The position numbers and the translations under genes are program-made. Positions 1 through 64,000 of a stretch of 64,000 nt of DNA are shown in pieces. The first letter of the stretch is position 1, and the number at the start of each line of letters is the position of its first letter. Under the pieces are notes generated by a model. That model was not told the origin of the DNA, ran no database searches, and saw only the letters and a list, made by a program, of their open reading frames with translations. This stretch comes from Deltaproteobacteria bacterium (GTDB taxonomy: Bacteria; Bacillota; Desulfotomaculia; Desulfotomaculales; JAGUVT01): the NCBI GenBank assembly GCA_020062745.1, contig JAGUVT010000014.1:23521-87520 (forward strand), given 5' to 3'.

Positions 1-1245
1 CAGTTTCCTGGCCTCGGGCAGACCGGGCTCAAGCAGGTCGGCTGGACGTGCCATAATAATCTCCTCGTCACCAATGATTATTCTTCGTGTTTCTTCATTT
101 ACCGGTGCAGGTGGCTGGCCATAGTAGCCCCGCATGTATTGTTTAACCTCATTGGTAACCATTTTATAGCGGCCAATTAGCACGTTCAGAACAGCCTGCG
201 TGCCGATAATCTGGCTGGACGGAGTGACCAGCGGCGGGTAGCCGAATTCTTCCCGCACCCGCGGCAACTCCGCCAGGACTTCCGGTAGCCGGTGCAAGGC
301 ATTTTGCTGGCACAGTTGAGCGATAAAGTTTGACATCATCCCGCCAGGGATTTGATAAGTCATTACATTGGTATCAATATTCTTGGAAGCAACATCAAAC
401 TCGGAATAGTTTTTACGAATTTCACAAAAATATTCTGCGATTTCCGTCAGCAGGTTGAGGTCAAAACCGGGATCTGCCGGGGTATCTTTTAATGCGGCGC
501 ACATTGTTTCAACTGCCGGCTGGGAAGTTTGCATGGCCATCGAAGAAATGGCGCAGTCGATGATGTCCGCCCCGGCTTCAATTGCTCCCAGGTAGGCCAT
601 GGTGGCCATTCCGCTGGTAAAATGACAGTGCACCTGAACCGGTATTCGCAAAGATTCCTTCCAGGCTTTGATGATTTCATGCGCTGGTTTTGGGGCAAGG
701 ATGCCGGCCATGTCTTTTAAGCAAATAGAGTCTGCCCCCATCCCTTCCAGTATTTTAGCGATTTTTACATAGTATTCGATATTGTGCACCGGGCTGATGG
801 TATAAACCACCGTGGCCTGCGCATGTCCCTTTTCTTTTTTTGTTACCTCTATTGCCTTTCCCATATTGCGAACGTCATTTAAAGCGTCAAAAATGCGTAA
901 AACATCTATACCGTTAGCGATAGTTTTTTTGATAAACTCGGTTAACACATCATCAGGATAATGTTTATACCCTACCACGTTCTGCCCTCTTAAAAGCATT
1001 TGCAGTGGGGTACTGGTCTGCCGGCGGATTAATTGCAGGCGTTCCCATGGGTCTTCTCCTAAAAAGCGCATGCAGGAATCAAAGGTAGCGCCGCCCCATA
1101 CTTCAAGCGAGTGGTAGCCCGCCTGATCAATTTTTTCTAAAATGGGCAGGATATGTTCGATTTTCATTCTGGTGGCCAGTAAGGATTGGTGCCCGTCTCT
1201 CAATGTGGTATCGGTAATTTTTATTTTTCTGCAACCGCTTAACAT
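1..1245 (-). CDS. Transcarboxylase 5S subunit / oxaloacetate-decarboxylase-alpha-type carboxyltransferase (pyruvate carboxyltransferase TIM barrel); 3' end cut by the window edge
   Basis: Absent from the ORF track because it runs off the window. My own minus-strand translation from ATG 1245 gives MLSGCRKIKITDTTLRDGHQSLLATRMKIEHILPILEKIDQAGYHSLEVWGGATF... and stays open to base 1 (415 codons). SD GGAGTGGAG lies 6 nt upstream. TLRDGHQS and EVWGGATF are hallmark motifs of the HMGL-like carboxyltransferase domain. Confidence 0.85.
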   Translation of the reverse strand, partial: MLSGCRKIKITDTTLRDGHQSLLATRMKIEHILPILEKIDQAGYHSLEVWGGATFDSCMRFLGEDPWERLQLIRRQTSTPLQMLLRGQNVVGYKHYPDDVLTEFIKKTIANGIDVLRIFDALNDVRNMGKAIEVTKKEKGHAQATVVYTISPVHNIEYYVKIAKILEGMGADSICLKDMAGILAPKPAHEIIKAWKESLRIPVQVHCHFTSGMATMAYLGAIEAGADIIDCAISSMAMQTSQPAVETMCAALKDTPADPGFDLNLLTEIAEYFCEIRKNYSEFDVASKNIDTNVMTYQIPGGMMSNFIAQLCQQNALHRLPEVLAELPRVREEFGYPPLVTPSSQIIGTQAVLNVLIGRYKMVTNEVKQYMRGYYGQPPAPVNEETRRIIIGDEEIIMARPADLLEPGLPEARKL

Positions 1246-1265
1246 AACTTGCTCCACTCCATTAT

Positions 1266-2201
<936 letters not shown>

Positions 2202-2275
2202 CTATAATTATTATACAGTATATAGTATACAGAATAAAGGAAAAAATAACCACTTAAATTATTATAGTTTTTAAA

Positions 2276-2707
2276 CTAACTTATAATTACCATAACATCC
2301 CCGGCATTAACGCTTTTGCCTTGTTCTACCTTTACTTCTTTAACGGTACCGGCTTTGTTGGCGGTAATCTCATTTTCCATCTTCATGGCTTCCAGCACAA
2401 GTAAAACTTCCCCTACCTTCACCTGTTCGCCTTCTTTAACTCGAACTGAAAGAACTGTGCCAGGCATGGGAGCTGTTACTGTACCGGCTGTAGCGGCTGC
2501 TCTAGGAGTGGGTGGAGGCATAACAGGAGATCTGGGAGCAATCGGCACAGTAGGAGCAGCAGGAACCGGTTTGACGGTTTTGGGAACAGGTGCCGACGCA
2601 GTTGCCGGCGCCGACGCTGCAGGAGATTGCGGACGGTATCCCGCCTCCACTTCCTCCACTTCGACTACATATACTTCGTTATTAACTTTAACTTTAAATG
2701 TTTTCAT
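2276..2707 (-). CDS. Biotin carboxyl carrier protein (transcarboxylase 1.3S-type subunit)
   Basis: 143 aa with C-terminal biotinyl domain and EAMKMENE biotin-lysine motif. A long Ala/Pro-rich linker is present. SD GGAGGGAAG lies 5 nt before the ATG. Confidence 0.9.
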
Positions 2708-2748
2708 CTAAACTTCCCTCCAATATAGTGGTTAGTGCTTTTTAATTT

Positions 2749-2952
2749 TTAAAGCAAGTCACGGTTAAAATCTCTTACCGACATCGATTCCAGCAATCCG
2801 GCTATCTTCCAGAGGCTGATCTGACCACTTTTTTGAATAGTGTGAACGCGGTACTCTTTCTCTTCAGCCGTGCCGTAAGCTTCAATGGCGGCCGTGATTG
2901 CTGCCAGAACGGCCGGTCTGAGCCGTTGTTGCTTTGTTAAAACATTCGGCAT
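2749..2952 (-). CDS. Small (67 aa) protein of the transcarboxylase operon, unknown function; OadG/MmdD-like C-terminal motif without a membrane anchor
   Basis: ORF with SD GGAG 6 nt upstream, packed tightly between the 12S and biotin-carrier genes. The segment RPAVLAAITAAIEAY resembles, from memory, the conserved soluble segment of decarboxylase gamma/delta subunits. Confidence 0.5.
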   Translation of the reverse strand: MPNVLTKQQRLRPAVLAAITAAIEAYGTAEEKEYRVHTIQKSGQISLWKIAGLLESMSVRDFNRDLL

Positions 2953-2965
2953 GGGGTTCTCCTTT

Positions 2966-4501
2966 CTAGCAGGGCATGTTCCCGTGTTTCTTTCTCGGCC
3001 TGCCTTCCCGTTTGGTAGCCAGTTCTTTAAAGGCGCTGATTACTTTAGCCCTGGTTTCCCGCGGGTCGATTACATCCAATACGTATCCCCTGGCACTGGC
3101 AATATACGGGTTGGCAAATTTATCACGGTATTCCTCGGTCAACCTGGCCCGGGTTTCCGGCGGGTTTTCAGACTCGTTGATTTCTTTGCGGCAAATGATA
3201 TTAACCGCCCCTTCCGGGCCCATTACTGCAATTTCAGCAGTGGGCCAGGCATAAACAGCGTCAGCCCGCAAGGAACTGCTGCACATGGCCACATAGGCGC
3301 CACCATAAGCTTTGCGGAGAATAATGGTTACTTTGGGAACAGTTGCTTCAGAATAAGCATAAAGAATTTTGGCTCCGTGCCTGATAATGCCGCCGTATTC
3401 CTGGCCGGTTCCCGGCAGGTAGCCCGGAACATCCATAAAAGTCAGCAAAGGGATATTAAAGCAATCGCAAAAACGGACAAACCGGCTTATTTTATCGGAA
3501 GCGTTAATGTCCAGGCAGCCTGCCAGATAATTAGGCTGATTGGCAATTATACCGACGGCCTGTCCTTCCAGCCGGGCAAAACCAACTACTGCATTTAAGG
3601 CGTAGTTGGCGTGGACTTCAAACAGTTCGCCGGTATCAACCACATAACGGATAATATTTCGCACGTCATAAGACTTATTCGGATCATCAGGGATTACTTT
3701 AATCAGTTCTTCGGCGTCGCCGGGTGGCGACTTGACTTCGCTTAAAGGCGGCTCTGAAAGGTTGTTTGAAGGTAAATAACTCAGCAGTTGGCGGATCATG
3801 GAAATACAATCCTCTTCGCTGTCGGCCATAAAGTGGGCCACTCCGCTGACCTGGTTGTGTGTGGCGGCGCCGCCCAGCGCTTCCATGGAAACGTCCTCGC
3901 CGGTAGTGGCTTTGATTACCTGGGGGCCGGTGATAAACATCTGGCTTTTTTCGGCCACCATGAAAATGTAGTCGGTTAATGCCGGCGAATAAACTGCGCC
4001 TCCGGCACATGGCCCCATAATTACCGAAATCTGAGGGATCACTCCGGAAGCAATGGTATTGCGATAGAATATCTCGCCGTAACCGTTAAGAGCATCCACT
4101 CCTTCCTGGATTCGGGCGCCGCCTGAGTCGTTAAGGCCGATTACCGGCGCCCCCACCTTCATGGCCGCATCAAGTGTCTTACAAATCTTGGCCGCATGGA
4201 TTCTGCCCAGAGAGCCGCCGGTTACCGTAAAGTCCTGGGCAAAAATATAAACCCTGCGGCCGTCGATCATCCCGTGGCCGGTAACCACTCCTTCACCGGG
4301 ATTCTTTAAATCAGCAACGTTTTCCTCACCGGCGAATACGTCCATTTCTACGAAAGTGCCGGCGTCAAACAAAGCGTTGATTCTCTCCCGGGCAGTCTTT
4401 TTGCCCGCCTCATGCTGTTTTTGAATGCGTTCCGGCCCGCCGCCTGCTTCAATTTGTTTCCGTAATTTTTTCAGTTGTTCTAATTTTTCCTGCATACTCA
4501 T
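2966..4501 (-). CDS. Methylmalonyl-CoA carboxyltransferase 12S subunit (propionyl-CoA carboxylase beta family)
   Basis: The track ORF is 2966..4540. I trimmed the start to ATG 4501 (MSMQEKLEQL...) because GGAGGT lies 7 nt upstream and this removes the overlap with the epimerase gene. Carboxyltransferase family sequence runs throughout (GGSLG, DSGGARIQEG, two crotonase-like halves). Confidence 0.93.
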   Translation of the reverse strand: MSMQEKLEQLKKLRKQIEAGGGPERIQKQHEAGKKTARERINALFDAGTFVEMDVFAGEENVADLKNPGEGVVTGHGMIDGRRVYIFAQDFTVTGGSLGRIHAAKICKTLDAAMKVGAPVIGLNDSGGARIQEGVDALNGYGEIFYRNTIASGVIPQISVIMGPCAGGAVYSPALTDYIFMVAEKSQMFITGPQVIKATTGEDVSMEALGGAATHNQVSGVAHFMADSEEDCISMIRQLLSYLPSNNLSEPPLSEVKSPPGDAEELIKVIPDDPNKSYDVRNIIRYVVDTGELFEVHANYALNAVVGFARLEGQAVGIIANQPNYLAGCLDINASDKISRFVRFCDCFNIPLLTFMDVPGYLPGTGQEYGGIIRHGAKILYAYSEATVPKVTIILRKAYGGAYVAMCSSSLRADAVYAWPTAEIAVMGPEGAVNIICRKEINESENPPETRARLTEEYRDKFANPYIASARGYVLDVIDPRETRAKVISAFKELATKREGRPRKKHGNMPC

Positions 4502-4520
4502 ATATGAAACCTCCAGTCTG

Positions 4521-4925
4521 CTAACGCTCGCATAGTTCAATCAGGGTGCCTAAAGTGGACTGTGGATGCAAAAAGGCGATCCGGGCGCCGCCGGCACCGC
4601 GGCGCGGTTTTTCATCAATCAGGCGGACACCTTTGGCTTTCAGTTCGGCTAACCTTGCTTCGAGGTTTTCCACCCGGAAAGCGACGTGCTGGATTCCCTC
4701 GCCGTTTTTTTCGATGTATCTGGCCACCGGCCCGTCAGGGGAGGTGGATTCTAAAAGCTCCACCTCGCTGTCTCCGGTGGGGAGAAAAGCAACTTTTACT
4801 TTTTGTTCTTCGACAATTTCCGTATCGGTTACCTTTAACCCCAGGAGTCCTTCGTAAAGTTCTATGGCTTTATTTAAGTCCTTGACGGCAACTCCGATAT
4901 GGTCGATCTTTTTAATCACTGACAT
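4521..4925 (-). CDS. mce: Methylmalonyl-CoA epimerase (VOC/glyoxalase fold)
   Basis: 134 aa with IDHIGVAV...GIQHVAF...FLHP metal-ligand pattern typical of the epimerase. The true start may be GTG 4919, which has GGGAGGG 6 nt upstream. Confidence 0.88.
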
Positions 4926-4958
4926 CCCTCCCTTATTTATTAAAATATATCCATTTTT

Positions 4959-6656
4959 TTAAAATATAACCTGCTGCTCGTATTCGCCAAAGACTTCTCT
5001 TAACACGCCGCATATTTCTCCCAGCGTGGCATAATTTCTCACCGCTTCAATAAAGATGGGCATTAAATTATCCTTGCCTGCCGCTGCTTTGCGCAACCCG
5101 GACAGAATTGATTCCACCCTGGCATTGTCTCTTCCGGCCCGTAACTTTTTCAATTTTTCCGCCTGGCGCTCGCCGACGGTCAGGTCTACTTTCAACAGGT
5201 CTTTCGGTTTCTCCGGCGGCATTACGAATTTATTGACACCGATGACCACCTTCTGGCCCGACTCAATATCTTGCTGATATTTATAAGCGCTGTTGTGGAT
5301 TTCCCGCTGCATAAAGTCCAGAGCTTTTGTCGAACCGCCCAATTCGTCGATTTTGCTGATATACTGTTGTGCTTTTTCCTCCAACTGGCCGGTCAGGTTT
5401 TCCATAAAGTAAGAACCGCCCAGTGGATCCACAGTATCGGCGACACCAATTTCATAGCCGACCACCTGTTGGGTACGCAGGGCGATTAATACCGATTCTT
5501 CAGTCGGCAGGGCCAGGGCTTCGTCCCGGGAGTTGGTGTGCAGGGATTGGGTTCCTCCCAGAACGGCGCTCAAAGCCTGGAACGCCACCCGCATGATATT
5601 TACATCGGGCTGCTGGGCGGTTAGAGTACAGCCGGCAGTTTGGGTATGGAACCGTAACATGCACGGGCGGGGATTTTTGGCCCCGAACCGTTCTTTCATG
5701 ATTTTCGCCCATAAGCGGCGGGCAGCCCGGAACTTGGCTATTTCTTCAAAGAAGTTGAGGTGGGCGTTGAAGAAGAAAGACAACCTGCCGGCAAAATCAT
5801 CTATGTTCAATCCGGCTTTAACGGCCGCATCTACGTAGGCGATACCGTTTGCCAGGGTGAACGCGACTTCCTGAGCGGCAGTGGATCCGGCTTCTCTGAT
5901 ATGATAACCGCTGATGCTGATCGTATTCCAGGCCGGTATTTCTTTGGCGCAATAAGCAAAGATATCGGTGATCAGGCGCATGGAGGGCTCCGGTGGCAGA
6001 ATATAAGTGCCTCTGGCGATATACTCCTTCAAGATGTCATTTTGGATAGTGCCATTTAGTTTTGACGGCTCTACTCCCTGTTTCTCAGCAACTGCAATAT
6101 ACATGGCCAGTAAAATGGCGGCCGGTGCGTTAATGGTCATGGAGGTGCTTACTTTATCAAGAGGTATTTGGTCAAATAGGGTTTCCATATCCATGATGGA
6201 GTCGATGGCTACCCCTACTTTGCCGACTTCCCCGCTGGCCAGCGGATGATCGGAATCATATCCGATCTGGGTGGGCAAATCGAAAGCTACCGAGAGGCCG
6301 GTTTGACCCTGCTCCAACAGATAACGGAAGCGGCGGTTGGTTTCTTCCGCTGTGCCGAATCCGGCGTACTGGCGCATGGTCCACAACCGCCCGCGGTACA
6401 TGTTCGGCTGTACTCCGCGGGTAAAAGGATACTCGCCGGGCAATCCCAGATCCTGCATATAATCAAAATCAGCGTCCGGCGTATAGAGACACTCAATTGG
6501 CACCCCTGAGTCGGTGCTGAAGTCCGCCTGCCGTTCGGGACGTTTTTTTAAGGTTGTTTCCAGTCTGGTTTGCCAGGCCTCTTTGAGAGCAGCAATTTCT
6601 TTTAGTTTTTCTTGATTAAACAAAACCTTCCTCCTTTCTTTTCTCCCCTTCGTCAA
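4959..6656 (-). CDS. mcmA: Methylmalonyl-CoA mutase, catalytic (N-terminal, substrate-binding) subunit; no fused B12-binding domain
   Basis: The canonical MCM signature is intact: RQYAGF (Tyr89), [14 protein letters not shown] (Gln197/Arg207) and SGYH (Tyr243/His244), in P. shermanii numbering. The protein ends at ~565 aa, before where the cobalamin domain would start. The start is more likely TTG 6623 (AGGAGG 6 nt upstream) than TTG 6656. Confidence 0.92.
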
Positions 6657-7523
6657 TCAAGCCAAAAGTTTTCTAATCATCTCCGGTACTTCGGACGGCA
6701 TTTCGGCTACCAGGGCGCCGGCTTCGGCAAGGGCTTTTACTTTCCCCTCGTAAGTTCCTTTACCTCTTCTGATAATTGCTCCGGCGTGACCCATCCGTTT
6801 TTCCGGGGGGGCGCTCTTGCCGGCAATATAAGCTACCACCGGCTTGGTCATCTCTTTAATATAAACCGAGGCTTCTTCCTCGGCGTTGCCGCCGATTTCG
6901 CCAATCAACACAACAGCTTTTGTTTCCGGATCGGCTTCAAAAAGTTTTAGCACGTCAATAAAAGTAAGACCCACAATGCGGTCTCCGCCCATACCGACAG
7001 CAGTGGATTGACCGAACCCGGCTGCAATCAAGTTTCCTGCGATCTCGTAAGTTAAAGTTCCGCTGCGGGATACCATTCCCACCGGACCGGGCATGAAAAA
7101 CTGGTTGGGCGGTATGCCTATTTTGCATTTACCGGAAGAAACAATACCAAACGTGTTGGGCCCGATGAGGACGGCCTTCTTCCGCTGGGCATAGGCTATA
7201 AACTCCATTTCGTCCTGTACCGGAATATGTTCAGTGATCACTACCACAGTGCCGATTCCCGCCTCCAGGGCTTCCAGGACGGCATCTTTGGCGAAGGCGG
7301 CAGGGATAAAGATTACCGACGCATCGACCTGATGTTCTTGTAAAACCGCCCGTACCGTGTCGTAAACCGGTATGTCTTCAAATTTGCTGCCGCCTTTCCC
7401 CGGCGCCACGCCGGCTACAACCTTCGTGCCATAAGCCAACATTTGCCTGGTGTGAAAAGAACCTTGCTTACCAGTAATACCCTGGACCATAACACGGGTA
7501 TTTTGATCAACAATAATGGCCAC
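6657..7523 (-). CDS. sucD: Succinyl-CoA synthetase alpha subunit
   Basis: 288 aa with [12 protein letters not shown] and the phosphohistidine loop MGHAGAI. GTG start. Confidence 0.93.
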
Positions 7524-7543
7524 TAATAAGACAACCCCTTTAA

Positions 7544-8674
7544 CTAAAGACTTCCTGCCGGTACCAGTGCAGCCAGTTCTACCGCCTTGGCTGCCGCCTC
7601 GTCCATATTCGTGTAAGCTTCAATCCCCTGTTCCCGCAAAATACGCCTTCCTTCCTCCTGGTTGGTACCCACCAGCCTGATTACCACCGGTACAGGGATG
7701 CCGTGCTCTTTTTTTACCTTTGCGAAGGCGCCGGCAACATCATCGCACCGGGTAATACCGCCGAATATGTTAATAAAAATTACTTTCGGATCTTTCGCCA
7801 GCAAAATTTCTAAAGCTTTGGCAGTAGCCTCCATATCGGTTCCGCCGCCTACATCCATAAAATCGGCCGGCGCGCCGCCGTAACGCTGGATTATATCCAG
7901 GGTGCTCATGGTAATGCCAGCGCCGTTTGCCATTACGGCAATGTCCCCCTCCAGTTCAACATATGAAATGCCGAGGTCCTGGGCCAGTTTTTCTGCTTCG
8001 GTTTGTTCTTCTATATATGGAATGTCTTTCTGCCTGAACAGGGCTTCAGAGTCAATGATTACCTTGGCGTCAGCCGCAATAATTTTTTCTCCGCAGAATA
8101 CCAACGGGTTAATCTCAACCAGTATAGCATCTTTCTCCTGAAATATTTTATATGCCGCCAGAATAATATTAAGCAGCTCTTTTCCCTGCCTGCTGCCTAC
8201 ATCCAGACCCAGCCGGCGAACAATGTTGCGGGCAATAAAAGGGTGTATCCCGAGTTCCACATCGAGGTGTACTTTGACAATTTTATTTTCAGGCACTTCT
8301 TCAATATCCATGCCCCCCTGGCTGGAAGCAATGATTACCGGTTTCTTAGCTCCTCCGTCAATCGTGACGGACAGGTAAAACTCCCGGTCGATATGCAACT
8401 TTTCTTCGATCAGCAGCTTTTCTACCGTATGCCCCTCGATTTTCATGCCTAACAATTCCCGGGCAGCTTTTTTAGCCTCTGCCGACGTGTCGGCAAATTT
8501 AATGCCGCCGCCTTTTCCCCGTTTACCTGAAAGAACCTGTGCTTTGATTGCTACCGAACCGATTTCCGTAGCAACCCAGGCTGCTTCATAAGCAGTGGTA
8601 ACCACTCTTCCTTTTGGCACCCGCAGGCCAAAGCGGCTGAAAAGTTCCTTTCCCATGTATTCAAATATTCTCAC
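7544..8674 (-). CDS. sucC: Succinyl-CoA synthetase beta subunit (ATP-grasp)
   Basis: 376 aa with N-terminus [12 protein letters not shown] and an ATP-grasp plus ligase-CoA domain order. GTG start, adjacent to sucD. Confidence 0.93.
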
Positions 8675-8711
8675 TGCCTAATTCTTCCCCTCCGGTTATT
8701 TATTAATACAA

Positions 8712-9830
8712 TTAACGAGGTTCAAGTTCTACCTCCTTATAGGTAGTCAGAGGCAATTTTTCCTCCCGGTCTTTACCCGGGATGTAATCGAACAGGTCCT
8801 GAACCTTTTTACCAACAGCCCTGAATATAATGGAAATGGGCAGTTCGCTGGGACAGGCGCTTTCACACTGGCCGCACCCAATGCAACTCATACCCATGTG
8901 ATTAAGTCTGGTCAGATGGAACAGCACTGTATCGGTGGGCATTTCAATTATGCCCTTGCGGGAAGCCCATTTAATATATTTTTCCGGTTCATGATCGAAA
9001 ACAGGACCTTCAAAAACACATTGCCGGCAAAAACACAACGGGCAGGCCCGGCGGCAGTTCTGACAGCGGAGACAGGTGGCCAGTTCGGCCGTCAATGCCT
9101 CTATGTTATCGAACTTCCGGTCGAACTCATGAAAAACCCTTTCTTTTTCTGCCGCCCGATTTTCCTTCAAACGGGCAATCAGAGTCAGCCTTTCAGCCGG
9201 CATTTCTATTTCCTCCAAAGCTAAATTTTCTTTGAGCATGGAAGCAATTTCATCCGGCATGGAAATGACGAATTGCTCATTCAACCCTACCCACCCGATT
9301 GTCAGATCAACATTTTCCGGCACAATCTGGTCGCAAGTCCGGCAGCAATGCCGGATTGTAACGTTGCCCGTCCCAATGTTTTCCCCTTTTGCGGCCTGGT
9401 TTATCCAAACGTCCTGGGTAAGCAGGTTTTTACCTGCCATCCGGGAGTAATCTGTGGGATTAAAAGTACCCAAACAATCTACCCCGATTAATAATAAGTG
9501 ATCGAGGGAAGCCTGATTTAATTTGACCAGTTCTACCAGCGCCCGTGCTTCACAGGGACGCAGCACGACCCCGATTTTCTCTTCTGGATCGGTGAAAGTG
9601 AGATCGGAAACATGCCTGGCTGCATTAGCCAGGCTGACGGGAGCCAGCGGAGCAACTGCCGCAATCCGGTCGGCTTCTTTCACCAGGGTGGAAACCACGC
9701 TGTTTTTAGAAGTTACTTCCTGGGGAACCAGTAATGAGTCAACTGCTTTTTCAGTTAATAAGGCACGAAAGAAGGATAACAAAGCAGTGCCAGGATTTTG
9801 CCCGGTAAATTTTAACGACATGTTTTTCAT
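8712..9830 (-). CDS. FrhB/FdhB-family-like iron-sulfur (flavo)protein with two C-terminal [4Fe-4S] ferredoxin motifs
   Basis: The track ORF is 8712..9860. I prefer ATG 9830 (MKNMSLKF...), which has GAGGT 7 nt upstream. Motifs CLRCQNCRRACP and CIGCGQCESACP are present. The N-terminal two thirds resemble the F420-hydrogenase/formate-dehydrogenase beta-subunit fold. That family assignment was made by eye only. Confidence 0.65.
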   Translation of the reverse strand: MKNMSLKFTGQNPGTALLSFFRALLTEKAVDSLLVPQEVTSKNSVVSTLVKEADRIAAVAPLAPVSLANAARHVSDLTFTDPEEKIGVVLRPCEARALVELVKLNQASLDHLLLIGVDCLGTFNPTDYSRMAGKNLLTQDVWINQAAKGENIGTGNVTIRHCCRTCDQIVPENVDLTIGWVGLNEQFVISMPDEIASMLKENLALEEIEMPAERLTLIARLKENRAAEKERVFHEFDRKFDNIEALTAELATCLRCQNCRRACPLCFCRQCVFEGPVFDHEPEKYIKWASRKGIIEMPTDTVLFHLTRLNHMGMSCIGCGQCESACPSELPISIIFRAVGKKVQDLFDYIPGKDREEKLPLTTYKEVELEPR

Positions 9831-9847
9831 TAAATATACCTCGCTGC

Positions 9848-10339
9848 TTAAATTTCCCACTGCATTTTAAGTGGATTGGGCCCCAATTTTTTCAAGGCAT
9901 CTACCATCTGCTGCACTGTTTCCCCGAACAGCTTTCCTTCTGAAGCACTGATAAATCTAAACCAGACCCGCTCCTCCGGAATGCCGAATTGTTTTAAAAT
10001 GGTTTTGACCACGGCAATTTTACGCCTGGCCTTGAGATTACCACTAACATAGTGGCACTCGCCAGCGTGTCACCCTCCTACCAATACCCCATCGACTCCT
10101 TCCAAAATTGGCTTTAAAATATAGAGAGGGTCTACCGAACCGGTACACATAACCCGGATAATCCTGATATTGGGGGGATACTGAATGCGGGAAGTGCCTG
10201 CCAGATCGGCTCCGGTATAGGTACACCAGTTACAGAAAAGGGCTATGATTTTCGGTTCAAACTCTTGCTCTGTTTGTGATTCGAAAACTGCTTCTGCCGG
10301 TTGCAAAGGCACAATACCTCCTTTAGCCAAGAGCAGCAT
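9848..10339 (-). CDS. mvhD: MvhD/FlxD-like electron-transfer protein, predicted selenoprotein (UGA-Sec at 10070-10072); 163 aa when read through
   Basis: The track stops the ORF at TGA 10070-10072 (89 aa). The same frame continues for 73 more codons to TAA 9848-9850: ...GVLVGG-U-HAGECHYVSGNLKARRKIAVVKTILKQFGIPEERVWFRFISASEGKLF.... This matches the MvhD core (FCNWCTYTGADLAG...RVMCTG...GGCHxGDCHY...SASEG). The start may be GTG 10312 (AAGGAGG upstream). Confidence 0.75.
10023..10067 (-). promoter_or_regulatory. SECIS-like stem-loop directly downstream of the in-frame UGA
   Basis: Thirteen nt after the UGA is the hairpin UGCCACUA-UGU-UAGUGGUA (10039-10057, GU in the apical loop). It is stacked on a lower helix CGCUGGC / GCCAG(G)CG (10061-10067 pairing with 10023-10030). 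Confidence 0.55.
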
Positions 10340-13181
10340 CTGCCATGGCTATAATTTGTTGTTTGGCAAAACCTTTTTGCTGTGATGCCCCGCTGGGACA
10401 GGATGCCACACAGGCGCCGCAGCCCTGGCAAAGCACCTCGTGCACACGGGCGATCATCCCGTTTTCCCTGTCCAGATAGCGGGCGTCATAAGCACAAACC
10501 GCAACGCAGAGACCGCATCCCTTGCAGCAATCCTCGTCCACTGTAGCCACAATGCCGAGGCTTTCCAGACGGTCTTTGGATAAAAGGGTTACCGCCCGCA
10601 CTGCGGCTGCATTAGCCTGGGCTATCGACTCGCCGAGCAGTTTCGGCGAATGGCCCAGACCGCACAGGTAAATGCCGTCGGCAGCAAAGTCTACCGGGCG
10701 GAGTTTCATGTGCGCTTCAGCAAAAAACCTGTCTGCCGTCAGCGCCACCTTGAATAACCAGCTTAACTTTTCGTTATCACTACGTGGTGCCACACCAGTG
10801 CTCAAAACCAGCAAATCGGCGTCTAAGGATACTTGTTCCCCCAAAACCGGGTCATTTACCTGCAGAGTAAGATGCGAGCCGGAAGCAGTAACTGACGGTT
10901 TATTTTCAAGGTCGTAACGGATGAAAATCACCCCTTTCGACCTGGCCTTTTTATAGTATTTTTCCATGAAGCCGTACATCCGGACATCGCGGTAAAGAAT
11001 GAAAACGTTGGCCGCCGGATTTATTTCTTTGATTTTAAGGGCGTTTTTTATGGCATGGGAACAACAAATCCGGCTGCAGTAAGGACGCCCTTCCTGTCTT
11101 GAACCGACGCACTGGATCATGACTATGTTTTTAACCCCCGGCAGTTCGTTTCCCACTATTTTATGTTCCAGTTCGGTTTGGGTCAATACAGACGGGTGTT
11201 CTCCGTACATGTACTCCTCCGGCCTCGCTTCCCGGGCGCCGATAGCCATGATTACGACTCCATGGGTCAGCTCTCTGATTTCTCTGCCCAGCTTTACTTT
11301 TGTGCGGTAATTGCCAACATAACCCGATACTTCCTTGATTTCGGCTCCTGTGAGCACCGTTATCCGGGGATTTTCCTGTAATTGGTTAACCAGTCGACCT
11401 AATAAAACCTGCGGATTGTTACCCTGGATCGTGTAAAAAAGGTTCCGGGCATTTCCTCCCAGTTCCTTTTCTTTTTCTACCAAGTAGACGTCAAATCCCT
11501 GACCGGCCAGAGACAAAGCTGCAGTTATCCCCGCCATTCCCCCGCCGGCCACCAGGGCCCGCCTGTTGACCTCAATAAAAGAGGTGGCAACCGGTTCCAA
11601 CAAGCAGGCCTTGGCTACTGACATGGAAACCAGTTCTTTGGCTTTCTCGGTAGCTGCCGCCGGCTGGTCGCGGTGAACCCATGCGGAATGTTCACGGATG
11701 TTGGCCTGTTCAAACAAATGGGGATTAAGGCCAGCCTCCCGCATGCTGCTCATAAACAGGGGAGCATGAGTGCGGGGAGTACAAGAGGCTACCACCAGAC
11801 GGTTTAAACCATATTCGATAATCCGCTCTTTTATCTTCTGAATGTTATCCTGCGAGCAGGTGAATAGAAATTCTTCAGCGTATTTGACGTTTCGCAGGCC
11901 GCCGGCATATTTGACTACTTCCGGCACGTTGATTATGCCGCCGATATTTATGCCGCAATTACACACGAATACTCCTACCGACGGCTCTTCGTCGCTGACA
12001 TCTCTTTCCGGCGGATATTCTTTAGCAGCGGTTAAAGAACCGCGGGCAGTACTCAAAAGACAGGAGGCATGAGCTGCCGCAGCACTGGATTCCACTACCG
12101 TTTCCGGAATGTCTTTTGGTCCGCAAAAAGCGCCGCTGACAAATACGCCCTCTTTTGATGTGCAGCCCGGTTTAAATTCATCAGGCTGGCAGAAGCCGTA
12201 TTCATTTAGTTTGATTCCCGTTCTTCCAGCTAGTTCCCCCGCGGAAGCAGACGGACGCAGGCCAACTGACAGAACAACCAGGTCAAAATCTTCCTCGGCA
12301 AATTTTCCGTTAGCTTTACGGTACTTGATCCGGAGGGTCTTTTCTTGTTGTAATTCCCTCACCGTCGAGACGATACATTTTTCATAGCGCACCCCATGTT
12401 CCAGCCTGGCCCTGTCGTAGTACTTCTCAAAATCCTTGCCGAAAGCCCGCACATCTATGTAAAATATGGCAGTCTCCAGGCCGGGTACGTGTTCCTGGGC
12501 GATAATGGCCTGCTTGGTCGCATACATACAGCAAACCGCCGAGCAGTATTCACTTCCCTTATCGGTACTGTCGCGGGAACCGATACACTGGATGAAGGCG
12601 ATCTTTTTGGGTTCTGTTTTATCCGAGGGACGTACCAGGTGTCCCTGGAAAGGACCGGAAGCGCTCAACATGCGCTCGAACTGGATGCTGGTCAGCACAT
12701 TGGGGTAAATTCCCCACCCGAACTCTTGCCTTAGTCTGGCGTCAAAGGGTTCGAACCCGGGGCTTAAGATGACTGCGCCGGCTGCCAGTTCTATCTCTTC
12801 ATCGCTCATCGAATGGTCAATTGCTGCAGGCAGGCAGACCTTTGTGCATTCCAGGCATTCTGAACATACACCGCAGTTCAGGCACCGTTCGGCTTCTTTT
12901 TTGGCCTGCTGCAGGGTATAGCCGGCGCTGACCTCGCTGAAATTTTTAGCTCTCTCCACCGGTTCGGCGCAAGAAACAGGCTCGGGCTCAAACCGCGGGA
13001 TCTCATCCCCGGCGAAGCGAAGCGGGGCTACCTTTTCCTCTGATACCTTAAAGGTGTTCTTTAACTCCAGTCCCTGTAAATACTGGTGAATGGACTCAGC
13101 CGCCAGTTTGCCGGCTGCCACCGCTTCAATTACCGTCTTCGGTCCGGTCACGGCGTCGCCGCCGGCAAAAACGCCGGGCAA
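10323..13181 (-). CDS. HdrL-like giant flavo-Fe-S protein, C-terminal ORF (end of GltD-like module, remainder of first HdrA unit, second HdrA unit, C-terminal 2x[4Fe-4S] ferredoxin)
   Basis: 952-aa ORF that begins inside the GltD FAD motif (L)PGVFAGGDAVTGPKTVIEAVAAGKLAA. HdrA motifs QCIGSRD...CSAVCCMYA and QCVGSRQ...CSRICCSHA are present, as is a second dinucleotide fold VAGGGMAGITAAL. The terminal motifs are CKGCGLCVAVC and CQGCGACVASCP. The frame is open upstream of the annotated TTG. Confidence 0.85.
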   Translation of the reverse strand: MPGVFAGGDAVTGPKTVIEAVAAGKLAAESIHQYLQGLELKNTFKVSEEKVAPLRFAGDEIPRFEPEPVSCAEPVERAKNFSEVSAGYTLQQAKKEAERCLNCGVCSECLECTKVCLPAAIDHSMSDEEIELAAGAVILSPGFEPFDARLRQEFGWGIYPNVLTSIQFERMLSASGPFQGHLVRPSDKTEPKKIAFIQCIGSRDSTDKGSEYCSAVCCMYATKQAIIAQEHVPGLETAIFYIDVRAFGKDFEKYYDRARLEHGVRYEKCIVSTVRELQQEKTLRIKYRKANGKFAEEDFDLVVLSVGLRPSASAGELAGRTGIKLNEYGFCQPDEFKPGCTSKEGVFVSGAFCGPKDIPETVVESSAAAAHASCLLSTARGSLTAAKEYPPERDVSDEEPSVGVFVCNCGINIGGIINVPEVVKYAGGLRNVKYAEEFLFTCSQDNIQKIKERIIEYGLNRLVVASCTPRTHAPLFMSSMREAGLNPHLFEQANIREHSAWVHRDQPAAATEKAKELVSMSVAKACLLEPVATSFIEVNRRALVAGGGMAGITAALSLAGQGFDVYLVEKEKELGGNARNLFYTIQGNNPQVLLGRLVNQLQENPRITVLTGAEIKEVSGYVGNYRTKVKLGREIRELTHGVVIMAIGAREARPEEYMYGEHPSVLTQTELEHKIVGNELPGVKNIVMIQCVGSRQEGRPYCSRICCSHAIKNALKIKEINPAANVFILYRDVRMYGFMEKYYKKARSKGVIFIRYDLENKPSVTASGSHLTLQVNDPVLGEQVSLDADLLVLSTGVAPRSDNEKLSWLFKVALTADRFFAEAHMKLRPVDFAADGIYLCGLGHSPKLLGESIAQANAAAVRAVTLLSKDRLESLGIVATVDEDCCKGCGLCVAVCAYDARYLDRENGMIARVHEVLCQGCGACVASCPSGASQQKGFAKQQIIAMADAALG

Positions 13182-13234
13182 ATCAGTAGCTAAAGTTTCC
13201 TGAACAGCTGTAATATTGCCGCTCCGGCTTATAT

Positions 13235-14743
13235 TTACCGGGAGATCAAGAGGCAGGTCTGGTTTTGACCCACGGCCAGGAGCACTGTATCCGCTTCCAG
13301 GAAAAACTCGCTTCCTTTTACCGGTATGGGAGCGAGCCGGCCGCTGGCGTCGGGCTCACTCAGTTCATTCCGGAGGCATTCCATGCGCGTCAGCCTGCCG
13401 TTTTCGCCGTGGAAAGCCTTGGGAGCCGTCAACATCAGGAATGCGATGCCTTCTTCTTTGGCTTCTCTAATTTCTTCCGGAAGGGCCGTGATTTCCGCCT
13501 CGGTTCGCCGGTATACGATGGTAACGTTTTCTGCGCCCAGGCGCAATGCCGTACGGGCACAATCCATGGCTGTGTTTCCACCGCCGATTACAGCTACCTG
13601 CCGGCCGACTTCTACTTTTTCACCCAGGGCTACGCTACGCAAGAAATCTAGGCCGTGCATCACTCCGTTAAGTTCTTCTCCTGGCACACCCAACCGGGTG
13701 CCCTTGTGGGCGCCGATAGCCAGAAAAACCGCCTGGTAAGCTTCATCCTGTAGACTTTGCAGGGTGAAGTCCTTACCCAGCCCGGTGTTATAACGAATCT
13801 CAAGCCCCATTTTAATCAGCAGTTCGACTTCCAACTGCACCCACTTTTTGGGCAACCGGTACTCGGGGATACCCACGCGCATCATCCCGCCAGCCACCGG
13901 TAAGGCTTCAAATACTGTTACCGTATAGCCTTTCTTAAGCAACTGGTAAGCTGCTGACAAACCAGCCGGGCCGGCGCCGACAACAGCCACCTTTTTGTTT
14001 TTCGCTTCTTCGCTTGCCGGCAGAGGCAGTTCACCCAAGTTATTATAGGCAAAGTCTGCCGCCACCCGTTTAAGATGCATAATATTAACCGGCTTATCAA
14101 TACTGCTCCGGTGGCACCCGGTCTGGCAGGGGTGCGTACAGATCCGTCCACAGGCTGCCGGGAAAGGATTGTCCCGGTAAACCATCTGCCACGCTTCCAT
14201 AAGTTTACCTGTTTTGATCAACTGGATGTATCCCTGTGCGTTTACACCTGCCGGGCAGGCTGCCCGGCAGGGCGGTATGCCTGTTTTTTCAATGGCGAAG
14301 GCGTTGGGGGTAGCCTGCGGGTAGAACTTGTAAATAGCCTTTCGCTGTGCCAGTCCGGCGTCAAAGTCGCTGGTAACTTCCACCGGACAGGCCCGGGCGC
14401 AGTCGCCGCATCCGGTACATTTTTCCAAGTCCACATACCGGGCCTTTTTCTTCAATTTAACCCGGAAGTTGCCCGGCTCACCGCTTAAGCTCCGGACTTC
14501 GGCGCCAGTCAGGACCTGGATATTGAGGTGCCGCCCGGTATCAACCAGCCGTGGGGACATGGTGCACATGGCGCAATCGTTGGTCGGAAAGGTTTTGTCC
14601 AGCCGGGCCATGGTGCCGCCGATAGCCGTCTGGTTTTCTACCAGGTAGACTTTAAAACCGGCTTCGGCCAGGTCCAGGGCCGACTGCATGCCGCTAATAC
14701 CGCCTCCGACAACCATTACGGCGCCGATTTTTTCATTATTCAT
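13235..14743 (-). CDS. HdrL-like giant flavo-Fe-S protein, N-terminal ORF (HdrA N-terminus plus inserted GltD/NfnB-like NAD(P)H module), ends prematurely
   Basis: 502 aa with VVGGGISGMQSALDLA...LDKTFPTNDCAMC (HdrA N-terminus), then VAVVGAGPAGLSAAY...VIGGGNTAMDCART (glutamate-synthase-small-subunit-like module). SD AAGGAAGG precedes the start. It stops 9 codons after the conserved ADTVLLAVGQ. The rest of the domain continues in the -1 frame. Confidence 0.85.
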   Translation of the reverse strand: MNNEKIGAVMVVGGGISGMQSALDLAEAGFKVYLVENQTAIGGTMARLDKTFPTNDCAMCTMSPRLVDTGRHLNIQVLTGAEVRSLSGEPGNFRVKLKKKARYVDLEKCTGCGDCARACPVEVTSDFDAGLAQRKAIYKFYPQATPNAFAIEKTGIPPCRAACPAGVNAQGYIQLIKTGKLMEAWQMVYRDNPFPAACGRICTHPCQTGCHRSSIDKPVNIMHLKRVAADFAYNNLGELPLPASEEAKNKKVAVVGAGPAGLSAAYQLLKKGYTVTVFEALPVAGGMMRVGIPEYRLPKKWVQLEVELLIKMGLEIRYNTGLGKDFTLQSLQDEAYQAVFLAIGAHKGTRLGVPGEELNGVMHGLDFLRSVALGEKVEVGRQVAVIGGGNTAMDCARTALRLGAENVTIVYRRTEAEITALPEEIREAKEEGIAFLMLTAPKAFHGENGRLTRMECLRNELSEPDASGRLAPIPVKGSEFFLEADTVLLAVGQNQTCLLISR

Positions 14744-14847
14744 AAGCGAAACCTTCCTTAGGTGAATTTAGATGAACTTTGCAAAACTACTCAACAACCG
14801 ACTACCTTTGATTAGGAAAAATTTCCTCTTTTCTATTTTATTAAAAA

Positions 14848-14870
14848 CTGACTGCTGACTGCTGACTGCT
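14848..14870. repeat. 7-bp tandem repeat (CTGACTG x3.3) in the 140-bp hdrB-hdrL intergenic gap
   Basis: Direct reading gives ctgactg ctgactg ctgactg ct at 14848-14870. Confidence 0.85.
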
Positions 14871-14883
14871 TAATAGCCGGACA

Positions 14884-15741
14884 TTAGCCCGCTAAAGACA
14901 GTGAACGCAACAGCGGAAACGGATCCACCAGATGTTTCGGCCACCAGTTCCGTTCTTCCGGCATGCCGAAAGCCAGACCGATTAGTTCGGTAAAGAAAAA
15001 TGCTGGGATGCCGCTAAATGGTTTCTTTCTTCTCATTTCCAGGTTGGACTGGCAGAGCGGACAGGCAGTAACAATGGCCATGGCTCCGGCTTCGGCGGCC
15101 ATATCTAAAAGAAGCCCGACCATTTCCTGGACGGCGTCGCTTTTAACCAGGCTTAAACTGGCTCCGCAACAATCGGTCTTATACGACCACATTAAAGGTT
15201 CTGCTCCCAGGCTGGAAACTATTTTATCCAAAATAACCGGATTTTCTGTTTGGTCAAAGCCGGTTATTTCCGGCGGACGAACCAGCAGGCAACCGTAATA
15301 ACAAACCACCTTCAAACCGGTAAGCGGCTTTTTTACCAGACTTGCCATGGTGTCCGCGCCGACCTGGTAATAAATAGTTTCCAGCAATGACTGAACGTTA
15401 ACTGTGCCGTTAAATTTAAAGCCCACCACTTCTTCCACTTTTTTACGTTCCACTTCATTTTCTTGCAGGACATAAGCAGCAGTTTTTAAACGGTTGTAGC
15501 AGGCCGAGCAGGGGGCAACCAGACATTGCGCCGCTTCTTCCTGGGCCAGGGCCAGGTTACGGGCCGGTAAGGCCAGGGCCAGCAAATGATTGATGCTATG
15601 GGCGGAAGTAGCGCCGCAGCAATTCCAGTCCTGCAGTTCTGCCATTTCCAGACCCAGGTGACGGCATACCGTCCTGGCCGAAAGGTCATATTCTTTAGCC
15701 GTGGCTTCCAGCGAACACCCTGGATAATAAGCTATTTTCAA
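14884..15741 (-). CDS. hdrB: Heterodisulfide reductase subunit B-like protein (two CCG domains)
   Basis: 285 aa with two CCG repeats: YYPGCS...NCCGATS...APCSACY and YYGCLL...DCCGASL...TACPLCQ. TTG start with AAAGGTGG upstream. Confidence 0.9.
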   Translation of the reverse strand: MKIAYYPGCSLEATAKEYDLSARTVCRHLGLEMAELQDWNCCGATSAHSINHLLALALPARNLALAQEEAAQCLVAPCSACYNRLKTAAYVLQENEVERKKVEEVVGFKFNGTVNVQSLLETIYYQVGADTMASLVKKPLTGLKVVCYYGCLLVRPPEITGFDQTENPVILDKIVSSLGAEPLMWSYKTDCCGASLSLVKSDAVQEMVGLLLDMAAEAGAMAIVTACPLCQSNLEMRRKKPFSGIPAFFFTELIGLAFGMPEERNWWPKHLVDPFPLLRSLSLAG

Positions 15742-15765
15742 TTAATTATACCACCTTTTAGAGCT

Positions 15766-16326
15766 TTATTGTTTGGCGGCTTCTTTGAAAATTTGCCGGA
15801 CTTCTTTTAGCCGTTTAATTCTCTTGGGCAAAAAAGCAAACTTCCCTTTTTTAAACATCTTCAGTCCGATATCCAGGTCGGCAAACAGTGTCCTGCTTCT
15901 CAGCTTGTACTGCGCCATCATTGACAGTTCATGCACTCGCCCGTCGCGGCGCACTGAATTTAAAAAAGCGTTATGAAACAGGGGGATATTTTTCTCTCCG
16001 GATAGTGCCCGCTCTTTAACGGCCATCTCGCGCAGGGCATCCGTTACAGCAGCAATTTTGATGCCGTTCGGGCAGCGGGCGCCGCACGTTTCGCAGCCGG
16101 AACAAAGCCAGATAAAAGAACTGTTAAGGATGCGCTCTTTGAGGCCGTACTGAATCATTCGTACTACCTGGTTGGGGTGATAATCGGCATGCTCTGCTAC
16201 CGGACAGCCGGAAGAACACTTTTGGCACTGGTAACACAACTCAATGGCTTGACCGGACCGTTTTTTAATTTCCTGTATAAAGGATAGATCCAGCATAACG
16301 GGTCCTTTCGAAGTCATGATCTGCAC
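15766..16326 (-). CDS. hdrC: Heterodisulfide reductase subunit C-like protein (2x[4Fe-4S])
   Basis: Motifs CYQCQKCSSGCP and CSGCETCGARCP are present. The true start may be ATG 16296 (AAAGGA 6 nt upstream). Confidence 0.88.
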   Translation of the reverse strand: MQIMTSKGPVMLDLSFIQEIKKRSGQAIELCYQCQKCSSGCPVAEHADYHPNQVVRMIQYGLKERILNSSFIWLCSGCETCGARCPNGIKIAAVTDALREMAVKERALSGEKNIPLFHNAFLNSVRRDGRVHELSMMAQYKLRSRTLFADLDIGLKMFKKGKFAFLPKRIKRLKEVRQIFKEAAKQ

Positions 16327-16343
16327 TATTAATCACTCTCTTT

Positions 16344-16979
16344 TTAATAATCATTTTCATGAGGGATATCATTATTGGGGAAATTGCCACCGAAAGCATC
16401 ATTGGCCACCCTCAAGGGCATGTTCTCAATTACCATTTCGTAAATGGCTTCTGTTCCCAGTTCAGGGTAGGCGATCACCCGGGCATCTTTTATACACTTG
16501 GAAATCAGCGCGGCTGCTCCGGAAAAAGTAACAAAATAAACAGCTTTATATTTTTTCATGGCTTCAATTACTTTTTGTGACCGGTACCCCTTGCCGATGG
16601 TCCCCTTTAAACCTAAAGCAAGAAGCCTGGGAGTGTAAACATCCATTCGTTCACTGGTGGTCGGTCCGGCCGAACCGATTACATGGCCGGGCCTGGCCGG
16701 AGTCGGTCCGGCATAAAAAATAACCTGGCCTTTGAGATCAATTGGCAACTCTTTACCTTGATCCAAAAGTTCGCTTAGCTTTTTATGAGCAGCATCACGG
16801 GCTGTATAAAGTCTGCCGCTCAAGGCAACCCGGTGGCCAGCTCTTAAGATTTCTACGACTTCATCAGTTAAAGGGGTTGAAAGTTTAATCTGATCCACCT
16901 TAGAACCATCTCCTCCATCTCCCTTTTTATCTCTTTCTTTTAATGTTTGGGGCAAGCTTTTTATTTGTATACTCTTCAT
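16344..16979 (-). CDS. fumB: Class I fumarate hydratase, beta (C-terminal domain) subunit
   Basis: Core sequence IKLSTPLTDEVVEILRAGHRVALSGRLYTARDAAHKKL...GPTTSERMD. ATG 16979 overlaps the alpha-subunit stop (ATGA). An alternative start is GTG 16898 (VDQIKLSTPL), preceded by GGAGATGGAGGAG. Confidence 0.88.
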   Translation of the reverse strand: MKSIQIKSLPQTLKERDKKGDGGDGSKVDQIKLSTPLTDEVVEILRAGHRVALSGRLYTARDAAHKKLSELLDQGKELPIDLKGQVIFYAGPTPARPGHVIGSAGPTTSERMDVYTPRLLALGLKGTIGKGYRSQKVIEAMKKYKAVYFVTFSGAAALISKCIKDARVIAYPELGTEAIYEMVIENMPLRVANDAFGGNFPNNDIPHENDY

Positions 16980-17821
16980 AAAATAGCACTCTTGTAGCGG
17001 CTGGCATGGCAGTTTATATTTACCGCTACCGGCAGGCTGGCTATATGGGTGGCGAAGACCTCCACATGAACGGCCAGAGCGGTAGTCTTACCGCCGATTC
17101 CCAGGGGACCTATATCCAAAGCATTAATTTCCTCCAGCAACTCCTCTTCCAGACAAGCTATATCGGCCATCCTGCTTTTCTTTCCCACGGGCCTGAGCAA
17201 GGCTTCTTTTGCAATCAGCGCGGCTTTTTCAAAATTTCCACCGATACCTACCCCCAGCACTACCGGCGGGCAAGCATTAGGACCAGCTTCTTTTACCACG
17301 TTAATGACGAACTTCTTAACTCCTTCCACACCTTCCGACGGTTTCAACATTTTAATGGCGCTGGTATTTTCACTACCGCACCCCTTGGCCAGAACAGTTA
17401 GCTTTAAATTTTCACCCGGTACTATATTGGTATGAATTATTGCTGGAGTATTATCTCCGGTATTCTTCCGTTCCAACGGATGTCTTACTATTGACTTGCG
17501 CAGGTAGCCTTCGCGGTACCCTTTCCTTACCCCCTCGTTAATCGCCTTATAAAAATCTCCACCAGTGACATGAACGTCCTGTCCAAGTTCTATAAAAACA
17601 ACAGCAAAACCCGTATCCTGGCAGATTGGGATACCTTCCGTACGGGCGATTTCGGCATTTTTAATCAGATTTTGGATAATCCTTTTCCCTGGAATGGACA
17701 CTTCTTGTTCATATGCTTTTTGAAAACTATCCAGGACATCTTTTCCAAGATTAAAGTTGGCTTCTTGGCATAGTCGCGCTACAGCTTCAATGATTAAATT
17801 GGTGTCGATAGATTTTATGAT
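16976..17821 (-). CDS. fumA: Class I fumarate hydratase, alpha (N-terminal domain) subunit; probable non-canonical start codon
   Basis: The track ORF starts at GTG 17701. The frame stays open for 40 more codons, IIKSIDTNLIIEAVARLCQEANFNLGKDVLDSFQKAYEQE, which looks like the conserved fumarase N-terminus. A strong SD AAGAGGAGGGGG sits just upstream of ATC 17821 / ATA 17818. The PICQDTG motif follows. Confidence 0.8.
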   Translation of the reverse strand: MIKSIDTNLIIEAVARLCQEANFNLGKDVLDSFQKAYEQEVSIPGKRIIQNLIKNAEIARTEGIPICQDTGFAVVFIELGQDVHVTGGDFYKAINEGVRKGYREGYLRKSIVRHPLERKNTGDNTPAIIHTNIVPGENLKLTVLAKGCGSENTSAIKMLKPSEGVEGVKKFVINVVKEAGPNACPPVVLGVGIGGNFEKAALIAKEALLRPVGKKSRMADIACLEEELLEEINALDIGPLGIGGKTTALAVHVEVFATHIASLPVAVNINCHASRYKSAIL

Positions 17822-17865
17822 GCCCCCTCCTCTTTACGAAGCGCCGACATCCCTTATTTAATAAT

Positions 17866-17893
17866 AATATAAAATTTTAATCTTGTTAAGCAA
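17866..17893 (-). promoter_or_regulatory. Candidate sigma-A-type promoter of the fumarase/methylmalonyl-CoA supra-operon
   Basis: On the minus strand: TTGCTT (17893-17888), a 16-nt spacer, then TATATT (17871-17866), about 40 nt upstream of the fumA SD. The -35 lies inside a tandem ATTTGCTTAA repeat. Confidence 0.4.
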
Positions 17894-17905
17894 ATTTAAG
17901 CAAAA
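17886..17905. repeat. Tandem 10-bp direct repeat (TTAAGCAAAT / TTAAGCAAAA) overlapping the candidate operon promoter
   Basis: Direct reading of 17886-17905. On the minus strand it reads tTTTGCTTAA-ATTTGCTTAA. Confidence 0.7.
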
Positions 17906-18058
17906 TGCATACCACTTTTTGGCCTGTCTAATTTAACCATACCCACGCATTAGTCATCATCAACCCAACAGTTAAAGAACCTCCGGTTTTTCATTTTATC
18001 TAAAAGCTAATTTTCGACGAAAACAAAAGAGAATCCTTCTAAAAGTTTAAATTTTTAA

Positions 18059-18099
18059 CGAACAAGTGTTTTAAAGATAGTCTTAGTTTATGTTATAAT
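18059..18099 (+). promoter_or_regulatory. lexA promoter with SOS (Cheo) box
   Basis: CGAACAAGTGTTTT (18059-18072) fits the Gram-positive consensus CGAACRNRYGTTYC at 13 of 14 positions. An extended -10 TGtTATAAT lies at 18091-18099, and the box abuts the -35 position. Confidence 0.65.
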
Positions 18100-18134
18100 T
18101 ATAAAAATGACTTACCATTTAAGGAGATGAAAAA

Positions 18135-18743
18135 ATGAAAACGGCTCTTACCCCCAAAGAGATAGCCATTCTGACCGTAATCAGAAAAAATATTATCCAG
18201 AAAGGATATCCTCCTTCGGTGCGAGAAATTGGTCAGGAAGTGGGCTTGAGTTCCAGCTCCACCGTGCATGGCTACTTAAAAAAATTAGAGCAAAAAGGCC
18301 TCGTGCGCCGGGATGCTACTAAGCCCAGAGCTATAGGACTTTTGACAAGCCATAGAAAAGAGGACAGACTTGTTGAAATTCCGGTATTAGGGCGGGTAGC
18401 TGCTGGCTTACCTCTTCTGGCTGTAGAAAATAGAGAGGATGTTTTTTCCTTGCCGGTACAATTTACTGGCAAAGGAGAATTTTTCATCTTGACTGTACAT
18501 GGGGAAAGTATGATCGATGCCGGTATTTTTGATGGCGATATGGTAGTGGTAAGGCGGCAGCCAACAGCAGAAAACGGCGAAATAGTTGTTGCCTTGTTAG
18601 AAGAGGAAGCTACTATTAAAAGGTTCTTTAAAGAAAAGGGATGGATAAAATTACAACCCGAGAATAGTCTGATGGAACCGATCATGGTGCGAGAAATAGA
18701 TATACTGGGTAAGGTAGTCGGTCTTTTAAGAAAAATAGCTTAA
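18135..18743 (+). CDS. lexA: LexA repressor
   Basis: 202 aa with an N-terminal wHTH (GYPPSVREIG), the AG cleavage site (VAAGLPL) and the S24 peptidase Ser/Lys pair (GESM...KRF). SD AAGGAG precedes the start. Confidence 0.95.
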   Translation: MKTALTPKEIAILTVIRKNIIQKGYPPSVREIGQEVGLSSSSTVHGYLKKLEQKGLVRRDATKPRAIGLLTSHRKEDRLVEIPVLGRVAAGLPLLAVENREDVFSLPVQFTGKGEFFILTVHGESMIDAGIFDGDMVVVRRQPTAENGEIVVALLEEEATIKRFFKEKGWIKLQPENSLMEPIMVREIDILGKVVGLLRKIA

Positions 18744-19634
18744 GTTGCCTTGACTTTTGATAAAATTGATAAATGCTTCGACGGCAAACTCGCCGATACC
18801 ATGCTTATTGCAAATCAGATAAAGGTAGCGGTTAAGGTCTATCCCGGTTAACGGTACTTCTTTTACCAACTCTAATTTCAATGCTTCTTTTACCGCATGC
18901 CGCGAAACTATGCTTACTCCTAAACCGGCTTGAACTGCCGTTATTACCGCCCTGGTGCTTCCTAATTCCATGACAATTGGCATTTCTTCCAGCACAATGT
19001 TTCTTTGGGCCAGTTTTTGTTTTAAAGTCCGGCGTGTTCCGGAGCCGGACTCACGTATAATCATCGATTCATTCTTTAACTCATGTATGTCAACCGCACA
19101 ATCACCAACCCAATGATGGTGAGGGTGGGCTATTAATATCAGGCAATCCAGTATCCACGGCAAACATTTTATGCCTTCCTTGTTGATAGCAGTACCAGTA
19201 ACACCGAGGTCAATCTCCCTTTCATGTACCCAGCGCCCCACCTGGATACTTCCGGCTATCTGTAGAGTAATTTTAATCCCAGGATATTTTTCCTTAAATC
19301 CTCCGATTAGCAGAGGTAATATGTATTCGCCAGGCGTATTACTGGCTCCTACTACCAGTTGACCGGTTTTTAGCCCTTTTAGTTCATCTATACCGGCCTT
19401 AATCTTGTGGTAGTTTTTTAACATTTGTTTGGCTTCAAGGTAAAGAAGCCGTCCTGCTTCAGTAAGGGTAACTTTTTTATCTCCCCGTTTTAACAAGGTA
19501 ACCTGGAGGTTTTCCTCCAGGGCTTTTATTTGAAAGCTTACTGCCGGCTGGCTCATGTATAATTGGTGGGCAGCTTTCGTAAAGCTTTGCAATTCAGCTA
19601 CCCATAGGAATACTTCCAGCTGTTTTAAATTCAT
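18726..19634 (-). CDS. LysR-family transcriptional regulator
   Basis: 302 aa with N-terminal HTH MNLKQLEVFLWVAELQSFTKAAHQLYMSQPAVSFQIKALE and a LysR substrate-binding domain. Confidence 0.9.
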   Translation of the reverse strand: MNLKQLEVFLWVAELQSFTKAAHQLYMSQPAVSFQIKALEENLQVTLLKRGDKKVTLTEAGRLLYLEAKQMLKNYHKIKAGIDELKGLKTGQLVVGASNTPGEYILPLLIGGFKEKYPGIKITLQIAGSIQVGRWVHEREIDLGVTGTAINKEGIKCLPWILDCLILIAHPHHHWVGDCAVDIHELKNESMIIRESGSGTRRTLKQKLAQRNIVLEEMPIVMELGSTRAVITAVQAGLGVSIVSRHAVKEALKLELVKEVPLTGIDLNRYLYLICNKHGIGEFAVEAFINFIKSQGNLSYFS

Positions 19635-19709
19635 TTTAAAAACACCAACCGGTTTAGTTTTATTTAAGAATTCGCTATGATGACCTGAAAAACCTCCTGA
19701 CCTTCGACA

Positions 19710-20945
19710 TTATTTTGCAGTTTTTAATACTTCCTTAGCTGCAGAAAGTATAGCCAGCTTCACATGTTCCCTGGACAGACCGCCTTGCAAGTAAATTACA
19801 TAGGGCGGCCGTAATGGCCCGTCAGCGCTCAATTCCAAGGATGCCCCCTGGACAAAATTACCAGATGACATAACCACAGGGTCTTCATAACCTGGTACTT
19901 TCCCTGGTTCCGGGATAAAAAAACTATTTACCGGTGAAGCCTTTTGTAAACCATAACAGAAAGCAATCATCATTCCTGGCGATTCCAGGCGAATTGCCTG
20001 CACCAGATCAGTACGCTCTGCGTCATAGGCAGGCAAAACCACAAAGCCTAACCGGGAAAAAAATCGGGCCGCAAAAACCGCACCTTTCAGGGCCTCAGAT
20101 ACAATATGCGGAGCCATAAAGAGACCCTGAAAAAATAGACGCTGGCAGTCTGGCGAAGGACCTAATTCTCCAGCAATACCAGGAGCCGACCAGCGGCTTG
20201 CAGCCATTTCTACAAAACGGTTTCGTCCGACCACATAACCACCGGTAGGTGCCAGCCCGCCGCCAGGGTTTTTTATTAAGGAACCGGCAACCAGATCTGC
20301 CCCGGCATCAGTCGGTTCTTCGGCTTCAACAAACTCTCCGTAACAATTGTCGACCATTATTACTACCGGAGGATGGATCTCTTTAATAAAACGAATTGCT
20401 TCCCTCATCTGGTTTATTGTCAGCGAGCGCCTCCAGCGGTAGCCGCAAGAACGTTGCAGAAAGACCATCCGGGTATCGTCATTTACGGCTGATTTGATAC
20501 CGTTCCAGTCAATACTGCCGTCCGGTAAAAGTTCTACCTGCCGGTAATGAATACCAAAGTCAAGCAATGAACCTGGCGTTTTACCCTTTAAGCCGATTGT
20601 TTCAGCTAGAGTGTCATAAGGTGTCCCCTGAACGGCCAGGATTTCGTTACCTGGTCTTAAGATTCCGTAAAGGCAAAGAGCTATGGCATGAGTTCCAGAA
20701 ATAATTTGCCCCCGTACCAGGGCGCTTTCCGTCCGGAAGACTCCGGCATAAACTTCTTCTAAAACCCTTCTTCCTTCATCTCCGTAGCCATATCCGGTAG
20801 AGCCCTTTAAATGAAAATCACTTACTTTTGCCTTGCGAAAGGATTCCAAAACCCGACCCTGGTTTTTTAATGCCGTTTCCTCAATTCTCCGGTAAACCGG
20901 CCGGACATCCTCTTCAACTTCTTCAGCCAAGGCATCTAGATTCAT
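19710..20945 (-). CDS. YnbB/aluminium-resistance-family PLP-dependent enzyme (Cys/Met-metabolism lyase-like)
   Basis: 411 aa with KGSTGYGYGDEGR near the N-terminus, characteristic of this family. The position near hfq/miaA matches many Firmicutes. Confidence 0.8.
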   Translation of the reverse strand: MNLDALAEEVEEDVRPVYRRIEETALKNQGRVLESFRKAKVSDFHLKGSTGYGYGDEGRRVLEEVYAGVFRTESALVRGQIISGTHAIALCLYGILRPGNEILAVQGTPYDTLAETIGLKGKTPGSLLDFGIHYRQVELLPDGSIDWNGIKSAVNDDTRMVFLQRSCGYRWRRSLTINQMREAIRFIKEIHPPVVIMVDNCYGEFVEAEEPTDAGADLVAGSLIKNPGGGLAPTGGYVVGRNRFVEMAASRWSAPGIAGELGPSPDCQRLFFQGLFMAPHIVSEALKGAVFAARFFSRLGFVVLPAYDAERTDLVQAIRLESPGMMIAFCYGLQKASPVNSFFIPEPGKVPGYEDPVVMSSGNFVQGASLELSADGPLRPPYVIYLQGGLSREHVKLAILSAAKEVLKTAK

Positions 20946-20963
20946 GATGCTCTCCGTAAAATT

Positions 20964-21872
20964 CTAGGTTATTTCCGTAATGTCTTCCCTGGTGATAAAC
21001 ATTAATTCCTTCCGGGTCAACTCTTTTTTTTGAAGCAGGCGGACAGCCTGGCGGCGTATTGCCCGTTCGATCAGGTTGCGCACCAGACGGGCGTTGCCGC
21101 TGTGTCTATGTCGCCGGTGTTTATTTTCAATAACCAGGCGCAGTTCTTCCTCTGCCTCATTTGAAAGTATATACTGCCTTTGTTTGAGCATTAAAGCAGC
21201 AATGGAAAACAACTCATGGGTGCTATAATCCGGAAAGCTTATATGAATTGGAAACCGGGAACGCAATCCCGGATTACTTTCAATAAACCAGTCCATTTCA
21301 TCTTCATAACCGGCCAGAATCAGGATGAAGTTTTCCCGGTAGTCTTCCATTCCTTTTACCAGGGTATCAATAGCTTCTTTGCCGAAGTCTTTCTCACCGC
21401 CCCGGGCTAAAGCGTAAGCTTCATCGGCAAAGAGAATGCCCCCGATGGCCCTTTTGATTTGTTCCCTGGTTTTTTGAGCCGTATGGCCGATAAATTCACC
21501 TACCAGGTCAGCTCTCTCTACTTCTACCAGATGGCCTTTTTGCAGCACTCCAATTTCTTTGAAAAGTCTGCCCAGGATCCTGGCGACGGTGGTTTTGCCG
21601 GTACCGGGGTTGCCCTTAAAGATCATGTGCAAAACCAGAGGTTCGGTGAGCAGCTTTTCCCTCTGGCGATACTTCTGAATTTCAATGAAGGCATAAATTT
21701 CTCTGATCAGCTTCTTAACATCAGCAAGACCGATTAAAGAGTAAAGCTCTTCCCATACTTCCTGGGCATTTTTCCAGTTAATGCAGTTATTGTTGATGGA
21801 AATGTTATTGTTTTTAAAATTACCGGGTTCTTTATCACCCTGCCATATTTTTATTTTTACCAGAACAGTCAC
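20964..21872 (-). CDS. spoVK: Stage V sporulation protein K-like AAA+ ATPase
   Basis: Walker A GNPGTGKTTVARILG, Walker B ILFADEAY and a CbbX/SpoVK-type AAA module. GTG start. Confidence 0.85.
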   Translation of the reverse strand: MTVLVKIKIWQGDKEPGNFKNNNISINNNCINWKNAQEVWEELYSLIGLADVKKLIREIYAFIEIQKYRQREKLLTEPLVLHMIFKGNPGTGKTTVARILGRLFKEIGVLQKGHLVEVERADLVGEFIGHTAQKTREQIKRAIGGILFADEAYALARGGEKDFGKEAIDTLVKGMEDYRENFILILAGYEDEMDWFIESNPGLRSRFPIHISFPDYSTHELFSIAALMLKQRQYILSNEAEEELRLVIENKHRRHRHSGNARLVRNLIERAIRRQAVRLLQKKELTRKELMFITREDITEIT

Positions 21873-21996
21873 CCCGCACCAGGCAGATCAATAACATTAT
21901 ACGCCTGCCCCGGGCGTTAGTGACCAAAAAAAACAGGTGTTTCGTAAAGGCAAAGCTCGTCTTTCACCAACAAGAAAGGCTGCTTTTTTCTTAAAA

Positions 21997-22236
21997 TCAA
22001 GCCTTTACTTCTGAGAAAGAAGTATTTACCGGCTTGAGCGGGCTGATTGTTGAAATAGCATGTTTATAAACCATTAATTGTTTGCCGTCGCTATCCAGAA
22101 TAACCGTAAAATTATCAAAGCCTCTGACCATTCCTTTAAGTTGAAAGCCATTAACCAAAAAAATGGTAACAGGAATATTCTCTTTCCTGACCTGGTTTAA
22201 AAAAGCATCTTGAAGGTTGATTTGTGTTTTCGTCAT
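21997..22236 (-). CDS. hfq: RNA chaperone Hfq
   Basis: 79 aa with Sm1/Sm2 motifs [40 protein letters not shown]...YKHAIST. Confidence 0.95.
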
Positions 22237-22284
22237 TGGAGTTTCCCTCCATATCTATTTTAATCTATTTTGGGTTATTACTTT

Positions 22285-23220
22285 CTATAAATTTTGGTTT
22301 ATTCCTTCTAAGCCGCCCATAATTTCTTTAACCGCAACAGCAATCCCTCCTTTCCCGGATACATCCAGCCATTTAAGGCGGCGGTCATTCCGAAACCAGG
22401 TCAACTGTCTCTTGGCAAAGCGTCTGGTATTTCTTTTTAGCAGGTAAACAGCCTGATCATAGTTTATTTCTCCAGTCAGGTAAGAAACGATCTCCTTGTA
22501 TCCTAAACCCTGCATAGACGTTAGTTCGCTTCCATAACTTTTGCCCAGCAGCCCGCGCACTTCTTCAACCAGTCCTTTAGCAATCATCTCATCTACACGT
22601 TGTTCTATCCGTTGATAAAGCAAGTTGCGCTCAAGAATCAGGCCAAACATGGCCAGCTTGTAAATAGGACTACTGCTTCTATTATAGAAACTCGATATCG
22701 GCTGGCCGGTATGATGAAATACTTCCAGCGCGCGAATTATTCTCCTGGTGTCGTTACAGTGCAATTTACCGGCTGCCTCTGGGTCAACTGCTGAAAGGCG
22801 CTGGTACAGGTGCGCCGGACCTTTGACAGCAGCCTCCTGCTGAAGCTTTTGCCGAAAACCAGGATCTCCTTTTATGCCGGTGAAATTATAATGTTCGGTT
22901 ACCGCCCTGATATAGAGCCCGGTACCTCCTATCAAAATCGGCAGGTTGCCTTTTTTATGAATCTCGGCAATTGCCCGGCGGGCCTGCTTTTGGAATAAAG
23001 CGACACTGTATTCCTGATCCGGATCCACAACATCTATCATATGGTGTGGCACGCCTTGACGCTCTTTAACTGTTGGTTTGGCCGTGCCGATATCCATATA
23101 ACGATAAACCTGCATAGAATCTGCCGAAACCACTTCACCGCCGGTTAACTTTGCTAACATAACGGCTGCTTCGCTTTTGCCAGTTGCAGTAGGGCCGGTG
23201 ATTACCACCAGGGGTATCAT
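22285..23220 (-). CDS. miaA: tRNA dimethylallyltransferase
   Basis: 311 aa with P-loop GPTATGKS and DSMQVYRYMDIGTAKP. Confidence 0.95.
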   Translation of the reverse strand: MIPLVVITGPTATGKSEAAVMLAKLTGGEVVSADSMQVYRYMDIGTAKPTVKERQGVPHHMIDVVDPDQEYSVALFQKQARRAIAEIHKKGNLPILIGGTGLYIRAVTEHYNFTGIKGDPGFRQKLQQEAAVKGPAHLYQRLSAVDPEAAGKLHCNDTRRIIRALEVFHHTGQPISSFYNRSSSPIYKLAMFGLILERNLLYQRIEQRVDEMIAKGLVEEVRGLLGKSYGSELTSMQGLGYKEIVSYLTGEINYDQAVYLLKRNTRRFAKRQLTWFRNDRRLKWLDVSGKGGIAVAVKEIMGGLEGINQNL

Positions 23221-23359
23221 ATCTTTATCTCACCCCGGAATTTAAAACTATCCTTAAAATTACTCTTTTATCTTTTCATTCACTGGTAGCGCCGGCAACA
23301 TGGACATCTATTTGTTAAACCGTTGGTTATTTTCCCCATATTGTATCTATTTATGCAGA

Positions 23360-25108
23360 TCACCCACGTTTAAACTTGGTCGATAAATCATGGAAAGTAA
23401 TATGAGTAATGGTTGGTCTACCATGCGGGCAAATATAAGGATTCTCTGTTTCAGCCAACTGCTCCAGAAGGGCCTTCATCTTCGGCATGCCAAGTTTTTC
23501 TCCTGCTTTAACGGCGTGCCGGCAGGCCATGGCAGCAGCCAGGCGTTGCGGAAATGCAGCCTGTTCTTGACCTTCAAGTGATTCTATAAGGTCAAGGAAT
23601 AACTGCCGTTCCTGTCCGGAAGGAAGGTAAGAAGGTATTCCCCGCAAAAGAAAGGTATTACCACCAAAATGTTCTAAAACAAATCCTGCCTCGGTTAGTT
23701 GAAAGATGTATTTATTTAGTAGTTGAACTTCCCGGTATCCCAGTTCCAGTGTTACGGGGTATAACAGAATCTGGCTTCCGCCATTGTCTTTTTTTGCTGA
23801 GGTGTTATACTGCTCAAATAACACCCGCTCGTGGGCTGCATGTTGATCTATAATATAAAGGCCTTCTTCTCCTTCGGCCAGGATATAGGTAGGGAATAAC
23901 TGGGCTAACGGCGTTAACTCCGGCAATTTCGGCTGATTCCGGTTGATTTCCGCTTCTATTCCAGCATCCGCTACTGAACAATTTTTGCTATCAACTTGAC
24001 CATAGACAAGCAGTTCCTCCTTTTCCAGTTGAGAAGAAGCAGCAGTCAGGTTCAAAGCTGGCTGACGAATATCTGCCTCTTCTTTTACCGGCCGGCCTGG
24101 CCGAATAACGGGAATAACACTGCGATTGTGCAAAACCTCATGCAGTACCCGGTTAATCAGTCCGGTAACCTTTTCTTCTTCCTGAAGCTTAACCTCCAGC
24201 TTGGCTGGATGGATGTTTACATCCAGAAAAAAAGGATCAATGGTTAATGCCAGAACTGTTACCGGCCATCGCCCGGCTGATAAAAAAGGCCGATAGATAT
24301 CTTCGATAGTCTTGCTTATAGCCGGGCAACGGACATAACGGCCGTTGATTATAATAGTCTGATATCTGCGGCTACTGCGGCTCAAGGATGGTTTGCTGAC
24401 ATAACCTTCCACTTTTAATGTTCCTTCACTGCCTTCAAACGGCAACATTTCCCGGACCATATCGGCTCCGAAAACGGTGACTGCAGCATCAATTAGTTCT
24501 CCTGAGCCAGGGGTATAAAAAGCCTTCCGGCCTTGCAAAGTAAGTTCAAAGCTGACTGCCGGACGGGTCAAAGCAAAACGGGCCACCAGGTCGCTGATCA
24601 GACCGCTTTCTGTAGCAGCAGACTTTAATTGTTTGCGTCTGGCAGGCGTGTTGTAAAATAGATCGTGCACAGTTACAGCAGTACCGGCCGGGCAGCCGGC
24701 AGGCCTTACTTCCTTTATTTCCCCTCCCTGCACTTCTACCTGGGTACCGCCTACAAATTCAGGCGGGCGGGTCTTCAAAGTTACCCTGGAAACTGCGGCA
24801 ATGCTGGGCAAAGCTTCACCCCGAAAGCCCATAGTAATGACTCTACCCAGATCAGTGGAACTTTTTATTTTACTGGTGGCGTGCCTTTGAAAAGCAAGGA
24901 CAGCATCTTTTTCATCCATTCCGGAGCCATTGTCGCAGACTTCAATGCCGGCCGTACCACCTTCCCATAAGTTCACAATAATCCTGTTGGCTCCGGCATC
25001 AAGTGAATTTTCAACAAGTTCCTTTACCACCGATACCGGCCGTTCCACCACCTCTCCGGCAGCAATTTGGCTTACTGTAAATTCGTCTAACAAAAAAATG
25101 TTGGCCAC
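23360..25108 (-). CDS. mutL: DNA mismatch repair protein MutL
   Basis: 582 aa with a GHKL ATPase N-terminus (IAAGEVVERPVSVVKELVENSLDAG) and a C-terminal dimerisation/endonuclease region (DQHAAHERVLFE). Confidence 0.95.
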   Translation of the reverse strand: MANIFLLDEFTVSQIAAGEVVERPVSVVKELVENSLDAGANRIIVNLWEGGTAGIEVCDNGSGMDEKDAVLAFQRHATSKIKSSTDLGRVITMGFRGEALPSIAAVSRVTLKTRPPEFVGGTQVEVQGGEIKEVRPAGCPAGTAVTVHDLFYNTPARRKQLKSAATESGLISDLVARFALTRPAVSFELTLQGRKAFYTPGSGELIDAAVTVFGADMVREMLPFEGSEGTLKVEGYVSKPSLSRSSRRYQTIIINGRYVRCPAISKTIEDIYRPFLSAGRWPVTVLALTIDPFFLDVNIHPAKLEVKLQEEEKVTGLINRVLHEVLHNRSVIPVIRPGRPVKEEADIRQPALNLTAASSQLEKEELLVYGQVDSKNCSVADAGIEAEINRNQPKLPELTPLAQLFPTYILAEGEEGLYIIDQHAAHERVLFEQYNTSAKKDNGGSQILLYPVTLELGYREVQLLNKYIFQLTEAGFVLEHFGGNTFLLRGIPSYLPSGQERQLFLDLIESLEGQEQAAFPQRLAAAMACRHAVKAGEKLGMPKMKALLEQLAETENPYICPHGRPTITHITFHDLSTKFKRG

Positions 25109-25110
25109 CC

Positions 25111-27696
25111 TTATACCTCTTTTCGGGCAAGTTGCTGCAGGCGATAAAGTTTGTTAAGGGCCTCAAGCGGCGTCATATTAAGCAGATCCAGATTAACTAA
25201 TTCACTAAAGACAGGATGTTTAAGGTTAACTTTTTCTAAAGATACGGTAGAAAACTCGCTGCCGGCAGCTATCTGTCCGGCGCAGTTTGGCCTGGTTTCC
25301 ATTTCTTTTAATATTTTACCGGCACGGTTTACAATCGCCGGGGGCAAGCCGGCCAGTTGGGCTACATGGATACCATAACTGCGGTCTGCCTTGCCGGGCA
25401 AAACCTTTCGTAGAAAGATAACGTCTTCTCCTTCTTCTTTAACCGCTATGGTAAGGTTTGTTACCCCCGGCAATTGTTCTAAATCAGTTAGCTCATGATA
25501 ATGAGTAGAAAAAAGAGTCTTGGCCCTGATCCGATCGTGAATATATTCAGCCAGGGCGCGGGCAATACTGATCCCATCATAAGTACTGGTTCCCCTGCCC
25601 ACCTCATCCAAAATGATCAGACTGTTTTTTGTGGCTTCCAGAATTATCGTGCGGCATTCATTCATCTCTACCATAAAGGTGCTCTGGCCGGCGCTAAGAT
25701 CATCAAAAGCACCGACCCTGGTAAAGATGCGGTCGACAGTACCTATTTCGGCAGCGCTGACAGGCACGAAACTGCCTACCTGGGCCATCAAAACAATCAG
25801 GGCTACCTGCCTCATATAAGTGCTTTTGCCTGCCATGTTAGGACCGGTAATTAAAGATAGAGAACACTCCGGATTGCCCAGCAAGGTATCGTTCGGCACA
25901 AACTGTCCCGGTTTTAAAACCTGTTCCAGTACCGGATGACGGCCGTCTGTGATTATAATCCGTTCTCCCCGATTGACTACCGGCCGCGTGTATCCTCCCT
26001 TAACTGCAGCCTCGGCCAGCGAAAGGAGGACATCGGCTTTGGCCACAGCGCCTGCGGATTGTTGAATACGGCTAATTTCCCCCGCTATCTGTTCTCTAAT
26101 TGTTACGAATATCTGATACTCAAACTGGACCAGACGATCCTCCGCACCTAAAATGGTATCCTCAAGTTGTTTTAATTCCGGCGTTATAAACCGTTCGGCG
26201 TTAGCCAGAGTCTGCCGCCGCTGATAATCATCAGGTACCAGTTCCAGGTTGGCCCTGGTTACTTCAAGATAGTAACCGAATACTCTGTTAAAACCTATTT
26301 TGAGCGATTTGATCCCCGTCCGGCTGCGTTCCCGTCCTTCCAGTTCGGCCAGCATGGTTTTTCCATTTTTACTGGTTAACCGGAGCCGGTCAACTTCCTC
26401 GTGGTAACCCGGTTTAATCAACCCTCCTTCCCTTACCGAAAAAGGAGGAGCCTCAACAATTGCTGCTTCTATAAGGGAACAAATGTCCTCTAACAAGTCA
26501 ATATCTCCACCCAGTTCCTTTATTAGAAGAGAACGTGACCGTGCCAGAAGGTGTTTTATCTCCGGCAAAACTGCCAGCGAGGTTTTCAGGGCAACCAAAT
26601 CGCGGGCGTTTGCGGAACCAAACGAAATGCGGCTTGCCAGGCGTTCCAAATCATATATTTGTTTGAGATGATTATGTAGCGAGCGCCTTAAAAAAATTTC
26701 CCTTGTAAACTCCTCTACTGCTTCCAAACGGGCCTCTATGGCTTCTATTTCTTGTAATGGTTGTTCAAGCCAGGATTTAATTAAACGTCCGCCCATTGCT
26801 GTAACAGTATGATCCAATACCCACAACAATGTTCCCCGCCGGGATCCGTCCCTGGCAGAAACGGTCAGTTCCAGGTTGCGCCTGGTGGCTACATCAAGTA
26901 ACATATACCGGTTGGTAGAGTACACACTGAGTTGACTCAGATGCCTTGGCTCTTGTTTTTGGGTATCCAGCAAAAAGGCCAACAAAGCACCGGAAGCACC
27001 CGCTGCCAGCGGTGAGCCTGATAAGTCCGGGACTTCCCGCAGGTTTTTAGCCAGTATTGCAGCAGCCTGGTCAAGTTGAAAAGCTTCTTCCCGGAAACTG
27101 CTCACCGCTGGTGAGGCAATATCTAATAGCATTTTAACAAATTTTTTATTATTTGTGAAAGACTCCGGTAAAATAACTTCAGATGGCTGAAGGCGGGCCA
27201 GTTCATTCAACAATGCGGATTTTGCCCCACTATTGTTAAACTGAGTAACCATAAAAAGCCCTGTGCTGATATCGGATACAGCCAGGCCATATCCTTCGTC
27301 ACCGGGAGCAATGGCCACCAGGTAGTTGTTTTTTTTATCTTTAAGTAAATTTTCTTCTATTACGGTACCGGCAGTAATCACCCTGATGACTTCGCGTCGA
27401 ACAATACCCCTGGCTGAGGCAGGATCTTCAACCTGCTCGCAGATAGCAACTTTGTACCCTTTCTCAATCAATCGGGCAATATAATTATCTGCAGCATGAA
27501 AGGGAATGCCGCACATTGGTACCCGTTTTTTCTTGCCGCCATCTCTGCCGGTGAGGGTGATCTCCAGTTCACGTGAAGCCAGGTGGGCATCTTCAAAAAA
27601 CATCTCGTAAAAATCTCCCAGGCGAAAAAAGAGGATGGCGTCCTGATACTGCTTCTTAATTTCCAGATATTGTTGAATCATAGGAGTAAAGCTCAC
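25111..27696 (-). CDS. mutS: DNA mismatch repair protein MutS
   Basis: The track ORF extends to 27846. I trimmed it to GTG 27696 (MSFTPMIQQYLEIKKQY...), which has AGGAGGG 5 nt upstream. Mismatch-binding motif GDFYEMF and Walker A GPNMAGKST are present. Confidence 0.95.
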   Translation of the reverse strand: MSFTPMIQQYLEIKKQYQDAILFFRLGDFYEMFFEDAHLASRELEITLTGRDGGKKKRVPMCGIPFHAADNYIARLIEKGYKVAICEQVEDPASARGIVRREVIRVITAGTVIEENLLKDKKNNYLVAIAPGDEGYGLAVSDISTGLFMVTQFNNSGAKSALLNELARLQPSEVILPESFTNNKKFVKMLLDIASPAVSSFREEAFQLDQAAAILAKNLREVPDLSGSPLAAGASGALLAFLLDTQKQEPRHLSQLSVYSTNRYMLLDVATRRNLELTVSARDGSRRGTLLWVLDHTVTAMGGRLIKSWLEQPLQEIEAIEARLEAVEEFTREIFLRRSLHNHLKQIYDLERLASRISFGSANARDLVALKTSLAVLPEIKHLLARSRSLLIKELGGDIDLLEDICSLIEAAIVEAPPFSVREGGLIKPGYHEEVDRLRLTSKNGKTMLAELEGRERSRTGIKSLKIGFNRVFGYYLEVTRANLELVPDDYQRRQTLANAERFITPELKQLEDTILGAEDRLVQFEYQIFVTIREQIAGEISRIQQSAGAVAKADVLLSLAEAAVKGGYTRPVVNRGERIIITDGRHPVLEQVLKPGQFVPNDTLLGNPECSLSLITGPNMAGKSTYMRQVALIVLMAQVGSFVPVSAAEIGTVDRIFTRVGAFDDLSAGQSTFMVEMNECRTIILEATKNSLIILDEVGRGTSTYDGISIARALAEYIHDRIRAKTLFSTHYHELTDLEQLPGVTNLTIAVKEEGEDVIFLRKVLPGKADRSYGIHVAQLAGLPPAIVNRAGKILKEMETRPNCAGQIAAGSEFSTVSLEKVNLKHPVFSELVNLDLLNMTPLEALNKLYRLQQLARKEV

Positions 27697-27784
27697 AGTA
27701 TCCCTCCTGGCAGTAATTATACCATAATGTAGGAAAAGCAAAAAGAAAAACCCTGGTTTGGACCAGGGCCTGTTGCTCCTTGCA

Positions 27785-28153
27785 TTAATGGCAGCAGCCA
27801 CAGTTTTCATCATCACTGCAGCATGATTTGAGACCGATTGCTTCACCGATTATTTTATTGACCCCTTCGAGTATTCTTTCGAAATCTTGCTGGGCCTTAA
27901 AATATGAATAAATATGAGGGTTGTCCAGCATTTTCTTTTCTATTTCCTCTGCTTCTTTTTTTTGACTTTCAGTTAACTGGTGGCCCTGTGACTGGATCAT
28001 CTGAAAGGCCCGCCTTTTTTCTTCAAACTCCTGTAGAATCATTTTCGCGGCTGGTTCCTGGAGCATTGCTGATTCAGCATCGCGCATCGCCAACAGTTCT
28101 TTTGAACTGGCAATCTCGTTACCAAGTTCCCTGGCCTTCTCCATTACAGACAT
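27785..28153 (-). CDS. YmcA/YlbF (RicA/RicF)-family protein with Cys-rich C-terminal tail
   Basis: 122-aa coiled-coil-like YmcA/YlbF-type sequence. The gene order miaB-ymcA-(cotE)-mutS-mutL is known from Bacillus subtilis. The tail reads KSCCSDDENCGCCH. Confidence 0.7.
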   Translation of the reverse strand: MSVMEKARELGNEIASSKELLAMRDAESAMLQEPAAKMILQEFEEKRRAFQMIQSQGHQLTESQKKEAEEIEKKMLDNPHIYSYFKAQQDFERILEGVNKIIGEAIGLKSCCSDDENCGCCH

Positions 28154-28235
28154 CTTTTAACCTCCTGTTCTGTGTAACGGTTATTTTTCCGTTTATTCCG
28201 GATTTAATTTGCTCGGATACCTTCTCCATTCTACA

Positions 28236-29555
28236 TCATTTACCGGAGCAAAGCAAGATTCCTTTGAGATGGGTTAACTGCCCGTTTGTAATCTTGATCA
28301 TTTGCATGCTTCCCATTATGTTTTTATCGCTAGGGAAAATTACCATTTTATTGCACCGGTTGCGTCCACATAAAAAGGCCGGGTCAGATTTGCTTTCTCC
28401 TTCAACCAGAACCTCATGCACCTGCCCTTCCACGGCCTTATTCTTTTCCAGGCTGATATCGTTTTGGATCGCAATCAAGGTTTCAATACGTTCCTTCTTT
28501 ACTGCTTCCGGCACCTGATCCGGCATGTCTGCGGCCGGGGTGCCTGTTCGCTTATTGTAGATAAAGGTATAGGCGCTATCAAAACGAACCTGTTGCACCA
28601 GGTCAAGGGTATCTTTAAAATCATCATCGGTCTCACCAGGAAAACCAACCATAATATCGGTGGTAATACACGCGCCGGGGATTGATTTCCTGATTTTTTC
28701 CGTCAAGCGCAGGTATTCTTCCCGGCTATAGCCCCGGTTCATCAAGTGTAAAACATGATTGCTGCCAGACTGGACAGGAAGATGAAAGTGTTCGCATACT
28801 TTTTGAGAAACGGCAATTACTTTGATAAGCCTGTTGCTGAAATCGCGAGGATGTGATGTAAGATAACGAATGCGCTCAATTCCTTCGATTTTGTTCAGTG
28901 CCGTCAATAAATCCGCAAAGTCAAAATCTAAACCTTTTCCGTAAGAATTAACATTTTGTCCAAGCAGGGTTACTTCTTTACAACCTTCCTGCCCGAGCCG
29001 TTTTACCTCGGCTATGATCTCTTCCGGCCGGCGGCTGCGTTCCCGCCCCCGCACGTACGGAACTATGCAGTAAGTACAGTAGTTGCTGCAGCCGTACATA
29101 ATGGTTACCCATACTTTAATTCCGTCTTTTCTTTTAATCGGCGACAACTCGTTAATTTCCTTTTCTTTCGCCCATACTTCTACAATGGGTTCCCCGGTAT
29201 CAAACAATTCCCTCAGCAAGACCGGCAGTCGTTGAAGGTTATGAGTACCGAGAATTATGTCCACATAAGGAAAGCGCCGCTTTATTTTTTCAGCCACGCC
29301 TTGTTGTTGAGTCATGCACCCGCAAACGCCAATAATCAATTGAGGATTTTCTGTTTTCAACCGGCGCAAACGGCCGAGTAGCCCGTACACCTTGTTTTCT
29401 GCCGTGTTACGGACACAGCAGGTGTTTATTATGATAATATCAGCATTATTTGGACTGACTGCCAACCAACAGCCCATTTCTTCTAAAAAACCGGCAATTA
29501 ATTCTGAATCATGCTCATTCATTTGACAACCAAATGTTTCCAACCAATATTGCAT
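28236..29555 (-). CDS. miaB: tRNA-2-methylthio-N6-dimethylallyladenosine synthase (radical SAM methylthiotransferase)
   Basis: I trimmed the start to ATG 29555 (MQYWLETFGCQMNEHDSE). The radical-SAM motif CSNYCTYCIVP and a TRAM domain are present. Confidence 0.93.
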   Translation of the reverse strand: MQYWLETFGCQMNEHDSELIAGFLEEMGCWLAVSPNNADIIIINTCCVRNTAENKVYGLLGRLRRLKTENPQLIIGVCGCMTQQQGVAEKIKRRFPYVDIILGTHNLQRLPVLLRELFDTGEPIVEVWAKEKEINELSPIKRKDGIKVWVTIMYGCSNYCTYCIVPYVRGRERSRRPEEIIAEVKRLGQEGCKEVTLLGQNVNSYGKGLDFDFADLLTALNKIEGIERIRYLTSHPRDFSNRLIKVIAVSQKVCEHFHLPVQSGSNHVLHLMNRGYSREEYLRLTEKIRKSIPGACITTDIMVGFPGETDDDFKDTLDLVQQVRFDSAYTFIYNKRTGTPAADMPDQVPEAVKKERIETLIAIQNDISLEKNKAVEGQVHEVLVEGESKSDPAFLCGRNRCNKMVIFPSDKNIMGSMQMIKITNGQLTHLKGILLCSGK

Positions 29556-29713
29556 TTTCTTCTCCCGAAAGATAATTTTACATTTCCTTAACATTAATTT
29601 AAAAAACTTTAAAGCTAATAAATATTTTAAATCGGTAAACAAATCGACAAAAATAGGATTATTAAATTATTTGTAGAATATACTTACAACCTGTCTAAAA
29701 TGAGGGAGCTTCT

Positions 29714-29911
29714 GTGCGCAGCAAGATAATGACGTGTTGCGAAATACTTAAGTCACTGGGTTATAAGCAACACCAAATTGATGAAATAATACGTTTCTGT
29801 GCCGGCACTACGAGGCTGGCTCATCTAAATGACAAAGATGCAGCTACCCCGTTAAAAAATCTCCAGAAGCACATCCAGTTGTCTAGAAAGTTTTTAGAAT
29901 TATGCAAATAA
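29714..29911 (+). CDS. Hypothetical small protein (65 aa)
   Basis: GTG start with SD GAGGGAG 5 nt upstream. I recognise no family. Confidence 0.4.
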   Translation: MRSKIMTCCEILKSLGYKQHQIDEIIRFCAGTTRLAHLNDKDAATPLKNLQKHIQLSRKFLELCK

Positions 29912-29917
29912 TAAATT

Positions 29918-30781
29918 TTATTTTTGGTTGCTTGCAACCAGGGCAAGTACCTGTCTGGCCCGGTTAACAACCGGGTACTCGATCATTTTGCCATCAATCT
30001 GAATAACGGCTATTCCAGAAGCTTCTGCTTCCTCAAAGGCACTGATAATTTTTCCGGCCCACTCGATTTCATCTGCGGAAGGCATGAAAACTTCATTAAC
30101 CGGGTTTACCTGGCCCGGGTGAATGACCAGCTTTCCCTGGAATCCGATCTGTCGGGCCAGCCGGGCATCAGCTACCAGTCCTTCAATATCCTTGAAATCG
30201 GGGTACACCGTATCAACAGGGCTTTCAATACCGGCGGCACGTGAAGAAATAACAAGTTGGGAACGGGCAAAAAATAAAGCTTCTTTAGAATAACTGGCGC
30301 AAATATCTAAAAGATAATCTATCCCGCCAAAAAAAAGCCTGTGTACCCGCGGACAAGCTGAGGCAATGACATAAGAGTCTAAAACAGCTCTGGCACTTTC
30401 AATGAAAGGGATCAGTTCCAATTGATCTTTCGGCAGTTCCCGTTCCTGTTCCAATTTTGTGATCAGCCAGTCTACCCAACGCACTTCTTCGGCTGACTCG
30501 GCCTTTGCCAGGACGATCCCGTCTATCTTGCTGCTGCCTACCACTGCCAGCAAGTCACCCAGAATAAAGTTGCTCCGGGCGCTGTTTACTCTGATAAAAA
30601 CCCTGCCCTTGTGCGGTAAGTTCAAAGCCTCCTGAATAGTTATTCTGGCCTTTCTTTTTTCACTGGTAGCAACGGCATCTTCCAGGTCCAGCACTACCCC
30701 GTCAGCTTCGAGCATCAGGGCTTTGCCGGCTTTGCGCAGATCATTGGCCGGAGCAAACAAAATGGTGCGGTATATTGACAT
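29918..30781 (-). CDS. HpcH/HpaI aldolase / citrate lyase beta (CitE)-like acyl-CoA lyase
   Basis: 287 aa with LFAPANDLRKAGKA...DGVVLDLEDAV...PFIESARAV...GKLVIHPGQV, the typical CitE / malyl-CoA-lyase-like pattern. Confidence 0.85.
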   Translation of the reverse strand: MSIYRTILFAPANDLRKAGKALMLEADGVVLDLEDAVATSEKRKARITIQEALNLPHKGRVFIRVNSARSNFILGDLLAVVGSSKIDGIVLAKAESAEEVRWVDWLITKLEQERELPKDQLELIPFIESARAVLDSYVIASACPRVHRLFFGGIDYLLDICASYSKEALFFARSQLVISSRAAGIESPVDTVYPDFKDIEGLVADARLARQIGFQGKLVIHPGQVNPVNEVFMPSADEIEWAGKIISAFEEAEASGIAVIQIDGKMIEYPVVNRARQVLALVASNQK

Positions 30782-30817
30782 TAAAAACTCTTTCCTTTCT
30801 ATTTCTATGAAAATGCT

Positions 30818-30846
30818 TTGACATTTCTTTTGTTTACCATTAATCT
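30818..30846 (+). promoter_or_regulatory. Candidate sigma-A promoter for the small ORF at 30878
   Basis: TTGACA (30818-30823), a 17-nt spacer, then TAATCT (30841-30846). The track's TTG start codon at 30818 is actually this -35 hexamer. Confidence 0.45.
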
Positions 30847-30877
30847 ACTAGTAGTAATAATGAATGAGGGTTGGATT

Positions 30878-31087
30878 ATGAACGAGTATAGGTTAACTAT
30901 TGTCAAAGAAACCCAACATCACGTTTTTTTTAATTTTTTCGTGAACGGCTGTTTAAGTAACCTCGATGGTTTCATATGCATGGGCAAGGAAAATTTTGAC
31001 CGTCTTTATAAAGATCTTTTTAAAGCTTCAAAAGGCAACTGCATCAAGGCTTTTTGCTGTAATCCGCCAACAGAATTTTATCGTTAG
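30878..31087 (+). CDS. Hypothetical Cys-rich small protein (69 aa)
   Basis: ATG 30878 has GAGGG 7 nt upstream and the promoter above. The sequence MNEYRLTIVKETQHHVFF...CIKAFCCNPPTEFYR has five Cys. I recognise no family. Confidence 0.45.
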   Translation: MNEYRLTIVKETQHHVFFNFFVNGCLSNLDGFICMGKENFDRLYKDLFKASKGNCIKAFCCNPPTEFYR

Positions 31088-31095
31088 GTTGCCAA

Positions 31096-31629
31096 CTACC
31101 AGGGATGTCCCCACTTTTCCCGAAAACATATTTCTTCTAACGACTTCCTGGGACGAGGTTTCGGGTCCTGATCAGGATACCCCAACGGGGTAAGCCCGAC
31201 TACCTTCCAGTTATCCGGAATGTCCATGGCGGTTTTTATTGTTTTCTCATCAAACTCGCCCATCCAGCAGGTTCCCAGCCCTTCCGCCCAGGCTGCCAGG
31301 ATCAGATGTTCCATGGCAATTCCTGCATCAACAAGGTAATAAGCCTTTTCATCTATAACCCCGGACGCTTGGGGATCAGCACAAAGGATAATCAGCACCG
31401 GCGCCGGCATGATGGCTTTTTTGCCTGGGTTACTGTCATTAAAAGCACCTAGAATTCCAGCCTTTCCTTCTTCACTACGGATTACGATAAATCGCCAGCA
31501 CTGCAAGTTTTTCCACGATGGAGCCTGGCGGGCAGCGTCCAGTACCCGGAGCAGTTGTTCTTCGCCGACCGGATCCAGCTTATAACGACGGATACTCCTC
31601 CGTTCCGCAATTGCTTTATACAGTTCCAA
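31096..31629 (-). CDS. Nitroreductase-family FMN oxidoreductase
   Basis: 177 aa with N-terminal RRSIRRY and C-terminal GLGTCWMG...PLGYP motifs. Confidence 0.88.
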   Translation of the reverse strand: MELYKAIAERRSIRRYKLDPVGEEQLLRVLDAARQAPSWKNLQCWRFIVIRSEEGKAGILGAFNDSNPGKKAIMPAPVLIILCADPQASGVIDEKAYYLVDAGIAMEHLILAAWAEGLGTCWMGEFDEKTIKTAMDIPDNWKVVGLTPLGYPDQDPKPRPRKSLEEICFREKWGHPW

Positions 31630-31659
31630 AACAACACACCCCCGAAAAAGTTCTTAAAA

Positions 31660-31893
31660 TTATTTTCCAGGCAAAAATTCAAAAACCTCTCTTAATTCCC
31701 GCCGGGGAGAAAGCGCTTTTGAACGCCGGCCTGGATATCCTACCGGGACCAACGCTACCGGTCTCCTGCCAGCGGGGATCCCCAAGGATGCTGTCACCTT
31801 AGCTTCATCAAACGCTCCTACCCAACAGGCGCCAAGTCCACAGGCTTCAGCCGCCAGGAGTAAATTTTGAGTAGCTGCCGCAGTGTCTTGCAA
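31660..31893 (-). pseudogene. Nitroreductase C-terminal fragment (N-terminal FMN-binding half missing)
   Basis: The 77-aa ORF aligns only with the last ~80 residues of the neighbouring paralogue (QNLLLAAEACGLGACWVGAF...VPVGYP). Only 58 nt separate it from the upstream crt stop, and an in-frame TGA lies 12 codons upstream of the annotated TTG start. Confidence 0.6.
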
Positions 31894-31951
31894 GCAATAA
31901 AGATACCGCCAACGGATGATCCTGCTTCATAAGTCGACCATCCTTTTTTTA

Positions 31952-32734
31952 TCAGTTGCCTTTGAATGCCGGCTTTCTTTTGTTTAAAAAAGCTTCGATT
32001 CCTTCTGCGTGGTCAGCAGTGGTAAAAGTAAGGGCAAACAGGTCGGCCTCATGAATAAAAGCTTTTTCCATGTCCATTTCCAGCCCTTCGTTAACGGCTT
32101 CTTTGGACAGGCGAACGGCTACCGGCCCTTTAGCGGCAATGCGGCCGGCCATCTTTTTGCAAAAGTCGATTAGCTCTCCTGACGGAACAACATGGTTCAC
32201 CAGTCCAATCCTCAAGGCAGCCTGCGCATCATATTGATCTGCCGTGAAAAGTATTTCTTTGGCTATCCCGGGATTGACCAGCCTGGTCAAACGCTGGGTA
32301 CCGCCAAAACCGGCCATCAGTCCGAGATTTACTTCCGGCTGGCCGAATTTTGCATTTTCCGACGCCACCCGGATATCGCAGGCCATAGCCAGCTCGCACC
32401 CGCCACCCAGGGCAAAACCGTTAACAGCGGCAATAACCGGCTTGGGCAGATTTTCAATACGACTGAACACCTGCTGCCCGTGGCGGGCAAAGTCCCTGGC
32501 CTGCAAAGGGTCGAGGGATTGCATAAACTTGATATCGGCGCCGGCTACAAAAGCTTTGTCACCAGCCCCAGTCAAGATAATCACCCGTATTGCCGGGTTG
32601 ACAGCCAGTTCGGTCATTGCTTCGTCCAGTTCGCCAAGTGTCTCCGTATCGAGGGCATTTAACAATTTCGGACGATTTATGATTACTAAAGCCAGATTAT
32701 CTTCTGTTTCTACCAGGATATTTTTCCACACCAT
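31952..32734 (-). CDS. crt: Enoyl-CoA hydratase (crotonase)
   Basis: I trimmed the start to ATG 32734 (GGGGGG 7 nt upstream). The crotonase fold is supported by FVAGADIK and GGGCELAMACD. Confidence 0.9.
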   Translation of the reverse strand: MVWKNILVETEDNLALVIINRPKLLNALDTETLGELDEAMTELAVNPAIRVIILTGAGDKAFVAGADIKFMQSLDPLQARDFARHGQQVFSRIENLPKPVIAAVNGFALGGGCELAMACDIRVASENAKFGQPEVNLGLMAGFGGTQRLTRLVNPGIAKEILFTADQYDAQAALRIGLVNHVVPSGELIDFCKKMAGRIAAKGPVAVRLSKEAVNEGLEMDMEKAFIHEADLFALTFTTADHAEGIEAFLNKRKPAFKGN

Positions 32735-32757
32735 TATTAATCCCCCCTTCGCCTGTT

Positions 32758-33606
32758 TCAATACTTGTAGAAACCCCGGCCGGTCTTGCGTCCGAGCCAG
32801 CCCGCAGCCACGTATTTGCGTAAAAGCGGACAGGGCCGGTACTTGGAATCACCCAGGCTTTGATGCAATACTTCCATGATGTAAAGGCAGGTATCCAGTC
32901 CGATGAGGTCGGCCAGGGCCAGGGGTCCCATCGGGTGGTTCATACCCAGCTTCATTACCTGGTCGACTGCTTCCGGAGTGGCGATTCCCTCGTAAACGCA
33001 ATATATCGCCTCGTTGAGCATCGGCACCAGGATCCGGTTGGAGACAAAGCCGGGGGAATCATTTACTTCAACCGGAACCTTGCCCATTCGTTCGCTGGCA
33101 GTTTTCACCAATTCGTAAGTTTCATCAGCAGTGGCCAGACCCCTGATCACTTCAACCAGTTTCATTACCGGCACCGGGTTCATAAAATGCATGCCGATGA
33201 CTTTATCCGGCCGTTTGGTCGCCGCGGCGATTTCAGTAATGGGTAAAGACGACGTATTTGTGGCCAGAATGGCTTCCGGTTTGCAAATATTATCCAGCTC
33301 ACGGAAGATCTTGCTTTTTATCTCCATATTTTCTACCGCCGCCTCAATAACCATATCGGCGCCCGCAGCATCAGAAAAAGCGGTGGAAGGAGTAATTTGC
33401 CTCATTACCGCTTCTTTCCGGGCTTCATCAATACGCTCTTTGGCCACATCACGGCTTAGATTTTTCTCAATAACATTTATTCCCTTGTTTACTAAAGCAT
33501 CGTTTAAGTCGTTAAGTAATACTGCATAACCGGCCTGGGCAGCCACCTGGGCGATACCGCCGCCCATCTGGCCCGCGCCGATAACCATAATTTTTTTAAT
33601 TTCCAT
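32758..33606 (-). CDS. hbd: 3-hydroxybutyryl-CoA dehydrogenase
   Basis: I trimmed the start to ATG 33606 (AAAGGAGG upstream). Motifs [12 protein letters not shown], the catalytic region [13 protein letters not shown] and the C-terminal GRKTGRGFY are present. Confidence 0.93.
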
Positions 33607-33634
33607 TAATAAGCCTCCTTTGCTCAATAACAAG

Positions 33635-34819
33635 TTACATAATATTTTCTACAATCATTGCCGCTCCCTGGCCGCCGCCGATGCACAGGGTGGCCAGACC
33701 GTAACGGCCGCCGCGCCGTTTCAGTTCATAAAGCAGGGTTACCAGGATGCGCGCGCCGCTGGCGCCAATAGGATGACCCAGGGCCACCGCCCCGCCGTTA
33801 ACATTAACTTTCTCCGCCGGCAGCGCCAGTTCCCGGCACACCGCTACGGCCTGGGCGGCAAAAGCTTCATTAGCCTCGATTAAATCAAGATCGGCGATAC
33901 TCAGACCGGCCTTGGCCAGCGCCTTGCGGCTGGCCGAAACCGGCCCCATACCCATATAAGCAGGATCGACTCCGGCAACGGCGAAAGCTTTTATGGCAAA
34001 AAGCGGTTTTAGGCCCAGTTCAGAGGCTTTTGCCGCGGACATTACCACTACTGCGGCCGCCCCGTCGTTAATACCGGAGGCATTGCCGGCCGTAACCGTT
34101 CCCTCTTTTTTAAAGGCCGGCTTCAGTTTCGCCAGTTCTTCCATGGTTGTACCGCGCCGGGGAAATTCATCTACGGCGAATTGCACCGGTTCCCCCTTTT
34201 TTTGTGGTATGGCGACCGGCACGATTTCCTCCTTGAATTTCCCGGTATCTATGGCGGCAATAGCCTTTTGCTGGCTTTCCGCGGAAAACCGGTCCTGATC
34301 TTCCCGGCTTACTCCGTACCTGGCTGCGACGTTTTCAGCCGTAACGCCCATATGGACATCACCAAAAGCACACCACAACCCGTCTCTGATCATGGAATCA
34401 ACCAGTTTACCGTCACCCATGCGGTAACCCCACCTGGCTTTTTCAATAAGATAAGGGGCCGCGCTCATGTTTTCCATGCCGCCGGCTACAATAACATCGG
34501 CCTCGCCGGCAGCGATCAACTGGGCTGCCAGACCGACAGTCTTTAAGCCGGAGCCGCACACTTTATTTATCGTAGCAGCAGGAACTTCGTAAGGGATACC
34601 GGCTTTTACCGCTGCCTGCCGGGCCGGGTTCTGACCAAGACCGGCCTGTAAGACATTGCCCATCAGCACTTCGTCCACCTGCCGGCCTTCCAGTCCGGAC
34701 CGGCGCAGCGCTTCGGCAATTACCAGGGCGCCTTGCTCGGTTGCCGAAACCTCGACCAACGTGCCGCCGTACTTGCCGACGGCCGTGCGCACCGCGCCGA
34801 CAATAACCGCTTTATGCAT
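33635..34819 (-). CDS. thl: Acetyl-CoA acetyltransferase (thiolase II)
   Basis: 394 aa with the active-site Cys in [10 protein letters not shown] and C-terminal [16 protein letters not shown] and CIGGGQG. Confidence 0.95.
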
Positions 34820-34860
34820 TATTTGCTTACTCCTCCCCCATTCGATTTGTGGTAAAAACG

Positions 34861-36831
34861 TTATGCCATTGTTCCGGCGATCATTTCGGCCAGATCCAGA
34901 ACCTTGACTTTTTCTTCCGCTTCCTTGTCTTTAAGGCCGTCTTCAAGCATGGTCAGGCAATACGGACAGTTGCAGCAAATGACTTGTGCATTTGTGGTCA
35001 GGGCCTGTTCGGTGCGCATGACATTGATCCGCTTGCCGTGACTTTCCTCAAGCCACATCCGGCCGCCGCCCGCCCCGCAGCAGAAACCGTTTGTCCGGGA
35101 ACGCGCCATCTCGGTGACGGTTACACCGGGAATGGCCTGTAAAATATGGCGCGGCTCATTATATACGCCGTTGTATCTGCCAAGGTAACAGGAATCATGA
35201 TAAGTGGCCTGCACCTTCTCACTGCCCGGTTTGAATTTCAACTTGCCCCGGGCAATAAGTTGGGCCAGAAACTGACTGTGGTGAATAACTTCATAATGAC
35301 CGCCGAACTGGCCGTACTCGTTTTTCAAGGTATTGAAGCAATGCGGGCAGTGGGTAATGATTTTTTTAACTCCATAGCCGTTTAAGGTTTCAATGTTCTC
35401 CTTGACCATGGTATCGTACAAGTACTCATTTCCCAAACGGCGGGCGGATTCGCCGCAGCATTTTTCTTCAGTGCCCAGAATGGCGAAGCTCGTCCCCGCA
35501 GCTTTCAGGACTTTTGCCAGGTCCCGGACCACCTTCTTGTTCCTATCGTCAAAAGACCCGGCGCAACCTACCCAAAACAGGTAGTCTACTGCGCCGGGGT
35601 CGTCACCCAAAATCCTGATCTCCAGGTCGGACGCCCAATCCGCCCTGGTATTCCAGCTAACCCCCCAGGGATTGAAGTTTCTTTCCATGTTGGTAAAAGC
35701 AAGCTGGGCTTCCCCCGGAAAGTCGGACTCATCCATCACCAGGTTGCGTCGCATGCCGATGATTTTCGGGATATGTTCATTAAAAGTAGGGCACTGTTCC
35801 ATACAGGCAAAACAGGTGGTGCAGGCCCAGATTGCTTCCGGGTCGAATACGTCTCCCACCATTTTTTTGTCGTCTTCCGCGTCTTTTTTCGCAGTCAGAT
35901 GCTCTCTCAGTTGCAGAATGATTCTTTTCGGTGAAAGCGGTTTTCCGCTGAGATGAGCCGGGCAACTGGCCTGGCAGCGGCCGCATTCGGCGCAGGCGAA
36001 AGTATCAAGTAAATCTTTCCAGGTGAATTCTTCGATTTTACCGATGCCGAAAGTTTCTATTTCCTCATCTTCAAAATTAATCGGCCTGGTCATACCGCCC
36101 CTTGGCTGCAAATTGCGCAAATAAGCGTTTATCGGGGCGGCTACCGGGTGCACCAGGTGCGAATAACGGAAAAAGATCATCAGTCCGATACCCAGGGCCG
36201 CGCTCACCCACCAGAAAGTAACATACAGGGCTGTCAAAGTACCGCTGACGGATCCGGCCATCCATCCGGCCACGGCGTTGGTAATAAAGGCCAGGCTGTA
36301 TTTACTTTCCGGCTGAAGCAAGGATAAAGCGGCGCCGGCGAAAAAGTAAGCGATCACCATCAGACTCATACCGGCGATTAATCCGACGATTATTGCCTCT
36401 TCGCGGCCGCTGCCGACATCGAGGCGTTCTACCCGCGCTATATAGCGCCGGTAGGCGGATACCAGGATGCCGACCAGCGCAAAAAACCCGAACACGTCGG
36501 CAAGCAGGTAGAAGAAAGGGCTTTTACCGAGCAGCGGCAGGTTAAAACCGGGTATTAGCCGGTTTAAAAAGAGCTGAAGCATACCCAGGGCAAAAACAGT
36601 CAGACCCCAGAAAATCATCAGGTGCATCAGGCCGGGGCCGAATTCCCTTACTATTCTGCGCTGCCCCAAAACATCGGTTACCAGCCCGGCAATTCGCCGG
36701 CCGGGATTGTCAAAGCGGTTTTCCGGTTTGCCTCTTTTAATAAGCTTGTATCTTTCTACCAAACCCTGGCTGAAAGAGTAAATTCCAAAAATTAAAAGTA
36801 CTACAAAAATTATAACCTCCGGGAAGCTCAA
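34861..36831 (-). CDS. Membrane-bound Fe-S oxidoreductase (N-terminal multi-TM domain plus HdrD-like 2x[4Fe-4S] and two CCG domains), EtfAB:quinone-oxidoreductase-like
   Basis: I trimmed the start to TTG 36831 (AAGGAGAG 6 nt upstream). About six hydrophobic helices are followed by [24 protein letters not shown] and the CCG motifs WVGCAG...KCCGES...HCPHC and YHDSCY...FCCGAGGG...NCPYC. The architecture matches the DUF224-type protein linked to butyryl-CoA oxidation in Syntrophomonas. Confidence 0.85.
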
Positions 36832-36975
36832 GACAATCTCTCCTTTTTTTAATATTGCAACAAAAATTGCCACGTGTTTCCCCGGTTTAACATCTAACCC
36901 CAAACTCATAAAGCCTGTAGAAGAAAGTATTCTCTCCTTGCAATAATCTTTTTTCAACAGGCTCCTCTTTTTGTT

Positions 36976-38115
36976 CTATTTCAAAAGGTAGTTGGCAATA
37001 ACAATACGCTGTACTTCACTGGTCCCCTCGTAGATTTCAGTTATCTTGGCGTCGCGCATCATCCTTTCTACCGGATATTCCCTGCTATAGCCATAACCGC
37101 CATGAATCTGCACGGCTTTGGTGGTAACCCACATGGCTGTCTCAGCAGCAAACAGCTTGGCCATGGCAGACTGCTTGCCGTAAGGTTGGCCGCTATCCTT
37201 CAAGCAAGCAGACTGGTAGACCAGCAGGCGGGCAGCTTCAATTCTGGTCGCCATGTCGGCCAGCATCCACTGAATTCCCTGGTTGGCGCTGATCGGCTTC
37301 CCGAACTGTTCCCGCTGTTTGCTGTAGGACAAGGCCTGATCCAAAGCTCCCTGGGCGAGGCCTACAGCCTGGGCCCCGATGCCAATCCGGCCGCCGTCAA
37401 GGGTGGCAAGGGCGATTTTGAAACCCTGGCCGTCTTCCCCGAGCATGTTTTCTTTCGGAACCCGGCAGTTTTCAAAAATCAATTCGTAGGTATAAGAAGC
37501 CCTGATTCCCATTTTATGCTCTTTTTTACCAAAGGTAAAACCGGGCGCGCTTTTTTCCACAATAAAAGCCGCCGTGCCGCGGTGTCCTTTGCTGCGATCG
37601 GTGCTGGCGATAATAATGTAAGTTTCTGCCTTGCCGGCGTTGGTAATAAAAAGCTTGGTTCCATTTAGAATATAGTCGTCACCATCGGCCCTGGCGGACA
37701 GCTTAACCGATCCGGCATCCGAGCCGGCGGACGGCTCGGTAAGACCCAGGGCGCCGATTTTTTTCCCTTCGGTCAGGGGAACCAGATAATTTTTTTTCTG
37801 TTCTTCAGTGCCGAAATGATAAATGGGCCAGGAACACAACGAAGTGTGTGCTGAAAGTAAGACGCTGGTGGAAGTACAAACACGTGACAATTCCTCAACA
37901 GCAATAGCGTAACAGAGGTTATCCATACCCGCGCCGCCGTACTCTTCCGGAAATGGAATGCCGGTCAGTCCGATTTCTGCCATTTGATCCCATAACGACC
38001 AGTCATAATCTTCCTTCTCGTCCATTTCGGCGGCTTTGGGGGCTACTACGGTTTCGGCAAAATCCCGCACCGTCTTGCGAATCATTTCCTGTTCTTCGGT
38101 TAACTGAAAGATCAT
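36976..38115 (-). CDS. Acyl-CoA dehydrogenase (short/butyryl-CoA type)
   Basis: 379-aa full ACAD fold ([10 protein letters not shown], catalytic-base region YEGTSEVQR). Confidence 0.93.
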
Positions 38116-38149
38116 CTGCCTCTCCCCTTAATTAATAATATTTTTTTGT

Positions 38150-39328
38150 TTAAATTACCCCGTCCCGGCGGAAAGATGCAATTTCTTCCGCCGAGTAATT
38201 AAACTGCTTTAAGACTTCTTCCGTATGTTCGCCCATGTCCGGCGGCGCTGAAACTATTTTGGCAGGGGTATCGGATAATTTTATGGGTACCCCGATTTGT
38301 TTTATCGTTCCCAGGCGGGGGTGCTCCATCTCGAAAATCATTTGCCGGTGACGAATCTGGGGGTCTGCGAATACCTCCGCCATATCACAGACCGGTGTGC
38401 AGCAGACATCTTTATCCGCCAGTTCGGCTACCCATTGATCGCGCTCCCTGGTAAGGAACTGTTCCTGTAAGAAACGGCTTAATTCCTCCTGCTTTTCATC
38501 AATATACTGCCACTGGATGTATTCTTCTTTCCCGAAGTATTTACATAAATTCTTCCAAAAATGTTCTTCTGCTGCAGCCAGAGCTACATAACGCCCGTCT
38601 TTTGTCTGATAAACATTGTAACAGGCGTATCGGCCGGTAAACGTCGTCCCGCCTCGCCTGGGTATTTTGCCAGAAGGAAAGTACTCGCCGGCCAATGTGG
38701 CAGCTATGGGAACAGTTCCATCCAGCATCGAGATATCAACAAACTGACCCTTGCCGGTGCGCTGCCGGGCCTGCAGAGCCAGTAAAATACCAATTACAGC
38801 CATCATGGCGCCTCCGGTAAAGTCGGCGATCTGGGTACCGGGAATAACCGGCTTTTCGTTTAGCAGGCCGGTCATCCCGAGAATGCCGGCATAGCCAATG
38901 TAATTGATATCGTGCCCGGGCGCCTGGACATATGGGCCATCCTGTCCGTAACCGGTAACAGAGCAATAAATTATGGCCGGGTTGATTTCTTTCAAAGTGC
39001 TGTAATCAACCCCGATCCTTTTTGGGACTCCAGGACGGTACCCTTCCATCACTACATCTGCTTCTTTAACCATACGGTAAAAGATTTCCTTGCCGGCAGG
39101 ATGCTTGAGATTCAATATAATACTTTTTTTATTCCGGTTGATAAGCAGGAAATTGCCGCCTGTATCACCAACCTTATCGGCTGACATCCAGCGCAAGTAA
39201 TCACCACGACCGGGTTCTTCTATTTTAATAACCTCAGCTCCAAAGTCAGCAAGCATCATAGAACAATAAGGCCCTGGAAGCAAGCGGGTCAGATCAAGCA
39301 CTTTTATTCCTTCCAACGGTGTAGTCAT
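38150..39328 (-). CDS. Family III CoA-transferase (CaiB/BaiF/Frc family)
   Basis: 392 aa with LEGIKVLDLTRLLPGPYCSMMLADFGAEVIKIE and the catalytic Asp region GHDINY. Confidence 0.9.
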   Translation of the reverse strand: MTTPLEGIKVLDLTRLLPGPYCSMMLADFGAEVIKIEEPGRGDYLRWMSADKVGDTGGNFLLINRNKKSIILNLKHPAGKEIFYRMVKEADVVMEGYRPGVPKRIGVDYSTLKEINPAIIYCSVTGYGQDGPYVQAPGHDINYIGYAGILGMTGLLNEKPVIPGTQIADFTGGAMMAVIGILLALQARQRTGKGQFVDISMLDGTVPIAATLAGEYFPSGKIPRRGGTTFTGRYACYNVYQTKDGRYVALAAAEEHFWKNLCKYFGKEEYIQWQYIDEKQEELSRFLQEQFLTRERDQWVAELADKDVCCTPVCDMAEVFADPQIRHRQMIFEMEHPRLGTIKQIGVPIKLSDTPAKIVSAPPDMGEHTEEVLKQFNYSAEEIASFRRDGVI

Positions 39329-39454
39329 AATAGTTCCCCCTTTTTTAATACAATTCTATACATGGACCTTTTGTCGGTAGCAAGAAGAATAGCTTAACAG
39401 ATAAGAATTCTCCAAAAATAGTTCAATTCCTCCCGCCGGGTAGGCACTTTTCAC

Positions 39455-39505
39455 TTAAAAAGCAGCATGTCTTACACGTTTCAAGAGTACGTGCCCATGC
39501 TGCTT
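39455..39505 (-). terminator. Rho-independent terminator after the mutase pair
   Basis: The minus-strand RNA forms the outer stem AAGCAGCAUG/CAUGCUGCUU (39460-39469 pairing with 39496-39505) and the inner stem CACGU/ACGUG, followed by UUUUUAA. Confidence 0.6.
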
Positions 39506-39538
39506 AATAGAAATCCTTTTTGGTTTAACCTAATTTAA

Positions 39539-39943
39539 TTAAGCAGACGCCTTTCGTTTTACGTTTTTACTGATGTAATCGACTATGTGTTCCATTTTTG
39601 AGCCGGGCAAAAATACCTCGTCTACTCCTGCTTCTTTCAGTTTCGGTATGTCATCAAGCGGAAATACCCCGCCCAATACTACGAGGATATCCTTTGCCCC
39701 GCTTTCCGAAAGCAACCGGGTTATTTTGGGGATCAGCTTCATATAGGTTGAAGACAAAAGGCTTAAACCAAGGACATCCACATCTTCCTGAATAGCCGTT
39801 TGAACAATTTGTTCCGGATCTTGCTGCCCAATGTATACAACTTCCATTCCGGCATCCCGTAGCGCCAGGCTTACGATTGTGGCGCCCCAATTGTGAGCGT
39901 CAAAACCAGGTTTTGCCATCAATACTTTGATTTTGCGTTCCAT
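39539..39943 (-). CDS. Cobalamin-binding small subunit of an acyl-CoA mutase (divergent)
   Basis: 134-aa flavodoxin-like B12 domain with the DxHxxG motif as FDAHNWG and GLSLLSS. SD GGGGGA is present. Confidence 0.85.
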   Translation of the reverse strand: MERKIKVLMAKPGFDAHNWGATIVSLALRDAGMEVVYIGQQDPEQIVQTAIQEDVDVLGLSLLSSTYMKLIPKITRLLSESGAKDILVVLGGVFPLDDIPKLKEAGVDEVFLPGSKMEHIVDYISKNVKRKASA

Positions 39944-39963
39944 ACACCTGTTCCCCCTTATGC

Positions 39964-41595
39964 CTACAGCATTCTTTGCTCTGCAACTCCATATACTTTA
40001 CGCCAGACGTCGCATATCTCTCCTACACCGGCATATGCTTTGACGGATTCCATTACGGCCGGCATTACGTTCTGATCTGTTTCACTGACTCTGGCCAGTT
40101 CTGATAACGCCTTTTGTACCCGGTCGTTATCCCGCTCTCTTTTCAGTTTTTCAAATTTGGCCCTTTGAATCTCATAGGTCTTCGGATTAGTTTTATAAAC
40201 ATCGTATTCATAAGGCTCCTCAGCCATTTCGTAGCAGTTGACGCCGACGATATTCAACTCGCCGCCGGCCAACTTTTTGGTATGTTCCCTTTGGGCTTCT
40301 ATTCTTTCTTTGTACAGCCAGCCGGATTCCAGGGCGGCAAACCATCCTCCCTGTTCCTCAATCTTCTGCAAATATTCACGCGCTTTTTCTTCAATCTCAT
40401 TGGTCAGCCACTCGATATAATACGAACCGCCAAGCGGGTCTATAACGTTGGCAATGTTGGTTTCCAGTTGGGCAATTTGCTGCGTCCTGATGGCCATTAA
40501 AACACTTTTCTCTGTCGGGGTGCAAATTGCCTCATCAAACGAGTTGGCATGAATAGACTGGGCTCCCCCCAGAGCTGCCGCCAGCACCTGGTAGGCTATC
40601 CGGACAATGTTGTTCAGAGGCTGCTGGTAGGTATGGGTTGAACCGGCTGTTTGCACATGGAACCGCAACGTCAGTGAATTTGGATTGCGGGCGCCGTATC
40701 TTTCCTTCATCAACCGGTACCACAATCTTCTGGCGGCTCTATATTTGGCGATTTCTTCAAAAAAGTCGTTATGAGCCGATAAATGGAAAGTAAATTTGGG
40801 TACAAAGTCATCCACTGCCAGTCTTTTTCTCTTCAGTTCTTCTTCGATATAGTCTAAAGCTGCGGCAATCAGGCCGGCAATTTCCTGGTAGGCGTTGACC
40901 CCGGTTTCCCGGTAATTATACGAGGTAAAACTAACCGGATGCCATTTGGGTACATTTATGGCGCACCACTCTACCAGGTCAACGCCCAGTCTCAACAGGT
41001 GCCGGGGCGGGTATGAGTCACGAAACGGGCCACAGGCGGCAAAAGAGACGGGATCACCTTCTGTAGTCCCGTCAACGTCGCTTAGCTTTATTCCTCTTTT
41101 TTCAGCCAGGGCAAAATACATTGCGGTGTGGGGACAAGTGGTGGTCATCAAGGGGATAACAGCAGCGCTGATTTTGCCTATCGGCAGACCTTCAAAAATG
41201 GTTTCCATATCCTGCAGGTTGCTTAATGAAACTCCTCCAGCCGCTACTTCTGCCTCTGCCAGTGGATGATTGGGGTCGTGTCCCATAATACTCAGGTTGT
41301 CCATAGCAATGGCAAAGCCGGTAATACCGTTTTCATACTCGTATTTAAATCTTTCATTTGTTGCTTCCGGTGTATCCAGGCCGGAAAATTGGCGGATCGT
41401 CCACAGCTTTCCCCGGTACATGGAAGGATAGATTCCCCTGGTGTAAGGTTCTTCCCCCGGCATGCCCAGATCCCGATCATAATTCAAACCAGATATATCT
41501 CCCGGAGTATAGACTCTTTTTACCGGTATTCCCGAATTCGTGGCAAACACTTCTTTTCTTTCTCTGAATCTTTTTGTTTCTTTAGTTCCTCCCAT
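39964..41595 (-). CDS. Acyl-CoA mutase large (substrate-binding) subunit, divergent paralogue of unknown substrate
   Basis: 543 aa with mutase-family blocks (YTRGIYPSMYRGKLWTIRQ, FFEEIAKYRAARRLW, VIDPLGGSYYIEWLT). The signature positions are changed: RQFSGL (Tyr89 to Phe), GTTEGDP in place of GTIQNDI, and SYN in place of GYH (His244 to Asn). Confidence 0.85.
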   Translation of the reverse strand: MGGTKETKRFRERKEVFATNSGIPVKRVYTPGDISGLNYDRDLGMPGEEPYTRGIYPSMYRGKLWTIRQFSGLDTPEATNERFKYEYENGITGFAIAMDNLSIMGHDPNHPLAEAEVAAGGVSLSNLQDMETIFEGLPIGKISAAVIPLMTTTCPHTAMYFALAEKRGIKLSDVDGTTEGDPVSFAACGPFRDSYPPRHLLRLGVDLVEWCAINVPKWHPVSFTSYNYRETGVNAYQEIAGLIAAALDYIEEELKRKRLAVDDFVPKFTFHLSAHNDFFEEIAKYRAARRLWYRLMKERYGARNPNSLTLRFHVQTAGSTHTYQQPLNNIVRIAYQVLAAALGGAQSIHANSFDEAICTPTEKSVLMAIRTQQIAQLETNIANVIDPLGGSYYIEWLTNEIEEKAREYLQKIEEQGGWFAALESGWLYKERIEAQREHTKKLAGGELNIVGVNCYEMAEEPYEYDVYKTNPKTYEIQRAKFEKLKRERDNDRVQKALSELARVSETDQNVMPAVMESVKAYAGVGEICDVWRKVYGVAEQRML

Positions 41596-41818
41596 AGTTA
41601 TACCTCCTTAAAAAAGACCAATCTTGTGGTTAGTCCATGTTATGAAAAGCATTTTTAATTGATAAAAGTGCTTTTGAAATGTGGAAATCGGATAGGATTG
41701 AATTTTGAATTAAGTATACACGCTTACCTTATAAGCTAACATAATACAAATACTATGTCAATAAAAACAATTCTAAAAAAGAATCATTGCCCTCAGTGTA
41801 AAATAATTGCCTCGAAAT

Positions 41819-41847
41819 TTGCTTAAGGTTTAATATAGCCGTATAAT
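41819..41847 (+). promoter_or_regulatory. Candidate sigma-A promoter of copA
   Basis: TTGCTT (41819-41824), a 17-nt spacer, then TATAAT (41842-41847), 35 nt upstream of the copA ATG. Confidence 0.55.
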
Positions 41848-41882
41848 ATTTGTATGTTAATTTAATATGGAGAGAAAACTGA

Positions 41883-44432
41883 ATGTCTACCGATAAAGAT
41901 TTGAGTAAAATCAGTATCCCTGTAGAAGGTATGAGCTGTGCTGCCTGTGCAGGCCGGGTGGAACAGGCATTGAAAGACACTGCCGGCGTAGCCGGAGCAA
42001 CTGTCAACTTAGTGACAAGTAAGGCCAATATAAACTATAACCCGGCCAAGATTTCAGTAAAAGAATTGGTAGAAACCGTCAGCAACCTGGGCTACAATGT
42101 ACCGGCGGCAGAATCTAATCTGACTGTTCGGGGAATGAACTGCGCTGCCTGCGTAGCCCGAATCGAACGGGCTGTGAGTGATTTGCCCGGTATAGTTAGG
42201 GTAACTGTAAACCTGCCGGCTGAGTCAGCTAGAATAAATTATTACCCTGGCGCAGTTTCGGCAACCAAAATAAAAGAGGAAATTCGTAGTCTGGGATACG
42301 AGGTAACCGAAGAAATAGACGGGCGGGAGTCCGTGGATCGGGAACGGCAGGTTCGTCAGGAGGAAATTCGCCGCCAAGCCCGCAACATGCTTATTGCCTG
42401 GCCCCTGGCCCTGCTGGTGATGCTGGGGATGTTCCGGGATCTCTGGATATTCCCCCGGTTTATTCCTGAATTTATGAGCAACGTCCTTTTCCTATGGACC
42501 CTTACTACCCCGGTAGTCTTTATCCCCGGATGGCAGTTCTTTACACACAGTTTAAACGGTTTAAAAAAAGGCAGCACGGATATGAACCTTCTTTATGCTA
42601 CTGGTATTGGTGCAGCATATGCCATCGCCACCATCAATACCTTATGGCCGGGAGCCGGCTTTGGCGGCAGAGGAGCAACTTTTTTCGAGTCTGCAGCTCT
42701 ACTGACTGCCTTCATTGTCCTGGGCCGTTACCTGGAAGCTCTGACCCGGGGCCGTACTTCCGAAGCAATCAGAAAGCTAATTGGTTTGCAGGCTAAGACA
42801 GCCCGGGTAATCAGGGAGGGCCGGGAAATGGAGATTGCTGTCGAAGAGGTGCTTCCCGGTGACGAGGTCATTGTGCGGCCGGGAGAAAGTATCCCAGTGG
42901 ACGGCCTGATTCTGGAAGGCTATTCAGTTGTGGATGAATCCATGATTACCGGCGAGAGCATACCTGTAGAGAAAAGAACCGGCGACGAAGTAATCGGTGC
43001 AACCATTAACAAGACCGGTTCTTTCAGGTTTAGGGCCACCAGGGTGGGGCGGGACACCGCTCTCTCCCAGATTATCAGATTGGTGGAGGATGCCCAAACT
43101 ACCAAAGCCCCGGTACAAAAGCTGGCCGATTTAGTAGCCGGGCATTTCATTGCCGGAGTTCACGTAACAGCACTGGTGGTGTTTCTTTTTTGGTTCTTTT
43201 ATGGGTATCAGACCTTCTTCCATCCGAACAGTCATTTTATCCTCTCCCCTTATAGTTTGGCAAACGTAGGAGTCTTCGGTTTTGCCCTGCTCCTCAGCGT
43301 GACCACTCTGGTTATTTCCTGCCCCTGCGCCCTCGGCCTAGCTACTCCCAGCGCCATGATGGCTGGCACGGGAAAAGGTGCAGAAAACGGGATTCTTTTT
43401 AAAGGTGCCGATGCGGTAGAAGCCACTGCCGGACTGAAAGTAGTAATATTTGATAAGACCGGCACCATTACCAAAGGAGTACCGTCTCTAACTGATCTTC
43501 TGCCGGCAGCGGGCTTTAATCGAAAAGAATTGCTCCAGCTATCCGCAGCAGTTGAAAAGAATTCGGAACACCCGCTAGGAGAAGCTATAATCCAGGAAGC
43601 ATTGGCCGACGGGTTGGCTATAGGAGAAGCAGAAGAGTTCCAGGCCATTCCCGGGTATGGAATTGAAGCACGTTATCAGGGCCGGAAGGTACTGCTGGGT
43701 AACCGGCGCTTAATGAAACAAGAGAACATTTCTTTTGATGAAATGATGTCCCGGGTAGAATTTCTGGAGGAAGAGGGCAAGACAGCCATGTTTGTTGCTG
43801 TAGACAGCCGGGCCGCCGGAATCATTGCCGTGGCCGATACCCTTAAGGATTACGTACCCCAAGCCGTTGCCCGTCTCAAGCAGATGGGCATAAAAGTGAT
43901 TATGCTCACTGGGGACAACTATCGCACCGCCCGGGCCGTTGCCCGTCAGGCAGGCATCGACCGGGTGCTGGCAGAAGTACTGCCCCAGGATAAGGCTGAA
44001 GAAGTACGCCAACTGCAGGAAAAAGGTCTTCGGGTAGCCATGGTGGGCGACGGCATCAATGACGCTCCGGCACTGGCTACCGCCAACGTTGGTATAGCCA
44101 TTGGCGCCGGTACTGATGTAGCCAAGGAAACAGGTGATGTGATTCTGATCAAATCTGATTTAAGGGATGTTATATCGGCCATTGAGGTGGCCCATGCTAC
44201 CATGCGCAAAGTAAGGCAGAACTTGGTCTGGGCTTTTTTATATAATAGTTTTGGAATACCCATTGCCGCTGGTGTTCTTTATCCTTTAAACGGACTCATC
44301 GTAAGCCCCGAACTAGCTGCCTTTTTTATGGCCATGAGTTCTGTTTCGGTGACAATGAACACCCTGTTGTTGAAGCAGTTTGTTCCTTCTATGAAGAAAG
44401 AGAAAGACAAGCCAGCCTGTGCCCCCGGTTAG
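41883..44432 (+). CDS. copA: Copper-translocating P1B-type ATPase
   Basis: 849 aa with two N-terminal HMA domains ([24 protein letters not shown]), the CPC transmembrane motif (SCPCALG), DKTGT phosphorylation site and GDGINDAP hinge. Confidence 0.95.
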
Positions 44433-44502
44433 GTAACGCAGCGTCATTTTTGTTTGAAGACAAAAGGGTGCCAATTCAGAAATAAAAAAAAGGAGTATAA
44501 TC

Positions 44503-44709
44503 ATGCCCGATCCGGCCCGCTACAGCGCACTTATCTATACCAGCATTTCCCTCGCTATTGCCGTCATTTTCTTGCTGGCGACTTTTACCACCGGTTTTTT
44601 CTACCCACCGGTAGCACGCCTCGGTGGTGCCGTATGGGTATTTATCCTCAGCATGATTATCACCATGCCGCTGGTCATCCCTTATGTAAAAAAGAAAAGA
44701 AAAATCTAA
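44503..44709 (+). CDS. Small two-TM membrane protein downstream of copA (68 aa)
   Basis: Strong SD AAAGGAG 8 nt before the ATG. Two hydrophobic helices ([37 protein letters not shown]) are followed by a basic tail KKKRKI. Confidence 0.5.
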
Positions 44710-44710
44710 C

Positions 44711-44884
44711 TTTCATTAAAGCTACCAAAGGTGAGATGACCAGGGACAGGCCGGGTAAAATCAACGCCGGCAACTGGTAGCAGAGCGACTTGCCCTGGCC
44801 GGTAGGCATTACGGCCAGGACATCTCCCCCTGCCATTACTTGTTCGATTACTTCTTTCTGAGCAGTTAATAATTCTGACACCAT
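44711..44884 (-). pseudogene. RecQ-family helicase relic (motif 0/I region only)
   Basis: The track ORF 44675..44884 translates to ...[50 protein letters not shown], the RecQ Walker-A block. The similarity stops at 44711, right next to the stop of the small ORF at 44707-44709. The 5' end overlaps the rubrerythrin stop. No helicase remainder follows. Confidence 0.6.
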
Positions 44885-45438
44885 AGCTCATAATAACTTA
44901 TGGGGTGATCACAGGCGGGGCAGATTTCGGGCGGTTCCGTACCTTTGTGCAGGTAACCGCAATTCCGGCACTTCCAGGTAACCTTTTCGTCCCGCCGGAA
45001 AACCTTGCCCTGTTCAATGTTCGCCAAAAGCTTTAGGTAACGCTTTTCATGCCCGACTTCCGCTTCGGCAATCGACCTTAAAACTTTCGCAATTTCGGGA
45101 AATCCTTCTTCTTCAGCCACTTTGGCAAATCCCGGGTACATAATGGTATGTTCAAAGTTTTCTCCAGCCGCCGCGCCTTTCAGGTTTGCAACCGTATTGC
45201 CGATCACGCCGGCAGGAAAAGAAGCGGCAACTTCCGCCTCCCCGCCCTCCAAAAGCTTGAATAAACGCTTGGCATGCTCTTTTTCGTTATCCGCCGTTTC
45301 CAGGAAAAAAGCCGCTATCTGTTCGTAACCCTCCTTCTTCGCCTGGCTTGCGTAGAAGGTGTAGCGGTTCCTGGCCTGCGACTCTCCGGAAAAGGCAGTC
45401 ATCAAGTTGCGCTCAGTACGTGTTCCTTTCAAACTCAT
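44866..45438 (-). CDS. rbr: Rubrerythrin
   Basis: 190 aa with ferritin-like diiron motifs (EsqArnr[16 protein letters not shown]) and a C-terminal rubredoxin-type CRNCG...CPAC. Confidence 0.93.
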
Positions 45439-45561
45439 TTTTTATTCCTCCCATGATTTTTGAGTCCTGCGGCACGGCCGCCTTCAATACATCACCATTT
45501 ATAAATAGTATTTCCAGCCGGCCGACTACAAATATACGTAAGTGAAAAAAGAGCCTAAATT

Positions 45562-45590
45562 ATTATAAAACCTGTCCAAATTATGGTCAA
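45562..45590 (-). promoter_or_regulatory. Rubrerythrin promoter with overlapping PerR/Fur-like half box
   Basis: On the minus strand: TTGACC (45590-45585), a 17-nt spacer, then TATAAT (45567-45562). The -10 is embedded in TTATAATAATTTAGG, whose left half matches the PerR box TTATAATnATTATAA. Confidence 0.55.
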
Positions 45591-45626
45591 TATCCTTCCT
45601 CCAGCTTCCTTCTTAATACCTTCCTT

Positions 45627-45646
45627 AACCTTCAGCAACCTTCAGC
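45627..45646. repeat. 10-bp tandem duplication AACCTTCAGC x2
   Basis: Direct reading of 45627-45646, in the intergenic region upstream of the rbr promoter. Confidence 0.8.
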
Positions 45647-45775
45647 CTCTCCGGCAGCTTATAAACAGAAACACCTTTTTTCTTCATGAAGGAAACCAAT
45701 TGCGGCCCAAGCGAACTGGATGATTATTTTACTATACAGGCTTTGTTTTGGTATAATAAAGTTGCTCCTGGCACC

Positions 45776-45806
45776 AAAAATAAAACGACCTCCTAGCCAA
45801 GAGGTC
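45776..45806 (-). terminator. Rho-independent terminator downstream of tRNA-Leu
   Basis: The minus-strand RNA reads GACCUC-UUGGCUAG-GAGGUC (45806-45787) followed by GUUUUAUUUUUGG. Confidence 0.7.
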
Positions 45807-45816
45807 TTGATTTTCC

Positions 45817-45901
45817 TGGTGCGGGCGGCGAGAGTTGAACTCGCACGGGTATTCCCCACTGGATCCTAAGTCCAGCGCGTCTGCCTTTCCGCCACGCCCG
45901 C
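45817..45901 (-). tRNA. tRNA-Leu (anticodon UAG), type II with long variable arm, CCA encoded
   Basis: The minus strand reads GCGGGCG-UG-...CUGGA-CUUAGGA-UCCAG-UGGGGAAUACCCGUG-GCGAG-UUCAACU-CUCGC-CGCCCGC-ACCA. It has a 7-bp acceptor stem, a T-arm and UAG in the anticodon loop. Confidence 0.93.
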
Positions 45902-45925
45902 TTGTTACATCCTTAAACGCAAGTA

Positions 45926-45954
45926 ATTCTAGCACGATAGCGCTGGAATGTCAA
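45926..45954 (-). promoter_or_regulatory. Promoter of tRNA-Leu
   Basis: On the minus strand: TTGACA (45954-45949), a 17-nt spacer, then TAGAAT (45931-45926), 24 nt upstream of the mature 5' end. Confidence 0.65.
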
Positions 45955-45982
45955 TAAATTCTAGAAAGGCTGATGGAACAAT

Positions 45983-46918
45983 ATGAACAGGGAAGCCCTC
46001 CAAACGCCGATGGAACTGCTCCTAGTCGGCGGAACAGTACAAGCAGGTATTTTTGAAACTCTGCATCACAGCCCGATGACAGATGAAGAACTGGCCTCCA
46101 GGTTAAGCCTGAACCGGCGGGCCGTGTGGACTGTCATGGAAGCACTAGTAGCACTCGGCTACTTGATAAAAAAAGAAGAAAAGTATGCCTTATCTACAGA
46201 AGTAGAAGAAACTTTTTTCAAACGTGACAGCATGCTTTATAGCGGGTTTTCCTTTATGCATGGATATGAGTTAACTAAAAGGTGGCTTGAACTGCCGGCG
46301 GTGTTAAAAACCGGCTCTCCAGCCCGGAGAGAGCGGGGATCAATAGGTCAACGCTATTTTATCGAAGCCATGGCCAGTAACGCCCGCCTTTCAGCGCTGG
46401 AAATAGCTTCATTTTGCCTGGCCGGGTTACCTGTAGGCGCCAGGGTGCTGGATATCGGGGGCGGACCGCTTACCCATGCTAGAGCCTTCGCCGGCCGGGG
46501 AGCGCAGGTAACTGTACTTGATGCACCTGAAGTGGTAGAAATGATGCAGCCTACTATTAGAGAAGGTGAGTCCATCGCCATGATCGCTGGAGACTTTACG
46601 GTAGCGCTGCCGCCGGGGCCGTATCACCTGGCTTATCTGGGGAATATCTGCCACATCTACGGCGAAAAGGAAAACCGGGCGCTTTTCCAGCGGGTTGCCG
46701 CCGAACTGGTCCCCGGCGGGCGCATCGCCATAGTCGATTTTGTCAGAGGAGAGCACCCCTTTGCAGCCCTGTTTGCCGTTAACATGCTGATTAATACGGA
46801 AAGGGGCGGCACCTGGACCCTGGCGGAATATACGTGCTGGCTGACCGGCGCCGGTTTTTTAAAAATAGAACTGCATAATGTGACCGGCCGTCAGGTAATT
46901 ACCGCCTTGAAAGAATAA
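45983..46918 (+). CDS. SAM-dependent methyltransferase with N-terminal winged-helix dimerisation domain (O-methyltransferase family-2-like)
   Basis: 311 aa with SAM motif I VLDIGGGPLTHA and an acidic-loop VTVLDAPEV. The N-terminal ~90 aa look wHTH-like. Confidence 0.8.
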   Translation: MNREALQTPMELLLVGGTVQAGIFETLHHSPMTDEELASRLSLNRRAVWTVMEALVALGYLIKKEEKYALSTEVEETFFKRDSMLYSGFSFMHGYELTKRWLELPAVLKTGSPARRERGSIGQRYFIEAMASNARLSALEIASFCLAGLPVGARVLDIGGGPLTHARAFAGRGAQVTVLDAPEVVEMMQPTIREGESIAMIAGDFTVALPPGPYHLAYLGNICHIYGEKENRALFQRVAAELVPGGRIAIVDFVRGEHPFAALFAVNMLINTERGGTWTLAEYTCWLTGAGFLKIELHNVTGRQVITALKE

Positions 46919-46926
46919 GTCCCCTT

Positions 46927-47301
46927 TTATTGGGGAAGAAGATCGGTCCTTAGCTGGACAGCTTCCTTAAGATAGACATGCTTTAACTCGCGCTGCGATT
47001 TCCCGGTATTGACATGCACCATGATTCTGATACATTTACCCAATCTCCCCGGTACGTCGATTTCCGTGGCGCAAAGAAGGGGTACGTACTTCCATCCCAT
47101 TTCCCTCGCTGCCGAAGCCGGGAACTCGGCATCAAGGTCCCTGGTGACAGTAAAGATCGCACTGGCAATATCCTCCGGATCCAGATCGTTTTCTTTTATT
47201 ATCGCTTCCAGCAACTCTCTTGTGGCAGCAATAATTTCTCCGGCATCGTTTCTTTCCACGGTAATGGCGCCCCGGATGCCACGTACAAAATACCTTTTCA
47301 C
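46927..47301 (-). CDS. aroH: Chorismate mutase, AroH type
   Basis: 124 aa with VRGIRGAITV...FTVTRDL...CIRIMVHV, typical of the monofunctional AroH class. GTG start with AAGGAGG 9 nt upstream. Confidence 0.88.
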   Translation of the reverse strand: MKRYFVRGIRGAITVERNDAGEIIAATRELLEAIIKENDLDPEDIASAIFTVTRDLDAEFPASAAREMGWKYVPLLCATEIDVPGRLGKCIRIMVHVNTGKSQRELKHVYLKEAVQLRTDLLPQ

Positions 47302-47329
47302 CTGTCTTGTCCTCCTTGCCGGCAGCTTT

Positions 47330-47785
47330 TTAGCGCGTATTGTACTTGCGCTCCAGCCGCAGGCGAAAATTCTTTATTTCTTCATACATTCCAAAGATCA
47401 GTCTTTCTATATCGTGGCGGGTTAAATTTAGCTGGGAAGGCTCAAGAACCTCTATTTTTCTAAAATCATCCCTGGCCATAAAGCTTATCAGACTTTCCAG
47501 ATTATCGGCCGAAATGGTCAGCATCAACGGGGCGTAAGCTGCTTCCGCGCCGGAAGCATCGTCATAGATCGTGTAAACTTCGGCGCTCATATCAATCTCA
47601 TCAACATGGATTCCCTGAACCGGAACATTGCGCAGCAATGCCACCTGCTGTTCCCTTATCTCCTCTGCGGATTTTTCCGCCGGCCGGCCTTTAAATAAAA
47701 ACCGGCCCGGCCTGCCGACGCCTTTAAAATCCAGGCGAATCTTAACCCGCAGTTTTCTGCCCTCGTTTATGTCCATTCTATCCAA
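47330..47785 (-). CDS. Conserved hypothetical protein
   Basis: The track ORF extends to 47839. I prefer TTG 47785 (GGAGG 7 nt upstream) or ATG 47776. I recognise no family with confidence. Confidence 0.55.
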   Translation of the reverse strand: MDRMDINEGRKLRVKIRLDFKGVGRPGRFLFKGRPAEKSAEEIREQQVALLRNVPVQGIHVDEIDMSAEVYTIYDDASGAEAAYAPLMLTISADNLESLISFMARDDFRKIEVLEPSQLNLTRHDIERLIFGMYEEIKNFRLRLERKYNTR

Positions 47786-47848
47786 AAAGAATCCTCCTTT
47801 CTGTTTTATGCAAATCCCTCTTTTAAGATAATAAACCAAAATTCCATT

Positions 47849-48568
47849 TTATAAATTAACTAATTTTTTAATCTTTCCCACTTCATTAAAAGAAAGATAG
47901 CGGTACTGACCCGGTTTTAAACCACTTAAATCAAGCGGTCCAAAGCGGGTGCGCTTTAATTTCAACACCGGGTGGCCGATATTTTCACACATGCGTCTGA
48001 CCAGACGGTTGCGTCCTTCATAAATGGTGATCTCCAGCAAGGTGTTGCCTCCCTTTTCACCTTTTAAAAACACTTTTGCCGGAGCGGTCAGGCCGTCTTC
48101 CAGGATCAATCCTTCCTCCATCCGGGTGATTGCAGCAGGTTCGGGAACACCTTTCACGAAAGCTAAATACGTTTTCGGCACATGATACCGGGGATGAGTG
48201 AGGGCGTTGGCAAGCTCGCCATCGTTGGTTAACAAAAGCAAACCGCAAGTCATATAGTCGAGCCTCCCCACCGGGTAGACCCTCGTCTTTACGTCATGCA
48301 GCAAGTCAGTTACTTTTTTGCGTCCTTGCGGGTCGCGTAAAGTGGTGACAAAACCGGCCGGTTTGTATAAGAGTATATAACAAGCGGTAGGCTGTAAAGA
48401 AATCGCTTTTCCCGCCACTTCAATTTTCTGTTTGGCCGGATCAACCCGGCTGCCCAGGGCGGTCACCACTTCACCGTCAATCTTTACCAGCCCTCCGGTA
48501 ATCATTTTCTCGCACTGCCGGCGGGAAGCAATACCGGCCCGCGCCATTACCTTCTGCAATCGCTCCAT
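47849..48568 (-). CDS. rluB: Pseudouridine synthase, RluB/RsuA family
   Basis: 239 aa with an S4 domain (RLQKVMARAGIASRRQCEKMI) and the catalytic motif GRLDYMTCGLLLLTNDG. Confidence 0.9.
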   Translation of the reverse strand: MERLQKVMARAGIASRRQCEKMITGGLVKIDGEVVTALGSRVDPAKQKIEVAGKAISLQPTACYILLYKPAGFVTTLRDPQGRKKVTDLLHDVKTRVYPVGRLDYMTCGLLLLTNDGELANALTHPRYHVPKTYLAFVKGVPEPAAITRMEEGLILEDGLTAPAKVFLKGEKGGNTLLEITIYEGRNRLVRRMCENIGHPVLKLKRTRFGPLDLSGLKPGQYRYLSFNEVGKIKKLVNL

Positions 48569-48730
48569 TATTTCTTAAGACTCCTTCGGCTATAACCTCT
48601 TTGCGTAAAAGGTAAGGACAAAAAAGTATTTTCGGAGAAAGACACAAGCTTGACATCGGCTTTTTTATTCTTTCTGAGAAACAGCTTGAAAATCCTTCTT
48701 CAACATAAAAAATACGGCATAAATAATTAG

Positions 48731-48755
48731 GGCCGGGTTTATCCCAAACCCGGCC
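48731..48755 (-). terminator. Perfect 10-bp hairpin downstream of spmB (terminator-like)
   Basis: GGCCGGGTTT-atccc-AAACCCGGCC at 48731-48755. On the minus-strand RNA it is followed by CUAAUUAUUUAUG, a weak U tract. Confidence 0.5.
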
Positions 48756-48764
48756 TCGCAAATA

Positions 48765-49295
48765 TTAAAATATAACATTTACAATATAAACCGACGCTAC
48801 CAGCGTGGTCAAATCAGCCAGCAGGCCGGAAATGATCGAATAACGGTATTTCTTTACCCCCACCGAGCCGAAATACAGGGTCAATACATAAAACGTGGTA
48901 TCGCAGCTGCCCTGCATGGTGGATACCAGTTGACCGAGAAAACTGTCCGGCCCGTGGATTTTAATAATGTCGCTGGCAATGCCCAGGGCCGCCCCGCCGG
49001 AGAGGGGCCGCATGATAGCGTGAGGCAAGACTTCAGCCGGCAGTCCCACCTGATCCAGTACGGGTGACAGGGCTGCCACCAGCACTTCCATAGCGCCGGA
49101 AGCACGGAAAATGCTGATGGCCACCAGCATGGCCACCAGATAGGGAATAATTTTCACGGCCGTGCTGAAACCAGCCTCGGCCCCATCCACAAAGGTTTCG
49201 TAAACTTTAACCCCCCTCACAAAAGCAGCCAGCAACACTATCAGGAGCACTCCAGGAATGGCCCAGCGGGACAGTTCAGCAATTAACGCAAACAC
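48765..49295 (-). CDS. spmB: Spore maturation protein B
   Basis: 176-aa polytopic membrane protein of the nucleoside-recognition (Gate) family, paired with spmA. Confidence 0.88.
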   Translation of the reverse strand: MFALIAELSRWAIPGVLLIVLLAAFVRGVKVYETFVDGAEAGFSTAVKIIPYLVAMLVAISIFRASGAMEVLVAALSPVLDQVGLPAEVLPHAIMRPLSGGAALGIASDIIKIHGPDSFLGQLVSTMQGSCDTTFYVLTLYFGSVGVKKYRYSIISGLLADLTTLVASVYIVNVIF

Positions 49296-49298
49296 CGG

Positions 49299-49892
49299 CT
49301 ACCTCTCCCTGCCGCCAAATATTTTGCGCAACATCCGGTCGGCTATAATAGCCACCGCCATACTGAAAGCAGTGGCCATAATGGTGGGCCCTACAACGGC
49401 AGTCGGGTCGGCCGAGCCATAGAGGAGCCGGATGCCGATAATGGTGGTGGGAATCAAGGTAATACACGAGGTGTTCAGGGCTAAAAAGGTGCACATGGCA
49501 TCCGAGGCCGTATCGGAGCGCCGGCGGTTTAATTTCTGCAGTTCCTGCATGGCAATCAGGCCCATGGGCGTGGCGGCGTTGCCCAGACCGAGGATGTTGG
49601 CGCTTAAATTCATCATCATGGCCCCCATGGCCGGGTGTTCTTTAGGCACGCCGGGAAACAAAAACCGCATCACCGGCTGTACCAGCCAGGCCAGCGCCCG
49701 CACCAGGCCGGCGGCCTCGGCCAGTTTCATCACTCCCAGCCAGAAGGTAATAATGGCGATGAGACCGAGCGATATTTTTACGGCCGCATCGGCCCCGTCG
49801 AAGGCCGCCCTGGTAACTGCTTCAATATTACCGTTGACGGCAGCCACGATAATCCCGAAAATGATCATCGCCAGCCATACATAATTGACCAT
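49299..49892 (-). CDS. spmA: Spore maturation protein A
   Basis: 197 aa with MVNYVWLAMIIFGIIVAAVNG, a typical SpmA N-terminus. Confidence 0.88.
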   Translation of the reverse strand: MVNYVWLAMIIFGIIVAAVNGNIEAVTRAAFDGADAAVKISLGLIAIITFWLGVMKLAEAAGLVRALAWLVQPVMRFLFPGVPKEHPAMGAMMMNLSANILGLGNAATPMGLIAMQELQKLNRRRSDTASDAMCTFLALNTSCITLIPTTIIGIRLLYGSADPTAVVGPTIMATAFSMAVAIIADRMLRKIFGGRER

Positions 49893-49968
49893 TTACGGCC
49901 ACCCCGCTGTCCAGAGAGTTTGTCTACTGCTACTTTATGAGCAGGGTTGGCCGGTTAGAACTTTTTGC

Positions 49969-51249
49969 TCACTGCACCAGTTTTTGTTTGAAAAGCCCGG
50001 CCAGGCCCGTTTTTTCCACCCGGGCCCGGATAACGGCATTATCGGTTGTATACAGGCCCCTTTCCCGCATGCGTTGAAAATAACCGGCGCCTGAGAAAGT
50101 ATATTTCTTTTTCAGCCCGGAGGAAGTTTTCATCTCCCGGTGCATGAAAGAAATAATATCACCTGCGGCCAGACTGTCCGGCAAAACCAGCAATTCCTTG
50201 CCGGCCAGATACCGGACGGCGTTATGGCCGGCTAAAAAGCCGGTAACAATGGCTTCGGTATGTCCTACCAGCAGCCCGGCCTTTTCGCCGGCGCAAAAAA
50301 GGTTTTCCATGCCGCTCACTTTAAGTGCGTCATCGCACGGCGCAACGGCCATGAAACGAATGGAATTGCCGATTCCGCCGGAGTACGGGTCAGCATAACG
50401 GGCATCTTTGAATCCTTCCAGGGTGCGCAGCGCCTCCAGCGGGAAATAAGGGGTCATCAGCTTGGCGTGGCCGGTATCGAGGAGGACCAGGTTTTCGGCA
50501 AATTCGCCGCAGACATATTGCTGGCAGGCCTTTTTGGCCAGCATCTCCCGTTTGTATAATTGTGCCGGCAGGGGTATAACCAGCACTCCCTTTCGCTCCA
50601 GGTCCCGCACCAGTCCCAAATCAAGGGATTTCTTATCGAGCTTGCAGGATCCGCTCATGGCCTCGAAATGGGGAAAACCTTCGCCGGCCCTCAACTCGGC
50701 GATGCCGGCCCTGGTGCTCAAGCTGACCCGCGGGCCGAAGGTGGGACAGCGCAAAATGCACATGACACACCCGCGCCCGAACCTGGCGCAATTCTTTACC
50801 GGTCCGGCCGTGCCGGTACAGTCGATAAAGACATCCCCCCTGATATTTCTTCCATCGGCCGTGCTGACCGCGCCGATAATCCCGCCGCACTTTTCCACTC
50901 CGGTCACCCGCGTCGGCAAATGCAATTGAACGCCTGCTTCTCGTAAAGCGTTCCGTACCAGGGGCTCGATTCTGGTTACATCATATAAAGAAACGTGCCG
51001 GTGTCCGGGAAAATCCAGACACCGGTGCCGGGCAGCCCGTTCAATCAGATTAAAAAAACCGTCGGCACCCATAACCCGCAGTTCTGCAGCAGCAGTGAAA
51101 CGGCCGTTGTTGTTCATAATCCCGCCGACCAGGCCGGTTCCCAAAAGCATATCGGTTTTTTCTATTAATACAACTTGCGCGCCGGCCGAGGCCGCGGCAT
51201 AAGCCGCGGCGCAACCGGCCCACCCGCTGCCGGCAACTACGACAGACAT
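49969..51249 (-). CDS. FAD-dependent oxidoreductase, GidA/TrmFO-like fold, function unknown
   Basis: I trimmed the start to ATG 51249 (GGGGGA 7 nt upstream). The dinucleotide fold is VVVAGSGWAGCAAAYAAASAGAQVVLIEK. The C-terminal FAD motif is LFCAGEKAGLLVGHTEAIVTGFLAGHNA. An internal CVMCILRCP motif is present. Confidence 0.75.
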   Translation of the reverse strand: MSVVVAGSGWAGCAAAYAAASAGAQVVLIEKTDMLLGTGLVGGIMNNNGRFTAAAELRVMGADGFFNLIERAARHRCLDFPGHRHVSLYDVTRIEPLVRNALREAGVQLHLPTRVTGVEKCGGIIGAVSTADGRNIRGDVFIDCTGTAGPVKNCARFGRGCVMCILRCPTFGPRVSLSTRAGIAELRAGEGFPHFEAMSGSCKLDKKSLDLGLVRDLERKGVLVIPLPAQLYKREMLAKKACQQYVCGEFAENLVLLDTGHAKLMTPYFPLEALRTLEGFKDARYADPYSGGIGNSIRFMAVAPCDDALKVSGMENLFCAGEKAGLLVGHTEAIVTGFLAGHNAVRYLAGKELLVLPDSLAAGDIISFMHREMKTSSGLKKKYTFSGAGYFQRMRERGLYTTDNAVIRARVEKTGLAGLFKQKLVQ

Positions 51250-51346
51250 AAAAAGTTCCCCCTTTTTGCCAAAGTATTCACGGAGGAACCAAAAAGTTAT
51301 GTATTCAACAAAACAGTCTAAAACTATTTTCATAACATTAGTTTTT

Positions 51347-51520
51347 TTAAAAACCTATTCTAATGAAGAGAGCGTAATAGGCCAGCCCAAGAGCAATGCC
51401 GGCCAGCAAAAAGGTTCCGACGGCGCCGCGGCGGTGGCCTTTCCGCCAGGCCCACAGGCCGAAAGTAACGGTATAAAAAGCAACAGCAAGCGGTACCAGA
51501 AAAATTACGATCCGGATCAT
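51347..51520 (-). CDS. Unlisted 57-aa two-TM ORF coupled to the germinant receptor operon (possible GR D-type subunit)
   Basis: This ORF is below the track's size cut-off. My own translation is MIRIVIFLVPLAVAFYTVTFGLWAWRKGHRRGAVGTFLLAGIALGLAYYALFIRIGF. The ATG at 51520 is 1 nt after the gerAC-type stop (TGAGATG), with GGGAGG upstream. Confidence 0.45.
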   Translation of the reverse strand: MIRIVIFLVPLAVAFYTVTFGLWAWRKGHRRGAVGTFLLAGIALGLAYYALFIRIGF

Positions 51521-51521
51521 C

Positions 51522-52901
51522 TCACTTCCCGCCTCCCACCGGTGTCATTTTTACCAGCAACCCGGTGCGCCTGATCCTTGTATGCACCTGCAAATCCACC
51601 TCTGCTTCCGGATATAGCTCCGGCCAGTTCAAGTTTTCCCACTCCGCCCAGGTAGACACCAGGTGTTTGGCAAACTGGCCGAAACCAAAAATGTCGCTTT
51701 TAAACTCCCGCTGGCTTTTTTCGATCAGTTTCCCGGCATGTTCACCGACGTATTTGCTTATTTCACTTTCAATTTCTTTTTTCAGTTCAGGACGCTCATA
51801 ATTTGTGCCGCTTTGAATACTGAGAAACTCCGCCTCAAGCGCTACCGTTACAGTAACGCGGGGTCTTTCATCTGCCAGTTCCACTTTTACCTGCGGGCTG
51901 ACCGGCTGCCGCAGGTCCAGTACGATAATCCGGTCTTTTGCAGCAGGGTCCTGGATGGTCAGAAATCCCCGCCTGAATTCGCCGCGCAGCATCAGCATCA
52001 GCCTGGTCTCCTCTCCGTCGATTTCCCCCACCATCCGATCGCTCCGGAAAACAGCCGTGCCCATCAGTTCCGCCGGGTTTACGCCGCCGCGGGGAATCTC
52101 CCCGGCCAGGTAATGACCCTCGTGGGGCCGGTCTTCTGTAACTCCTCCATCGGGATTTTTATTTTCTGCTTCCGGCCCACCGGAAACAGCAGAAGATTTC
52201 CCCTCCTCTTTCCCCCTTTTTTCTTTTTCCTGCTTCACCTCATGGTTTATATCCACCAGGGTGGCAATCGGCTGGCTTGCCTTGCTCTTGGTATTTTCAT
52301 AAAAATGATGCAATTGAACGCGCGGGATGAATCCGGTAAAACCGACACTCCGGTACATCTGCTCAAAGAACTTGGACGGGATGCTTTCCAGTGACGGTAT
52401 GTTCTCCTGTAAAAATTCCCCGGCCTTACCGCGGCTGACAAACACAAAATTGGTCCGCCGCAATTCCCGGTAGCGTACCAGCGGCGCAAGATATTCCGCG
52501 ATTCCTTCGCGGGCCAGCTCCGACGAGTAAATAATGACCTTGTTATGCATCAGGGAAAGTTCCCGGCTGGCCGTGGAGTTTAAAAGATTTAAGCCGCCGA
52601 TTACCGAGGGCGCCTCAATAGAAGCAACAATAAACGGCTTTTCTCCCGAACCGCCGGAAGGCGCCCCGCCGCCTCCTCCTCCGGCGGCAGCTTGCGGGTT
52701 GGCAACCTGCAGGGTTATTTTTATTTTATCTTTTTCCCCTTCATCCAGGTCCAGGGCCAGGACGTAAGCCGTTTCATCGGTCTCCCGCTTTCCCCAGCAT
52801 CCCGTCAGGAACAGGCAAAACAGCAACGGTAAAAAAAATAAAATAACTTTTTTAGCCACCTTCCTTACCCCCTTTACCCCCCGCCCGGCGCAGAACGGCA
52901 A
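51522..52901 (-). CDS. Spore germination receptor C subunit (GerAC family lipoprotein)
   Basis: Lipobox LFLTGCWG is followed by Ger(x)C family sequence. The start may be GTG 52859 (VAKKVILFF) rather than ATG 52901. Confidence 0.88.
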   Translation of the reverse strand: MPFCAGRGVKGVRKVAKKVILFFLPLLFCLFLTGCWGKRETDETAYVLALDLDEGEKDKIKITLQVANPQAAAGGGGGGAPSGGSGEKPFIVASIEAPSVIGGLNLLNSTASRELSLMHNKVIIYSSELAREGIAEYLAPLVRYRELRRTNFVFVSRGKAGEFLQENIPSLESIPSKFFEQMYRSVGFTGFIPRVQLHHFYENTKSKASQPIATLVDINHEVKQEKEKRGKEEGKSSAVSGGPEAENKNPDGGVTEDRPHEGHYLAGEIPRGGVNPAELMGTAVFRSDRMVGEIDGEETRLMLMLRGEFRRGFLTIQDPAAKDRIIVLDLRQPVSPQVKVELADERPRVTVTVALEAEFLSIQSGTNYERPELKKEIESEISKYVGEHAGKLIEKSQREFKSDIFGFGQFAKHLVSTWAEWENLNWPELYPEAEVDLQVHTRIRRTGLLVKMTPVGGGK

Positions 52902-53958
52902 TTAACAACAACAATGCCGGTAAAGCAAAAGCCGGAATCCAGCCGAACATACGTAAAATCATGGTATCCAGGTATGTGGCCGTCGGCAAATCAGGCGGCA
53001 GCAGGCTTAAGGTAAATATCATCAAACCGACCGGCCATAAAAGCGGCCGGTAATCAGGCAGCCGTAGCGCATTGGCGATACTGAAAGTGGCGGCGTAAAA
53101 ACCGGCAGCTAGCATGATCATACCTGCCACCGACCAGAAAAGGACAAAAACTGCTTCTGTACGCTGAAAAAACCGGCCCAGGTAAACCAGGCGGCTCATA
53201 TTGTAAAACGGCAGGTTGAGTTCCCGGCCCGTTTCCGGAGAAAAAGCCAGTTCCATGCCGGCTACCAGCAGCAAGATGCTCAACCCGGCCAGCAGCACGC
53301 TGTAAAATCCGGCCCGCAAACAGCGGCCGGCTCCGCCTAAAACCGGCGCCAGGTAGGCCACCAGTAAGATCTCTCCAAACGCCGAACTCCTCAACAAACC
53401 CATTTTGGTTATCTGCTCCATCCCGGCGCCCCAGACCGGGAAAAAATTATGATAGTTCCAAAAAGAGTAAAGCAGGAAGACCGTGAGCGCTCCGGCTGTA
53501 GTCAGATACGGCGCGGCTAAAAGGGCGCTCCGGCCGATAACCTCGATGCCCAGGTAACAGGCCAGAAACATAGCCGCCATAAATACCAGTTCAATAGCGC
53601 TGATTGGAGTCAGCGGCAAGGCGGCGCTGATCATGGCTTCACCGAACTGCCGCAGGGTGAGGCTGGTTATAGTGATAAAGAACCCGAAAAACACGACACC
53701 GGCAGCCAGCCCGCCGACGGGACCGAGTATTCTCTCGGCCGCCTCGACAATGGTCGAGTCCGGAAAAAGGCGTATTAATGCGGCAATAACAAGAAACCCG
53801 GCCAGACCGCCGCATAAAGATATAATGACCATTATCCATCCCGCCGAAAGGCCCTCGTCGATATAAGCCACCGGAAAAGGCAAAAAAACCTTGGCCGCGA
53901 TGAAAATAAACAGCACCATGGAGGCTTCGGCCGTACTCAGCTTATTTTTGTTTATCAC
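52852..53958 (-). CDS. Spore germination receptor B subunit (GerAB family, APC-type permease fold)
   Basis: 368 aa with ~10 hydrophobic helices and the N-terminus KLSTAEASMVLFIFIAAKVFL, typical of GerAB/GerKB. Confidence 0.88.
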   Translation of the reverse strand: MINKNKLSTAEASMVLFIFIAAKVFLPFPVAYIDEGLSAGWIMVIISLCGGLAGFLVIAALIRLFPDSTIVEAAERILGPVGGLAAGVVFFGFFITITSLTLRQFGEAMISAALPLTPISAIELVFMAAMFLACYLGIEVIGRSALLAAPYLTTAGALTVFLLYSFWNYHNFFPVWGAGMEQITKMGLLRSSAFGEILLVAYLAPVLGGAGRCLRAGFYSVLLAGLSILLLVAGMELAFSPETGRELNLPFYNMSRLVYLGRFFQRTEAVFVLFWSVAGMIMLAAGFYAATFSIANALRLPDYRPLLWPVGLMIFTLSLLPPDLPTATYLDTMILRMFGWIPAFALPALLLLIAVLRRAGGKGGKEGG

Positions 53959-55681
53959 CCGGCCCCCCTTCCCGGGATTTTTCTTTTATTACCCAGTTCC
54001 GGCTGATTCCCGGCTGACTTTGTTTATTCAACGGCTTCAAAAAATCCGGGCGCAGTTCCTGCTCCCAGACCGGCTTGCGCAGGAGAACACTCCGGCCCGG
54101 CCCGGCTGAAGCCAGAAAGGAAACGCCAAAAGAGCGCATGCCGGTCAACATTAACAAAAAGAAGTAAAACCCGGCCGATATTCCGAGAAAGCCGAAAGCC
54201 GTGCCTAAGAAAATAAATACGAAACGCAACAGACGAACGGTAAAAGCCAGGGAGAAATTCGGTATGCTGAAATTGGCCAGGCCGGTCACCGCCACCACAA
54301 TTATTAAAATCGGACTGACGATGCCGGCCGAAACGGCTGCCTGGCCCAGGATCAAAGCGCCGATGATGCCGATGGTCACCCCGATTACACCCGGCACCCG
54401 TACACCGGCCTCCCTGATTAATTCAAAAGAAAATTCCATTAAGACAAGTTCCACTATGGTGGGAAAGGGTACCCTTTCACGGGCCCCGGCTACAGCCAGG
54501 ATCAGTTCCGTCGGCACCATCTCCTGGTGATGGTAAACCATAGCCAGGTAAAGTCCCGGCAAAAAAAGGGCGATAAAGAACGAAAACAGCCTGGTCAGCC
54601 GCAAAACGCTGCCGTACGGCCAGCGCAGGTAAATATCTTCCGGGCTGTGCAGCAGGGTGAAGAAAGTAGCCGGCACCACCAGCACGAACGGGTTGCCGTT
54701 GGCCAGAACAGCCACCCTTCCTTCCGCCAGCATGGATACCACCCGGTCCGGCCGTTCGGTGGCCAGTACCTGGGGCGCCGGCATAAAAGGGTGATCCTCA
54801 ATCAACTGTTCCAGCACCCCGCTGTCGACCAGGTGATCTATTTTCAGCCCGGTCACCCGCCGCCTCACTTCCGCCACCAGTTCCGGGTTGGCCACATCAC
54901 TCAAGTACATGATGGCCACATCAATTTTACTCCGCAGTCCCACCTTGGTCATCTCGGTAACCAAATCCTCAGTTTGCAACTGCTTGCGGATCAGGGCCGT
55001 ATTTACCCGCAAAGTTTCGACGAAAGCTTCGTGCGGCCCGCGCACCACCTGTTCCACGGTAGGCGCGCCGACGGTGCGGTGCTCCCAACCCTTGGTTTCC
55101 ACCACCAATGCCGCTTCGCACCCTTCCACAAAAACAGCCGTGCCGCCGTAATTTATCCTTTCTAAAATGGGTTGAAAATCGCTGTAAATATCCACCTGAT
55201 TGCCGGGCAGGATTCTTTCTTTAATTAAGTCCAGCAGGTTTTTGTCTTTCCGGTCCTCGCTCATATTGGCCCAGAGCATCAGGGGCTCTAAAACAGCGTT
55301 GTTAATAATATTCTTATCGGCCATACCCTCCATAAAAACGGCAAAAGCTTCTACCGGAGGTTTCAAGGCAATCACAAAATCGCGCAAGACAAAGTCCTTG
55401 CTTAAAGGTAAATGATACAGTTCCTTGATTTTCTCCCGGTTGACGGATAAATCCCGGCTGACCAGCCCCTTCCCCTGTTCTCCACGCCCTGCGCCGGTTC
55501 TCAAAGCAGAAACCGGTACCGGTCTCTTGAATATCTGCTTCCGGTCGCCGCCGTCCGGCTTTTCCGGTTCCGCCTGTTCTTTCGCCCCGTCTGCTTCCTT
55601 ATACTCCGAAAGGGTAAAAGGTTCCGGCCTTTTTCTTTCGTGGTAGGTGATCAGTTCTATCGCCCTTTTGAAAAAACTCAT
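53942..55681 (-). CDS. Spore germination receptor A subunit (GerAA family)
   Basis: I trimmed the start to ATG 55681 (GGGAGGAATCTCA then ATG). GerA family blocks are present (RTVGAPTVEQVVRGPHEAFVE, PFMPAPQVLATERPD) with C-terminal TM helices. Confidence 0.88.
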   Translation of the reverse strand: MSFFKRAIELITYHERKRPEPFTLSEYKEADGAKEQAEPEKPDGGDRKQIFKRPVPVSALRTGAGRGEQGKGLVSRDLSVNREKIKELYHLPLSKDFVLRDFVIALKPPVEAFAVFMEGMADKNIINNAVLEPLMLWANMSEDRKDKNLLDLIKERILPGNQVDIYSDFQPILERINYGGTAVFVEGCEAALVVETKGWEHRTVGAPTVEQVVRGPHEAFVETLRVNTALIRKQLQTEDLVTEMTKVGLRSKIDVAIMYLSDVANPELVAEVRRRVTGLKIDHLVDSGVLEQLIEDHPFMPAPQVLATERPDRVVSMLAEGRVAVLANGNPFVLVVPATFFTLLHSPEDIYLRWPYGSVLRLTRLFSFFIALFLPGLYLAMVYHHQEMVPTELILAVAGARERVPFPTIVELVLMEFSFELIREAGVRVPGVIGVTIGIIGALILGQAAVSAGIVSPILIIVVAVTGLANFSIPNFSLAFTVRLLRFVFIFLGTAFGFLGISAGFYFFLLMLTGMRSFGVSFLASAGPGRSVLLRKPVWEQELRPDFLKPLNKQSQPGISRNWVIKEKSREGGPGDKQK

Positions 55682-55777
55682 TGAGATTCCTCCCGTTTTA
55701 TTTTTTACCGGAAGGAGGAATTTATTTATGCTGATTAGAATTATCGAAAAATATAAACAGCAAAGGGGTTGATCCAT

Positions 55778-57436
55778 TTGGCTGAAACAAACGAGACAGT
55801 TTCTTCTTCCTACCACGAAAAGTTCAACCGGGGCAAAACCTGGTCCGGCCTGGAATTAAAGGAATTCTACAATCCTGCGGACACTGCCGGTATAGATTAC
55901 CACCGCTCTATCGGCGATCCCGGCCAGTATCCTTATACCCGCGGCATCCACCGCAATATGTACCGGGGCCGGCTCTGGACCAGGCGCGAGGTCTGCGGTC
56001 TCGGCTCGGCCCGGGAAACCAACGAAAGACTGAAGTTTTTGCTGCGGGAAGGCGCCGGCGGCCCCAACGTAATTGTAGACGTGCCGGGAGAGTTGGGTAT
56101 TGACGCCGACCACCCGCGGGCCGCCGGCGAAGTAGGGGTGACCGGGGTAAGCATCAACTCGTTAGCAGATATAACTGTTCTGACGGAAGGAATCCCTCTT
56201 GATAAAACCAGTTTTTCTTTGATTGTCGCCGCCCCCTCGGCGGAAGTAATGTTCAGCCAATACCTGGTCGAAGCACAACGCAGGGGCATTGATTTCCGTC
56301 TTTTAAGCGGTTCCATCCAGAACGACCCCATCCATCTCCGGTACTGCGGCTTCCCGCCGGCCGCCCCGCTCGACGTGGCCCGGAAAACGGCTGTGGATAT
56401 CATTGAATACTGCACCAGGTATGTACCCCGCTGGTACACCACTACCATTAACCTTTACGACCTGCGGGAAAACGGCATCAGCGCCGCGCAAGAGATTGCC
56501 TTCGGTTTCGGCATCGGCCTGATTTACATCGACGGCGCTATTGAAAGGGGACTGCAGATAGATGACTTTATACCGCGCCTTTCCTTTTATTGTTCCGCCC
56601 ATATTGATTTCTTTGAAGAAATAGCCAAACTCAGGGCGGCCCGCCGGCTCTGGGCTAAAATCATGCAGGAACGCTACGGGGCAAAAGATCCCCGCTCTCT
56701 GCAATTCCGGTTTGCCGTCCATACGGCCGGCTGTTCGCTGGTGCCGCAGCAGCCGCTGAACAACGCCATCCGGATCGCTTACGAAGCGCTGGCGGCTGTA
56801 TTAGGCGGAGTACAATCGCTGCACTGCTGCTCCTACGACGAACCCATCGCCCTGCCCACCGAGCAATCACACCTGCTGGCCATCCGCACCCAGCAGGTTC
56901 TGGCCTATGAAACCGGTGTCGCCGCCGTAAGCGACCCGCTCGGCGGGTCTTATTACATAGAAAACCTGACCGATAAAATTGAGGAAGAAACCCTCAAGAT
57001 ATTTAAAGAGATTGAGGACAGGGGCGGCATGCTGGAGGCAATTAATTCCGGCTGGATTGATCAGGAAATGGAAAAAGCTGCTTTGGAAGAGCAGCAGCGC
57101 ATCGAAAAACGGGATCGCCTGGTGGTCGGGGTCAATGTCTTCCGGATGCCGCCGGAAGACGCGACCCCCAGCGGCGTTCAGCGCATACCGGCGCAGGTAG
57201 AACAAAAGATCATTGAAGATGTCGAAAAGCTTAAAAAAGAGCGGCACCGTCCGGCCTGGCAGCAGGCCATCGACAACTTGAAACGGCACACCGAAAAGGG
57301 TGAAAAGGAAAACTTGATCCCGCCGGTCATTGAATGTATAAAAGCCGGTGCGACTGTGGGAGAAATAATGGGCGTAATCCGGCAGGCATACGGTCATCCG
57401 TACGACCCCCTGGAAGCAATCCAACCGCCCTATTAA
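55778..57436 (+). CDS. Acyl-CoA mutase large subunit, third and divergent paralogue of unknown substrate
   Basis: Mutase blocks are present ([49 protein letters not shown]). The signature positions differ: RREVCGL (Tyr89 to Val), a 4-residue deletion after IQND, and LYD in place of GYH (His244 to Asp). I prefer start TTG 55778 (AAGGGG 8 nt upstream). The track uses 55769. Confidence 0.85.
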   Translation: MAETNETVSSSYHEKFNRGKTWSGLELKEFYNPADTAGIDYHRSIGDPGQYPYTRGIHRNMYRGRLWTRREVCGLGSARETNERLKFLLREGAGGPNVIVDVPGELGIDADHPRAAGEVGVTGVSINSLADITVLTEGIPLDKTSFSLIVAAPSAEVMFSQYLVEAQRRGIDFRLLSGSIQNDPIHLRYCGFPPAAPLDVARKTAVDIIEYCTRYVPRWYTTTINLYDLRENGISAAQEIAFGFGIGLIYIDGAIERGLQIDDFIPRLSFYCSAHIDFFEEIAKLRAARRLWAKIMQERYGAKDPRSLQFRFAVHTAGCSLVPQQPLNNAIRIAYEALAAVLGGVQSLHCCSYDEPIALPTEQSHLLAIRTQQVLAYETGVAAVSDPLGGSYYIENLTDKIEEETLKIFKEIEDRGGMLEAINSGWIDQEMEKAALEEQQRIEKRDRLVVGVNVFRMPPEDATPSGVQRIPAQVEQKIIEDVEKLKKERHRPAWQQAIDNLKRHTEKGEKENLIPPVIECIKAGATVGEIMGVIRQAYGHPYDPLEAIQPPY

Positions 57437-57463
57437 ACTTATATGCGTCAAGGGAGGTTTGAA

Positions 57464-57874
57464 ATGGCTAAAAAGATCAGGGTTATTTTAAGTAAAATCG
57501 GTCTGGACGGTCACGACCGGGGGATTAAGATGCTGGCCCGTATGTTCCGGGAGGCCGGGATGGAAGTAGTCTATATGGGGCTGTACCAGACACCGGAAAA
57601 TGTGGTGCGGGCGGCAGTGCAGGAAGACGCCGACGTTATCGGACTGAGCATTCTCTCCGGCGAACACCTTACGCTGGTGCCAAAAGTAACCGCGCTTTTA
57701 AAAGAGCAAAAACTGGAAAATGAAATTTTACTGCTGGTCGGCGGGGTTATTCCGAGAGAAGATGTGCCGGCGGTTAAAAGCCACGGGGTGCACGAAGTGT
57801 TTACCGCCGGGTCGCTGGTGGAAGAGATTGTAGACTATATTCATCAATGGGTAAACAGGAGGGCAAAGACTTAA
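57464..57874 (+). CDS. Cobalamin-binding small subunit of acyl-CoA mutase (canonical type)
   Basis: I trimmed the start to ATG 57464 (GGGAGG 6 nt upstream). Motifs GLDGHDRG (DxHxxG) and GLSILSGEHLTLVP are present. Confidence 0.88.
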   Translation: MAKKIRVILSKIGLDGHDRGIKMLARMFREAGMEVVYMGLYQTPENVVRAAVQEDADVIGLSILSGEHLTLVPKVTALLKEQKLENEILLLVGGVIPREDVPAVKSHGVHEVFTAGSLVEEIVDYIHQWVNRRAKT

Positions 57875-57952
57875 AGCACTCTCAAAGGCAACGGGGCTGC
57901 CACGCCTTAAGGCTCGCAATGACACGAAATGGTGTTCTTAAGGGGAGCGGGT

Positions 57953-59374
57953 TTATAAAAACCTTTTGCTACCCTTTTCGCCGTTGTAGGTAAACAAAAC
58001 CGGTTTGTCATCAATTACCGTCTCGATATGTACCGCTCTTCCCCAGAGGGTGTAGACGTGAGGAAGAGTTTTTTCCACATAATGAACGTCCAGTTCCACT
58101 CCCTCATAATGGTGTTTTAAGTATAACTCGCCCCGCTTGTTAAAATCACCGTCTTCTACTATGATATAAGGATAGCCGCAGTTAACCAGGCTGTTTACCA
58201 GGCCGTTCCGTACTTTTTCCCAGTCTTTCTCGACTATCTTCCAGTCAAAGCCGACCTTCTGGTAAAGATAGAGATACAGTTCTTCAACCAATTCTTTTGT
58301 CAGGTAATTGCGTAAAAAAGAAATATCATTTTCCGTTGCCCGCACTTCAAAAATTTTCTCTCTTCCTTCCCGGCCCGGCCGGCCGTATTTCTCTTTTTCT
58401 TCCGGCGCCGGATCATCCCATCTTTTTTCTATGTCTTCAAAAATTTTCAAACCGAGATAATAAGGATTTAGATGAGTGCGGGAAGTCTGAATGACACCGG
58501 CATGCATTTTGGCAAATTCCACCGCTTCTTCGCTGGTAAGATCCATTTCCCGGATAATGCGCAGGTGCCAGTAAGCAGCCCAACCCTCATTAATAATTTT
58601 TGTTTCCATCTGCGGCCAAAAATAGAGCATCTCCTGCCTTACCGCCGACATGATGTCCCGCTGCCATTCCTCTAAATCCCTGGCGTGTTGCAAAATAAAC
58701 AACATCAAGTCCTTCTCCGGCTCGGCGGGGAACTTTTTCGGTTTTTCCAGTCCTTCTTCCGGGCAATGGCAAGGCTCGCCCAATACCCAGAGGTCATCGT
58801 AAGGCGTCTTTCGCTCCCGGTTGCGGCATAAACTATTTTGCTTTTCTTCCGGCGGCTCTTTTTCTTTTTTGATAAAGGTACGGGGTTCCACATGCTCTTG
58901 AATGGAAATTACCGCGTCAATAAAAGCTTCCACCCTTTCCCGGCCGAACTTAAACTCGTACTCTCTAAAGCGCTCTGCCGCGGCAGCCATCGACTCCACC
59001 ATGGCATGAGAGGTATTTTTGAAATAAATGTTATTTTTAAAAAAGTCGCTATGGGCCAGAACATGGGCGACAACCAGTTTATTCTGGATTAAGCTGTTGC
59101 CTTCCAGTAAAAACGCATAGCAAGGGTCGGAATTGATCACCATTTCGTAAATACGTCCCAGGTTGTAGTCATACTGGGTTTTCATTTTATGGTAGGCCTT
59201 GCCGAACGTCCAGTGCGAATACCTGGTAGGCATCCCATAAGCGCCGAAAGTATAAATTACGTCCGCCGGACATATTTCAAACAACATATTATAAAAGTCC
59301 AGATTAAACTCCCTGGCCTTAGCGACAATCATTTCTATCGATTCTTCCAGTAAGGATAATTCATTTTTCACCAT
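57953..59374 (-). CDS. spoVR: Stage V sporulation protein R
   Basis: SpoVR/YcgB family ([31 protein letters not shown]). I prefer start ATG 59374. The track uses GTG 59383. Confidence 0.9.
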
Positions 59375-59406
59375 AAACACCACCCCTGTTTAACACCAGA
59401 TGACAA

Positions 59407-59427
59407 AAAGAGGTTTTCAACCTCTTT
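59407..59427 (-). terminator. Hairpin between yhbH and spoVR (weak terminator/attenuator candidate)
   Basis: The minus-strand RNA reads AAAGAGGUU-GAA-AACCUCUUU followed by UUGUC. The 9-bp stem is perfect but the U tract is short. Confidence 0.35.
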
Positions 59428-59432
59428 AAATG

Positions 59433-60575
59433 CTATATCGGATCCCGGCTGAAAAATTTCTTTAAGGCCGGGTAGACACCGCTTTTGTCCCGGATCGAAA
59501 CACAGGTAAATTTCGGATCGATTATCCGCTTGAAGGCGGAACGAAGCGTGCTGGTATAATAGTACGGGCCTTCTATTTCGCCGTAGCCAACCATGTTGCA
59601 GAAGTTTAAAAGTTCACCGGCAAGTTTGACGCAGTGATCATTATCCGAAGCCAGGTTGTCTCCATCGGAGAAATGAAAGGCGTATATGTTGTAGTCCTGG
59701 GGACTGTAACGATTCTCAATTACTTCCAGCGCCAGTTTGTAAACAGAGGAGCAGCGGGTGCCGCCGCTGGCGCCCTTGGTAAAAAATTCTTCCTCCGTAG
59801 TTTCCTGGGCTTCAGTATGGTGAGCCAGAAAAACAATCTGCACATTGCTGTATTTGGTACGCAAAAACCGCACCATCCAGAAGAAGAAACTGCGGGCAAT
59901 GTACTTCTCAAACGGTCCCATTGAACCGGAGGTGTCCATCATGGCCAGGACGACGGCGCTGGACTCATATTTTACCGTTACTTCCCAGGTTTTAAAACGC
60001 AGGTCGTCCGGTGTAATTTCGTGCAAACCGGGCTTTCCTTTTAAGGCATTACGCTTGAGTACCTCCATAATGGTCCGCTTGCGATCAATATTGCTGGCAA
60101 TCCCTTTCTTGCGCACATCTTTAAACTCCACTGCATCCGAAGCCAGTTGCTGTTTCTTCTTCTGCTCCAGGTTGGGCAGTCCGAGATCTTCAAAAATCAG
60201 TTCGGCCAGTTCATCAATGGTAATTTCAGTTTCGTAGTAGTCTATTCCCGGCTCTTCCCCGGCACCCTTCCCCTTACCAGGGCCCTGTTGCGGCTCGGAG
60301 TGCAGGACGTCTCCAACCTTGCTCTCGCCGTCGCCCTGACCGGCGTGTTTCCGCTTCCGGTGGTCATACCGGAAATGATACTCATCCAGCGTGCGGATCG
60401 GCACCTTAATAATTTTCTGGCCGTCGTGCATAATAATGCTTTCCTCGCTGACAATATCAGCCAGGTTCTTTTTTATGGCTTCCCGCACCTTTTCCCGGTG
60501 CCGCTGCCGGTCAATTTCCCCTTTCCGGTGCAGGGACCAGTCTTCCTTTGAAACAACAAATTGTCTCCCTGACAC
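59433..60575 (-). CDS. yhbH: YhbH/YeaH family protein (DUF444, vWA-like), sporulation-associated
   Basis: The N-terminus SKEDWSLHRKGEIDRQRHREKVREAIKKNL is the family hallmark. I prefer start GTG 60575 (AAGAGG 8 nt upstream). The track uses 60584. Confidence 0.9.
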   Translation of the reverse strand: MSGRQFVVSKEDWSLHRKGEIDRQRHREKVREAIKKNLADIVSEESIIMHDGQKIIKVPIRTLDEYHFRYDHRKRKHAGQGDGESKVGDVLHSEPQQGPGKGKGAGEEPGIDYYETEITIDELAELIFEDLGLPNLEQKKKQQLASDAVEFKDVRKKGIASNIDRKRTIMEVLKRNALKGKPGLHEITPDDLRFKTWEVTVKYESSAVVLAMMDTSGSMGPFEKYIARSFFFWMVRFLRTKYSNVQIVFLAHHTEAQETTEEEFFTKGASGGTRCSSVYKLALEVIENRYSPQDYNIYAFHFSDGDNLASDNDHCVKLAGELLNFCNMVGYGEIEGPYYYTSTLRSAFKRIIDPKFTCVSIRDKSGVYPALKKFFSRDPI

Positions 60576-60589
60576 AAATAACACCTCTT

Positions 60590-62494
60590 TTAACGGTTGA
60601 GCAGGCTGCCTACGTACTTTAACAGTTCATTGGCGCAAATAGGACAGTAGCCGTGATCGGAAATCAGCCTGGCGCTGACTTCGTTGATTCGCTTCATTTG
60701 CTCGGCATCGGGGTTTTTGCTGGAGGTGGTAATCTTCACCACATCCTTCAAATCGGCGAATAATTTTTTCTCGATGGCTTCCCGCAACCGCTCATGGGAA
60801 TTATAATCGAACCGCTTGCCTTTACGGGCATAACTGGAAAGGCGGATTAGAATCTCTTCCCGGAAACTCTTCTTGGCACTTTCCGATACACCAATCTGCT
60901 CCTCAATGGAGCGCATCAATTTCTCATCTGGATCCATCTCTTCATCGGTAATGGGATCTTTTATTTTTACCCCGTTACAATAAGCCTCTACATTATCCAG
61001 GTAGTTGTCAAACAAGATCTTGGCCGACTCCTCGTAGGAGTAGACAAATGCCTTTTGCACTTCCTTCTTGGCCATTTCATCATATTCCTTGCGCGCCACG
61101 GAAATAAAGTTCAGCAGGCGGTCCCGCTCCTCCTTTGTAATGGAGGGATGCTGATCCAGGCCGTCTTTCAAGGCCCGCAGCACGTCCAGAGGGTTGATGC
61201 ATTCTGTAGAAGTACGGATTAAAGCCGAAGAAAGCCGGTTAATCACATAACGGGGGTCAACACCGCTCATTCCTTCATCGACGGCCTCCGCCTGCAGTTC
61301 GGCCAAGTCTTTCTGCTTGAATCCTTCGACATCTTCCCCATCATAAAGCTTCATTTTTTTAACCAGGTCCATGCCCTGCTTCTTTGATTCCTTAAGCCTG
61401 GTCAATACTGAAAATATGCTGGCTACCCGCAGGGAATGGGGCGCAATATGGATATTATGCAAGTCGCTCTGACGAATCAACTTTTCATAGATCTTTACTT
61501 CCTCACCGACCTTTAAATTATAAGGGATTTTCATTACAATAATGCGGGACTGCAGCGCCTCATTCTTTTTGTTGCTGATAAAAGCCTTATACTCGTTTTC
61601 ATTGGTATGGGCCACGATCATTTCATCGGCATAAATCAAGGCAAACCGTCCGGCCTTGAAGTTTCCTTCCTGTGAAAGGCTTAAGAGGTTCCATAAAAAC
61701 TTCTCGTCGCATTTAAGCATCTCCTGAAACTCCATCAAGCCGCGGTTGGCAATGTTTAGTTCCCCGTCAAACCGGTAAGCCCTGGGATCCGATTCCGACC
61801 CGTACTCGGCGATGGTGGAAAAATCCACGCTGCCGGTCAGGTCGGCGATATCCTGAGACTTGGGGTCAGAAGGAGTAAAGGTGCCGACGCCGACCCGGTC
61901 GTCCTCGGATAAAAATATACGCTCCACCGGAATATCTTCAATATTATTGTAGAAATCGTTTTCTACCATCAGCCGGCAGGAAGGGCACAGTTCCCCTTCG
62001 ATATAAACGCCGTACTCCCGGGAAAATTCCGCCCGTAACTCCCCGGGAATCAAATGCAATGGCTCTTCATGCATCGGACAGCCGGCAATAGCATAAATAG
62101 CCCCTTCTTCTGTCCGGGAAAACTGCTCCAGTCCTCTTTTGAGCATGGCCACCAGGGTAGACTTGCCGCCGCTGACCGGTCCCATCAGGAGCAATATTCG
62201 CTTGCGCACATCCATGCGCCGGGCTGCAGGATGAAAATATTCCTCAACCAGCCTTTCTAAAGTTTTATCCAGACCAAAAAGCTCGTTGGTAAAGAAATTA
62301 TAGCGTTTTTCTTCCTCCTTTATCTCTATTCCGGCACATTTAATCATATTATAGATACGGGCGTGGGCAAGCCGGCAAACCCAGGGTTTCTCCTTAACAA
62401 TTTCAAGATACTCTTGAAATGTGCCTTTCCATGCTAACTTTTTTCCTAAGGAGCGGTATTCTTCCAGACGCTTAAGAAAATCCATAACTCTCAC
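60590..62494 (-). CDS. prkA: PrkA serine protein kinase / AAA-type ATPase
   Basis: 634 aa with Walker A GPVSGGKST and PrkA family sequence throughout. The conserved order prkA-yhbH-spoVR is present. Confidence 0.95.
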   Translation of the reverse strand: MRVMDFLKRLEEYRSLGKKLAWKGTFQEYLEIVKEKPWVCRLAHARIYNMIKCAGIEIKEEEKRYNFFTNELFGLDKTLERLVEEYFHPAARRMDVRKRILLLMGPVSGGKSTLVAMLKRGLEQFSRTEEGAIYAIAGCPMHEEPLHLIPGELRAEFSREYGVYIEGELCPSCRLMVENDFYNNIEDIPVERIFLSEDDRVGVGTFTPSDPKSQDIADLTGSVDFSTIAEYGSESDPRAYRFDGELNIANRGLMEFQEMLKCDEKFLWNLLSLSQEGNFKAGRFALIYADEMIVAHTNENEYKAFISNKKNEALQSRIIVMKIPYNLKVGEEVKIYEKLIRQSDLHNIHIAPHSLRVASIFSVLTRLKESKKQGMDLVKKMKLYDGEDVEGFKQKDLAELQAEAVDEGMSGVDPRYVINRLSSALIRTSTECINPLDVLRALKDGLDQHPSITKEERDRLLNFISVARKEYDEMAKKEVQKAFVYSYEESAKILFDNYLDNVEAYCNGVKIKDPITDEEMDPDEKLMRSIEEQIGVSESAKKSFREEILIRLSSYARKGKRFDYNSHERLREAIEKKLFADLKDVVKITTSSKNPDAEQMKRINEVSARLISDHGYCPICANELLKYVGSLLNR

Positions 62495-62691
62495 TCCTTA
62501 ATCTTTCTATAAAATAGCAGGTTCTTTCGCTTGTTGTTAAAAGTTTCTCCTAAACATGATATGCAAAAATGGTAAAAAGAAGAATAATCGTATTGTGAAA
62601 GGTCGTTTAATTATCCATTAAAAAGAACAAATTCGCCCTTCGCACGAGTTAAAAGTTATCCACAAAGCGGCTTTAAAGCATGATTTCCCAA

Positions 62692-62722
62692 TAAAAAAAG
62701 ACCGCCGCAAAAAAAGCGGCAG
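62692..62722 (-). terminator. Rho-independent terminator downstream of gerM
   Basis: The minus-strand RNA reads CUGCCGC-UUUUUUU-GCGGCGG followed by UCUUUUUUUAUU. Confidence 0.65.
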
Positions 62723-62749
62723 CCATATCTAAAATAATTTGACGTTCTT

Positions 62750-63622
62750 TTACCAGCTTACAGGGACAACAACTTTATCCAGCTCGCTGCCGTCCTTGGG
62801 GCTTGCCCAGAATACCTCCAGGCTGCCTTTTCCTACCGGCGGCACAGCAAAAGGCATCTTCAGTTCAAAATCCCCTCTCCCCATACCTTCGGAAGCAGTG
62901 GTAAAACCAGTTGCCAGTATCTTTCCTCCTTCATCTTTAAGCCGTACATTCACCGTACCCTCAAAAACCATGGCTGAGCCTTTTATCTCAACCGGATCGT
63001 TTACTTTTTGACCCGGAACAGGTTTGGTCACCCAAATTTTCGGTTCGTAGACCCTGGATAGATCACGGGTAAAAGGTTGCCGGTAAAGACCGACGTGGCC
63101 CCACCAGTCCCTGGTTTCCGGATCCAGTCTCCCATCAACCAGAAAAGAAACTTTTTGCACAGCCGGGAACTCGCTTAAGGTATTGACAATGCTCTGAATG
63201 CCGAGAGTTTCTCCCATTGCCCCCACATTGGCCTGAAGCACCTCACGGGAAAAATCCACCACCGCCAGTCCGTTCCGGATGGAAACGCCCCTGACGGAGG
63301 TAGCTGGCGGTAAAACTTTGGAGGCTCCAGGTGTTTCTGGGTTGCCGTTAATCAACTCTTCCAGTGCCGCCCTGGCTACCTCCTTTGTAAAAGGGACCTC
63401 GTGCACTTCCCGTACCAGGTAAGAATCACCGGCAGTCATTTTGACGTAATATACGGCTACATTCAACTTCTGCTCAGAAGGGATAACCTGATTTTCAGGG
63501 CCGGGAACATTGTCAGGAGCATTCTTTTTGCCGGAAAGGCTGCACCCTGTAAAAAGGCCCAACGCCAGTACCATTATTAAAATAAACCCAATTTTTCTCC
63601 CGGTTCCGCTAATTATTTTCAT
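62750..63622 (-). CDS. gerM: GerM-like sporulation/germination lipoprotein (two GerMN domains)
   Basis: Lipobox LFTGCS is followed by two repeats of GerMN-type sequence (ALEELINGNPE...VSIRNGLAVVDFS). I prefer start ATG 63622. The track uses 63673. Confidence 0.8.
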   Translation of the reverse strand: MKIISGTGRKIGFILIMVLALGLFTGCSLSGKKNAPDNVPGPENQVIPSEQKLNVAVYYVKMTAGDSYLVREVHEVPFTKEVARAALEELINGNPETPGASKVLPPATSVRGVSIRNGLAVVDFSREVLQANVGAMGETLGIQSIVNTLSEFPAVQKVSFLVDGRLDPETRDWWGHVGLYRQPFTRDLSRVYEPKIWVTKPVPGQKVNDPVEIKGSAMVFEGTVNVRLKDEGGKILATGFTTASEGMGRGDFELKMPFAVPPVGKGSLEVFWASPKDGSELDKVVVPVSW

Positions 63623-63721
63623 TTTTTCTTTGCCCCCATACCCTATTTTGTCTTTACGGGTTTTTATTATCATAATTAATGTTCGCTAAAAAGTAAAATA
63701 AAACCTTTAATCTCCAGCGTT

Positions 63722-64000
63722 TTAAAGCAGTCTGTCCTGTAATACCTTACAGGCCCGTTTTTCAAAACGATCATCCAGCGGTATCAGGGGCAGATCCAGT
63801 CCCCGCCGTTTTAAAGCCAGAGCAATCAGGTGGTCGGTCAACCCGGCATTTTTCGGCAACAGAGGCCCGTGCAAATACGAGCAAAAAACATTCTTATAAC
63901 GGGCGCCTTCCCAGCCGTCACAGCCGTTGTTGCCGTTGCCGGCCAGCACTTTCCCCAGCGGTTCTGTTTCACCTAAAAAAGTCCGGCCGGAATGGTTTTC
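63722..64000 (-). CDS. gatD: GatD/CobQ-type glutamine amidotransferase (lipid II isoglutaminyl synthase subunit-like); 5' end outside the window
   Basis: The frame is open from base 64000: ENHSGRTFLGETEPLGKVLAGNGNNGCDGWEGARYKNVFCSYLHGPLLPKNAGLTDHLI..., which matches the C-terminal GATase block of GatD-like proteins. Confidence 0.75.
   Translation of the reverse strand, partial: ENHSGRTFLGETEPLGKVLAGNGNNGCDGWEGARYKNVFCSYLHGPLLPKNAGLTDHLIALALKRRGLDLPLIPLDDRFEKRACKVLQDRLL

Follow-up and report, generated by a model that had tools for sequence, protein, structure and literature searches.

What reaction does an isolated B12-dependent acyl-CoA mutase catalyze when its genes lie between sporulation and germination genes, and does that location bear on its function? 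The window (the whole 64-kb stretch of DNA analyzed here) carries such a pair of genes. The preliminary description of this locus placed the pair divergent from a germinant receptor operon and convergent with spoVR, with no metabolic neighbors, and our annotation agrees: the pair is flanked by a divergent gerA/B/C operon (encoding GerA, GerB and GerC) and a convergent spoVR-yhbH-prkA cluster (SpoVR, DUF444 and PrkA), with no adjacent metabolic gene. The locus is laid out as follows:

55683..55777, no strand: leader of the mutase operon, the 95-nt spacer that it shares with gerA (divergent)
55778..57436, + strand: mutase large subunit, the substrate-binding TIM-barrel (TTG start, 552 aa)
57464..57874, + strand: B12-binding small subunit (ATG start, 136 aa)

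Both open reading frames are intact. A ribosome-binding site (AAAGGGG, 55762-55768) favors position 55778 as the large-subunit start; an alternative TTG at 55769 would yield 555 residues, and it is this 555-aa frame that we use for residue numbering. The small subunit has an alternative ATG at 57443 (143 aa), and the ribosome-binding site AAGGGAGG lies 7 nt 5' of position 57464. Both genes are on the + strand, in contrast to nearly all others of the window, which lie on the - strand.

Residues 23-542 of the large subunit match PF01642 (profile positions 1-512 of 512, E = 2e-170), and the subunit scores 534.6 bits against TIGR00641 (cutoff 303.8). A Foldseek search with an AF2 model of this subunit (pTM 0.84) returned HcmA (PDB 4r3u) as the best match, with a TM-score of 0.85 and 37% identity, and HcmA and methylmalonyl-CoA mutases (MCMs) together spanned TM-scores of 0.82-0.85. 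The small subunit is recognized by PF02310 (E = 7.8e-25) and by TIGR00640 (148.2 bits, cutoff 57.45). It had been called canonical, and it does contain GLDGHDRG, with the DxHxxG motif (DGHDRG) at residues 22-27 (57506..57523) followed by SIL and GG motifs; in solved mutases, the histidine of DxHxxG is the cobalt ligand of B12. Together, these data identify the pair as a predicted two-subunit AdoCbl-dependent acyl-CoA mutase, comprising a TIM-barrel acyl-CoA subunit and a Rossmann-type DxHxxG subunit. Database sources label the large subunit a methylmalonyl-CoA mutase N-terminal domain/family protein. Its scores fall under the cutoff of every NCBIfam equivalog model, including those for MCM (NF006944; 431.9 bits, cutoff 876) and IcmF (NF045497; 210.3 bits, cutoff 1500). 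The enzyme is a variant within a known mutase class, and belongs to an uncharacterized subfamily.

We mapped the pocket residues by HMMER alignment against HcmA and human MCM and by MAFFT, numbering them after P. shermanii MutB. In MCM, Tyr89 and Arg207 hold the carboxylate of methylmalonyl- or succinyl-CoA, and His244 protonates the thioester carbonyl. As had been read from the RREVCGL motif, Val75 aligns to Tyr89, and the reported LYD in place of GYH puts Asp231 at His244 and Leu at Gly242. A four-residue deletion proposed to follow IQND did not survive alignment: in both the HMMER and the MAFFT alignment, residues Q184..Y214 pair with MutB Q197..Y227 without interruption, the numbering shifted by 13 throughout, and the deletion had appeared because FPP was paired with LPP. 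This ungapped alignment identifies Gly194 as the equivalent of Arg207. The residues that bind or activate methylmalonyl-CoA (Tyr89, Arg207 and His244) are thus represented by Val75, Gly194 and Asp231. Since all three are gone, the substrate is predicted not to be methylmalonyl-CoA, and the enzyme would almost certainly rearrange a different acyl-CoA.

The active site is altered beyond these positions, with Gln330 replaced by His318, Thr365 and Asn366 by Cys353 and Cys354, Ala116 by Ile102, Lys202 by His189, and Phe204 by Arg191. In MCM, Thr365 and Asn366 lie near the adenosyl group. His189 to Cys193 lie on a helix (residues 187-193) in the AF2 model, and Gly194, the Arg207 equivalent, follows. 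Among the catalytic residues common to characterized mutases, the equivalents of Gln197, Tyr243 and Glu370 are kept, and those of His244, Gln330 and Asn366 are changed to Asp, His and Cys, respectively. The codons concerned, with the conservation of each residue in the clade described below, are:

55991..55993, + strand: Val75 (MutB Tyr89); Val in 118 of 119 aligned clade sequences
56333..56350, + strand: His189-Leu-Arg191-Tyr-Cys193-Gly194; His189 in 120 of 120, Arg191 in 117 of 120, Cys193 in 117 of 120, Gly194 in 120 of 120
56456..56461, + strand: Tyr230-Asp231 (MutB Tyr243-His244); each in 120 of 120
56720..56722, + strand: His318 (MutB Gln330); 120 of 120
56825..56830, + strand: Cys353-Cys354 (MutB Thr365-Asn366); each in 120 of 120

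The full pocket signature comprises V75, I102, Q184, H189, R191, G194, Y230, D231, H318, C353, C354 and E358, with each of these 12 positions conserved in 117-120 of the closest 120 clusters (90%-identity database clusters). Across 25 positions examined in the 120 clusters, only four vary freely, all of them second-shell, and the window large subunit keeps every clade-invariant residue. In MutB numbering, the subfamily signature is Val89, Ile116, Gly207, Asp244, His330 and Cys365-Cys366. Conservation of the altered pocket at this level argues for selection for a different function, and the invariance of the changed catalytic residues points to a derived site, not a decayed one.

In a neighbor-joining tree with MCM-, ICM-like and HCM-type sequences, the clade separates from these with a bootstrap of only 74/100, which places the protein outside these three groups of known specificity; the window protein groups with those of two other loci, L084 and L001, at 100/100. 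Its closest relatives are 75-76% identical to it. Members come mostly from Desulfobacterota MAGs, and in a contig search of genomes all clade hosts among the matches listed are MAGs. No plasmid match by tblastn exceeded 44.5% identity to the mutase, so no clade member is found on a sequenced plasmid, and the closest relative among metagenome contigs searched with the window protein was at most 60% identical. Our literature search found no description of a mutase with this pocket signature. The subfamily is distinct and conserved and, among the matches listed, is confined to metagenome assemblies, the majority from lineages known to be anaerobic.

Among solved structures, the closest relative is HcmAB of Aquincola tertiaricarbonis (PDB 4r3u; 384.7 bits), which is also the best structural match and which, like the window pair, has a large TIM-barrel subunit and a separate small B12 subunit. 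HcmAB operates in a ligase-plus-mutase catabolic setting in its native host. The large subunits are only 38% identical over aligned columns, and the HCM pocket has Ile90, Asp117 and Gln208 with Tyr-His (4r3u alignment), whereas that of the window protein has Val75, Ile102 and Gly194 with Tyr-Asp, His318 and Cys353-Cys354. MCM (P. shermanii MutB and human MMUT) shares the Pfam family, the fold, the Gln197, Tyr243 and Glu370 equivalents and the small-subunit DxHxxG motif; at 33-35% identity, it differs in that Tyr89, Arg207, His244, Gln330 and Asn366 are all replaced in the window protein. ICM has Phe at position 89, Gln at position 207 and an intact Tyr-His, an F/Q/YH type that we also found in loci L035-L083. 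The window protein differs from ICM and IcmF in having Val and Gly at the first two positions and Asp at position 244, and resembles ICM in lacking the carboxylate-binding Tyr and Arg, which suggests a non-succinyl substrate. ECM acts on a dicarboxylyl-CoA and would be expected to keep Arg207, which is absent from the window protein.

We surveyed the neighborhoods of 37 non-redundant clade loci. Most neighboring genes act in beta-oxidation or encode CoA ligases, MeaB or additional mutases: a small subunit is present in 22 loci, an ACAD in 12, an enoyl-CoA hydratase in 10, a further mutase in 9, an SDR, MeaB and TetR in 7 each, an SCPx-type thiolase in 6 and an AMP-forming CoA ligase in 5. Two or three different mutases often share one operon. 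By NCBIfam typing, the neighboring CoA ligases give only generic fatty-acyl-CoA synthetase matches, and the ACADs are likewise generic save for a glutaryl-CoA dehydrogenase in L011. The closest relatives show a recurrent gene order, with a PAS-sigma54-type activator followed by the mutase large and small subunits, one to three fatty-acyl-type CoA ligases and a FabK-like FMN enzyme, and sigma54 promoters are present in L084 (TGGCAT-N5-TTGCG) and L001 (TGGTAT-N5-TTGCT).

Overall, we assign a probability of roughly 0.55 to the reading that the pair would encode a functional mutase of a distinct anaerobe subfamily acting on a substrate other than methylmalonyl-CoA, present here as an orphan copy whose location among sporulation genes is incidental. 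Its most likely role is to isomerize a monocarboxylic, branched or otherwise beta-oxidation-blocked acyl-CoA to an isomer usable by beta-oxidation; an ICM/PCM-type role of this kind fits the CoA ligase and beta-oxidation links of the clade (PCM being compared by description only). If the enzyme works like the rest of its family, Co-C bond homolysis would generate a 5'-deoxyadenosyl radical, which would abstract a hydrogen of the substrate; the CoA-thioester group would then shift to the adjacent carbon, and the hydrogen would be returned. Asp231, possibly with His318, may assume the acid/base role of His244. Because His244 matters for MCM turnover, an enzyme with Asp in its place might catalyze the reaction poorly or differently, and the natural exchange of His244 to Asp and Gln330 to His offers a ready test of thioester-migration catalysis.

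Whether the clade goes further, and represents a new reaction specificity with a substrate outside methylmalonyl-, isobutyryl-, pivalyl-, 2-hydroxyisobutyryl- and ethylmalonyl-CoA and with a rebuilt apparatus of Asp244, His330 and Cys-Cys, seems to us an even bet. Candidate substrates would include quaternary- or beta-branched acyl-CoAs, or C5+ dicarboxylyl-CoAs such as glutaryl- or 2-methylsuccinyl-CoA. The extreme version of this idea, in which Cys353/354 would relay the radical as a thiyl radical (cf. class II ribonucleotide reductase), finds no support. Few acyl-CoA mutase specificities have been characterized, and each of these opened a pathway (propionate, isobutyrate, MTBE/2-HIBA, ethylmalonyl-CoA and pivalate) or a biotechnological route. 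Metagenome assemblies of sulfate-reducing, syntrophic and dehalogenating lineages, with sediments, aquifers, cold seeps and tar biofilms as their sources, contain many members of the clade; given this abundance and its beta-oxidation-like clusters with multiple mutases, the clade may explain how carbon skeletons that block beta-oxidation are passed through in such anaerobes.

A possible, though rather doubtful, alternative is that the enzyme is a dicarboxylyl-CoA mutase acting on a longer or substituted substrate, with the carboxylate held by a relocated Arg191 instead of Arg207. Three residues ahead of the Arg207 equivalent, on the same helix, Arg191 could bind a substrate carboxylate, which would favor a dicarboxylyl-CoA; candidate reactions are the interconversion of glutaryl-CoA and 2-methylsuccinyl-CoA, or of alkyl- or aryl-succinyl-CoA and a substituted malonyl-CoA. 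Consistent with this idea, Arg191 and His189, one helix turn before Gly194, are conserved in 117 and 120 of the 120 clusters, respectively. Several clade loci also point in this direction: a non-decarboxylating glutaryl-CoA dehydrogenase (NF045552; 515.6 bits, cutoff 470) is encoded directly upstream of the mutase in L011, L094 and L095, PrpD is present in L088, and the L003 mutase has as neighbors a citrate-synthase-like gene, MaoC and a family III CoA-transferase. More broadly, the SCPx-thiolase/DUF35, SDR, hydratase and VEG/FEG-type ACAD genes of the clade resemble the Bbs-type beta-oxidation set for substituted succinates. However, these dicarboxylate-type contexts belong to other subclades with 55-60% identity, and the genes that accompany the closest relatives are AMP-forming CoA ligases of the fatty-acyl type, not CoA-transferases. 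Moreover, Tyr replaces Arg191 in L010 and L020, where the remainder of the signature is kept. We favor the monocarboxylic, beta-oxidation-blocked substrate.

The location of the pair raises the separate idea that this metabolic enzyme is linked to sporulation or germination and is regulated together with gerA or spoVR-prkA on either side. The pair does sit between the two sporulation clusters and shares its 95-nt intergenic region with gerA, but since it points away from gerA and toward spoVR, it belongs to neither operon. None of the other 37 clade loci has sporulation neighbors, and the closest relatives lie under a PAS-sigma54 activator. Nor does the leader argue for such a link: we found no CATA-type -10 upstream of the start (the sole + strand CAT, at 55775-55777, abuts the TTG at 55778) and no GG-N10-GC (sigma54) element in the 95 nt. 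A weak TATAAA occurs at 55753-55758, a scan for sigma70 promoters gave none in the leader, no terminator was found after 57874, and an Rfam scan found no cobalamin riboswitch or other RNA near the mutase genes. We consider a role in sporulation improbable, and the position among sporulation genes most likely incidental.

Judged by the gene order of its closest relatives, the window copy is an orphan that has lost their sigma54 regulator and CoA-ligase genes, and it could be that a copy no longer accompanied by a ligase, a regulator and a chaperone has fallen out of use and is decaying. The 64-kb window lacks a CoA ligase, MeaB, an adenosyltransferase and a regulator, the sigma54 promoter of the relatives is lost, and the orientation of the pair against nearly all other window genes would fit a stray copy. 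Yet both genes are intact with good ribosome-binding sites and all clade-invariant residues are kept, large-small subunit pairs that stand alone are also present in other clade loci (L091, L010 and L020), and partner genes may lie beyond the window. Decay is very unlikely, and we retain the reading of a functional orphan.

We give equally little weight to the possibility that the pair is orthologous to IaaGH, the predicted (2-aminophenyl)succinyl-CoA/(2-aminobenzyl)malonyl-CoA mutase of anaerobic indoleacetate degradation. IaaGH, which we compared by description only, is a predicted split B12 mutase of anaerobes that would function within a modified beta-oxidation; its genes belong to the iaa operons of Aromatoleum, of Ferroglobus and of sulfate reducers, Desulfatiglans anilini among them (PMC8360864). 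Its taxonomic range overlaps that of the clade, the L003 mutase neighbors (amidohydrolase, ACADs, family III CoA-transferase and hydratase) are compatible with it, and Asp231, His318 and Arg191 could suit an amino-aryl dicarboxylate. On the other hand, IaaF orthologues carry GGG in place of the YEG motif (PMC8360864), and of the 17 ACADs adjoining clade mutases, 16 lack this feature and have YEG, FEG, VEG, TEG, GAG and similar motifs; the sole GGG is in L013. Neither the window nor the closest relatives have iaa-type neighbors, and in the window no ACAD adjoins the pair.

The window had been described as containing three mutase pairs with three different signatures. Three large subunits are indeed present, but blastp within the window finds only two B12-binding small subunits (and no MeaB). 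The canonical Y/R/H MCM large subunit (4959..6656), part of a propionate (MMC) operon, has no adjacent small subunit, and the ORF adjoining it (4521..4925) encodes a glyoxalase-fold epimerase. We predict that the gene at 4959..6656 is the genuine MCM of the organism. That our pair is instead a redundant MCM, or supplies the B12 subunit that the MCM of the MMC operon lacks in the window, might be suggested by the source annotation and by this missing small subunit, but is scarcely credible given the replacement of all of Tyr89, Arg207 and His244, a score below the MCM equivalog cutoff, the adjacency of large and small subunits in 22 of 37 clade loci, and a small subunit closer to its L001 counterpart than to the other one in the window. 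The functional diversification of B12 rearrangements that the preliminary description proposed for these paralogues is supported at the sequence level: the three signatures differ and the pocket of this pair is conserved across its clade, which suggests that the organism carries three non-interchangeable mutase large subunits. The small subunit of the pair shares 73% identity with the partner small subunit of L001 but only 47% with the second one in the window, indicating that it co-varies with the large subunits of the clade.

The acyl-CoA mutase pair at 55778 to 57874 consists of two co-directional open reading frames (ORFs):

55769/55778 to 57436, plus strand: mutase large subunit, 555/552 aa, matching the whole MM_CoA_mutase profile (E = 2e-170) and TIGR00641
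57443/57464 to 57874, plus strand: B12-binding small subunit, 143/136 aa, with a B12-binding domain (E = 7.8e-25) and TIGR00640 (mutase C-terminal domain)

Ribosome-binding sites favor TTG 55778 and ATG 57464 as the probable true starts. As the preliminary description had it, the pair is divergent from upstream genes for GerA, a spore-germination permease and GerC, and convergent with downstream genes for SpoVR, DUF444/YhbH and PrkA. Its immediate neighbors include neither a metabolic gene nor a MeaB chaperone or regulator, and Rfam identified no riboswitch in the mutase region. The pair is among the window's few plus-strand gene sets; elsewhere, genes and GC skew follow the minus strand almost throughout. 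The pair's G+C content (54.6%, versus a window mean of 49.1%) resembles that of the adjoining gerA operon.

We placed the large subunit on the numbering of P. shermanii methylmalonyl-CoA mutase (MutB), using HMMER against 2-hydroxyisobutyryl-CoA mutase (HcmA; PDB 4r3u) and human methylmalonyl-CoA mutase (MCM), as well as MAFFT. The MutB sequence used matches PDB chain 1req_A in length (727 residues) and exactly reproduces Y89, Q197, R207, Y243, H244, Q330, N366, E370, and H610. Both methods agree with the earlier proposal that Tyr89 and His244 are replaced, with Val75 at the former position and Tyr230-Asp231 at Tyr243-His244; the small subunit contains DGHDRG, also as proposed. A four-residue deletion reported after IQND proved to be absent: Q184 to Y214 aligns with MutB Q197 to Y227 without gaps at a constant offset, and in this ungapped alignment Gly194 occupies the position of Arg207. 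The preliminary description had missed the replacement of Ala116 (Asp117 in HcmA) by Ile102, Lys202 by His189, Phe204 by Arg191, Gln330 by His318, and Thr365-Asn366 by Cys353-Cys354. Gln197, Tyr243, and Glu370 are retained.

Searching 5.8 billion protein clusters, we identified over 120 that are 57-76% identical to the target, and we scored conservation at 25 positions in 120 of these sequences. Twelve of the positions belong to the pocket: Gln184, His189, Gly194, Tyr230, Asp231, His318, Cys353, Cys354, and Glu358 are each found in 120/120, Arg191 in 117/120, Ile102 in all 119 aligned sequences, and Val75 in 118 of 119 aligned. In a neighbor-joining tree of 101 large subunits, including the window's three, HcmA, human MCM, and MutB, sequences with Asp244 and Cys366 form one clade (74/100 bootstrap), within which the target and its two closest relatives group at 100/100. 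This clade stands apart from the Y/R/H (MCM) group that includes the window's first large subunit, and from the F/Q (ICM-like, for isobutyryl-CoA mutase) group, the L/C/Q group, and HcmA; 11 positions are fixed differently between it and all His244-type mutases. An AF2 model has a confident barrel core (pTM 0.84) and best matches HcmA (TM 0.85), followed by MCMs. Overall, the active site is conserved and derived, and we reject the reading of the gene as a pseudogene.

As the residues on the cofactor side are canonical, the default mechanism for a member of this family would be a 1,2-shift of the thioester group by AdoCbl radical chemistry. Loss of Tyr89 and Arg207 would remove the grip on the succinyl/methylmalonyl carboxylate, and Asp231 and His318 may jointly stand in for His244 as acid/base. 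The pocket differs from both the Phe/Gln pocket of ICM and the Ile/Asp/Gln pocket of 2-hydroxyisobutyryl-CoA mutase, and the target reaches no NCBIfam equivalog cutoff. We found no characterized clade member in the literature and databases searched. Judged from its sequence, the target is an uncharacterized variant within a known enzyme kind; its conserved derived site and separate clade support the earlier prediction of a third mutase whose pocket, and putatively whose function, is distinct. It is a concrete candidate for study in enzymology and anaerobic carbon-skeleton metabolism.

Clade members among the listed matches from species-representative genomes are all MAGs, and the hosts listed are Desulfobacteraceae, Desulfomonilaceae, Syntrophobacterales, other Thermodesulfobacteriota, Dehalococcoidia, Nitrospinota, and Nitrospirae. 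In 37 non-redundant loci of the clade, we counted the genes found up to 8 kb from the mutase: a B12 small subunit in 22, acyl-CoA dehydrogenase (ACAD) in 12, enoyl-CoA hydratase in 10, an additional mutase large subunit in nine, SDR, MeaB, and TetR regulator in seven each, SCPx-type thiolase in six, AMP-forming CoA ligase in five, and a sigma54 activator in four. Linkage to CoA-ligase and beta-oxidation genes suggests that the enzyme converts a blocked carbon skeleton into a beta-oxidizable isomer. Four Desulfobacteraceae/Syntrophobacterales MAG loci (L005, L009, L013, L028) carry tandem arrays of two or three distinct mutase pairs, in the order TetR (divergent), clade mutase large and small subunits, MeaB, second mutase (Leu89/Cys116/Gln207/Tyr-His), and sometimes a third (Leu89, Tyr-Asn); a nearby ACAD in L009 is isovaleryl-CoA-dehydrogenase-like, with a GAGTSEVRR motif. 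In three other loci, a ~500-aa FAD oxidoreductase of phytoene-desaturase/amine-oxidase type is encoded a short distance downstream of the clade mutase, directly after it in L004 and L027 and after the small subunit and a hydratase in L090.

The main alternative is a dicarboxylyl-CoA substrate, longer or substituted, whose carboxylate may be bound by Arg191 acting as a relocated arginine. In the AF2 model, Arg191 lies on helix 187-193, three residues ahead of Gly194; that spacing puts it one turn earlier on the same face of the helix. Loci of another subclade (L011, L094, L095) encode a non-decarboxylating glutaryl-CoA dehydrogenase upstream (NF045552, 515.6 bits versus a cutoff of 470), and MaoC, PrpD, a citrate-synthase-like gene, or a family III CoA-transferase occurs in other loci. 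Given the conserved Arg191 and these neighbors, interconversion of glutaryl-CoA and 2-methylsuccinyl-CoA, or rearrangement of an alkyl- or aryl-succinyl-CoA, is therefore conceivable. The closest named candidate of this type, compared through its description and a motif of its partner IaaF, is IaaGH, a predicted B12 mutase of anaerobic indoleacetate degradation; IaaF has GGG instead of YEG (PMC8360864). However, just 1 of 17 ACADs adjoining clade mutases (in L013) has this GGG. In L011, L094, and L095, the glutaryl-CoA dehydrogenase (6216-7373 in L011) lies two genes upstream of the mutase with an SDR between, and hydratase, ACAD, and SCPx-type thiolase genes lie downstream.

The target's two closest relatives, in loci L084 and L001 (75-76% identity), share a cassette of a divergent PAS-sigma54 activator, mutase large and small subunits, one to three fatty-acyl-type CoA ligases, and a FabK-like FMN enzyme. 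Both have clear -24/-12 promoters, TGGCAT-N5-TTGCG in L084 and TGGTAT-N5-TTGCT in L001. The window's 95-nt mutase leader contains no GG-N10-GC. CATA-type -10 elements are the kind used by sporulation sigma factors; the leader has none upstream, because its sole plus-strand CAT (55775-55777) directly adjoins the TTG 55778 start. None of the 37 clade loci has a sporulation gene within 8 kb, solitary large-small pairs recur elsewhere in the clade (L091, L010, L020), and we found no link between the target mutase and sporulation. From the neighbor counts, the relatives' cassettes and promoters, the leader, and the solitary pairs, we therefore interpret the window copy as probably orphaned from a catabolic cassette and consider its position among sporulation genes probably incidental. 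The relatives' textbook sigma54 promoters lie within L084:3796-3990 and L001:7107-7540 (GTGGCATAAGTATTGCGGT and CTGGTATAAATTTTGCTTA), and the best NCBIfam match of their activator is clostridial PrdR, below cutoff. A 14-codon plus-strand ORF in the window's leader (55729 to 55773; ATG CTG ATT AGA ATT ATC GAA AAA TAT AAA CAG CAA AGG GGT TGA) overlaps the mutase ribosome-binding site and may be due to chance.

The window contains not the three mutase pairs described earlier but three large subunits and just two small subunits that bind B12. An ORF at 4521 to 4925, next to the canonical MCM large subunit, encodes an epimerase. That large subunit (4959 to 6656; Y89/R207/H244) belongs to a methylmalonyl-CoA-pathway propionate operon (1266 to 8674, minus strand) with succinyl-CoA synthetase beta/alpha, epimerase, carboxyltransferase, biotin carrier, and malate dehydrogenase; this operon has neither a B12-binding small subunit nor MeaB. 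The second pair (large subunit 39964 to 41595, small subunit 39539 to 39943) heads an operon at 31952 to 41595 (minus strand) with a family III CoA-transferase, ACAD, an HdrD-like CCG/Fe-S protein, thiolase, 3-hydroxyacyl-CoA dehydrogenase, and enoyl-CoA hydratase. Its pocket is strongly derived too, with Phe at position 89, Gln197 replaced by Glu, Arg207 by Gly, and His244 by Asn.
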